Source: Takakia lepidozioides
Taxonomy: Eukaryota; Plantae; Bryophyta
Reading direction: 5' to 3'
Assembly: GCA_030704615.1 (NCBI GenBank)
Contig: CM060733.1
Span: 49,848,001 to 49,912,000 of the forward strand
DNA: 64,000 nucleotides
Shown here: positions 1 through 64,000 of the stretch, piece by piece
Numbering within the stretch: the first letter of the stretch is position 1
How the letters are laid out: the number at the start of each line of letters is the position of its first letter
Notes under the pieces: generated by a model
Seen by the model: the letters and a program-made list of their open reading frames with translations, nothing else
What the model was told of the DNA's origin: nothing
The model's database searches: none
Made by a program: the position numbers and the translations under genes

Positions 1-2252
1 GCAGAGAGAACACATATAAAGGTGACATTGTTTGGCTTCAAGCCTTCCTTTTGCATTCCTTCAAATAGTTGTAGGACCTCCCTACGACAGCCATGCTGGG
101 CATATCCTGCGGTCATTGCATTCCATGAAACCACATCTCGTTCAGCCATATTTTCAAACACTCCCTTTGCATCGTTGATGCTCCCACACTTGGCATACAT
201 GTCGATGAGGGTAGTATCCAAGATGATATTTGGCACAATTCCAGCTTTCATGATGTCAGCATGGACCTCTTTGCCCTTTTCCAGAGCTCCCAGGCTGGCA
301 CACGCATTGCAAACGCACACGAATGTTACCTGGTTGGGCTTCACCCCTTCCTGCATCATTTGATCGTAGGTTTTCAAAGCCTCCATCCCACACCCATGCT
401 GGGCGTATCCTGTGATCATTGCAGCCCACGATACCACATTTCGTTCAGCCATATTGTTGAACAAGCCCTCTGCATCCTTGATGCTCCCGCATTTGGCATA
501 CATGTCCACGAGGGAAGTGTCCAAGATGACATTTGGCACAATTCTGGCTTTCATGATGTCAGCATGGACCTCTTTGCCCTTTTCTAGGGCTCCCAGGCTG
601 GCACATGCATTGCAAATGCAAACGAATGTGATCTGGTTGGGCTTCACCCCTTCCCACATCATTTGCTCATAGGTCTCCAAAGCCTCCATTCCAAAGCCAT
701 GCTTGGCATATCCTGCAATCATCGCACCCCATGACACAACATTTCGAGCAGGCATATTGTCGAACACTCCCTTTGCATCCTTGAGGCTCCCACATTTGGC
801 ATACATGTCGACAAGGGAAGTATCCAAGATGATATTTGGCACAATTCCAGCTTTCGTGATGTCAGCATGGACCTCTTTGCCCTTTTCCAGGGCTCCTAGG
901 CTAGCACACGCATTGCAAATGCAGACGAATGTGACTTGGTTGGGCTTCACCCCATCCTGCATCATTTGCTCATAGGTCTCCAAAGCCTCCATCCCGAACC
1001 CTTGCTGGGCATACCCTGCTATCATTGCACCCCAGGAAACCACATTTCGTTCAGCCATATTGTTGAATACTCCCTTTGCATCCTCGATGCTCCCGCATTT
1101 GGCATACATGTCCACTAGGGTAGTGTCCAAGATGACATTTGGCAGAATTCTTGCTTCCACGATGTCACCGTGGACTTCTTTTCCCTTTCTAAGATCGGCC
1201 AAGCTGGCACACGCCTTGAGGACGCAAATGAAGGTGACCTCATTGGGTGTCACTCCTTCCCGCATCATTTGCTGATAGGTCTCAAGGGTTTCCCTATAAT
1301 ATCCCTGCTTCACATACCCTGCCATCAGTATATTCCACGTAATCAAACCTCGTTCTGGCATATTGTCAAACACCAGGCGTGCATCCACAATGCTCCCACA
1401 CTTGGCATGCATGTTGACAATGGTGTTGTGTAGAAAGAGGTCTGGCTTGAATCCACTTTGGATAATGTGGAAATGCACCTGCTTGCCCTCTGCTAGACCT
1501 TTCATCTTGATGCACTCCTGCAAGAGACAAATATAAGTTTTGGAGTCTGCCGAAATACCTCCTTGGTTCAAAGTCTGCAACGCCTCTTTGAGTTGACCTG
1601 CCCTGCACAGTGTCCTTACATCCCAACATTTTTCAAAAGAGGTCGTCCTGGTGGGGGTGCCTGATTTACACAACTTTGCTGCCGCTGCTTTAAGTTGACC
1701 ATCCCACAGAGGTTTCTTGTAGCTATCAATCCGTAATCCCTCGTGGGTACTCTTGTGCCTGAAATCTGGTCCTAACCGACGAATCTTTTTGCCTCGATTG
1801 TCCCGACGTGGACCAGGGCTTGATAATTTTCCCTTCCACAGCTTCTCCTCGTTTGACATTGGAACTTTTGGATATTTGGGCCTAGCTGCATTCAGCTCCT
1901 CCAATTCACCATCCACCCGCACGGGCTTCTTGTATCTATCTATCCAGTTGTTACTCTTGTGATTGAACTCTGCTCCTCTACGATGGGTCTTTCTGCCTCG
2001 ATTGTCCCACCATCGACAGGGGTCTGCAGAATATCGGTTACTCAACTTCTCCACTTCTGTATTTTGGCTTTTGGGATATTTGCGTATGCGGCCTCTTTGC
2101 TCATCCCCCTGTCCATGAAGTTGGAATCCCTCTACGGGTCTCCACTTCCCAACAATCGACAGAAAATGCCTTGAAAAATAACTTATCGCAACGCCCTTGG
2201 GAATATGCACAAGGATCAACCCACGAGTTTTTGCAGTTCGCCCCTTGTCCAT
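1..2252 (-). CDS. PLS-class pentatricopeptide repeat protein (organellar RNA editing factor type); 3' end lies beyond the window
   Basis: Minus-strand frame read open from the ATG at 2252 to the window edge. It encodes repeated P-L-S triplets of about 101 aa (e.g. VVSWGAMIAGYAQQG...GVKPNQVTFVCICNACASLGALEKGKEVHADI...LVDMYAKCGSIEDAKGVF). It is absent from the ORF track because no stop occurs inside the window. The start is uncertain: an upstream ATG at 2583 is in another frame. Confidence 0.9.
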   Translation of the reverse strand, partial: MDKGRTAKTRGLILVHIPKGVAISYFSRHFLSIVGKWRPVEGFQLHGQGDEQRGRIRKYPKSQNTEVEKLSNRYSADPCRWWDNRGRKTHRRGAEFNHKSNNWIDRYKKPVRVDGELEELNAARPKYPKVPMSNEEKLWKGKLSSPGPRRDNRGKKIRRLGPDFRHKSTHEGLRIDSYKKPLWDGQLKAAAAKLCKSGTPTRTTSFEKCWDVRTLCRAGQLKEALQTLNQGGISADSKTYICLLQECIKMKGLAEGKQVHFHIIQSGFKPDLFLHNTIVNMHAKCGSIVDARLVFDNMPERGLITWNILMAGYVKQGYYRETLETYQQMMREGVTPNEVTFICVLKACASLADLRKGKEVHGDIVEARILPNVILDTTLVDMYAKCGSIEDAKGVFNNMAERNVVSWGAMIAGYAQQGFGMEALETYEQMMQDGVKPNQVTFVCICNACASLGALEKGKEVHADITKAGIVPNIILDTSLVDMYAKCGSLKDAKGVFDNMPARNVVSWGAMIAGYAKHGFGMEALETYEQMMWEGVKPNQITFVCICNACASLGALEKGKEVHADIMKARIVPNVILDTSLVDMYAKCGSIKDAEGLFNNMAERNVVSWAAMITGYAQHGCGMEALKTYDQMMQEGVKPNQVTFVCVCNACASLGALEKGKEVHADIMKAGIVPNIILDTTLIDMYAKCGSINDAKGVFENMAERDVVSWNAMTAGYAQHGCRREVLQLFEGMQKEGLKPNNVTFICVLS

Positions 2253-5140
2253 GAAGTTTGTCTTCCTCTACAGACCTCCCATCCCCGGCAATCGACATGA
2301 AACTGTTTGTAAAAAATCTCAACACAATGCGGCTCGGACAATGCACACGGATCAGCTCCCAAGTTTTTGAAGTTCCCAGAGCAGTGAAACTGTTTGACCA
2401 ATACCTGAACGCAATGAGGTTCGGAAAATGTACAGCGATCAGCCCACAAGTTTTTGAAGTTCGCAGAACAGGACTATTCTTGCCAGCAGCGGAGCTAGCG
2501 GGAGGCTGGTCAGGCCACCCCAAAGTCCCACGGGAACATGTGGAGGAGGCCACGCATGCCATGCGTAGTGCACGCGCTGCCATGGCTGCTCCTTCTCCAA
2601 CTTTTGCCCACTACTCTCCAATCTGGCGATGGCAGCTCTGATGACAATCAAAACATATTTGCCTTCCATTGTAGCTCGCACACTCGACTGACCACCAACA
2701 ACAATCGCCCTCTCTCTCCCTCAAGATGGTTGGCAGGGAAAACAAATCGCAACGTGAGACACTTCCATCGAACGAGATGTAATGAGCTCACTCGCTCAGA
2801 GTCGCAAAACTGAAAACCCTAGCACAAAGTTGGGTAATAACTAACTGCCTGCATGTTTGCAATTCAAGTTGGGGCTGCACAGTTGCTCTTGCTATATGGC
2901 TCCCTGTCAGCTAAGATAGGGCCCTGGTGTCTTGCTTACATGGAGTGACTTCCACAATTGAATGCACACCAAAAAAGTGCATCCACTCCTCCAAGTCTGC
3001 AAAGCATTCCATCACAAATCATGCACGTCTACATCCCGGTATCTGTCTATGAATTTTCTTGTCAAATCTCAGCTTTCCTCGGGTGCACAGTATTGCAAGC
3101 TCCACAATTTGTCCACCAACCCACTAGGTGTCTTCGCATTCTATTCTTCAATCCCAGGCTTCATGCATTTCTTCTACCCAACTACAACCCCTACAATTGT
3201 AATCCATGCCATTCGCTCCGCGTGTGGAACTCACCAGTGACCTATCTTGGCTAGGCACTATAATCTCCTTCTCGTTCTTTAATACCACATGATCCCAAAC
3301 TGATCATCGCTCTAAACACGGTTTGCAGCTCTGAGATCTGGAATTTGCAAGTGCTTTTCGAGAAATATCTGCTGTAGTAGGTACAGTACTTGTCTCGCAA
3401 GAAAGATTGGTTTTCATGCCGGTAGCCTTTTGGCAGTTGTGGCAGATCTGCCTACCAAAATATGTTTAGAAAAGCCAGGCCAGTAGGCATGTCTAATTGT
3501 GGCTGAACACATACATTTTCTTATGAAAAGGATCTCATCAAACAGAAGAAGGGTTGGATTCCAGTGTTGCATACTATGAATATCTAGAGTGACTATGGAC
3601 TTAGTCTCGTGCATATGCACCATCTTTTCAGTCCTTAAACATGCAAGTGACAAAGCCTTCATCTAACAACAGAGCTGTGGTCTCATCAATCCGAGCACAC
3701 ATATAGACAGGCACACGGAGCACAACAGCAATGCCACACTTCTACGCATGGAAGCCTATAGCGTGGCCGAAATCTCAGGTGCAGCTCCACATCTGTCTAC
3801 AATCATAAGGCTTGAAGAGTCTGGGCGCGCAAGCAAGCATGGCACCCAAACTCTTTCCTCGGTGAAGGTGGGCAGAAGCACATTGGCATTCAGATTGAAA
3901 ACTGAGGGCATCACAAGTGCACAGGCAGGCCATTCTATGAAGCCTGTTGCAGCATCAGCCATTTGCTTGGGGATCAGAATCCACACGCGCTGCTGTGCTC
4001 CTCCCTCACCCTCCACCTTCCCACTTTCTTTCCTAAGCAAGGCCTCCTGCCTTTATACTCTAACAAATGGTGACGAGGTTAGGGTTGAGATTCGAGGATT
4101 TAGGGCTAGGGTTTAGAAGAATGGCAAGAGAATTCAGATTTTTGCCTTCCGCAATTGTAGCTTGAGAAGGCCAGTGTATATGCTGAATCTATGGACGCTG
4201 GCAGGCCCATTCTGCGTGAGAGGCCTTGACTGACATTGACAACAATATGAGGGGCCTTTCTGTGAAACTGCTCACGCGAACTTTGGACTCAATTTGCAAA
4301 CTGGGATTTGGTATGGAGGTAGAAACGTTGTTGCCAGCTCTACCTTCACTCCCTTTTGCAAGTGACTCCAGCCCCTCCAAATCATTTCCTTGCACCGGCA
4401 CAAATGAGCAGCGACTGCCTCTGAGATCTGTGAGGCAGACAGTCTCCAGACTCTGGCAGGCTAACTTACCACCGGACCAGCATTTCAGCAATCATCCAGA
4501 ATGTCTGAATACAGTAATGGTGAACCACTTGCCATTGGATGTTTGACATTTGCATGAGTACAATTCCATATATCAACTGTCATTAATTAACCTGCCTTCT
4601 GCAAAAGAGTTAGCAAGTACTCTAAAGGAGTGTTTATTAAGCATGTGAGATCATCTAACTAGTTAGTAGTCGCTGGTGCAATGCTTACTGATACAGATAC
4701 AGGAGTCATCCATCAGTAATGTTCCGCTACCACATTCTCATTAACTTGCTGGCTGGACATATGGAATTTATCAGTTAGTTGAAACAGTCAAGACCGCTGC
4801 ATTGCTTGCTTGCTCACTTCGTGATGTCTCTCAAGGTTGTTTCCTACCCATGCAAATGCTGGTACCATGTCATCCAAGTTCATGACAAACTCACTGGATG
4901 CCTTTCCGCAGACCAAATTTGATCCTAGCTAACTGCATTTCAATCCCCACTGTTTTACAATTCTCATCAATCTCAATTGAGAGAATATATGACAGAGACA
5001 ATGTCAAAATCAATGTCAGCTGATCTGATGGCTTCATAGTGAAACAACTCTAACAATGTTTGTTCACTGCACAAGACAACGAACCCGAATAGACTGGCAC
5101 CAGGGGCAGGGGGGAAAACGAACAAAACTCCACCCCAGCA

Positions 5141-8100
5141 CTACGCACTGATATTCGGCCGATTCCCAGCAAGAATCAAGGAGATTTCTAAGCCTCGGCT
5201 GAAAGCTTGGTTGAACACAAGGCGTGTCTGGAAAGTAGAAACGAATGGAAACCATGACAAGAAGGCAATGGGAAGGAATACCACCATCCCCATACAAGCA
5301 TCGTACACCCTTGCAATGGTGCGCACTGATTTCCACAAACCCACCCACTCCATAACAGGCCTGAATGCTATTGCAATCTGTCACACAAACACTGCTGAAT
5401 CAGAAGAGAACAAACAAAACTGCAACCTGAAACAAAAACACAAATGCGTCAGACAGACATTCCTTCATTTTGACCACACAAGATCACAAATGCCAAAGGG
5501 AGCATAACAAACTAGACTTCAACTACATAACATGGGGTTGACAAAGAGGGGTTGGCTACGAACAAAGATCACATTTCCACAGTAGTCGATAATTCAGCAA
5601 ATAAAGTAGAAGAGCAAGAGGAGAAAGTGTAGAAAGCAGGAGCTGGCACGGACAGAGGAAACTTACAGAAATAAGGCCCCAGCCTGTGGGAATGTATGCC
5701 AGAGCCATGGCAAACACATCACCAACTGTGAGAGGTGACTTGACCACAGCCACCACAAGGCCTGCAATGAGACCTATGAACAAGAAACCCTGAAATAGCC
5801 GTACTGCTAGCTGGAAGTTGGCTGAAGCTTTCTGGCTGAAGGTAAAGACCTGCCAATACAGTTAGAATAAAATTGTCAAGAATTTAGTGCAATTTGGTGT
5901 CCCTCTTTTTGGGACAAGTCACGTTATTATGGATCGCAAATTTGCAATGCACCAACAGCTTTTGTTCTTCAACTCTTGGTTAGCCAATACTCAAACACAT
6001 TAGTACTAATAATACTCATTGGAAGGCTTAAGTCATAGTTTCTCATGCCATTACTGAAAATCATACAATCACACACAACACCATGAAAGTCCTAACTACA
6101 GATTTTCCTTGCAAGTTAGACGTGGTCAGCATTTGAACTCACCTTGAAGATCATCACTATTGCTACTAGCACCAACCATGAGTAAGCATACACCTGAATC
6201 ATTCCAGGTATACAAACCACGAGTAAGCATACACCTGAGTGCCATCATTCCAAGAGATAGATATACACTTACTTCTACAGGTTTCCAATGTTGGAAAACC
6301 ACTAGCGTATGGTCGGGCTAGGGATTGAACCTAGGACCTCCCCCATTCCGGTGGGGTGCTCTACCATTGAGCTACCCGTCCCTTTTTGTTCTCATAGTGC
6401 CGTGCAAGGGCTATAGCCTTGACACCTCCAACACTCCCCCTCAAGGCATAGCCCTTATAGCTGATGCCCACCCATTCTGACCATCGCCCCAACCTTGGCT
6501 CTGATACCATGTTGGAAAACCACTAGCGTATGGTCGGGCTAGGGATCGAACCTAGGACCTCCCCCATTCCGGTGGGGTGCTCTACCATTGAGCTACCCGT
6601 CCCTTTTTGTTCTCATAGTGCCGTGCAAGGGCTATAGCCTTGACACCTCCAACATCCAAGCCATTCCAAGTCATTAAATTTATGCTCCTCACCATTCAGA
6701 CCCTTATGTTAATGACTTTCGGGTTCCATGCTGAATATGACACTTCCTTTTCAAGGGGCATGTTATGCAAGGATATGGGTATGTCACTTGTGGTCATATA
6801 GAGGCAAATTCATTATCAAAAACACATCAGCAAACTGAACTTGGATTGGCTTTCAACCGGCTGCTACGAGGGACTGGAATCAAAGACACAAGGACAAGTT
6901 GCGTCATCAAACAGCCCTAACTTTGCCTCAAACTCTGCATCAATCAGGACTACAGTTTTGCTAGAAACAGAACACTCTTGATCTCTTCATGTAAGTAATC
7001 CTAGTCCCCCAGAGAATAGACAGCTGAAGAGTTGCCGGAAGTACTCACTATGATTTTGGTATTGTGGTTATCCACGTGAAGAGCATACACAACCCCATAC
7101 TGAAATAAAAAGAATCGCAAACTCAATATGAACTCCCAAAACCGGCCCCTCGGTGAACGGATGTGCTCCTGCATATCAGCCACTCAAAAGTACATCAACT
7201 TGTAGTTAAAACCAATAACAAGTGCATGAAGCTAGCGTGAAGCTAGACTGCAAATGAGTCAAATGGGAGGTTTTCTTCCAATGCCCGTCGCTTTCTCCAG
7301 AAAGAAAGAACCGTCCACAAAATCCCAAATACATTCCACAAGAGACTGGTTTTTCAAATGAATGATCTGGACCTTGCCCTTTCCTCTCTTTCCTCTTGAA
7401 ATTCTCATAGTGTCTGTGGCATTTGCCTCATTAGCTGGGGTTGCCTTTTCTGGGATGAGGTTTACTAGGCCAACCCCTGGTCGGCCTGTGCTGGGTCTGT
7501 TTCTTCACCCTTTCTCTTGGCTGGCTGTATGACGTATGGTCTATAAGATATTAACCCCTTTCCACACGCAAATGAAAAGATTTTGTTGAGAAAAACAAGA
7601 AAGAAAGGGAGAGAGAGCTCACTTGCTCCTCAGCCCACCAGGCTTCCCAGCTGCTATCACTCTTAACCCCAATACCACCTTTGTAGAGTAACCAGTTTGT
7701 CCAGTTATCAAAATCCTCCACTGTCCTGCACCAACCAAGCAGAGGAAACTCAGACTTTGGATCACTGGGCACAAACTATAGGTCCTGTCTCCAGCATTCT
7801 ATTCAAAATTGTGCAAATGTTCTTTAGGCAGGAGGAAGGAGGGTGTACATACTTTTGCCACTCAAAACCGGAAGGGTTGAAGATGTACGGAGCAAAAAGC
7901 CATGATAGAGCAAGAAACCAACTGCTGAAAGTAAGCAAGATGTAGGTAACGGCTGTCCGGTCCTCGGCCCCGTAAGCCAAATACACAATCAAGAGCATTA
8001 TTATCTCCAACCTGCACATTAGCATGCACAACAGAAACATAAAGAACAATAACCGGGTAAAACAACACACGGAGAAAGAAGGCAAACAAATAGTAATCAG

Positions 8101-11100
8101 AGAGGTAAGAAAAACCACATCCAGAGAAGACAACAAGAAGTGTTTTGTACCCATGTGAGGCCTGTAGGACCAAAAACACACATAGCGAAGCTCTCAAGAT
8201 TAAGAAATTCCCATCAACAATGTTTGGACACAGCTTCTGGGAGGTGGCATTCATGGCCTGTCTTTCTGGGTTTTCTTGGTTGGGTCTGAGTCCCACTTGC
8301 ACTTGCACTTGCAGCTTCTTTGCTTAATTGAAAAACAAAGTAGGGCACATCAAGTGTTTCAACTCTTGCCAAGATTGTCATCAAGCTTTTGCTAAAGAGA
8401 TTCCATATAAAGGGCTACAAGGTCATACAACATTTTCTAAGAAATGAAATGAAATAAAATGGTACTTTGTAACATCCGTGAGCAGGACAAGAGGAAATGA
8501 AATGAAGTGACAAGAGGAAGAAAGAAACAAGAAGAGAAATGAAATGAAATGAAATGAAATGGTGCTTCTTAACAAGAAGAGAGAGGGGCCACAAACAGAC
8601 CAAAGCTCAAGGGAAAACAAGGAACGAGAAGGAACAAATTAAATAATACTTCATACTTTTCTACTTCATAACGACAGAAAGAGAAACAATACATGAAATG
8701 AAATGGTCCTATTACTATTACTGTTAGTAATGGTAGTACCATTACCGTAACCTAAAGGGCCCAAGGACCAAGGCACTCAATAGAGATCAAGATGTGCTAT
8801 ACCTATCCGAGGGGCTCATTCCAGTAGTGTACCTCGAAATACACAATTCGTTCGGGCTTTTCAGATTTCCTCTAGAAATCACTTCACACAGGCATCAATC
8901 TGCTGTGTGTGAGCTGCCCAGCAATTAGGCCTCAAGATTTTGGAAGTTGGTGAACAGAGGTGCAGGGACTATGTTCTTGATCCCTGCACCTCTGCTCACC
9001 AACATAAACATAACATAGTCCATATCTTTACGTCGACCCAGCTCCTATTTCTCTGGAAGCCTGCCTGGACTCCAAATCGACCAAGAGACAATCTGCATAT
9101 TAATAGCTTGCCAACTGCGTTAAGTGTAATGCCACAGTAGTTCCCAGGCTCTTCTTTGTCACTTTTCTTATAAGTTTATTTCCTAGGAGACAGAAAGAGA
9201 CAAAAGGAATTTTGTAAACATCCTCAGGAATGTCTAGAGTTACTTCTGTAGTGCCAAATCACAAGCCCAATTCCTGTCTGTTATTGCAATATTTGCCTTA
9301 GACCACAAAGAAGTATAAGAACTTACGCTTTGACAAAATGACTGCGGGAGTACAGGCGATAGTTCTCAGCGAAGTTAATATGGCGCACCACAAACCCTCT
9401 TCCCGTAGCACGGTACTGCACATAACCAAAATTCAAACGATGAAACAAGCAAGGCCTAGTCCTGTGTGACATACAATTGCGAGTGTCATGGTCAATTGCA
9501 AGTCCTGTCCAAAAAACTGCGAGTGTCATTGTCAAGGCTACAGGGCCAGTACTGGGAAACAGAAAACAGCCAAACCAGCCTGAACATAGCTGTCCCTTGG
9601 TCCTTTTCGAGCAGCGGAGGTAGTATAGAGGGATTAGGGAGACGGTGAGTACCTTTGCACCCCCGTGTAGAATGGTCCGACCGAAATAGTGAGTACGTGT
9701 CCCCAGTGAGAATGTAAAGAACACTGAACACAATTGAAGCTGCATGGTACAGAAGCTGATTGCTGCCTGCGCTCAACAAAAACCTAAATGAGCACAATTC
9801 CTCTCTTGAACATGATGACTGGAGCTGACCAACCCAATTCATAGAAAGTCAAACGACAAATTACCCAACTAGATAGCTACAAGATAGATTGGTTCTTTTT
9901 GCACTTTAGGCCACAGTCATCCCATAAATTCTTTGATCGCGATATGGACATTAAAATCTTTTGTTATATCTGTCTCTCTTACAAACCTATTCCTGGAAGG
10001 CTGTTGACAATAAGAGTATGCAGATAAGCTGCCAAGCATCTGATCCTCACACTCAGCAACGGACTGGCTGTTCCGGAATGGGCAATAGTCTCTTCCCCAG
10101 GTTCTCTCATAACAGAGACGGCAGTGTATAAAGAACCTCATGTTCAAGGGGGACCCTGAGGACCCAGGGGATGAAGTAGAGCTAAAACCCCCTCAGAGAC
10201 TCCAAATGCTGCCCCAATATTGGTAATCTGTTCCTCCTTCCAAGGTGTTACAGTCAGGACACATCTAGCCTCAGGGGCCGTCACTCAAGAGAACTTTAAA
10301 AAAGACATCAAGGGTTGAAATGAAATGAAATGAAATGGTCCTTTATAGCGTTCGCGGAAAGCTCAAAGAGCTTATGGGACAGAAGGGAAAAACAGGAAAG
10401 AAAAGGAGAGAAAGAACAGGGAACATGTCAACAGAAAGAGGGCAAGCAAGCCCAGACGATAAAAGAAAGAACTTTCCAACAATCACCGGAAGAAAACAGA
10501 GCTTATGGGATAAAGAGTAATGAAATGAAATGACACTCCCACCCTGAACCTCCCAATGCCCTAAGGAAGAGAGGGAGATAGAGCTGCAGACAGGTGATAA
10601 GGCTGCAAGCTCCTATCATCATGGAGAACCAAAAATGTCTCATGATAGAAGTGCAGTTTTGTTGTTAGAGTGGCTGGTTTCCACATCCGCCTGACGTGCA
10701 GTTTCATAAGTTCTCTTCTGATGCATCTATTGCAGTCCTATTTGGATGCAATATCCACCCACTCCACATTTTGTGGCAGTAGGGCAGCAATGCAGAGTCC
10801 AATGCTCTGGAAAAAGTTGGACGCTTGAGCATAACATGACTGCTTAGAACCAGCTGTTTTGAGCCTGATAGATGTTGTGAGGGCCCAGGCTATCAACTCT
10901 TTGGGTGGAGGACCTGTAATTTTTTAAGAAAGATTGTCAGCCGGAAGATGGCCGAAAGATGGGCTCGGTTTAAAGGGGGACACATGAAAAATCCCACACA
11001 TAGAATTTGTTATGGTGTTCTCCCTCTAGCTCCAAGCTTCCGTGGAGGAAAGACGATTGCAGCGGTTCCAGATTTTTTCCCACCAGGAAACTGCTACAGC

Positions 11101-14100
11101 AGGTGCCCAGAGATCACAGCCATATGTAGCGGCACAGGTGACAGCCATGTCAAAGAGCCAATTTTTGGTGGTGGGGCGGCACAGGTAAGGAGATGAAATG
11201 GAATGGTACTTTATAACGTCCCCGGAAAGCTCAAAGAGCTTATGGGACAAAATGGAAAAAAACAAGAGAGAGGAAACAAAACCAGAGCCAAAAAGCAGAC
11301 CAAAAGCAACTACTGCTCAAGGGATTGCCCAAGGGTCAAGGCCTCGTGCAGGTGAAGAAGGAAATGAAATGAAATGAAATGGTACTTTATGAAAGCTCAT
11401 AGATCTTATGGGACAAAACGGAGAGAAGACATGAGAGAGGAAATAAAACCGAAGCCAAAAATTAAAAAACTATTGCTCGAGGGAAGAAAGGCATTCTATA
11501 ATGTGTACAGGATAAAGAATGTACAAGACTGTCTACAGGATAACGAGAGAGAGCTGGTTCACCCTTAAAATGCCTTGCTCCAGGATGAGATTCATGATCA
11601 TTGGCACAGCTGTAAACACACCAATTTGGAATAGGAACTGGGTGTTCAGAACTGTTTGCAATGCAGAGTTTCCAAGTATATTGTTGTCCTCTTTTAAAGC
11701 TTTATCAACCCCTGAAAAAGCCTGTTCAGACAAGGTAGCCCAATTAGTCAGTATGCTCTTACAGAACAAAGAATAGGGTAACCCAATCAGTCAGCATACC
11801 AATAAAGTTGCATGGTATCCAGATGCTTCACATTGCTAACTGTGTTGCCTTTCCTCTTTTCTACACAGGAAAATGTCGCTAACATTTGTCACTAGAGGAA
11901 GGAAAGCCTATGCAGCTGTAAACAGAGGAGATCACATGTGAGAAAACATCTTCAGTAATGACAATTGGACCATATCTCAGATAAGTGTGAATCTTTCAGT
12001 GCATCTTGACCTACCAAATACGCTTTGCCGTAGAGGAAGACATATATGGTCAAAACTGTCATCTGGGTCAAAACAAGTACAAATTAGTCTCTATGTTAAC
12101 GGCCAATATTCAAGATGATCAGGGTGCCATACCATGTAAGCAAAATGAAACAATTACGAAGAGTAACACATCTCACACAATACAAAATACATATACAATA
12201 TACAATGTTTCCAGAATATATAAGAACTTGACCTTCAAGCATCACTCAAAAAGTTGAAGGAAGGCCTACCATGGTGGTGACATAGAAACCAACTGAGGTG
12301 AAGAAGAAAGACATCATCCGAAAGAAGTCAAAGAGCTGACCAAGCCGGTACACATCACGGCTGAGAGTTTGCTCCCCATTGCCACTGGCCACCTTGGCCT
12401 CGAACAAAGCTATCTGATTCAAACCCACATCTCGTCCCTTCCCAACCTGCCCAAAACACAAACAAATCAGTCTCAATCAGTCTCAAAGTTAGTTGTTGAA
12501 CTAAGGAATACAACTAGGCCACTCTGTGAATCAAAGTATCCCACATATTAGAACAATTACTGACAGGGCTCTTGCATGTCAAATACAGAAGCTCACAACT
12601 GACCTGGATGTACTCGTGATGAGTAACATTTCCCTGCCTTAATGTAGAGTTGAAACCTGCAGACAGTCCCATCTAGCCTGATAAATTCACAATGTTCGCT
12701 CATGCAAACACAGTTCTCCTTGGTCTGAGTCAAAATGAACAACAAAAATGTACAACCCTAAACATATTATTCTAGAGATGTCCAGCAATACAGTACTAGT
12801 TACTTGAGGAAAAAGCTGGAAAAAAAAGAAGGGAAAGGCAATGTATGCCAACCTGCATATATGTCTTCACTGATGTTGATTACCCTAGATGCCTTGCTAA
12901 TACCGCCCCTTGATATATGAAAAATTCTGTCGAACACATCTGGATGCCCATAGTGCATCCTCACCCTGTACTCCAGTTGAGTATCATCAGTACATAAGAC
13001 ACATGCATAGAGTTGGTGGCACAAATGGCTCTCTTTTGTTTCTCCCTTTTGGCTCTGGATTTGTTTCCTCTCTCATGTGTTTTTTTCCATTTTGTCCCAT
13101 AAGCTCTTTGAGCTTGCTGCAGACGTTATAAAGTACCATTTCATTTCCTTTCCTTTGTCTTGTCCCATGAGCTCTTGAGCTTTCCACGGGTTTTATAAAT
13201 ATTATTTCATTTCATTTACCGCGGACGTTATAAAGCACCATTTCATTCCATTTCTCTAGAGTACACGGGCACTCTGTGGGCATCCTGCAGACATAAATAA
13301 TCTTTTTCACTTCTTATTCTGGTACCATACATACTTTGGGCCAACCTAGATGTTATAAAATTCTTCTAAGCCATAAACTCTTTTGGCTTTCACTGGATCT
13401 CATAAACTTCCTTCTTTCCTATCTTGTTCTCTCTTGGTGCAAACTATTCCATTTCTCACCAGTATGTTTTTCTTTCTGGAGGGAGGGGGCAACAACCCAG
13501 ATGAAACTTAACACAACCATGACACGCCAGGTGGCAGACTTATCATGTGAAGACAGACCAGGGAAGTGTCGTCCCAACATAAACCAACACCAAACAATTG
13601 GAGAGAAGCCACGCGGCTGTCAGCGAAAACGCCGCGTTGGAACTCGCGGTTTAGGACCCGCAAGAGCCAGTCTGCGCAGTCAGCGTTCTACCTGTGCGCA
13701 GGCGAAGTCTTGGGATCCTGAGGTGGATTTCTTTTCTCTGGCTGTCCAATTCAAACTGGGTAAGGTCTGTCATGACAAGGCTGCCGTGAGCAAAATCTCA
13801 TGGGTAGATGCTCTGAGTTCCCTCCTTTCCAGATGATTCTTGTAAAGGGAGACACTTGCCACTGAATCGTCCTGATTTTGCTAGCGTTTGCTATTCTGAT
13901 AAAGATAGACACGTACCACTGAATCCCCCTGGTTAGGCTAGAGTTTTGCTATGCCCTGTGAAACATACCAAACTGAAAAGAAAATCCCAAACTCATAATT
14001 TGTATAAGGACAAGTTACAAGTAGTCTGATAGGAAAGGCTACTAACTTGAGTGGACGGGCGAGCACTCGCTGACCAAGTGTTACAAAGCAGCTCTCTTGC

Positions 14101-17100
14101 ATCGACATGAACCATGCCAACGATGATACACTGCAACCAGTACACAAGCCAGAGTTCTCATACAACTTCTGAACAGACAACCATTCAAAGTTCAATCAAA
14201 GAGTTACATAAGCATTGCCAATTAATCTTCTTCCATCTAGTCCACAGAAGCAACCCCCTGGGGTCACCTCTAAAAAGCAACGGGTTCTGGAGGGCCCAAA
14301 TTTTTCAAGAAACCTGCTTCATTGTAGCTTGTGATTCAGAGGTACTATCTTCTATCTTAAACATTGCCCTCATTTCAATGCTATATCTTGTGGTCTGCAG
14401 ACCAAAGATGTGCTCAATTCTGCTCATTCTCGATCATTGACCACACCTTCCAGTAAATACATGCTCGCGAACACCAAGAATAGTTGCCCTTCGCAAACCA
14501 TGATTTTTGTCAAATTCCTCCAGCAGGTTCCGCACCTTGAGAGCCTCCTCCAAATAGTTATCCTGAGCAATCCTTTTCCCATAGTTATCTCCATAAAGTG
14601 TGACTGCATGGAAGTACTAGGAAGCACCACTCCCATAGACAACAAGAGAGTAAACACAGATCCTGCAAACTAATAGCAAGTTCCCTCAGCGGAAACTTTA
14701 GTGTAAGTCAACAACCACTGAATATGCACAATGCAAAGCAATAACAATTCCTGATGTTCCACCTCCCTTAACTTCCAATCTATCATCTTTAGTCCCAGCA
14801 ACAAATTTTGATCACTTCCAAAATGTCCCCATCATATCACTGCATACAAAATTAAAATCTGCCTTAATCCTATTTCATCCTGGTCCCGAGGCCTTCACCC
14901 TTAGACAATCGCTACAACATTAATTGTGGTTTCTGGATTTGTTCCTCTCATGTTTTCTTCCATTTTGTCCCATAAGCTCTATGAGTTTTCCACGGACGTT
15001 ATAAAGCACCATTTCATTTCCTTCGTTGTTTTTATTTGGCATCCCAACCCTGCTCTGGCAACCTCCCTGACATCCATTCTTACTCCTGTAAAAAATAACA
15101 CAGCACTTACCTGGTTCATATCAATAGTTTGGATTGCATCTCCACGTGTGAAAATAATAGCATGGTTCTGGTTCTCTGGCTTTCCTTCTCCCAGTTTGAC
15201 CTCCCCAGGCAATTTAATCGAGTATATTTCCTGGAGAACAGACAACAGTAAATCTTCAAATGCAATGCCTGGGTCATTTCTGTACAATAGATGTCAATGC
15301 AATGCAACATAAAAATAGAACCCAATAACACAAGGAAGATATATAGACATGAAGATATGTTGATGAAGATATATAGATATGTACAATGAAGATATATAGA
15401 CATGCAATGAATTCACAAAAAGAAGAGAGAATAGGTTGATAGTACAACTATCGAACACCACATGTCAAAATGTGCAAATTCCTTAGTGGTTAAAAACATT
15501 GCTATCACTGACGAGGTTTGAATTACAGAACAAGCAGACAAAAATGTGGAGCAAAGCCTTATACCAACTTTCTCCAGACACCTTGCCAAGATATTAAATT
15601 ATTAAAGATTCAGATGACAGTATGTCAGCCCGTGGGTGCACTCAGATTATATTACCTGATCTTTCCCACTTGGATCAGCTTTAACAAGCTTTGAATAGTA
15701 CACACTGTTCACTTTTCCTTCCTTCATGGTCTCCACGACATCAATGTAGGCAATTCTCAGGGAATCATTCCTGTCACCCAAAATAATTTCTTTTCCAGGT
15801 GGTTAACAATGTGTAGGTTCTATAGAAAGATGACAACCTCAAAAATTGGTGACTGACAGCTTCCCATGTACTGTTGGGTGGGTTAGCTGGAGGAATAAAT
15901 GTTTGTAACCAGATAAACACATAAACCATCCCAACGAAAAACATAATATAAACCACAGCAAGCCAAGAGAGCTCATGGGACTGCAAGACAAAACAGCATC
16001 AAAAGAATGCAAAGTCAGTTGAGAACATGGATCACTAACGTTTGCATGAGATAGGAGATATCAGCAGCCCGGACATCACGAGCTTGCTTCTGCTGACCAT
16101 AAATCTGGCAAGTCACAACATATGTGAATTTCAACTCTGCCTGGGCACGTGCACTTCGAACCAATGAGCCTCGTGTTTGTACCGCAGATGGTGGTAATCC
16201 CTCCTCAATATCTGGGTACCAAAGATGAACAGGGTTAAAGTGCAAAACTTTGAAGGCAACCAGGAAACACAAGTAAAACAGGAGTGCACAGGCAGCGTCA
16301 GGAGTACATTCAGTTTTGATTGGTTAGAAACACCACTGAGAGGAAGTCAGGTCCCACAGGCTACCCATCGATGGCCACTTTTACCACGTAATAGTAGAGA
16401 CAGCGACATTGCAGCCGATTCAATCTAGTCAAGTCATTGGCACTGCATCCACCTATGCAGCTTGGCAGGTCTAAGTGTATCAGATGTAGCATACATGCCA
16501 ATGAAAGATGTATCCCAGAAGAGAAAACAGGGCAAGGTAGCGCAGGCAAAGCCTCAAATCCTAAAAAGGGAGGCAAACTAAGTAACTTAATCCACCTAGT
16601 CACATCCATAGGTCTATCTTGCAGTGGACACCACCTTGTGGAGTATCCAGTGAAAATCACATGTTTGTTCACATGCAGATCTTTTGAGAACTTTTACCAG
16701 TTTGCTCAAAGAGGGAGCAACATATAGCTATATCATAACACCTTGATGCCGGTATAGAAGACGTCCAACAACAAGAAAACCACGCCAACTAGTCGGCTGC
16801 TATACCTACATCAAATCAAATTAACTTGGGAACAACGTTCACAACCTGTATTAGATGCGCCTTCCTGTGTCCCTTGCAATATGAGGGCCCTCTTGTAATA
16901 CATCATTCCACGTACTGTGCCCACAAACCACAGCCCGCCCATCAAACAACATCACAAACACAGATGATACAGAGAGTAAACTGAGATGTAGCAACACATC
17001 CTCCTCCTAAACCCAGACAGTTGCCCACCTGTTCGGGCAAGAGTTTGACCACGATAAGAGGCCCATAGGCGCAATTGAAGGACATCCTGTTCACCCTTCT

Positions 17101-20100
17101 GCAGCTGACGATCCAGCTCATTCTCTGTAAGACCCATCCTCTCCAAAAAGTTCCGCCATTCATCTGCAGAAGCCAAAAGCACAAGCCATGACCACTGAAT
17201 ACACATAGGTCTACACAGGCATATGAGGTCAACAAAGATTGCTAACATGCTTCAGTTCACATCAGAGGTGGCATGAATTGTGATCCACCATGCTGCATTT
17301 GGATGCATTAACAACAAAGGTTTGGCATAACTCGAATAAGGAATTTAAACAATATCTCCAATGAACTCTAAAGTACAATGCAAGAAGAGTACAGATAGAA
17401 AGATACACTCTACTACAAGGATATGCAAATTGACAATATCCCAAAGGCATTATATTGAATTCTGATGGTGCACAGAATAATAATACCCCAAATGTTCAAT
17501 ATTTGCAACCAAAGAGTCCTGCACATACCAGGATAAATTTTTTGGAGGTAGAACAAAATAGTGATACCATCCTCATTCTCTGTCCTCAGCTGGTCCTTGC
17601 TATACATAACATCTTCGCTATAATACGGGGTGAATACACTGTGCCAACCCACAACCCCAAACATATGATCCCTCTCATCCTTCCCGCCCACACAACCAGA
17701 AAAAGAGGCAAAACACTTTCAAAATGCAACACATCCTTTCCATCACCAAAAAAACCAAGGCCTTCATATTACCCTTCTTTGGATTTTCAGGATATGTTTG
17801 TATGAGGTAACAGCCACTAAGAACAGAGATGAACTTCACCTAAAAGAAAACATTTTGTGAATTGGTGGAGCTTCAGGCATTTGCATGAACAAGGAGTTAG
17901 TGAAAAACTCCAGGCGACGGCGTGCCTCCAAGTTGCGGGGAATACTCAAAGCGGAGTCCTTGATTGTCAGAAGATAATTGAGTCTTCTCACATCCGTATA
18001 CTGTTTCAGACACACAAAAGGGGATAGACAACAGAATGGTGGTGATCATTCTTCCATCACTCTGTCGCAGACAAGCAAGAAGTAGCTTATAAGCCATAAA
18101 TCGGAACTAACACTCATAACTTTTACTAGACAATCACAACAAGAGATACATACCGCATTGCTAACTGGCCAAGTCAGATCGGCAAATAATTGTCCTTCAC
18201 GTCTTGCATTTTGAAAAATTGACCATCGCTCAAACTTATCCCTGGACAAAAATGAAAACAATAAACGGAAAATTCACCCTCTACAGTACAACTGTGACAT
18301 GTATTGACTTCTTATCTTTGCTTCAAAATAAAAAGCATCACATAGGCCCCTGGGTCAGTCGATCAGCACACAAGAGTCATCCTCTAGAACATACACCTAA
18401 ACGAATGAAACCATTTCTGGACGGGGTCATTAACTTCAAGGGAGAGAAACAAGTCAGCAGTCTGTCAATAGAGTTCTCCAATATGATCAGAACAGTTAGC
18501 ACGGACAATTGGGACCAAGGAAAGGACCAAGGAACACTAGAGGAGAAACCACCGACCGGGAAAGATGTAACTGCAACCTGAACACTTCTCACTGCCTCTG
18601 TAATGGCACTCACCAGTTCGTGGGCGGGGGGTAACTAATTTCTGTTGGGGAAATAACCACCTGGTATGCCTCTCCAGTCATGTTACGAAAAGTGAATTAG
18701 ATTACCTGAGATCCTGAGAGAGGAAGTCATGCATCACCACATCGTACAAATCTTGCAGTGCTCGCACTGCCGACTTGTGGCGTTCAGGTGATTCCTCATG
18801 GATCTGTAGCATTGTGTAACAGCACCACATAAGAAACTATTCAAACGAAGGTTGGCTGGCCACCCACTTCCTTCACTTTGTCCTAGTTTCAAGACATTAC
18901 AAGGATTGCTTCCTAAACTCACTCTTTCTGTGCAAAGAGACTGATCTCACAACTCTCCACAGTCCAAGATCCCTGGTCTGAGCCTACCAGGAATTGTTTA
19001 TGGAATCCTACCAGAAGTTGTGTGAGGACTGCTGTCCGTTCCAAAACACCTGTTAACTTGTTCAAATAGAACAAGCCCACAAATGAACCGTCTCCAATGC
19101 CCTCCTTGACATCCCCAAAAACACTTTTTACCCTGTGTCACAAATGACAACCAAAATAATTAGATTGTTGTTGCACTATTACTAAAGAGTTACTGCCTCA
19201 AAAAAGCATTAAAAGACCGTCTTTGGAGGGTGATAGTGGACCTCTCATCACTGCCATCCTGTACAGCAGCCCAGGAGCCCTAGGTGCCCTGCAGCAATAT
19301 CTTCAACAATTTGGACAGTTTGAAGAACTTGCAAAACAAGACACATCTAGGGGGACATTGTGGAAGGAGGGACAGAAAGCGAACCATTGGCCACCACCCT
19401 GATTCAACAACGCAAGCAAGACAGTCTCCAAAGTCTGAAATGTCTCCTGTACGGCAAAGGCCATATACTCATCACGCCTAACCCTCTCCCAGAGCTCATC
19501 TTGTGTAGCATGCTTATTCTCGATAGCAAGCTCGACTGCAATGTAAACCTGTCTCCAGCAAAAACAGTACCAAGGTTACATCAAGTACTTTTCACTATGG
19601 CTGAAAATAATCTGGACCAAAAAAAACGGCCTCTGAAGGACAAAAAGGATATATGGATGTGTAACATCCCTCTGTACCTTCTTAGGTCCAAAGATGAAGA
19701 AGCAGGAAAGAAGCAAAAACAAGGATACATTAGAAAGAGAACAAACAGGTCTTTCTCCATAGTGGCATGACCAGTTGACAAAACACCCATTCCAACCTAA
19801 CAAACTAAAGAGTGTTGAGGACAACTATTTTATTATGGGGAATGATCACCAAAAGCTTTTCTAAGAACAGAATACAACAGAAGACACCTCACTTTTTAAT
19901 TGTGCCACAAACATCAAGGAATGCCCATACATGTGTATAAAAAAACGACCCAAACAAAATGGTTCACCACACTCACTCTTAATGGGTGGAACAAGCAACA
20001 TGAATCTTCAATAGAAGCTTCATAATTCACCCTAGTCTTCCTAAAAGCACACAACTGCATCAATGGTAAACTGTAATGAATTCAAACCTTATTAGCAAGT

Positions 20101-23100
20101 AAAAACAAGGGCCACTGGACCAATGTATTTTGCACACCGCTCAGATAATTGACGCCCCTGTTGTCTGGCATCAATAGTAACTCCATCTCTCTGCAATGAA
20201 GCATCAATCTCAAGAAATCAACCGATAGCTTCATGCAGACCAGTCCATTCCTTCTGCAATGGAAAATAGCTCACCTGGGAAAAATAGCTCAGCTATGAAT
20301 AAATTGGCAGTGACAAGAGATAGAAACAATGAAACACATTGGGGGTCTCGGGCCCCTGCAGAACAACAAGAAGGCAGCACAATTGAAAGAGAGCAAGCAA
20401 ACATTGGAAAAGGCTTTGCCTTGATGTAAAGGATTCTCAGAAGAACAAGGTAGGAAGAACCTGTTATTTATGAAGTCTTCTTCTCGGAGACTAGCTATAA
20501 CCTCATTCCACACTGGCGCAAACTTTATAGCGTCCACTTTGGCTTTGGTAGCCTGCGATGTCCATTGAGGGATCTCAGATAAAAATTCAACCCCAATTTC
20601 CTCTAGAGGAACAGCCAGATTAAACAGAAGACCATACTACGGTATTGAAGTTCAGAGTTCTGGAATCGCAGAGTCCTTTAGCCATTGTATGGATCGGGAC
20701 TCAACTTTCAGACAGCCATAATAAGAATTTGGGGAAAATTTCATCTACAGCTCCTAGGAGGTAACACTGAATCCAATACACTGGAATATAAAACTCAAAT
20801 TTGACTAGCTGGCCCTGCACCTGATTGCCAAGTGACAGATTTCTCGACCTGCACAACCAATAAAACATACCTTAGTCAGATATCTGCAGTGTTCAGAGGT
20901 TCAGTGATTATGATTATTGAAGAGCAAGGGAAAAAAGGAAAAGTTTCTTCAAGGCGAAAAAGAAAAAACTATCTCGAAATTTCTTTCAGGAGATAATTAA
21001 TGCCTTAACATCAGGGTGCACAAGACGAACATTTGATTGCCAAGCCTCAAGGCCTGCATACGTTTCACAAACGCTTCTGGATATGAAATGAAACGCTTTC
21101 GCAACATCTCCAGGGACCGAATCTGAGCAGCCAACCCACAAGGAAGAAGCTGAGTTGGAAAACCAATTAAGAAGCTTAAATACAGCATATAGGATGATGG
21201 CAAGGTTGTTAAAAAGAGATGCCCACCAGTTCAAGGACCTGAGCAGAATGTATCAGTTCCTTGTATTGGGTGGAGTTACTCAATGACAGTGGTCTAAGCA
21301 TCCTTGAGAAGCCTGTATCTTTCACATCTTGCATGTTGTTTGGTTCTATTGGTAGGTGATATGTGCTGTTAAAGAGCAAATGACACACCTCTCCCAACCG
21401 TAACCTTCCACCTTCAATGCCGCCAATGAGAGCAGAGGTTACAGTGTACCACACTTGAGTATCCAAAAAATAAACCTGCAAACAAGCATGACATCCATAA
21501 GACATTCCTCACAATATGAAGGGTTCCTAACTCAGAAGTATATCAGCATGGGGTGACTTCCAGCAAAGCTCAAAGTGGTATGCCAAGTCATACAAGCACC
21601 AAAGCCAGATCTATCCCGTGCTTTACCATGATAATTGGTGCCCACAGTGATAAAAGCGTGAGGGCATTGTGATTACCTGCAAACCAAGCAACAACAAATG
21701 TCCATTCATCCCTCTAGTAAAGCAAGTGCGCACCTTCACTGACACATGTAGCAGTCTATGATGTTCACTGGCACTCGAAACGTAGTCTTACTTATTCTGA
21801 AACAAGAGCCTTCTACAAGCTTCATCTCAGGAAAATGCTAACTTCACACAAGAAAGTAAGTCCAGCAGTTCCAAGTTACAAATGAGTGGTTTAACTGTAC
21901 TAGACAAGGAAATCTGCTGTTATGTAATTTGGCAGTTCCACTATCAACTTGCAACATAGTGTTCATTCAATCAGTTTTACTGTTTTTCATCTATGTTTGT
22001 GGTCGAACAATTTGGTGTCACAAAAGAAATGCTTCCCCAACCATCTCTACATGCACACACCAGCAAACCAATGATGCTGAAGAACAGGTTCTGCACTAGG
22101 AATTACACTTACTTGGGAAATAGAAAACATAACAGAATCCTAGATCTATCTGGATCATATATATGAAATATCATATATGCATCATATATGGATCATATAT
22201 GAAAATATATGAGAATATAGCAGATCTATCAGGATCATCTACAAGATACTTCCAACTTCCAAGATACTTCCAAGATACTTCCAAACATGGTTCTTCCTCT
22301 GGCTTTAAGCTTGTCTTGGATCAAAGCACAATTTGATGTACAAACGGAACATGTAGAGTAGTAAACATACTGCTGGAGATGATATCGTGCCATCGATACT
22401 GGATGTTGTTGATTCCTATTATGATTCTGGTTGGCTCAACCATAGGCTTGATCTGCAAAGAAAGAGATAACAAAACCACAATGTGAAAGGCCTCCATCAC
22501 TCATGTCCACAATAAAAGGGTTTCAAACATTGGGGAGAATAAATCACAACCAATCCCGTGTGTACTGGCTCTATCCAAGCAACCCTCAAAAGGTTAAAGT
22601 TTCCTCATCTACGAACCATCATGACTGTACTCGGGAAACATTTTTCCAGAGGTCAAAATGAAACCCAGTCAAAACTTTAGTAAGAACCATCCACTAGTGG
22701 ATGCTGCAGAAAAGTCCCATTCATGAACACAACTCAACATTTATTAAACATGGTTTGTTTGGTGCAGTGGGAAGCGATTGAGGACAGGCAATTCACTGTA
22801 CATCCACTCAACTCAAAGTGAAACCAAGGATTGTACCAAAAGTTCATAAACGTGTTGCTAATGCTCGAACTCTCCACTTACAAGATGACCATTGTGCATT
22901 GACATGCATTTTAGAATTCAGTTTAAAAACTAATGATGCCAAGCAAAGAAATCAGATTTCACCTGAAAATGGTAGCTGAACATAAACTTGCAAGCCAGAA
23001 TGAACAACCAAAACAGGGTGTAGCTGCTCAGCAAAAACAGCAGATGAAACGTTTGTCAACAAATCATATTCAAGATGTTACAAGACTATCAGATGAAACT

Positions 23101-26100
23101 TCCTGACATAAGCAGACGATGAGTTTGGACAGTCTTATTTTGTAAGGTTTGGACTTCACGTGGACATTACTACTGCTCTCCTATTTCATCATTGTTCCTC
23201 TGGATATCCAGAACATCTTTAAGCCCTTCCCTCCTTGGACAGACACAATACGACCCAAAAGCTTATCCTCGCCAAGCCACCAAAATGCCTACCAAACAAC
23301 AAACAGACGAGGGGAAATGATTTGGGCAGAACAGAACAGAACACAAGCAGAAGCGGAGGCAAATGCATGAATGCTAGGAGTATTCAGCCATCAAAGCAGT
23401 ATTTGTGCATTGCTTCAGTTTTGGTGCTTGTTGGATATGTAGACCTATCCAATAAGCCCTTGCGGACATCACTGGGCCCATCTCGTCCCTTAATTCTTAT
23501 TTTTCAACTGCCTCTACAGGGAAATCTGAGGCTCCTACTTTTGCCTTCTTCAAGATACCACTTGCTGACATTGGTTTTCATTACGAGGATACGAGATTGC
23601 AACACAACGATGCAACACTACTATCTCTTAAACTGATTTGAAAATCTCTGCTTGTGGAGACTTATTGTTAGGGACCCACAATTCTTTTTCCTTTCTACCT
23701 TTGGTTCTGCCAAGCAGATGGCAGAACATGCAGCATGGCTACCAGCACCATGCCATGTGCTAGAGAAAAAGCCAGGCTGGAGATTGAAAAAATTATCGTT
23801 CCATATCAAATTTGGGGACACTACTATGCCTACTTAGTGACAGAATCCCTGACAACTGTGTTCCATTCAAGGAGATGCCTGGATATATATCTACATGCCC
23901 ACTTCATTTTCCTCGTGTCATGCTTGGAATTACACATATACACAATCCCTTGACGAAAAGTTGTTCTTCAGCTGCTACCCATGCAGAAATATGGTAGGAA
24001 ATGCAATCAACAACTTCCATCACATTTTACATTATAACTACAAAGTCTGAACTATCAGAATGAAGGGAAGGTGCTCACGAGGCATAATTGCGCATTCTCT
24101 CATACATACCACGCCCAACATAATATCGTTCCTGAGAGAACACAAATGATTAGAAGATAAAAATACATTGCCTGCATTAACAGCATCAAATGTGCATCAA
24201 AGGAGTCATTAATGATAAACTGCCCCCATCTCAAATCTCCCAGAAAATTCCAGACCTACAGTCCACTTCCTACAAATTCCTACGAGTGACATATCCTACT
24301 GACCTGGTTGTCATCAAACAAGTGCAATCTAGAAAGAATGAGCATCTCAAATACTGAAGCAAAGGTTATTTGAGTCCTCCTGGAGTTCAGATGAAAGATG
24401 CAACTATGTTCGCACTGCACAGAAACGACTTATTCATATGCCACCTATGCAAGGGGACGTTCCAGGAAGCATCAGATACCTGTTGCAACCACTTGATGAA
24501 CTGAATGACATAGAGATTTGAGCATTTGTCAGCTTGCCTACGAAACCATGGAATGCGGTTCAGAAGTGTATGGAGTAGGTATGCCCCAGCATAACTTGAC
24601 AAAACCAGATAAAAGATTTTGAACCACGCTGTTGAGCCTGTATGCCTATGATCTTCCAGAAGCATCTTCCTGCCACACAAATCATCTCAATGTAAGTAGT
24701 ATGCCGCACCTCTTGTAAATGGTAGCATTAGTTGTACTCTAGCTCGGAGTCAATAAGGCACAGCAAATGGATACCCTCTTCATAACTGTCCTTGAATCAA
24801 GGAAAAGACCTTGATGTACAGATCCTTTCAGGATCTTAAAAATGAGGAATTTTGAGCAGAACCCAGTATGCTCTCCTCATCCCTCCTGTTGACTTGAGAG
24901 AGAGATGTTATTAACATTCATGACATACAACAATCTGAAACCCACATGTTTCAGAACAGCGTATAGCCTAAGCTGGTATCATAAGAGCAGGCATCTAGCA
25001 ATCTGCGAGATAATGAACTGAAATATTCAAATGTACATAAAGACAAACGACTAGAAACAGGGTTACTCATGACTACCAGCAATGGTGCTTTATAGAGCTT
25101 ATGGGACAAAATGGAAGAAAACATGAGAGAGGAAACAAAACCAGAACCCAAGAATAAGAACTAATGTTCTAGCGATTGTCTAAGGGTGAAGGCCTCGTGC
25201 AGGTAGGCTGCCAAACATTTTTGATCCTCATAGTGGAAGACTTCAGTGAGAGATTGGGTTCCACTGAATAAACAGTGGAATCTCCCACGAATCTCGTACT
25301 ATAGAGGGCAGTAGAAGAAGTGTTCTTCAGTTTCAATTTCCTGGCTGCGGTCCTCCCGTTGCAGGTTTTCCCATCTGCCAGTCTCTATCCGTAGGTTGTG
25401 GGAACCCACCCTGAACCACCCCAATGCCCTCAGGAGGGAAGGAGATAAGGATGCTGAAAGGTAATTTGGTCTCAAGATTCTATAATCTCAGAGCATCAAG
25501 AATGTCTCTCGATAGAAGTAGAGCTTTGTCGTGATTGGGTAGCTTCCAAGTTCTCTTGACATGTAATTCCATAAGCTCTCTCCTAATGAGTTGTTGCGGT
25601 CAAATGTACTGGATACTCTTCAGCACAAAAATGAGAGTCCGTGAGGTAATGCCCAGAGAAACTCACACATAGAGGAAGGTAATGGCTCCCGACGCGGCTC
25701 CCAACCAGAAGAAACGAAGGAGCATTCTCAAGACAGTGCGGGCACGGGTGCTTCTGTAAGCTCCAATCATCAATATCACATCCAACACCGCTGCACATCC
25801 ATGCCATGTTATTAGGTGGTTTCAAAAATACCATGACAAAATAGAGATTAAAATACAGGACAAAAACAACCTCTTTAATCAGTTTAAGATTCAGTACAGA
25901 GACAGAACAACTGTCAAATCCTAGGTATATCATTCCAGTGGACAACACTTCAGTTGTTGTAGCCCCATCCTAACTTCGTATCCATTAGACCTGCAATCCA
26001 TCGATATGTAGGATTATGGCCACATGTGGTTCCTCTCATTCTCTTGTCCCATAAGCTCATTGCGCTTTCCGTGATTGTTCATTTCATTATGGAAAGGGGA

Positions 26101-29100
26101 ACAAGGTCAGTAAGCATCTGAAGTCTCTATCTTGGATTTTATGATATCCCATTTGGCTGGGTGTTCTTTGACCCCCTTTGGGCCACCTACAGATGTGATT
26201 AACTCGTTTCTTTTTCCATTCATTCAACCTGAACAGCACATGAGACTTAGCAGGATTCCTACTCACATTGGAAGAACTTCAGGATAACAAACGTCGGCCC
26301 CACACTCATAATTTTCTTGATCGTCCGCACATGCAAATTTTGGTTGCAGAAGGCAAAAATCGTTAAGCCCTGAAAATCCAACAAAGATAACATTAGGAAG
26401 TGGTGCTGCCCCAACACCAGTGCACATGAATGGCAGATTGTCCCAAACCCATAATCAGGTCACGCACATTGGAAGTTCACCATATTTTCCAGGTCCGGAT
26501 ATCACAAATTTATGAAGGAAAGAAACATGTCTTAAAATTGCTTGAGCTCATCTCCAAATGCTTCATTCTATCTTGCAATGTACGTCAATGCTTAGGGGGA
26601 TTTGAGCATTGATTCATGCCAAGCAAACAAGAGGTGCCCTGGTTAGACTGCAGCCTTGAGCAGAATGTCAGGGAAAGGATGCCAGTAAACTTGGATCATA
26701 GCTTACCTGTAACATGCAAATTAAAAAAATCCAGAGACGGTGAAAGCTATGGTAGAGATGAAACCCAGTCCGATGCTCCACAAAATGGGCCTTGCCTGCT
26801 CTCCTCTCCCTCTTCCGACCAGGAGTTGCAGGGGGCCTATCCACCTGAGCAGAGTTCTGCAAACCAGATATGATTTTGACACATTATTCAAATGGTATAC
26901 TGTGATTAGGAAGCCCCATTGGAGCACTTCATATAATCCATCCCATCGAATGGTTCCAAGACAATGCAGTGTCAAGCCTTCATTGGTGGGTGCTGTATTT
27001 GTATCCTTAACGCCAGTTTAGTAGGTACTACTGCAAAAGCAAATTCAAACTGGGCGATGGAGTTGCGGTAACAAGCTGCTTGAAGAAAAATATAACCAAG
27101 AATCAACACAAAGCACTCAATAACAATCAGAAGACTGTAGGCACCTTTACAAGTTTTCCAGCCCTGGTGTTGATCCTCTTCTTAGGCTTTATGAAAAACC
27201 CTGCATCCCGACGCCATGGCCATGAAAGCTCAAAGCAAGCTGGTGCCCTGCACTCCAAACGAGTGATTGTCAAAGACAAAAAAGCTCAAAATATCACTGT
27301 TGATTGCCAATAGCTCAGATCTTGTGACAAGAAAACTCTACACCAGCTGGAAAAACAGTCCATAGAAAACGTACTACTTGCGGCCGAATGAAAATGTGTT
27401 CACTTCAAACCGACGATAATTCAGAGTTCTGCTCTTCTGTTGGGATTTACGGATGGTCTAGGCAATAATGTACAAGTCAAATTTCATTCTCAGGGTACCT
27501 TGGAATAGAGATACGAATAACAATTAAGGCAAAGGTGAACTGTGAATCAAACACCTCATCCTCCCATCATACTGTAAAGTCTATTTATCTATACGTTTAG
27601 GACAAATGGCTCAGGGGATTCCACTGCACTCACTTGTCATTCACGGGCTTTCCTCATAGTTCAATCATTTCCACAAAATACATCTACTGACTGCCTAAGT
27701 TGAATGGCATTCCCAGACTCGATCACAGAAAATATCCCTTATTCGCATAAAAATAATCTGACGACTAAGGCTGCCTTCAGTACAAGATACTAAGCCCTTC
27801 CACACAGTTTGTTATCACCAAGTCAGTACACAATCAGCCAACAGTAGCATCCAAACACAACATCAACCAGAATTACATGCTGTAGACTGGCACGAACCAG
27901 AAAAATTCATTAAAATCGTCATAGTTCCGCCATGCTGAATGTGGGGCTATACCATTTCCAGTACTCTTAGCCTCCTGCAACCCATCACAAAAGTCAGAAC
28001 ATCCAAGGTGAACCTTATTGTGAACAATTCAGCAACGTGCATCATGTCAGCAATGACACTGCAGTGACACATCAAAAGAAATCTGGCTGATCATTTCACC
28101 TCCTAAAAATGCACACCATACATGGAGGAAAAAGAGCAGAGGAAACACCATGAGCTTTTGTTCTGTCATAGCCTATTGCTCAGTAAATGCCTGAGGGATA
28201 GTAAAGGGTGCCTCTCACCCTACGAAATTGAATATCGACTTGTGGACTACATTGAAATTTAACTCTACCAGATTAGAGGGGGGAGAAATCATTTACTTGA
28301 AGGCCATTATTTTGCTCAGAGAACTGGAAGAATGGACAACTCCATTGAATCATTTAACATGTTGCAGATCAAGACTAGAGGGAAGCACAACGATCATGTT
28401 ATCATGCATGACAAAGTTGTGGGTAGCCTGACCGTGGCCACAATATCATATACGGGAGTAATAATCTGCTCCAGAAATGAGCATTCAGATACTTCAACAA
28501 ACGTCCTTGACCTTTCAACTCGAGGCTTCTCCAATAAGTCAAATAGTTCATCCGCCATCTGCCCGATAAAGCAAAACAAAGCCCAACATTACAGATGGAG
28601 TTATCCTATGCAAACTTCTCTGCTAAAGGGAATGTAGACCTGCGGCAAGAGTAGAGGTGCAAAATACTGACAAGTTACAGACTCTGAAACCAATGCCAGT
28701 ATGTCATAAAAGCTACAGTACAGTACAATCTCAGACAAAGGTCTCACTCTCATGAAGCAGAAAAAGTATTGTTTGTTTTGTAGCGTTGAAATGACCAAAA
28801 CAAAAAACCAATAAATAGAGCTCACAAGACTAGTGGGGCATGTCCTACATCAAGAAACATCCTATCAACACCTTAATCTGGACTCTCTTCTCTCAGCTTG
28901 TAAGATTTTCAGTTGCAACAAGGGAATTCCTGTTGAAATTCCCCTGATATACCCTCCAAATGACTGCAGACAAGCCAATGACCTTGGTGCTCTGTTCCCA
29001 CGGGAATGTTGACAGACAGGCTCCATAGCAGCAAAAAACAGGGACTCACATGATGAAAGATGTAACATAGGCATTCCGGCATAAAGCGAATGTTTGCAGC

Positions 29101-32100
29101 TTCCCCCCAAATTAACAGATACAGAGAAGTTAGACAGAGCCTTCTCTGCTGTGTAAATGCACTGCATCACCCACCCAACAATAGTATAAACAAGTCGGAT
29201 TGTATGTGGGGTGCCCAGAATACTCCTTCGAGCGAACATTTTAACCAAATGGGCCTGGAGACTTGAAACTAAACCTATCCTTTCATTCCACATTATGCAC
29301 TACTTCACGACAATACATGCATTTGTCGCAACCCCAAAAGGCACACCCCGAAAGGCTCCTAATGGAGCCCATCCCCGACAGGGGGCAGTAGTAGCCGCAA
29401 GGTGAAGTGGCTCTTAGTTACGCCGGCTCCGGCCAGAGTCCTCTCTCTCTCCCTGTAGCTCTCTGTCCTACTTCATTTGAACTCGTGTAAATACTGTTTA
29501 CTACCAAAACACATGTACTCAGGACAACATCGAATACGACCCTTGGTTTTCCTTCAGCAGAAGAGAAAACATAGTCATCTTACTCGACAATGACACGCAG
29601 CACTCTGCATTTGAGAATTTCATCCCATAACTAGAGCCACCAGAGAGTCCAGTAGCTTTCAGCAACCACCCTCATCCAGGTTACTACTGTACTCAGATAC
29701 CAACTCTTTGTCTATAAAATTGGTACACCCACTCTTCTGGATGTATAGTTCTGTGTTCAGAGCTAGGATCAAGACCATACTAGGTGATTTCAAGAGACAT
29801 GTTGGTTCGTACATTCAGTGACCCCAGAACTGCAGCCACCACTGACACCTTTCCAGAAATACCCTCATCAAGTTAACTGCTGGAAGTAACAGGTCATTAA
29901 GCCTCCGCAATTGGAACACCCACTCTTGAGGCTGTATGGTTCTATACACAAAGCTAGGACCAAGAATTGTGAGTTTAAACTTTATACACCTTCAGCATCA
30001 CTTACCCTCTTTGTATCAGAAAAGTGGAAAAACCATCAGTCAACTACCTACAAAAGCTATAACATGCATCGCGCACATCCACCAAGAACAGCAACAAGTA
30101 CTCAAACAATATGTTGTCCCTTACTGGCATACAACCAGCTACAGCACCGAACTGTAGCTGGTTGTATGCTCATGAGTTTAAAGACCGTACCGCTTGCACA
30201 TTGATTCTCTTCTCAGAAAGTGGCACCATCTGTTATAATTCTCAAGGACTCGGCCGTAGACGTTATTGATGGCCGCATCATCCAGCTGTTAAAAAACCCA
30301 CTTCTCAGGTCAATCTCCTGAACAGAGGAAATTCTTTCACAAAAACTCTCCTAAGAACAACAAATGCACCCTTTAAATGTAACCTGTAGCTGAACTGTGG
30401 TGTCTCACATCTTGAATGCAAGAAATTGTGTAACCCAATCGCTTGATGGCACTCTACCATTTTTTGCTGCTGCCAAGGACAATCTTCGACCAACCATGAT
30501 GCAAGTGCTAGGACCTCTAAGGAATATTGCCATGCACTGCTAGATCTTCGGGTTACACAATTTCTTGCATTCAAACTGTGAGACACCACAGTTCAGCTAC
30601 AAGTTACAACCAACCGACCATGATGCAAGTTCTAGGACCTCTAAAGAATATTGCCATGCATTGCTAGATCTTTGTTTGAAAGTACCTTGCTATCCTCTGT
30701 ATCAGAAACCACGCCCAGGCGAGACTGTGCATTGGCAAGCAGTAGAACGAGATGCTCCCTCTGGTTTGCCACATTGTCTTTCTACACTCACAATGGTATT
30801 AACCAGTTAACCAAACAGTTCACCTTCCTGGCTGCTAGATGATGCCAAATGCCCTCTCTCGTGTATGATATGAACTTGCAAAATCCAGGACCCCCCACAT
30901 GTAAAAAAAACCTGTTTGTACACCCAAATAAGTCAAAGTATGCAGTCCACATTGTATCATGAAATACTTTCCAACTATACACATTGCTTCATCAAATTCC
31001 TGACAGAAGCAGATAAGAGACTGAGCATTCCAATCTTCATTTCCACAAATGCCTCATTGGAACTTGCTTCACAGATAGAAACACATTACCCAACCACTTA
31101 AGAACAACAGCATTATGCTGTACGGCTACCTTGACAGCACTGCATACCTGAAATCCAAATGTGTAGTGCAAGAAATCAAAGAGATTCAAGGGCCTGTCTT
31201 CAGGAAATTCATAGTCATCTGGAAACCTTGGCATATCTGTTGTATACATGAAGGCTCTGGTAGCACCTGTCACCTAATTAGAATGACCACAAAGTCGATC
31301 AGTGCTCAACATTTCATTCATTCCGCCATTGCTTCCCTCTACTAGTGCCTCTTCGGACATAGCCAATCCCTGGAACACACTTTGAGGACCAGAGATGACT
31401 GGGGGCAGATCAGCATGACGCTCTTAAACTTAGATTTGGGCTTCTTTTTGGGCCCCACTTTTTTACTTGCTTTTCATTTGTTCATAAGCTCTTTGAGTTT
31501 TTCACAGATGTTAAAGTAACAATTGATTTTTTCTTGTTCCTCCTCTCTTCTTTCATAGAAAAGACCATACATCAACCTCTACTAGAAACCTTACCGCAAA
31601 ACATCTCGCAAGGTTGGGAAAACCAATACAAGAGAGAAGCGGGAGATGCCAAGCAGTAGAGAAGCCACAAAAGCAAGACAAGAGGTTGCAGGCCCAAAAC
31701 AAAAATAGTGGCTTCCGGAAATGAGCATTCCAAACATGTCAAAAGCTTTCAAAATTTGGAACATGGGTGAAAGACCCCGGTAAAGCCTTTTTCTTAAAGC
31801 CTCTTCATGCACCCCAGTAGAGAGCGAGACAAGCTTCTGCTGGACAGTGTGGGTTGCATGTTTGTGTCCTACAAGCACTTCATGCTCCTGTGGACTCCAT
31901 ATATTTGCTATTATCTTTAATTCGTTTGTCTGCTCTCTTCCACATGTCAGCCTTCCAAAAATTGAATTGAGTTCAGTCCTGACTACATCTCTATCACAAG
32001 TGTCCTTGCATATCCTAGTGCATACATGTTCATGGAGACAAAGCATTTGGACTGTTCTACCAGTTCAAATGTAAGCACTGCACATGCCTAATCATACAAG

Positions 32101-35100
32101 CTGGGGATGTCAGGTTTTGAAGATATCTTTGAACTGCATGGCTGTCCTCTCCCTCCAAAAGAGATCAAGGGGAACTTCCTACCTCAGGAAAAAGACTGAA
32201 GGCATTGGCAACACCAGCAGACTCCAAGGGTAAAATGTTGTAGGCCTTGAATTCCTTAACCTTCTTTGCATCTTCCTCCATCATCTTCTTCAACTGCAAG
32301 AAGCCACAAGTGAAAGAATTGACCATCCAATTTCCAAGGTGCACAAGATGTCAATAGTACCTTCTCAGACATTTCGGACCATATTATCAAGGGAGTGCAG
32401 CCCCTTGGACAATACTCTCTACAAGGAACCTGTACACCTCAACAATGTGCCAGTCCACACTACCGATGCAGTCAATGAACCCTTGCCATCTAAATGATAC
32501 AGGTGACATGCCTGCTACAAACAGATGACCTGGCCAGACCAAATGCCAAAAAAGGACATTTCCTACATTGTGCTGAAAGAAAGACCAACTCGACTATATC
32601 ATGCAGTATCCTTATACCCCTTTTTCTATTTGTCTGTTGAATTCAAAACCATTCAGAGAACACCATGAAACATGGCACACAGACGTCAGTCCATCATGAA
32701 GTCTCAAAAGTAAAAACTCCCTCTCCCTTCAAGTTGTTGATACTGTTACCATGGAAAAAAATTAAATCCCCTGACAAAGCTGAGTTTGCCAATGTGTACA
32801 ATACAAGTGTACTTCTAGCATGATCGGGGTACACATAAAACTCCCCTCCTACAGATCTGTAGCACTCTGAGCCAATGATGACTGTTTGAGGGACTTACAT
32901 CACTGGACACAAGTCTGTCAGCTTCCTCAGGATCAGCCTCCCTTGAGAGCGCATCAACAACGTCATTCAAAATTCTCGATGTCTGATACACTCTCCTCAT
33001 CTTTTCCGTTCTCTCTTCCAGTCTGCACATACCAACCCCTCTCATAAGGCACATTCTGAAACCTGAGTAAGAAGCCAGTCAATAACTTAAGTCCACAACA
33101 AGATCTGCAGTACAGCCGAGTGGACTAAGGACCATTGAAAGCAGCTGAGGAAATTCAGTCAGGATACGAAACAGGACTCTACTTGGTTGGTCATTGTCTA
33201 CAGAGTATTAAGCAGGGGAGACATACACGCCAGGTGCCTCATCAAAGGCATGCCCCTGCCGCCGCTGCCTATCTTCCTCCTCAAGTTCATCTATTCTGTG
33301 CTTCTCCCTGTGATATCTATAGTAATCCTGCACAATACGGATGTCTTGGCTTCGATCGATCTTCTCTCCTTCTTTCTTCAATTGCTTTTGCTGCATCACC
33401 CAAACCCCTTGATTGAACACACCTTTCTAGTGCTCAAACCACTTCCATTTGTTTCAATTACAAATTTTTACACACCTGCATTTTAGAAGTTAGAATACCT
33501 TGATGACGGACAGTAAGCCAGTCTTGAATTGCAAGACCCCCCTCCCCTCGCTCATGGGGTCCAAATGTTGCGCCAACCCAAATGCATGCTCACACACTGT
33601 TCCAATCCAGTTCCATGTGTGATGGTCAGTCCCCTCTATCTACTTTGACTTGGTCACACCAGCTATGTAGTTATAGAAGGGAGAAACATAGAAGACACCC
33701 TCTGGCATATTACAACTACAATGAAAAAAGAACAAAACAGGTCGAAACCCAAGATGCGGCTTGGAGACAATTACTCATGTAGGTAAGCTGCAAGGAACCT
33801 TTGGGAGAAGGACTCCAGCCAAGACAAGGAATCAGTAGACAGACAGTGTCATCCCGACCTTGGCAAAATAAATTGTTGTGACACCAAGGGGGAGGTGCTG
33901 CAGTGGACAAATTGTCACATCCACGAGTTGTTTTATTCCATCTGTGATTCTCAATTTGAAGGGTGTGAGCTCAAATTTGGACATTGCCAGAGGAAAAAAG
34001 ATAGTAGCTCTTAAGAGCATTCTGTGCAAGAATTCCCTGATCAGGACCCTGATCTAAGTTTCAGTAGTTCAAAAATGAAAAGCAGAAGCATTGGAGCCAT
34101 TTGATTTTGGGTTGAAGTTCAAAAATTTGTGCCTGAACCAACAACCATAACCACTGGAGGTCAACCTGAGACATCAAACAGCACTTTCTTACAAGTATAT
34201 ATGATGTTTGTAACCATAGCTAGAGTGTCCCACCATGAGACTTTGACCTACTTTCTTTCAATGCAGTATAAAGGCCGCCATCTACCTGTTTGGAAGTGCT
34301 GTTTTACACTGACCTTGAAGATAAGAAACCAGCTTTGAAATCATATCCAGCAGCATCAAAGAGGACTATTTTCATGAAAAGTCACATTGGACTCATCTAG
34401 CATCCTCCATGGATGCGCAGCCTTGAGATCCAGACAAAAGACTTCTGGCTAAAGTCACTAAATGAGCCTTGCAGGGTATTACAGTACCCTCCTAGTCACC
34501 CAGAGTCTGGCATCATATCCAACAATTAGTGCCAACAAGACTTCAAAGCCAGAGGCCATGAGCCAGTCGAGGCAGTTGATGGAGGGACACCCAAGTGGCC
34601 AAGATGACAATGCTGGACAACCGATGTTCCCCAACATCACAGTTCAGAGCAATCAGGTCCACCTTCCATGGATAGCATTTCTGCCTTCTGTTCTCCTCTC
34701 CCTATCTCTTCATAAGAAAAGCAAAAATCCATGTGCCATATATGTGGATGCAAGAGTAAAGATAGTGTGTAGTGCTATGGTACACTGTAACAAGGAGCCT
34801 AAATAGTCCTTGCTCGGAGAGCATAACCTCACTGCCGAATTCTTAGTGGGGATAGCATACCCTTATCAATTAATACTAATTGATAATAAGATAAAAACCA
34901 TTCATACCAAAGTATGGAAAAACTGAACCAGTTTCAATTTAATGCCAAGTAGTTCTCTACAGTGGGCTTCCAACAAATAGTAGTTTGCCTCCTCTCTCCC
35001 CTCACCCCCAGCTTTCTTGCTCCCTCATAATCGAGCACCAAACTACAGGCAAACTAAGCCTCCAAGTGCATCTTTCTGCCACATCCCTTTTTAATTACAA

Positions 35101-36316
35101 AGAGACTGGGATTTGACTTGTGGAGCCGACATGCATTTGGCACTCCCCTGTAAGTCTAAATGTGCCCACAGGCACACATTGTAGGTGATCCATACATAGA
35201 ACAACCCTCAAGTAGCAATCACAGTACAATTGGTTTGGCCGCACTTCTATAGAGTCCATGGAAACAGCTTAGCCACTTTGAGGTTCCCTGCTTTCCACAA
35301 GAAGGTATAGATAGGGTAAAGCATAATTGCTTCAAGATATTGATCCAGAATACACTGCGAGTACACAAAAACCATTTTTTTTAACAATGTTTCAAGAATT
35401 AAGTTGCCTTGAAAGAACAAGAGACACCCACCCTGTTCCGGAAAACAGAGCTACAGTCTACCAAAACTCAGTGAGCTCCTTACAAGAAAGGCTCGGGATC
35501 ATCTAGGCAAATCTGAAATACTAAAGCATAGGACTACTGTGTAAGCAGGCACCTTCACAAAAGTACATGCCGAGTAATGCATAAGCAGATGGGGTTCATG
35601 GCTGGTGATTTATTTTTCTGATATATGGGGCCAAGAGCTTCTTACAGTTTGTCTTTAATCTCATGTCCAAAACTAATGAACTGGATCACAGCACAGCAGG
35701 AAATCAATCACAAATGCCAGTCAAAGAGAAGGGGATGGCTGTCGTGAACTGATGGATGTACATAATGATCTATCAACTCACTGCACGGGTGAAGCCTCAT
35801 GTGGTGAATTGCACTTAAACGTCCGCATAACTATGGTGTAGAATTAACCTTTTGGGCAATTGAGAGCTTTAGGTTGAGGTTGGTAGGACCATGGAGCTAG
35901 AGGCCAGCATTTACACACTACGCATCACTTCTTCGTGACCGAATATGTAACATTATGAAACCCACGCTGGATTCACGGCGCTGAAATACTGACAAGACAG
36001 TGTATAGATCAGAGACAGCGGTGGTAGAGGACATACAGATGCGGGCAACTTGCGGATTTTCGGACTGTATCTCATCAGCAGTCTGAAGAATGGCATCAAT
36101 GTTGGTCTGCTGCGACAGCGATTGAGGAACCACATAGGATGATCCTGTTCCTGTATAATCCTGTGCCTTCCTGTAATCCGGCCGGGAAGAGCTAGCCTTT
36201 CCATTCTCCACTTGCAACGCCCCGTACACCAGCTTCTCCCACTTGGCCAGAACACGTTTTGATATCCTGTTGGGAGCCTTGGGAGGCGTTTCCATCCCGC
36301 CTACCTTGGTGCCCAT
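5141..36316 (-). CDS. GSL8/GSL10: Callose synthase (1,3-beta-glucan synthase, GT48), GSL8/GSL10 (CalS10/CalS9) type, 51 coding exons
   Basis: GT-AG exons traced by hand: 36316-36037, 33596-33499, 33390-33227, 33022-32899, 32293-32183, 31273-31148, 30781-30686, 30285-30191, 29161-29050, 28558-28433, 27974-27898, 27247-27145, 26856-26707, 26369-26267, 25790-25667, 24669-24480, 24131-24079, 23023-22963, 22452-22371, 21676-21627, 21475-21389, 21122-21031, 20848-20821, 20552-20461, 20190-20088, 19548-19385, 19132-19012, 18803-18706, 18241-18154, 18000-17840, 17638-17529, 17163-17029, 16914-16846, 16211-16040, 15770-15656, 15230-15111, 14562-14446, 14130-14047, 12965-12853, 12656-12604, 12446-12270, 12062-12015, 11721-11563, 9766-9653, 9415-9327, 8011-7853, 7725-7623, 7168-7049, 6193-6143, 5849-5667, 5377-5141. 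Hallmark motifs: LGEGKPENQNHAIIFTRG, RMHYGHPDVFDR, VGKGRDVGLNQI, IWGEAANIRFMPECLCYIFHH, FQTRLVFNQAFSRGLEIS. No in-frame stops seen. Confidence 0.96.
6310..6381 (-). tRNA. tRNA-like cloverleaf in the 3' LTR of the TRIM
   Basis: Same 72-nt sequence as 6531-6602 except the B box reads GGTTCAATCC. Confidence 0.72.
6531..6602 (-). tRNA. tRNA-like cloverleaf (pseudo-tRNA / Pol III promoter) in the 5' LTR of the TRIM
   Basis: GGACGGG TA GCTC AATGGTA GAGC A CCCCA CCGGAAT GGGGG AGGTC CTAGG TTCGATC CCTAG CCCGACC A. Acceptor stem 6/7, D stem 4/4, T stem 5/5; A box TAGCTCAATGG, B box GGTTCGATCC. C at position 33 instead of U suggests it is not a decoding tRNA. Confidence 0.75.
8440..8710 (-). repeat. 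Degenerate 3' ends of an RTEX-like LINE with (ATTTC)n tails
   Basis: GAAAT arrays followed by GGTACTTTGTAACATCCGTG, matching the tail junction of the copies at 10316, 11192 and 59960. Confidence 0.6.
8755..9003 (+). repeat. Dispersed repeat fragment (second copy inverted at about 40070-40340), ending in a foldback hairpin
   Basis: Shares GAGGGGCTCA, CTGTGTGTGAGCTGCCCAGCAAT and CCTCAAGATTTTG.AAGTTGGTGAACAGAGGTGCAGGGAC.ATGTTCTTGAT with the reverse complement of 40070-40340. Confidence 0.7.
10316..11480 (-). mobile_element. Tandem stack of 5'-truncated RTEX-like LINE fragments
   Basis: 3' UTR plus tail units at about 10316-10533, 11192-11352 and 11361-11480. A decayed ORF2 piece at 10534-11190 encodes TKNWLFDMAVTCAATYGCDLW (post-RT LFD..V....YGCE.W motif) and is similar to 60340-60720. 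Confidence 0.75.
13030..13255 (+). mobile_element. RTEX-like LINE 3' UTR fragments with ATTTC tails
   Basis: TTTTGTCCCATAAGCTCTTTGAGCTT...GACGTTATAAAGTACCATTTCATTTC, with further partial tail units to 13255. Confidence 0.7.
14870..15025 (+). mobile_element. RTEX-like LINE 3' UTR fragment
   Basis: Same 3' UTR, stem-loop and ATTTC tail as the other copies. Confidence 0.7.
25081..25580 (-). mobile_element. 5'-truncated RTEX-like LINE (ORF2 C-terminus plus 3' UTR)
   Basis: Minus strand encodes [42 protein letters not shown], collinear with 60068-60454, followed by the shared 3' UTR. Confidence 0.8.
30378..30672. repeat. 59-bp inverted repeat combined with a 60-bp direct duplication, intronic
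   Basis: Arms 30378-30436 and 30550-30608 are reverse complements with 3 mismatches; 30489-30548 is repeated at about 30613-30672. Confidence 0.85.
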
Positions 36317-38669
36317 CCGTTAGCCTTCTTATGCACCTGGCACATCTGTCTTGATGATTCACTTCGAACAGCCAGAAACGATGCTAGTCTGCAGAGAACC
36401 AGAGCTCGCAAAATAAGAAATTCAAGAATCCAACGGAGACGCAGCTCAGAATAAGGCAAAACCGAATTCTCGCAGCTCCTCCGCAAGCATTCAGCGAAAC
36501 CTCGAGCAACACACCCCGCCACGGCAGCAGCTGGACCAGCCGAAAACACTACAATGCCAGATCAAGCGAGGTCGCAAGGCGAGTCCAAGGAAGGGAGATG
36601 AAACATGAAACCCGATGATGATGCAAACTGTCCTCCACGTTCCTGAATAAGCTCCCTCTCTCCTCTCTCCGAAGATCCACCACAGAGAAGTACCGACCGA
36701 CCTTCACAATCTACTTACTCCTAATCCACGCGTTACGCAACCTCTCAGGTTTGCTGTCTACGTCTACGATTTGTTGCATACTCTACCCGACGGCCTCACA
36801 TCCGCTACAAAGTAAAAGCCCCGGAAAGTACCAGGTGCTCACGAACTCGACGGTGGTAAGACCAGTGGACTCGATCACAGCAAAGAAACGGCAAACAAAC
36901 AGTAACAGTAACAGTGTCCGATCCCCGCACATGAAACCGGAAGATGCAATCCCTTTGCCTGCCCTGTGGACCGGGCCCACCCTTGCCTCGCTCAGCCTGC
37001 CACTTGCTTCTTCTTCACTTCCAACCCCTCTGGGAAACAAAACCCAAGGTCTTACCTGCTAAGTTGTTATAACTTGCTGTTGCCTCCTGCTATAAAAGGA
37101 GGTTGGCAATGATTATGAGAACCCGCAAATCAGAATCTCAGCAGCCAAGATTTGAGCCCAAGGTCAGCTGGTGGGTCCAGCTGTGGGGTTGAGCAGCTCA
37201 AAGGTAGCAAAGTGTGGGGAAGGAGGCGGGAGGGAGGGTGCAGGTTTTTGAAATGCCCGCCTCATCCGGACCTCGCTTTGCTTGCAAGTTGTTGGGAGGC
37301 GTACGGAGAAACAGTGGGATGTGTGTGAGCAGGCTACTTGTGTAAGTACTGGACCACCAGCCCAGCTGTCAAACCCCCCTCTCCTCCACTCCCACTCCGA
37401 CGGGGATCTGCTGGTCAGGCTACGGTCGCCAGTAGCATCATCCTGTCAGTACTGAAGATCCGAAAATGCCGAAGTGGACATATAGATGGCCCAGACACAA
37501 GTCAGTGCCGACTGTGCTCAAACTTTCAAGTGTGAATCCAGTCAGATCGAACATTGGAGTGAGTGCAGAATTCAAAACTTCATACCGTATCTCCATCTCT
37601 GCTATTTTCTGAGCTGTACAGTAGGTGCCTGGAGAGTTCTGCAGCTGCGTGGATGAATTGTGAGGTGTGACACAACATTCCCAGGCTTTCATGGGGTGGC
37701 TAGCATGTATGCGAGATCGAGGATAATATTATATAGAACTTGGTCACGTTGCACGCCTGCACGCCGGCAACCAGGTGGGCTCCATGCTTGTTCAACCTTC
37801 ACTCCACACTTCATCAACATCACCTTCATCATCACGGCTTCTACAAAAGATATAAATCTCGTTATACTTATGAATGGGTTTCACAATTCTCCATTCATTA
37901 GGTGTCCGAAGGAGAACAAAATATGGTCTTGCTGCTTCTTTATTGTTGCTGATCGCTCTCACAAATGCTCACACAATATGGTCTTGCTGCTTCTTTATTG
38001 CTGATTGCTCTCACAAATGCTCACGGGGATCTATCTAGCACTCTCACAAATTTTGTGGCCAAAGAAAGGTGCTAATTGCATCAGCACATTGTCGCCTAAA
38101 AGGCATGGACCCAAACTCATGGAGAGGATTGTCTACAGGGTTGCAGGAGGGAATCCTGGCTAGACTCCATGCACCTACATGCGAGAGTCGAATCCCACTC
38201 TTGCCAATGGCCTTCTGTAGTATCCAGCCACGCAAGTTCCTACCTCGCCAATGGCCTTCTGTACTATCCAGCTGCACAAGGTCCTACCTCGCCTCACCCA
38301 AGTTATGATCTATTAGTATTCAAAATGCAATGAGGCACCCATCAAACTTCCTCCCTAACCGTGCACTTGAAAAAAGGGGGCAGTAGCCATAAGGTGAAGT
38401 GGCTCTTAATTATGCTGGCTACAGCCAGAGTCTTCTCTCTCTCTTGCTCTCTCTCTCTCCCACTTGGGTCTCTGTCCCTTTTGATGAGTACTGTAGCCTG
38501 GCTCCGAGCTTTTTGTTCACCCTCCATGTAGACCCATTGTTGCTTTGCACATATGGTCAGCCAGGCTAGTCACAATCCATGATACATAAGCCAAGTTGTT
38601 GAAGAGAAAAGCATGCGTTATTTAAACTTGGTTATCTGCCGGAATCAACCCCAGTAACTCGTGGACAGC

Positions 38670-44256
<5,587 letters not shown>

Positions 44257-44484
44257 GGCCGCATCTCTCCCTCTCTCTTTCTTCTCCCTTCCTATTCAGG
44301 GCTTTCCGAAGGAAGATGTGAGCTCTCTCCTCTTGTCTGTCTGGGGGTGCGAGCACAGAAGTGCTCAAGTCAGATTGAACGGAAAGAAACAACGGAAACA
44401 CTCAAGTTTTCGTCAACGTTTCGTGACGTTTATACGTTTATACGATGGTGTCGGTTTCCTCAGTGCTCGGCCAGCTTGGCCAGC

Positions 44485-47400
44485 ATGAAAGGCAATGGAG
44501 GCATGGCAAGTGGAGAATCGAGCTTGCTAAAGCACATCAAACCAAAGCCAATCCAGTGTGTCGAGATTGTGTATTCTGGCCACTCGTTTTCTTCTACTTT
44601 CTCTTTTACCTCTTCTCCGAGTCTCTCACTGCGCTGATATGGCTCTTGATGCTGTTCCTATTTCAGGACCGTTCAATCTGTTGATTGAATAATGCCGCGT
44701 AGCTGCAGTTCAATTTAGACAAAAGCACACAGGGGAGCTTCGAACGACATGGATGGGAGCGAGTATGCACTCTCTGTGCTCAAACGCTTTTTCGCAACAA
44801 TCTCGCTCCGCAATTGCAGTGCCCCGGGCTACGGCTAGTTAGAGTTCACCACCTGTGGCGAAGGAGGTGTACGAGGTGGAGCTGGAGAATCCCTTCGGCC
44901 TTAAGTTTTACAAGGGAGCTGATGGAGGAACCTACATAGATGCCATAGCTACTGGCGGCAGTGCTGACAACACGAAGCTGTTCACACCTGGTGACAAAGT
45001 ATTATCCACCAGGTCAGAATTGCCTGAAGTCTAATCCTACAAGAATGAGCTTAATCCGGATTGACTACCCATCGATACTCACAATTGACCTCCTCTCAAT
45101 TTCAGTTGGAAAAGGGAAGAAATGGGAGAAGTAATATGCCAACCGATAGATGCAGCGTGGACGTTGAAGGCTACCCGGATTATCTAAGAAGCTAAGCAGC
45201 TAACGCACTATACGAGAGCCGAAGAATATAACTAGCACAGTATGGAGGAGAAGAAAACAGGGTGAGGACGACCCAAGTCACAATGTGGGGACTGAAAATG
45301 AGCATCTCCAACTTGGAAGATACGTAGGAATACGTTGTATACTAGACTATTTTGACTGCGATGAGAGTAACATCGACTTCTATAAACGATTGTAGATTTT
45401 TTTCACTTGCATTGTCAATCAGGTGAAGCAGCATTTACAACCGGCCTGGTGTGGAAGTGCTGGTCAACAACGTCCATAGCCTCTGTTTCTCTAAATCCAT
45501 ACGAACTGCTATCCTTCTTGCACCATACCAAAATATCCTTCCATTTGTCCGAATGTCTTCAATCCACCAATTGGCCATTGTCTCATTTGCCAGTCTCACA
45601 CTCATTTTGTGTACTTGACTTTTTTGGCCTTGATATCTTATAAGAATTACGGTGATGCTGTGTTAGTCGGCTTCTTTCTCCTAATCTCACTTTCCTAGGC
45701 AAATGCAGTATAAGCATTGACATCCCTTGAGTTTAGTAATGCTTATAGATACATTTCCATTTCAGAAATGGCCAGGTAGTTCAGTGCCAGGTAGTTCACT
45801 TCTGAGAGATTGAGAAATTTCTGCAACCAAGCACTTTCAGAGGCTCTGGTCCAGTATGGACTAATGAGAGGTGAAAATTATCTATCGGTTATATCCAAAT
45901 CAAATATATGTATCTGTATTTTGTTCCATTCTGATTGTCACCTCTATGACTATTTATCAGTCTTACAGTTATGATAATAACATACCTGTCGGTTTGTGTC
46001 CTTGTATGAGGACAGTATAGCTTTCATTGCTACACCCCCCAGATTCATCGTGCATACTGCAACGGCTGTGCGGAGCCTCATTTGGGAGGGATTCATCTAC
46101 TCATACAATCTGACTGAATAGGTGACCACCTGATAGCAATCTTATGCACCTGGTGTTCAGGAACTGTCGAAATGGAGGTGTCCTCAGAAGTATTGAGCAG
46201 CCTAGTATTGTCCCTTCCTTTTGTCCTGCATCTGTGCAAGAATAAAGATGGATAGATAAGGCTTTTACCAAATTAGAACTTACTAAAACAAGGATGTCAT
46301 GGAGGTCATTCCACATGTGTTCAAGGGATTTTGCACATCTAGTGAGTACTGTTTTCAGCGTGTGTGGTTACAATCTCATGTCATTGTAGGTTACTTTGTT
46401 GCTCTTGCTTCAAGAGAAATTGTTTGAACTTGATGCAGTGCCGTGTTTGGAAACGAGATGTGACCAGCAGCCGAGTATGGACGCACAATGTACACCATCT
46501 GCCAGTGTATAGGCACTCATGCCTTGAAAATGGAGAAGCGGAATGGTGTGTTACCTAGTGGCGACCATGCTGTTGTTCCCACGATTTTAACCAATTGGAT
46601 CGACACAAGGATATTGTTTCTGCTTCGACAGTTTAGTGAAATGTTCACAGTTTCTGGAGAGACCATGTTAGTGAGAATGTCATCCTAGTCTGCAGTTGGC
46701 AAGAAAGAGAGAAAGAGAGGGAGAGAGAGGGAGAGATGTGTGGCAAGGCTGATGGACACAGATATACAGCAAGTATGTAAACTTCCCTCCTGGTACATAA
46801 AAGTATAGCTGGTAATGGAAAATCGGGGTGCCATGACTGGGTTGCTCCAGGCATTCAAGAAGATAGGGGAGCATCAGCAGAACAACTATCAGCTGAACGG
46901 AATGCAGGGCAGATTGGGGAATGGATTCGGGAGATACAAGTGAGTTGCAAATCTTGTCCAATTCATCACAATCGGATGCATTCTACTTGAGAGTCCTTGA
47001 AGGCTGTCTGACTCTTTGGACCTTTCACAGACATGACATCATGAAGTTTCTTTCCTGCTCTTTCTGAGAATGACTAAAGTCTATTAATAATGAAAAAGTT
47101 TTTCTGTAAAGGATAAAGACTGACAGTTAGCGAGCAACAATTGGGGTGAAGATCTAGAACTACCTACGCAAAATGGAGTTGAAGAAGCAAAGAGAAGAAG
47201 AACTTACGGCAGGCCTTAAGCTCTACAAGTAATGTGAATAGCTCTATTTATCTATGTTCCTGTGTGCTTATGCAGGCCTCTGTCTGAAACTCGCTCTTCT
47301 CTTCCTCCATCTCTGTACACCTCACCATCTTATTTGAACCAGTTGACTGCATCACAATCTCTCATAGGGCTACAGTTCAGGGTGAAGTCAGGTGACAAGC

Positions 47401-49450
47401 CATGCACATATTCCTATTGTTCTGTGGTTACTTCCTGTTGCTCCATCTAGATTCTTTCATGTAGTGAGCAGCACATACCTGTGATGAATCATGGTGCCAG
47501 GGCAGCAAAGTATCAGGCAGCATTAGAGAGGTTTGAGACGGGGCTAGGAACAAGCGGTCGCCAGCTATAATGTGGCTTGTTGCTACTCCCAACTCAACCA
47601 GGTTTGTCTTTTAAACATACTGGGCATTGCTGCATGGTAAACTTAACTCACAGGCAGTACTGTCCAAATGAACATGTATGCAGAGCACTAATATCACATC
47701 TCTGCTATTTACTTATTTGAGAGTTTATTGCTTCCACCATCCACAACTCTGGTTTTGTCAGGTTTTGTCATAATCTATCTCACCTTAATTGGTGAATGTA
47801 CACTCTTGTGTTTGGAGGCAAAACCTACTTGTAAGCTTCATTAACACCCTTCGATGAACATCAAGTGGCATTCAAGGATCACCTAATGGATCCTCCCTCT
47901 TTGGTCGCCGAGATGAAATTCAAACTAAGAGTTGGTTGCATATATCTGTGGACTACATGGGGCCAACTGGGGATCGTAGAGATCGGTTAGGATGTTTGCA
48001 TTTTTAATGAATTTTAATATGCTTCTTTAATATGTGCTTGTCTGAACAAGAGGCCCCTCTTTGAAAGTATCCAAAAGACTCTCACCAACTTCGTTCAATT
48101 TCCTGAGCTTGAGAGGATGCCAAAAGTTGTAGCCTTCCTTGGGGCTGATCTGTTTGCTCCAAACTGACACTATTATAAAGTGCTGTCCTGGGAAAATTCT
48201 GCAACTTTTTTTGTCCACATTCTCCCCTTTTCTTGTCTGCCTAAAATCAAGTGTGGGTCTATGGTACAAGAACACCATCCCAGTCCATCTCTCAACATAT
48301 TCAACTGCACTTTTATGTTTTGAAATAGATCTTACAAGTAGGGTATCCTTGATCAGTAGCTGAGAGAGCAGCTACACTAAACGTTTCACCCAACTAAAAG
48401 GGTTTCCATCCCATGGGATAAACAACCTCAATATTGATGCCCATTGCATCCTGTGTTATCTTTTGTGCATTTAGTGCTCCTTTATGACTTTGCAATAGAT
48501 ATGGATTCCTAGAGATGGGCATGTTTGTGTCCTGGGGTTCAGTGCTGGGAAATGGAAAAAAATTGACAATGGCATAAAATGTGTGCAGATTGAAGCTGGA
48601 ATTTCTGCTATTGAAGAAGCCATGGAAGACTACAAGGTAAGTGCACTGTCCACCATCCCTTTCCATCCCCTCTTTCCTTCTTGCTTATACGGTGTGCATT
48701 TTGTTCCGCAGGTCTGTCTGTTTGCTCATTTCACTGAGTGTCTATTCATCTGTCTTTGTTACCGCTTGGTCAGGAGATCTCTTTACTTCATATTATGGTC
48801 AACTACAGTGTCTTGTTTCTCTCTCAAATGAAAGGGATAGGGGGAATGGAATTGTTTTCTGTCTCATATCAATGGCTATTATGATACATTTCCGTGGTGC
48901 TAATGAAAGAGAACAAGGAAGATAGAAGTCACCAGAATGCTTATTACGACAATGGAGAACAAGTAGTGAGAACCCATCAAATGTGCACAAGAGAAGAAGA
49001 AAAACCTTTTAGTGTCCAGGACCAAGGGACACATAGTGGAGGAAAAGAAATTAATTATGCCCTCATAGGAAGTCCGTAAAAAGATGGAGCTTTCGAATTA
49101 GAGATCACAGGTCATGGCCTGTTAGCCCTAAAGGGACACGGTCACAGATCACAGCTATGCTTTTAATGTGAAAGAAAGAGAATCCTCTCATGTTGAAGAT
49201 GTAACTACCCTCTTCAGCTGCGAGGGAATGTTGTCTTTCTTTACTGCTTTTCTTTCAATTTTTTTGGTCTTCCTAGTGGTGATCATTTATTTGGAGCGGT
49301 GCAATATTGCAGACAATCCGAGTAGATCTGGCAATTTTGAGGAATTCTCCAAGCTTCATTCCACTCATCAACAAATATGATGAGCTCTTTATCAATGAGA
49401 ACGCAATGGCAGCTTTGAGATTTGTCTTTGGGATATTTGGTAAAATGTAA
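44485..49450 (+). pseudogene. MET1/ZKT: Unprocessed pseudogene of the thylakoid PDZ/K-box/TPR protein MET1 (ZKT; Chlamydomonas TEF30); not the DNA methyltransferase MET1
   Basis: Exons encode YEVELENPFGLKFYKGADGGTYIDAI (to 45012), AVFGNEM*PAAEYGRTMYTI (about 46439-46555), *NYLRKMELKKQREEEL (about 47112-47228), AKYQAALERFE...VASYNVACCYSQLNQ (47501-47601), IEAGISAIEEAMEDYK (48589-48636) and TIRVDLAILRNS...FINENAMAAL...KM* (49313-49450). In-frame stops at 44840, 46461 and 47155 and a frameshifting deletion near 47552. Confidence 0.88.
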
Positions 49451-49589
49451 GGTTGACATATTGGGCTTTATTCTTTTTGCTTACCCGACGAGTTTTAGGC
49501 AAGCGTGTGAGGTGGTGGGGCCCGCTGGGCTGAGCTCAGGGAGGCTCAGGCAGCATTGTGAAGGTGGGGAGCGCTCCACACCTTTAGGA

Positions 49590-49890
49590 CCATGTTCCCC
49601 AACATTCTCCAATTTTGCTCCCCCGTTCCCGGTCCAAGATCCTTGCTCCCCATACTGGGACAGGGGAGTGGGGACCGCAAATAGGGGAGCAAGCCGCATT
49701 CCACAGGACGAGTAGGGGAGCGAGGAGGGGAGCGAGGACCGGGAACAGGGGATCGAGCCGTGTTCCATAAGGCGAGGAAGGGAGCGGGGATCAAGAACAG
49801 GGGAGCGAGGACAAGGGACAGGGACAGGGATAGGGGAGCGGGACTGGGAACAAGGAGGGGACAGAGGGAACAGGGGAGCGTAGCGACGAT
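49590..49890. repeat. GC-rich array of GGGGAGCG/GGGAACAG motifs, probably a non-autonomous DNA transposon relic
   Basis: Many GGGGAGCGAGG and GGGA(A)CAGGG units, with inverse CCCCGTTCCCGGTCC at the left; termini not resolved. Confidence 0.4.
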
Positions 49891-50997
49891 CTTGGACTTA
49901 GGATTATAATTCCATGTACTACCTATCAGTCGACATGACTATTCTGCCATGATTTGAACCTCAGACCTCTTCTTTGCAACACACATCACCTAGCCACCAC
50001 ACTACCATCTGTTTCTTGCAACACCCTCGATTTCCTACAAATACAGGCTTGCGGGTGAGAGGGGAGCAAGGGGGTGGGGATTTGATAGTGTGCCCTGTCG
50101 GAACGTCGCCCGGCACGGCCATCCCTGGCAACCGCACCGGCGAGGCTCCCATGCTTGCATTCAACTCGGGCGTAGTCTGCTCCATTTGCATGTAAGTAGA
50201 TATGCTTCTTGTTACTACGTGCATTTGGATATTAGTGTGACGCATCGCCCCCATCCATGGACTGAATTGATAAACTTGGACGTCTACCACACGATCAGCG
50301 ATGTGGTTCAATGAAGTATTAGGGACTCGAAAGACAAAAGTCAGCGGGAGGCCTCCATGAAATAAAGGTCATCTCATCATTTTTCCAAAAGTCTGCGAGA
50401 GGACTGTGTTGGGGGCCGGGGTGCCTTTTCAGGCTGGAATCCCCAGCAGTCCAACAGTTCCACTGCATAATACATTCCAGCCGCAGGATCACCTTACCAT
50501 TCACACTGTCCACTTGGAATCTACGAACCTACCCTGGACTTCCGGAAATCTACTTTGGAAAAAGAAATCACACCTGAAATAGATTATGGCCTAGTTTACG
50601 TAATAGGGAACAGGATTTCCACTGAGGTTTTCTATAGGGTGAGACTAGAGCATCCCCACCCTTCTCATTGAAATGGCCCTTCTACGTCTGTTTTGAAGAG
50701 GTTGGTTCAGGACTCTGGAAAGGTGTGTGTGAAGGGGTCGACTGCTCGTAGCCACACCCTTGCCCCTCATTACGCCCCTGTATCCAATGTTCCCGCCTTG
50801 CTGGAGTTCTTAGCGACGTTCTCATACGCTCTGACAGGCTTCTCATAAGCTTATCACGTGCTTCTCATATGCGCCAACACGCTCTGACATATCCTTGGTT
50901 AGGATGACTCGGTTTAGGGACGGGTTCAGGAAACTGAATATTGTGCCAGGATTCAGTGAAAGAGAGGCGGCTCAGTGTCCGCCCTTAAGGGCGTATA

Positions 50998-51125
50998 CGG
51001 TAGGGGGGCAAGGGTGTGGTAAGTTTGGAGGCAAATTTGAAACTGTATATGAGAAGTACCGGTAGGGGGGCAAGGGTGTGGTAAGTTTGGAGGCAAATTT
51101 GAAACTGTATATGAGAAGTACCGGT
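50998..51125. repeat. Perfect 62-bp tandem duplication
   Basis: CGGTAGGGGGGCAAGGGTGTGGTAAGTTTGGAGGCAAATTTGAAACTGTATATGAGAAGTAC occurs twice, starting at 50998 and 51060. Confidence 0.9.
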
Positions 51126-51479
51126 GCAAGGGTCCGTAGAGGCGTAGGGTGGGGATGCTCTAAGTAGGTTGACTGAGCAAGTTGGCCTCCCACCCTCTGG
51201 AAACGTCACTGTAAATCGAAATCTATTATGAAAGTGTCAGGCTAGCCCACTCATTCTGTCCGTGCAGTCCAAATTTGAAATATACCAGTGTAATCCCACT
51301 TACTCATTCCAAATTCTGAAATGATCCCCAAAACATTATGCAAATATTGCGTCATATAATCAACTTCAACGTCAAGAGGAAATTAAAAAAAATAAGGGTA
51401 CCAAATTATATAGGGGTTGTTCCTGAAGGTCGAAAAAAAGAAGAGCATTAGCGGCCAAAAAAAATCTTGCATAGCTTTA

Positions 51480-53341
51480 TAAAAAGACCCAAGCGGGGTG
51501 ACTGTACAAATGGGTGTAACTGTCCCCAAGAGGAAACAACCAAAGCTCGTAGAACTAGATATATTAACACAATGAAAGAAATCAAACTATTCTAGTATCA
51601 CCTACAGCCTGAAGAAGGTCAGACAACAGGAAAGAGGATCAGAGAGTGCGGGGAGGTGAGATGAAGCCGCCCCTGCCCTCTGCCCGACGTAAAATAGATT
51701 GAGCTTGAGCCTTTTGCAAAGCAACAGAAACTCGTTGTCTAAAGAAAGCTACAAGAACAGAGGCGTATGGGCTTCCAAGGCTTTTGTTTTCTGCTGCACA
51801 ATGGGCACATGTACAAAGGAACTCGTTGAACTGATGATGCAAACAACCAAAGATCTCGATTGCCAAAGGAAGGAATATGTATGTGGAATGACGTGCCCGA
51901 TAGTCATGCTCATTTCCCTGCGCAGTTACTGAAGCGGCAACTCCCTGTGATGAGGCTGTGCGGGGCAGAAGATCCGACCTAGTAGGATCAGCGATAACAA
52001 CGTCCGCCAATGTACGTAGTCAGTCCTATGAGAGAACAATGTCAACCCGTCGTCGAGTGGAATAGTGATTGTGGGTCGATGGGAGTATGTGCACCTGCTC
52101 TCGAATGACATGTATCCCAGCATCACGAGCAACCGTAGCTGCTGCATCCCGGACGACGTCATGGGTCGCAGTGCGTTCTCCACCGCAGGGGCAATGAAGA
52201 AGATGTACGCCAATTGAATCGAGAGGATGGCGACAAACACACTGTTGTAGTCCTAACACAGAGGGATATGGAAGACCCAGTCGAACTCGTAGGGAGGTGG
52301 TAAATACAGCAGAAGACATACGGAAGGGTGCAATGGTTGGTCGTACCGTAAGCCACGCGCCTGCTCCGGGCCCTGCGCACGAGAGAAGTCTGGCCCAATG
52401 TGCATTTGAAGGAGCGTCGGAAAGCATGCTGGCAAATGAGTGTCGGTGCACGCGTTCCATGATGGTATCCTGTAAATGCTCCAGACCTTGAGTGACCAAC
52501 TGTTCAAAGGGTGGCAGACAAGCCCGTGTTGGTGTTGGAATGAGATCCCGCGCTGAACGAAGATGTTGCTAGAAGGATGAAGAGCCATCGTCGATGTGGG
52601 CATCCACCTCCATGAGAAAAGGGCGTTGCTGACACAGAAACCGAGATGCCAAGGCTGGAGCGACTAAAGCCCAACTACCTAGAAAGGCAGCAGGGGCAGT
52701 GACGAATGTAAATAATAAACCCAATCCTCCAGAAGAGATCGGGAGGGTAGCCTGACGACATGCCAAGGGCCCTTGCTCACTATCAAATGCACCTGGGCCT
52801 AATAGACAACCAAAAATCCCCCTAACAGTCGTATCAAAAGAAGACAGAAGCTCCACAAACTGGGGAGTGAGGGGCGCTGTAAAAAGCATTTGGTGAGAAT
52901 GTCATGGGCTACCTGCATATCGCCTAGTTTGGGAAGAAGCTCTATATGGCTTATATCCTGTAGCAAAGCGTCTTGGAGGAAAGATGTTGTGTAAGGGGTA
53001 CTACCAAAGGGAACACCTAACACTCGAATACCCTCAGATGGTGCTAAAAAGTCGACAGGGGGCACGAAATCTGAAGGCAGACCAGAGGGTGACCAAACTG
53101 TGGATTTGTGAGGTTGAACAGTGAGCCCAAGAGAGTGAAGTTGGGAAGCAAAGTGATGGAAAGCCAAAAGGATATCAGTGGGAGGGCCAATGATGTGGGT
53201 ATCATCAGCAATAGAAGGAAATATACAGGATTGGAAGGCTTGCGCAGATGAGCGAAAAGCTCGGAAGTGGGCAAAAGCAAAAAGAGGTCCCCCTAATGGA
53301 TCGCCCTGATGGGTTCCTACTTCGGACTGGATTATAGAAAC
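51480..53341 (-). mobile_element. 5'-truncated, decayed CRE-like non-LTR retrotransposon (RT, CCHC finger and restriction-like endonuclease)
   Basis: RT motifs GTHQGDPLGGPLFA, SIADDTHIIG and GIRVLGVPFGS. C-terminal GAGAWL...LRVRLGLP...CVC...HLLHC...THD...RVDIV...ADVVIADP...PLAIEIFG...RVSVALQKAQA. Frame disruption near 52860 and stops near 52020. Confidence 0.85.
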
Positions 53342-53479
53342 AAGGTGCCTCCTTGCAATATTGCGGCTTCATCTATTGGTCAGCAGGAGCCAATTCTGGG
53401 TCACTATCTGTGCAATAACATTTTGTGAAAATGCAAGTATATAACAAAAATGAAAGACTAGGACTACTGACCGCTCACG

Positions 53480-55570
53480 TAGTACAGAAAGCTGAAGAGT
53501 CCACACTAACTGGGAGACTTTAGGCAGACAGTGCAGAATGCTTTCAATGCTGAATATTTAGATATAGGTTTATAAGACAACTCTTATTGACATAGAAACA
53601 TGGTATTGGCGATCAAGAAGCGAATTTTCCACTAGATATTTTCTACATGGTGATTCTATATTCTACTGCTTAGTGACCACATTCGGTTTCATTTCACTGG
53701 TGAGTATTTAATTGATCTAGAAACAGTAAATGTTTTCTCCATTTGAAGTAAACAAAACCACTCTGTAGTGATTTTATTTCACTAATCAGTATTTAATTTA
53801 GCTAGGAATAGTAAATATTTTCTCCATTTGAACAAAACCACTCTGTAGTGAACATAAAATAGTAATGTTAACATTTAATATTAGAATCAACAACACATCA
53901 GCATGGGTTGGTGATATTTCTACCACAGAGTAATATATTTTACTATAGGTCAACACTAGGTGGTGATCTATACACTCTATAGTGAAATATATCACATATT
54001 TCCACCATAGAGTAATACATTTTACTACATGTAAGGTATTATGTCCTACTATGCAATGAAATATATAATGGGATATCTCCACTATAGAGTAAACAATTAA
54101 ACTACATGTCAGCACTTGTTGGTAATTAATCATACCCAATAATTAAATTCATATTCAAATATGGCCATTACATGGTAGTACTGATGACTACATGTCAACC
54201 GGTTTACTATTTATAAGCAATGTATCTTACTACATAGCTAAATCTATACACTACTTAGTATTATGTTCAACTCTTTGTTTCACTATACAGTGAAAGTTAA
54301 TTCCATATTATCTACTATACAGTACTTACTTCAAGTACAAGTACGTCCACGTGTATTGATATAGTGGAACGGAATAATAGACGTCGTAGTACAGTTGAAC
54401 TAAATGACCTGAACTCACTACCACATAATAGACAAATTAACTACTAGGTATCTTTGTTTCACTATACAGTGAAACGTATAACCCAAATTTCACTATGTAG
54501 TATTTACTTCAACTACACGTAACTACCATTACACGTCCACGTGTAATGGTATAGTGGCACGATAGTACACGTCATAATAAAACTGCATAGTGAAACTTTT
54601 TGGTGTATTGGTATAGTGAAACGTTTCTGTCGCGGCCCTTTGCCTTGAGGGCAGGGCGTCGGGACGCAGGAGGGGCTGCCTCTGTGGTGGGGGCAGTGGT
54701 AGCGATAGGTACGGGGGGCTGAAGCACCCTTGAGTGCCCAAGGCACTCAAGGAGGCGGAGGCGCTCACTAGGTGGAGCCCCGCACACCGGGTTGCGGTGG
54801 GGGTGGCTCCACAAGGGGTGGTGGTAGTTTAGTGGGACTTAGTGGGGGTGGCATAGGACTCACCATGGGGCGGAGACCTTACGGTGGGAGTCGTGGGGAG
54901 TCTTGGGACTCATCACGGTCCAATGGGGCCGTGGTGGGTGGGCCAAGACTCACCGCGACTCATCACCGGGAATCGAGGGTCTTCGTGGTGGTTCGCCATA
55001 AAATGGCATGGTTGTTTGTGAAACCCCTGCGGATAGTCACAGAAGTATATATAGGGAGTAGTAACCCCGAGAACGGTGCAAGCCCGTTGGTGACCGAAAA
55101 CTAGTGAGTAAGCGAGCGAGCCGGAAAGCGACCAAGGAGTGGGGAACTATTCCGGACTGCCATCTACCAAAGGGAATTTCCACTAGGCCCAAATTGGTGG
55201 AGGGTCTGGTGGAAGAGTAAAAGGGGACCGTTATGTCCCGGTAAGTAGCCGAAGCTCCAAGTTGGCCAAGCGGCCAGGTTGGGAGTTAGGCGTGCGCATC
55301 AAAGTGAGTAACTATGACTTGAAGGGGAACTTACCGAAGTGAGGTACGCGACAGTTTCACTGCCAGACCTCCTACCCGAAAAAAATAGTGGGCTTCATCA
55401 TAGTGAAAGTTGTTTCATTGTATGTCTGTTTCGACTTCCCTAATACGACTATGGTGCCTGTAGTAAAACATGCTTGAAACGACCATGAAAACAATGAAAC
55501 GGAAAAAACCACATCTTGTTGTAGTGGGGCTGAAACAAGCCTCTCGTGCCTAGTATGAAAAGATTGATGC
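53480..55570. repeat. AT-rich element with reiterated TTTCACTATACAGTGAAA-type palindromes and internal duplications, interrupted by a solo LTR
   Basis: About 120-bp unit at 54273 and 54453; about 65-bp unit at 53703 and 53788; the GTGAAA/TTTCAC motifs resume after 55354. Confidence 0.5.
54628..55353. mobile_element. Solo LTR (726 bp)
   Basis: Begins TGTCGCG and ends CGCGACA (7-bp inverted termini), flanked by TSD GTTTC (54623-54627, 55354-55358). GC-rich against an AT-rich host; TATA-like TATATATAG near 55046. Confidence 0.88.
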
Positions 55571-56760
55571 ATATCTTAAAACATAGGGTCTACAAAGAAG
55601 AAGTGCAAATTATAATATTCTCTACATTCGATTGAGGATGGAAAAATTGTAATCCTCGTGCTTTATGTAAATGATCTCCTTATCACCGGTGACAACACCA
55701 ACAAGATAGAATGGATTCAATCACAGCTGAGCAGGAGATTTGATATGACCAATGTCGATCATATGAATCACTACCTACGGATAGAATTTATCTACTTTAA
55801 CAGGGGGATATTCATGACTCAGCGGGCATACACACTACAAACTCTGGCACAATTTGGCATGACCAATTGTAATCCTGCCTCAACACCCCGATGTTTGAAA
55901 ATCTTAAGCTGGTAGCAGATATGGGAGCACCACTTGAGGATGCATTGGAGTACCACACTATCGTAAGGCAAATTGATATATCTTACGAATACGAGACCAG
56001 ATATAGCTTTTGCGGTGGGAGTCATCAGCCGATTCATGACAGCCCCTCACGAGCCTCACGTGGCTGCTGCCAAACATATCCTCAGGTATCTAAAAGGTAC
56101 AGTCGAGTATGGATTGTTCTACGAACAAGGGGGAGAGACTGTGATATCTGGATGCTGACTGGGCCGACGACTCAGACACTAGAAGGTCAACCACATGATA
56201 CGTGTTTAGTCTCGACAATGGCCCAGTCACATGGACAAGCAAGAGACAACCAACAGTCTCTTGTTCATCAACCGAAGCCGAATACCAAGCTCTCACGGAG
56301 GGAACCAATGAGTCTATCTGGCTGAATCGGCTCACCTCAAAGCTACAGCAAAGGGACATCCCGATAAAATTGTGGTGTGACAACATGAGCTGCATCAAAA
56401 GTGCTAAGAACCCGGTGTTTCATGGACAAACGAAACACATTAAAGTGCAACATCACTTCGTACGTGAGAAATTTGGGACAGGGGAGGTTGACCTAGAGCA
56501 TGTTCGTACGACAGATCCGATTGCAGTCATTCTTACGAAGCCACGAGGGAAAGGAAATTCCAAAAGCTGAGGGAGCAATTGGGTGTGTGTTCATTATCAA
56601 ATCTTCAAAAATTAGAAGCAAAGGCTAGTAATCCTTTCTCAATAGCAGAGAGAATCAGTTCAACTAGAGGAGGCAACTACCTTGGTCGCATTCACAGCTA
56701 TTCTCCCTGGAATTATCTAATTTTTTGTCATAGAAGACATGAGAGTAAGAGGAGGTGTCA
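55570..56760 (+). mobile_element. Ty1/Copia RT-RNase H fragment, decayed
   Basis: LYVNDLLITG (YVDD motif, mutated), IYLTNTRPDIAFAVGVISRFM, WTSKRQPTVSCSSTEAEY, WCDNMSCI...NPVFHGQTKHIKVQHHFVRE, with frameshifts. PPT-like GAGAGTAAGAGGAGG followed by TGTCA at 56756. Confidence 0.9.
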
Positions 56761-57268
56761 GAAATATCACCCTCATTGTCTTGTCATCGAGTAACTCCTA
56801 TTATATTTTCCCTTATTTGCTAGCGGACAATCGTTATCTTGTAGGTTGTTACCTTGCTGGTCACATTACTCATTAGTCAGTGCCTCCACTCTTTTCTTAT
56901 GAGAACTTATCAGGTGATCACCAAGTAGTGGTGTAGTAGTTTATATGGAGCCATCTGTCTCACTACATTTATCAATATAGTTTGATCACATCAATAGCTG
57001 AGCCTCAACTCCTCAACAACTTCATCCCTATCTGGGGGAGGGGGTGATCTCCAATGTTTTTCTTAAGGATTTTGAGAAGGGGTACGAGTGGCTATATTAT
57101 TGGGTGTAGGGTAGTGCAAGTGGCCCACTCTAGGTAATTTTCCTCGAATTGGTAGGCTACATGTATTTCCACTCTTGTGGTATTGTGCCGATCAAATGGA
57201 CGTTAAGGAGCAATAGAAGGCGAAGTACAAAAATAGTTGAAAGCCAAAATAAAATAAAATAAATATTT

Positions 57269-57415
57269 GACGCCTCCCTATGGAAGCGTAAATTATGGCC
57301 CCAAAGGGTTAGTGCCTTCCGCTAGGAAGGTGGACACCTTTGTGACACCAATCGGTGGATTGAACCCAGAACCACTTCCGAGGTGGTATGTGCCCATTAC
57401 CACTAGTTGAAAGCC
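57269..57415 (-). mobile_element. tRNA-derived SINE
   Basis: Collinear with 59714-59871; B box GGTTCAATCC; AT-rich (ATTTT)n tail at 57246-57268. Confidence 0.7.
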
Positions 57416-57804
57416 ATAATAGGCAAATGAAACTCTTTCTTATGTGAAAACCATAACTGTAGACTCAAAGCTCAAAGCCTTAGGACCGCGTATCTAGGGC
57501 AAGAGAAGGGACGAGCATCTCCATGGAAATGGAGGAGGCCCCACATCCCTAAACCCACTCCTCATCTGGCCCGTCAGATCATCCTGCATGGGGCCCGCCA
57601 TGGCAACAATTTTTGCTGCCCCGTGGTTCCAGGGGCGAGGACCTTTTTTGAGACCCCCCAATTTTTGGTGAAAACTGCCTTATTTGGATCTCTTTTTCCC
57701 TTTGTTTCATTTGCCAAGGGGATTTTCAGGCGGCCAAATGGCAAAAAATCTCCAATAAAAAAACCTTGGTGATATCTGCGCTTCGTCGGCCCAATGTCAA
57801 TGGT

Positions 57805-58195
57805 CCACACATTCAGTTTATAATAATAAACTCATTGGAGGGATTCCATCATTTTTCACGACTTCTACTAGTCTTGTGCTTGAGGATTTCGGTTTCAATA
57901 ACCTGAGTGGAAGCTAACGTATTCACCCCATCAATGATTCGAGTTTGCAAAACTTGCGCATACTCCGTTAAGTTGGCAACAAGTTTGAGGGCTCTATTCC
58001 ATCTTTATTGGCAACATGGTGCAGCTTCAGGTACTTGATTTGTCTAACAACCTCTTTTCAGGCGAAATTCCTACTAATCTTACTCGATTACAAAATTTCA
58101 AAGTGACTGAAAATTCAAACTATTCACGAAACAAGGTTCCCCTTTGGATCTCGGTGCATTGGTGGCTTTGAAGTACTTGATTTTGTCTCACATCG
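57805..58195 (+). pseudogene. Plant extracellular LRR (RLK/RLP) gene fragment
   Basis: SLYNNKLIGGIPS...DFGFNNLSGS*, LQNLRILR*VGNKFEGSIP, LQVLDLSNNLFSGEIPTNLTRL, with stops and frameshifts. Confidence 0.75.
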
Positions 58196-59311
58196 CTAAT
58201 ATTCGGAAAACAACTGCATTAAATATGTAGAGCAATTTCATTAATGAGGGATTCTTTTAAAGGCCCAAAAATAAATGGTGGAGGGTCGGACGAATGGGAT
58301 GGCGCAGAAAGGGGTGTGGGTGTGAGTAATTGGCTTGTGAGGTGTCAAGTAAAGCGAGAAAGAAGGAATGGAGGCAACGTAGAAGCTAGCATAGAAGTAA
58401 GAGGGCCCTCATTCTAGTTCTAGAACTTTCTAGAAGGAGAGATGAGGCGGTGGGCCCTTTCTAAGAGGCTCCACCACGCCTTGAAACAATAAAGTTATCC
58501 GTTTAAGTCCCACCTCTTTGACCCTCTGATCCATCCCCACATGCGGCTTTGGTGGGCAGTTTGAGCCTATACATTAAGTGAAGTAAAATGGGCAGGACTC
58601 GAGTAAACTGAGCTGGAGAGAGGAACAAAGCGGTGTGGCCTTGTGCCAGTTATGAAGGTGGGCCCCACATCAGGCTCATCCACGTGTCTCAGCACAGCGC
58701 CGCTGAGGAAGAGGGGATCAAACACGTTTGGGCAGGACCCATCGTTTACTTTGTGGGCTTTTGACCAAACTAAACTAGCTGAACTCACCGTGCATCCCCT
58801 GGACTTAACGGATAACTTTAATATATGAAGAAGTTGAGGGCTGCCTTTTACAGGTTTCTTCCGCCTCCACCTAACTTTGGGAGGCTCGGCTACCTTGCAG
58901 GAGCCCCCTAAAAAATGTAAATTTGGAATCTAAACCTTCTACAAGTGAATAACGTATACTGATCTCAGCATCGGACTCAGATTTTCAACCTGTCATAATT
59001 TCTTCCTTGTGAACAAAGATTGATCACAACTTGAGATCAAATTTTGCCAAATCGCACTGTTGACTCTCAAGTGTTGCATCTCTGTTTCCAACATGGTTCC
59101 AACCTCAGCTTCCGCAAATTCCAAGGTTGCCATCTGAACTTCAAAGGATCAACACCTCTTAATGTTGTGGTCTCGATGCAGACCAAGAAGTCAACCAACA
59201 CAGCTTATGTAAGACCTTCCTTGCACAGTAGGGGTCCCAATGTGCCTTTCATAGAAATTGTATCCTGGGAGTGATTAAATTTGTGTACAGGTGAATGTTC
59301 CAGGCATATGC

Positions 59312-61593
59312 TTACCTGCCCTCCAAGTCACTGAAGACATCAGAAGTACCAACTATGCTTCGAGAAGGTAATTGGGGCGCATCTTCCTGAGGCCCCATAA
59401 TATTGGAAGTGTCGGCTACTGATCGAGAACTATTCCCACTTTGTGGATCAAAACCCGGGGCTAATTGGAGGCTTGGGAGTTCAGATGCCCCCAAAAGCAT
59501 TGACACTACTTGTGTCATAGATGGTCGTAAAGCAGCTCTCTCCTCTGTGCACATCAGTGCTATTTGTATCACCCTTTTCACCTCTTCTTCATTGTATCTT
59601 CCCCCTAGTTTGTCGTCTACAAGGCAAAGAAGGTCATCATCTCTCCATAATTTCTTGGTCTGCAAAATGGAAACCACGATTCAGTAAGGTTTCATTCCAT
59701 GCATATATATATAGACGCCTCCCGAAGGGAGCGTAAATTATGGTGTCTCTTCACCACAAGGGCTACTGCCTTCCAGCTGAAAGGTGGACACCTTCATGAC
59801 ACACCAGACTGTGGTTTGAACCCACAACCACATCCAATGTGGTATGTGCCCATTACCACTGGGCTACATGCTGGTTGTCAAGCATTCCATGGATTTATTT
59901 CACAGGGAAGGATGATAATGTGGATGCAAGGAGCTGGGCAGAACAAGAGATGTTTTAAGAGAAACGAAATGATACTTAATAACGTCTGTGGGAAGCTCAA
60001 AAGCTATTGGGACAATAGGATGAAAAAAACAAAAAAGAGAGACGGGCCAGAAACAGCCCAACAGCAACTAAAGCTGAGGGAATTGTCTAAGAGTCAACAG
60101 TACTTCATGCAGGTAAGCTGCCAAGCGTATGTGATCCTTGTAATGGAGGACCTCCGTAAGAGATTGGGTATCCCGGAATAGACGGTTGAATTTCCCACGA
60201 ATCTCATAGTATAAATGGCAGTGACGGAAGAAATGTTCTTCACTTTCAAGTTCCCTGTAGTTCCCAGCACCAGCGGGACATACTTGGTCATCAGGTTGCA
60301 GATTTTCCCACCTACCAGTCTCTATCCGTAGACTGTGGGAGCCCACCCTGAACCTCCCCAATGCCCTTAGAAGAGAGGGAGATAGAGCTGCACAAAGGTA
60401 ATTAGGCTGGAAGATCCTATCGTCATGGAAAACCAAGAATTTCTCCTGATGCAATTGCAGTTTTGTTGTTAGAGTGGCTGGTTTCCATGTCGCCTGACAT
60501 GCAGTTCCATAAGTTCTCTTCTAATGCATCTATTGCAGTCCTGTTTGGACACAACATCCACCCCCTCCGTAGAGAGAGAAAGAGGACGTGCAAAAGAGCT
60601 TATCACATCCGCAGGAGGCCAAACAAAGTCCATGGGGTACGGTAGAATTAGGAGTCTTTTGATGAACCCCAACGCTGCTCCAAGGTGGAGTGCCTAGACA
60701 GTTAGCTGCTCCAACTTCAGGTCCATATAGGTCAGAGAAATGAAATGATACTTCATAATGTCTGGAACGTCCGTGGAAGAGAACAAACGAAAAACACTAT
60801 GTTGGCCACGTTATGTTGGCCACGGGCCCCCAACCATGGGACAAAGTAGAACAACAAGGAGGCATAAGCGAATTAAGATCTATGCGTAAGGAGTAGAAAG
60901 TCAACATTTTGGTACAGGTCGCATGGGTTCAAAACTTACCCAATCTATCAGGAAAGCCCTCTCTGTGGAGTACTCAGCTTTCGTATTGCCCCTGCCACTA
61001 GTTGCCTCCAGAAGCACAACACCAAAGCTGAAGACATCCACCTTCTCTGTCAGCTGGCCCCGCAGAAGCTCTGGAGCTAGATACCCCCTGTATACAGTAA
61101 ACCGTATTTATCGACTTCAAAGCCTTATGACAGACCACTAACTTAGATAAAACTCTAACCGTATTCTACAGCCTTTGCTCCTCTATCATTCTGCTAGGAA
61201 AAGAAACTGAAATTTATGCTTGGCATGAAATGAAAAGCAGGAAAAATGACTCCTCAAATGTTCACTAGTAAAGAGGAGAATTCAAGAAGCTCCAAAGGAC
61301 TTTACCTTGTGCACTAAAAACATCAAAAGTAGGGTCTGAGATGCGAGCAGTTTACATGGTACCAGCGACTTGTGTGATGATGTGGGTTTGATCGTCTGGG
61401 TAAAGCTTCGCTAGTCCGAAATCAGCTATCTTTGGAGTCAGCTTTTCGTCCAAAAGGATATTGGCGGCTTTGATGTCCCGATGTATTATACGGGGCTGTA
61501 CTCCTTCATGTAGATATGCTAAACCTTGTGCAGTTCCAACAGCAATATTGAAGCGTGTCGGCCAATCAAGATGGATGGATTCATATTGAGAAC
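59312..61593 (-). CDS. Receptor-like Ser/Thr kinase (RLK/Pelle, LRR-VIII/DUF26-type exon layout), last three exons; 5' part lies beyond the window
   Basis: Exons 61593-61356 ([22 protein letters not shown]...[14 protein letters not shown]...[10 protein letters not shown]...VAGT), 61087-60940 (GYLAPE...[13 protein letters not shown]) and 59659-59312 (IQIALMCT...[11 protein letters not shown]...EGR*). Confidence 0.9.
59714..59871 (-). mobile_element. tRNA-derived SINE in an RLK intron
   Basis: A box TAGCCCAGTGG, B box GGTTCAAACC, 3' hairpin CTCCC-TTCG-GGAG, (TA)n tail. Confidence 0.75.
59960..60850 (-). mobile_element. 5'-truncated RTEX-like LINE in an RLK intron
   Basis: ORF 60454-60068 encodes [18 protein letters not shown]...VCP...[17 protein letters not shown] (typical C-terminal domain), followed by the 3' UTR stem-loop and ATTTC tail. 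An extra tail unit lies at about 60735-60850. Confidence 0.8.
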
Positions 61594-61718
61594 CTACAGA
61601 TCCAGCATTAAAAACACAGCTGAGAATATTATGCTCTTAGCAAGAGCAACCCCTTTGTTGACCCCCTAATCTCTCTCCCTCTCCTCTCTCCCCCTCCATG
61701 GTCGTAGGAAAATTATTT

Positions 61719-61745
61719 TCTCTCTCTCTCTCTCTCTCTCTCTCT
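61719..61745. repeat. (CT)n microsatellite
   Basis: Run of TC dinucleotides. Confidence 0.9.
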
Positions 61746-62229
61746 AATCTCCCTGTCCTCTAGGAAGCCTATTGACATTGGGTGGACTTGAAACGGGAGT
61801 ACATTAATGTCTCTGTGACTAAATGCCGGCCTTGTGACCTCGTGTCCTTGTTTGTTTCGACCTGAAGCGCTTTGCTTCAGGTAAGGTAGTGCATTGGATT
61901 TAGTTGGAAAGCTTGGGCCCTTTCCCTCTTTAGAATATGCCTACACGGGCCATTCCCTGCAACTCCCTGGAGTGTGATCTCTGAATGGTAACAAGCGGAC
62001 TCCTACCACTTGGGGGCAGCCCCTCCGCCCAAATTGGGCAGTCGTATGCTCTGTCTAGCATACTCGGCACTTGGGCTCGGGTTGGTTCCTGTGCTTACAC
62101 TTATGGCCTGCGAAAACAATCAAAAATTTAGCTCCTATCAACATCAACACTCCTCAGGGTGATCCCTGGGAATTGGTTACTTATGCCAAATCTAGGGCTT
62201 CATGTGTAGTTTTTGGGGTGAATCCCAGG

Positions 62230-64000
62230 ATGGACGATGTGTCCTTTAAAACTACATGCTCTAGCTTAGGCTTGGATTTCATGGCTAATGGTACCATCTC
62301 GAGACTTGATAACAGGGGTACGTTGAAGGTTGCAATGACCAAAAGTGCTTCTAATAGAGTCCCGCATCAATTCAATCTCAAAGAAGTTCGTCCCTTGACT
62401 GGCTGGAGAGCGGTCTTAGACATTGGTGATTCAATGGGGCGCTCTAGGAAGACAACCAAGGGCAACAACTTCAACTTGAGAGTTTCTAATCGGTTTGATG
62501 CTCTGGATGAGGTTGAATCCAAACAGCCAGAAGGACAAGATGCCCCTAAGTGTACGGAACCTGAACGTCCTGAATCTGAAGGATTTGGTACTCTGAATGG
62601 TTTACCAATCCTCAAGGTTTACACAAGACGAACAAATTCTATACACGGGGTAATTGTCCCCAAGCCGTCAGATGGACAATCTGTCCCTAAGTGTGCAGAG
62701 CCTGAACGTCGTGTAACTGAAGGATTTGGTACTCTAAATGGTTTACCAATCCTCAAAGTCTACACAAGACGAGCAAAATCTATACACGGGGTAATTGTCC
62801 CCAAGCAGTCTGACGGACAATCTGCCCCTATGTGTGCGGAGCCTGTGCGTCGTGTAACTGAAAGATTTGGTACCCTGAATGGTTTACCAATTCTCAAAGT
62901 TTACACAAGACGAGCAAAATCTACACATGGGGTAACTGTCCCCCCTTTGCAGAACGGTTGGCCGTCCAGGAGCAATCACAAGCTACCTAGACGACAAACA
63001 ATTCACACGCAAAGGGCTGGCTTGCGGCTGGCCACTTTCAACTTCTCAGGGTTGACCAACCAAAGGAAACAACTTGAAGTGGGACAAGTTCTTCGGACTA
63101 ATGATATTCATATCTGTGCTGGGCAAGAAACATGGGAATCGTCGGATAAACTGGTTGGAGATGTCATTGGTTATAAATGGGCAGGTAAGATGTGTACTCT
63201 CAAGGCAGCCTCTGCCAAACGCGGTCAAAAAGGGGTCGGATTCTTTGTCCGTGATTTCTTGTTTGACAATTGTGAAATTATCAACAAGGGTTTGAGGTAC
63301 GAGCATAGTATCTGGCTAAAACTGAATTTGAAGGGCGGCATGAGTACAAAGGACCTCTTTGTTGGTTGTGTTTACATGCCCACAGAGGGGACCCTTAGTG
63401 CTGACGCAGACAAGGCCTTCGAAGATGTAAAGCTGGACTGTGCTTCGTTCCTTGCCAAAGGTCAGGTGGTACTATTGGGGGACTTCAATGCCCGGGTGGG
63501 CAAAGGGATCCATCAGGACGATATCATTGGACCTTTTGGTGAGGACGAGCTGAATTCTAATGGCAGACGGTTAATTAACTGTCTAGAAGAGCTTCAGCTT
63601 TTGACCTTGAATAACAGGACAAGAGGTGACCAAGTGCAGTGGACTCGTGAGAAACCCCAAACTGGGGAACGTTCCATTGTGGACTATATCATAATGGACA
63701 AAATTTTGTTCCCCCAGTGTGCCAATGTGTTGATCGACAGAACTGATATTGGTACCTCTGACCACTTCCTGGTTTGGACTGAGATCAAAAGGTGTTTTCC
63801 CACCACCAAGAGATCTGTGAAACGTTCGATTCGGAAGTGGCGCATAGAAAAATTCCACAATGAGGAGGTCAAGGCTGAGTACGTCCAGGCCTTGCAAGAG
63901 GCTCTCCCTCATTTTGTCCAATCGCTCCAAGAACTTCAGTCACGCTCTGTTAACGCAAGAAATGAAGTCGAAAGAGCAGTGGACTCTTGGGAGAGTTTCG
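62230..64000 (+). mobile_element. LINE ORF with AP-endonuclease domain (RTE/RTEX-like), open to the window edge, antisense within an RLK intron
   Basis: Frame open from ATG 62230 (previous stop at 62056). Motifs: SNRFDAL, LATFNFSG, AGQETW, GVGFFV, GCVYMP, LLGDFNARVG, NSNGRRL, SIVDYII, TSDHFLV. Confidence 0.9.
62533..62943 (+). repeat. 141-bp coding tandem repeat (about 2.9 copies) in the LINE ORF
   Basis: Units start at 62533, 62674 and 62815; each encodes about GQS.PKC.EPERR.TEGFGTLNGLPILKVYTRR..SIHGVIVPK. Confidence 0.9.

Follow-up and report, generated by a model that had tools for sequence, protein, structure and literature searches.

The locus considered here raises the question of what kind of element carries a tRNA-like unit inside each of its LTRs, and from which RNA such an element might be copied. 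In the window that we analysed, the whole 64-kb stretch of Takakia lepidozioides DNA, a complete miniature LTR retroelement of 366 bp occupies positions 6289-6654 on the minus strand. Its parts, together with the intron in which it lies, are as follows.

6655..6659, no strand: TSD TCCAA on the 5' side of the element, read from the sequence and identical to 6284-6288
6510..6654, minus strand: 5' LTR, 145 bp, with ends TGTTGGA...TCCAACA, matching 6289-6433 at 144 of 145 positions
6531..6602, minus strand: tRNA-like cloverleaf of the 5' LTR, 72 nt, scoring 56.7 bits against the Rfam tRNA model
6516..6519, minus strand: TTTT of the 5' LTR, 6 nt before the LTR end, a candidate weak Pol III terminator and R/U5 boundary
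6498..6509, minus strand: PBS TGGTATCAGAGC, corresponding to the 3' end of initiator tRNA-Met, adjoining the 5' LTR and the sole such match in the window
6434..6509, minus strand: interior, 76 bp, G-rich and non-coding by sequence reading and ORF check
6434..6442, minus strand: PPT GAGGGGGAG, adjoining the 3' LTR
6406..6457, minus strand: hairpin from fold prediction, a 17-bp stem with one bulge and arms at 6442-6457 and 6406-6423
6289..6433, minus strand: 3' LTR, 145 bp, from direct-repeat comparison with 6510-6654
6310..6381, minus strand: tRNA-like cloverleaf of the 3' LTR, 72 nt, scoring 56.6 bits against the Rfam tRNA model
6295..6298, minus strand: TTTT of the 3' LTR, 6 nt before the LTR end, a candidate stop for a Pol III genomic RNA
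6284..6288, no strand: TSD TCCAA on the 3' side of the element, 5 bp, read from the sequence
6191..7045, minus strand: host intron of a callose synthase gene, 855 nt, GT..AG, defined by spliced RNA contigs

The LTRs have TG...CA termini that form a 7-bp inverted repeat, and each is laid out as a U3 of about 52 nt, the tRNA-like unit, an 11-nt trailer, TTTT and the 6-nt end CCAACA. On the sense strand of the element, T runs of at least four are confined to LTR positions 136-139 of both LTRs. Both tRNA-like units run in the element's sense, the same direction as the PBS and PPT, their scores compare with an Rfam gathering score of 29, and the cloverleaf is their minimum-free-energy (MFE) fold. 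In the 5' LTR unit the A box TAGCTCAATGG lies at about 6595-6585 and the B box GGTTCGATCC at 6552-6543, and it is inside the B box, at LTR position 108, that the sole mismatch between the two LTRs falls: the G at 6547 is private to the 5' LTR, all other family contigs having A, and the 3' LTR unit carries the majority form of the family, GGTTCAATCC. Rfam matches to ‘Plastid-ycf2’ on the opposite strand, far under threshold, are the antisense of the tRNA-like unit and were discarded. No ORF within the element exceeds 51 aa (58 aa at most if ORFs overlapping its ends are counted). Repeat comparison and sequence reading thus confirm the 366-bp anatomy put forward in the sequence-only reading (145-bp LTRs, 76-bp interior, PBS, PPT and the TSD TCCAA), while the Rfam scores and MFE fold bear out its 72-nt cloverleaf with A and B boxes in the sense of the PBS and PPT, and the ORF check its view of the element as non-autonomous.

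The 12-nt core of the PBS is the standard Met PBS, which this element extends by CAAGGTTGG, and the match to the plant initiator tRNA probably spans 14 nt. Among plant non-autonomous LTR elements, the Met PBS is the most frequent type (PMC13570524). Self-priming by the LTR's own tRNA look-alike was also considered, and is ruled out given that the 3' end of the look-alike is not complementary to the PBS; Kojima 2024 likewise found no self-priming complementarity in Helenus elements (PMC10886601). At the other border of the interior, the predicted hairpin would enclose in its loop the G-run of the PPT along with ~11 nt from the start of the 3' LTR. Its predicted energy of -25.7 kcal/mol (z = -3.0) was equalled by none of 200 shuffles, and it persists in the predicted fold of a 312-nt model RNA.

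That the element has moved and multiplied is apparent from contigs of a public DNA run, in which summed depth is 63 in the flanks and climbs to 15,000-95,000 within the element, or 240-1500 times the single-copy flank (485 DNA contigs). The contigs break at 6288, 6289 or 6294 on one side and at 6655 on the other, their flanks being mutually unlike beyond these points, and at least 23 of them diverge exactly at the LTR end. The element is consequently one of a highly repeated, interspersed family with precise common ends, as the sequence-only reading had expected, and the depth and the breaks contradict a single-copy origin. At a 10% variant threshold, the only sites flagged in the tRNA unit are those at which this copy differs from a majority that is itself uniform, and real polymorphism among copies is found in U3, at LTR positions 34, 39 and 51. 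We regard the element at 6289-6654 as young and structurally intact, and its family as abundant. No further copies were found in the 64-kb window. Scans of metagenome collections and prokaryotic genomes with LTR/PBS junction patterns returned no relatives, the two matches obtained (L001 and L002) being dismissed as chance matches because they are the same bacterial sequence, without tRNA or repeats.

The copy under study sits in sense orientation in an intron of a callose synthase gene, which has many exons separated by GT-AG introns. The exons beside this intron match Pfam Glucan_synthase, and the C-terminal exon of the gene could also be read. RNA contigs of two runs join position 6190 to 7046, and none of the RNA contigs covers the intron flanks of the element. 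Since the intron carrying the insertion is spliced normally, the insertion is harmless to the host gene, being removed together with the intron.

We consider it probable that the element is a young, intact TRIM of the Helenus type, which lacks genes and replicates through a Pol III RNA with the help of an autonomous element acting in trans. We infer that the tRNA-like promoter in the LTR drives transcription by Pol III, which would start a few bases ahead of the tRNA-like unit in the 5' LTR. T4 runs occur solely at 6 nt from the end of each LTR, so that a genomic RNA made by Pol III has to cross the first of them; the polymerase would accordingly have to pass the weak T4 of the 5' LTR at some frequency and to stop at that of the 3' LTR. 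The resulting RNA would measure ~310 nt, with the tRNA-like unit (~90 nt) as its repeated R and a U5 of only ~6 nt. Initiator tRNA-Met would then prime the minus strand at the PBS and the PPT the plus strand, with Gag, reverse transcriptase and integrase supplied in trans by the autonomous element, which would also make the 5-bp duplication. With its TGTTGG...CCAACA ends, Met PBS and 5-bp TSD, the element points to a partner that probably belongs to the Copia superfamily. An autonomous element with matching LTR termini, as postulated in the sequence-only reading, has no candidate within the 64-kb window, and ORF fragments at 51.6-56.6 kb that resemble Copia and LINE elements are without a matching PBS or ends. 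The best named match of a LINE ORF, at 56% identity, is from the liverwort Calypogeia fissa, a Copia fragment matched only unnamed sequences, and look-ups for exact protein matches returned none.

A local tandem duplication could in principle leave two direct repeats 221 bp apart, in which case a tRNA pseudogene and its surroundings would merely mimic LTRs and the structure would be immobile. This explanation has next to no probability in view of the TG...CA ends with their 7-bp inverted repeat, the PBS and PPT placed exactly at the inner LTR borders, the 5-bp TSD, and the fact that contigs of hundreds of further copies diverge from one another precisely at the LTR ends. It might also be supposed that the LTR units are working tRNA genes spread by the element, which would then serve mainly to enlarge the host's tRNA gene set, and the full cloverleaf, high Rfam score, A and B boxes, downstream T-run and A at the discriminator position are all in keeping with this. 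However, ARAGORN, which detects both units, reports ‘tRNA-???’ with a 2-base anticodon, and neither unit can be assigned an anticodon. The anticodon loop has 6 nt in the MFE fold, the alternative of 7 nt requiring a mismatched closing pair and placing a C at the U33 position, and the acceptor stem contains an A-A mismatch, to which the Rfam alignment adds one in the anticodon stem. The unit thus lacks the 7-nt loop, U33, readable anticodon and fully paired stems of a functional nuclear tRNA gene, and the tRNA look-alike in the LTR is not a decoding tRNA. Kojima 2024 similarly concludes that the units of most Helenus families are not working tRNAs (PMC10886601), and we judge the idea of a spreading tRNA gene very improbable here.

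A more substantial alternative is that Pol II makes the genomic RNA, as in an ordinary TRIM, starting at a cryptic promoter in the LTR or reading through from host genes. The element would then carry the tRNA-like unit along as a passenger, perhaps a SINE or tRNA that inserted long ago into an ancestral LTR, and what this unit yields would be at most a short tRNA-like RNA, terminated at T4 and a dead end. The position of the T4, about 15 nt after the tRNA-like unit and ahead of the PBS, speaks for this explanation and against a Pol III genomic RNA, many transcripts of which it would end before the PBS. Many copies, moreover, lie in genes in sense orientation, as the callose synthase copy does. 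Some family RNA contigs, from what appear to be mRNA-type libraries, continue into unlike flanking sequence, as expected of copies inside Pol II transcripts, although contigs carry no start, end or strand information and these fit read-through as well as Pol III. One family RNA contig runs from LTR position 95 through T4, PBS, interior and PPT into the next LTR, from which it follows that transcripts crossing T4 exist. On the other side, no part of the LTR varies more than U3, which has only ~52 nt, whereas the tRNA unit is uniform across copies; read-through RNAs would be without the terminal R repeats required for strand transfer; and the arrangement of tRNA and T4 is also kept in a distant family from Selaginella (compared by eye). 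Cassandra, a validated analogue, is itself transcribed from a Pol III promoter in the LTR, and has its terminator there too. We therefore hold Pol II transcription of the genomic RNA to be unlikely, and favour the Pol III RNA copied in trans.

The known elements to which this one belongs are those named Helenus, or TRIMp3, described by Kojima 2024 as TRIMs with tRNA-derived sequence in their LTRs and ranging from 311 to 1263 bp (PMC10886601). Their conserved boxes are TRGCY...YGG (A) and GGTTC (B), and plant and fungal members have a 5-bp TSD (PMC10886601). The Takakia element has the same architecture, with short LTRs, a PBS, a PPT and no coding capacity within 366 bp; TAGCT..TGG and GGTTC occur in its tRNA-like sequence; TCCAA flanks it on both sides; and contig depth, together with contig breaks at the LTR ends, places it in an interspersed family. 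The name, which the sequence-only reading had put forward, exists and applies. The element is a Helenus member and represents a distinct family in another host, so that one family and one host are added to a known kind of element and no new kind is created. Pol III transcription has been proposed for Helenus and validated for no member (PMC10886601), and the group was described only in 2024 with a single plant example. The Takakia family, abundant and with LTRs that are nearly identical, provides in a second plant host a practical system for testing how an LTR retroelement could replicate from a Pol III transcript with a terminator in its LTR. For genome annotation, LTRs of this Helenus-type family, and not tRNA genes, will account for roughly a thousand tRNA-like matches in the genome.

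The only plant Helenus in Kojima 2024 is Helenus-1_SMo, from Selaginella moellendorffii (PMC10886601), and we compared its published sequence (PMC10886601, supplement 2) with the Takakia element by eye and with short motif probes, which match the element far above chance. Both elements carry a tRNA-like unit in sense in each LTR and have a 5-bp TSD, and by eye they share the LTR start TGTT.GA and the LTR end TTTTCCAACA. Common to both are also a PBS reading TGGTATC.GAGC followed by ..GGTTGG, over which a 31-nt probe matches at 28 of 31 positions, and, from a motif probe, a PPT ending in GGGGGAG beside TGTT. The tRNA-like parts are ~78% alike by eye and have the same D arm, but the anticodon arm differs, and U3 and most of the interior are unalignable by eye. 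The two are similar in size, the Takakia element measuring 366 bp against 325 bp, but differ in the LTRs, of 145 nt against 120 nt, and in the interior, of 76 nt against 85 nt. Read by eye, the likeness does not extend at 80% over most of the length, and by this usual rule the two are different families.

By eye, the two elements differ in the acceptor and T stems of the tRNA look-alike by double (compensatory) changes that preserve these stems, and in both of them a long stem surrounds the PPT together with the start of the 3' LTR, its sequence in Helenus-1_SMo being different. Kojima 2024 mentions neither compensatory cloverleaf changes nor a hairpin enclosing the PPT (PMC10886601). The compensatory stem changes, the 15-17-bp stem that would present the PPT and U3, and the identical TTTT six bases from the LTR end tentatively suggest a further, somewhat doubtful possibility: that in plant Helenus elements the RNA structure itself is under selection, beyond the A and B boxes, with the tRNA-like R region, the PPT hairpin and a leaky terminator acting as cis signals of a genomic RNA made by Pol III. 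Were this the case, these signals would be read by the Gag and reverse transcriptase of the partner, and the lineage would be old and common to distant groups of land plants.

Among other known systems, canonical plant TRIMs and SMARTs, TRIMp2 in Kojima's nomenclature, resemble the Takakia element in size class, short TG...CA LTRs, Met PBS, PPT and 5-bp TSD, and they too often lie within genes or close to them, yet their LTRs, unlike those of the Takakia element, are without a small-RNA gene. SINE2 elements are likewise short, non-coding and dependent on a partner, and have a tRNA-derived internal promoter with A and B boxes. However, they are without LTRs, PBS or PPT, are copied by LINE machinery at their 3' tail and have TSDs of variable length, whereas the Takakia element possesses the full cis signals of an LTR element and a fixed 5-bp TSD, and is not a SINE. 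Retrozymes are distinguished by a hammerhead ribozyme in their LTRs, and no ribozyme family was returned by our Rfam searches. Nor did these searches match 5S rRNA, either in the element (E up to 1) or in the window (at the gathering threshold), which separates the element from Cassandra, the other family with which the sequence-only reading had called for comparison. In Cassandra (Kalendar et al. 2008, 2020) the LTR supplies both promoter and terminator for Pol III, transcription from it has been validated, and the family forms tandem arrays. Cassandra is, like the Takakia element, a non-coding plant TRIM with a Met PBS and a small-RNA module bearing Pol III signals in the LTR, and its transcription by Pol III is validated where that of the Takakia element is proposed. 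The two nevertheless differ in size, Cassandra measuring 565-860 bp and the Takakia element 366 bp, and in the module itself, which is 5S with boxes A, IE and C in Cassandra and tRNA-like with type 2 A and B boxes in the Takakia element.

Read on the minus strand, the 366-bp sequence at 6289-6654 possesses its parts in the order of an LTR retroelement. Two 145-bp direct repeats, which differ at a single base, both start with TGTTGGA and end with TCCAACA, the initiator-Met primer-binding site is the only one of its kind in the window, and no ORF longer than 51 aa lies inside the element. The sequence-only reading of this miniature element (a TRIM), comprising its LTRs, primer-binding site, polypurine tract, target-site duplication and tRNA cloverleaf, was borne out in every structural detail.

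Features of the element and its host intron
6284-6288 and 6655-6659: target-site duplication (TSD) TCCAA, flanking the element on both sides
6654..6510, minus strand: 5' long terminal repeat (LTR)
directly after the 5' LTR, minus strand: primer-binding site (PBS) TGGTATCAGAGC, the standard initiator-Met site
between the PBS-side LTR and the 3' LTR, minus strand: interior, 76 nt, G-rich
abutting the 3' LTR, minus strand: polypurine tract (PPT), the purine run GAGGGGGAG
6433..6289, minus strand: 3' LTR
6531-6602 and 6310-6381, minus strand (the element's own sense): tRNA-like sequences of 72 nt, one per LTR
6191-7045, minus strand: host intron of 855 nt containing the element (spliced contig join 6190/7046)

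The two tRNA-like units score 56.7 and 56.6 bits against the Rfam tRNA model (gathering score 29), and the minimum-free-energy fold of the unit is a cloverleaf. ARAGORN could assign no anticodon to them, the folded anticodon loop has 6 nt (7 nt if a mismatched closing pair is allowed, with C replacing U33), and the acceptor stem contains an A-A mismatch. Consequently, the unit is a tRNA look-alike and not a decoding tRNA, with both its A box (TAGCTCAATGG) and its B box (GGTTCGATCC or GGTTCAATCC) intact.

The element resides in a host gene. Contigs from two runs listed as possible RNA, and which are RNA, join 5377/5667, 5847/6141, 6190/7046, 7167/7622 and 7724/7852, with intron borders that read CT..AC on the plus strand and hence GT..AG on the minus strand. 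Translation of the exons yields the C-terminal portion of a callose synthase (Pfam Glucan_synthase; last exon read directly). Given the join of 6190 to 7046, the element lies within an 855-nt intron of this gene, in the same sense and ~95 nt upstream of the acceptor site, and this intron is spliced out cleanly. Neither RNA run provides a contig on the intron flanks of the element, and there is therefore no sign that this particular copy is expressed.

Several further observations were made at this locus. A 27-nt direct repeat (93% identical) occupies 6171-6197 and 6212-6238; the former copy extends across the start and acceptor site of a 49-nt callose synthase mini-exon (6142-6190), making the latter a duplicated pseudo-acceptor in the intron, between exon and retroelement. 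The exons alone, at 7612-7728 and 7844-7935, are matched by a further DNA contig of 2777 nt (depth 61) and by an RNA contig, with ~15% differences and a shorter intron; both contigs belong to an expressed callose synthase paralogue elsewhere in the genome. Just upstream of the 5' LTR, 6655-6702 (minus strand) bears a weak likeness to the 3' half of the element's interior (5 of 500 shuffles score as high in local alignment), which could represent a decayed older copy, an array remnant or chance.

Contigs of one DNA run and the two RNA runs were aligned to positions 5000-8000 of the window. In the DNA run, the single-copy flank has a depth of 63-71 versus a summed contig depth of 15,000-95,000 over the element (485 contigs), a sum that is not a copy number and that we read only as LTRs numbering from hundreds to about a thousand. 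At least 23 DNA contigs diverge exactly at 6288, 6289 or 6294, and others at 6655, into mutually unlike flanks (consensus agreement 0.4-0.57). Such contigs mark further insertions that share the element's ends, and the element is not single-copy.

The present copy departs from the family majority in its A box at 6367 (A here, G in the majority, giving TAGCTCAGTGG), and also at 6386 and the equivalent 6607, at 6463 and 6484, and at 6525 and 6530. The G at 6547, in the B box of the 5' LTR, is private to that LTR, all other contigs having A, and so the sole difference between the LTRs arose by mutation in the 5' LTR once the element had inserted. Under the substitution rates usually applied to plants, one difference per 145 bp suggests that the insertion is a few hundred thousand years old, an estimate with a very large error. 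The sites that divide the family (LTR positions 34, 39 and 51) all fall in U3, shortly before the tRNA unit, whereas the 72-nt unit has no polymorphic site at a 10% threshold across family contigs, which drop rare variants. This uniformity fits constraint on the tRNA unit, 3 sites versus 0 being a weak test.

Family contigs also occur in both RNA runs, differing from this copy at 5-6 sites, at depths of 42-148 versus 16-25 for callose synthase mRNA; given the many copies, such depth could be background, and it is compatible with Pol III transcription as well as with its absence. Some continue for over 250 nt into dissimilar flanks, which is what copies embedded in Pol II transcripts would produce. 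One RNA contig runs unbroken from LTR position 95 through TTTT, PBS, interior and PPT into the next LTR, and transcripts that cross the T-run therefore exist.

On its sequence, the LTR can be read as a complete Pol III unit made up of four parts:

Proposed parts of the LTR
part 1: upstream sequence of ~52 nt, in which a CAA motif and an A-run closely precede the tRNA unit
part 2: tRNA-like unit
part 3: 11-nt trailer
part 4: TTTT, then CCAACA alone

Runs of at least four T in the element's sense number only two, at positions 136-139 of each LTR. We infer both Pol III transcription of the element and an autonomous partner. Initiation by Pol III would lie a short distance ahead of the tRNA unit in the 5' LTR; the polymerase would pass a presumably leaky first TTTT and stop at the second, in the 3' LTR, yielding a genomic RNA of ~310 nt in which R would be the tRNA unit plus trailer (~90 nt), U5 ~6 nt and U3 ~50 nt. 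The leaky first TTTT would parallel the poly(A) signal in the R region of retroviruses, which is passed over at the 5' end. On the cis signals, initiator tRNA-Met would act as primer, the PPT would prime the plus strand, and integration would duplicate 5 bp of the target; the enzymes would have to be supplied by the autonomous element. The Met PBS, the TGTTGG...CCAACA ends and the 5-bp TSD suggest a partner in the Copia superfamily, as argued for fungal Helenus too (Kojima 2024, PMC10886601); no candidate was found within the window.

Elsewhere in the window, decayed retroelement ORF fragments lie at 51639-53167 (minus strand) and 55891-56570 (plus strand). For a LINE-like ORF, the best-matching relative with a name comes from the liverwort Calypogeia fissa (56% identity); relatives of a Copia-like C-terminal fragment, at 37-51%, occur on many chromosome-sized ENA contigs. 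Both fragments lack the PBS and the ends that mark the miniature element. Tandem arrays occupy 77-1285 (four ~303-bp copies, 79-88% alike), 2105-2471 (units of ~136 bp or 87 bp) and 62519-62941 (three 141-bp copies, 84-87%). A dispersed repeat family has three copies (25195-25550, 60105-60487 and 10538-10683; 64-85% identity), that near 60 kb overlapping a 128-aa ORF without a Pfam match. An 84-nt repeat (81% identical, with a CT-rich run at its end) is found at 29390-29473 and 38382-38465, one copy inside the callose synthase gene and the other beyond it. A second host gene, on the minus strand, is marked at 41365-42064 by two exon-bearing ORFs that match Pfam 2Fe-2S_thioredx (PF01257), the fold found in the 24-kDa subunit of mitochondrial complex I.

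The name Helenus, given in the sequence-only reading for TRIMs with tRNA-derived sequence in their LTRs, is confirmed by Kojima 2024 (PMC10886601), where TRIMp3 comprises Helenus, Ajax and Cassandra, and where Pol III use by Helenus is called unvalidated. Its sole plant member there is Helenus-1_SMo from Selaginella moellendorffii (120-nt LTR, 85-nt interior, 5-bp TSD). Helenus receives only a brief mention in a sugar beet survey from 2026, and our literature search found no report of it from bryophytes. We compared Helenus-1_SMo with the element using short motif probes and a by-eye reading of the published sequence. Probes from the A-box region (21/22), the B-box region (19-20/22), the LTR end with PBS and nine more bases (28/31) and the PPT/LTR junction (17/18) match far beyond chance. 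By eye, the tRNA parts are ~78% alike, with differences mostly in the anticodon arm, whereas U3 and most of the interior are not alignable. Judged from these probes and by eye, the family is a separate one of the same kind; the family and its host are new here, the kind itself having been published in 2024.

Three structural features of the pair are leads, drawn from two families and not statistics. The fifth acceptor-stem pair is G-C in the element and A-T in Helenus-1_SMo, the third T-stem pair A-T and G-C respectively, two more stem differences are compatible one-sided changes, and the D arm is identical. The paired double changes thus indicate a cloverleaf kept by compensatory change, yet each family may have captured a tRNA gene of its own, in which case the differences would be inherited from working tRNAs. 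The second lead is a hairpin at the PPT, in which the interior end (6442-6457) pairs with LTR positions ~12-28 (6406-6423) in a 17-bp stem with one bulge, the loop holding the PPT G-run and first LTR bases (-25.7 kcal/mol, z -3.0; 0 of 200 shuffles fold as well). This stem is retained in the fold of the whole model RNA, a common family variant in RNA contigs changes one of its G-C pairs to G-U, and Helenus-1_SMo has, by eye, a 15-bp stem of unrelated sequence at the same place. Lastly, both families share the LTR end TTTTCCAACA, whereas the trailers that precede it differ. The text of Kojima 2024 (PMC10886601) mentions neither hairpin nor TTTT; terminator is applied there to Cassandra alone, and stem-loop occurs nowhere but in the title of a reference. 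Cassandra, the TRIM with 5S rRNA in its LTRs, is described in the literature as having promoter and terminator in the same LTR and validated transcription from the 5S unit, and the element's LTR would resemble it in holding both within one LTR.
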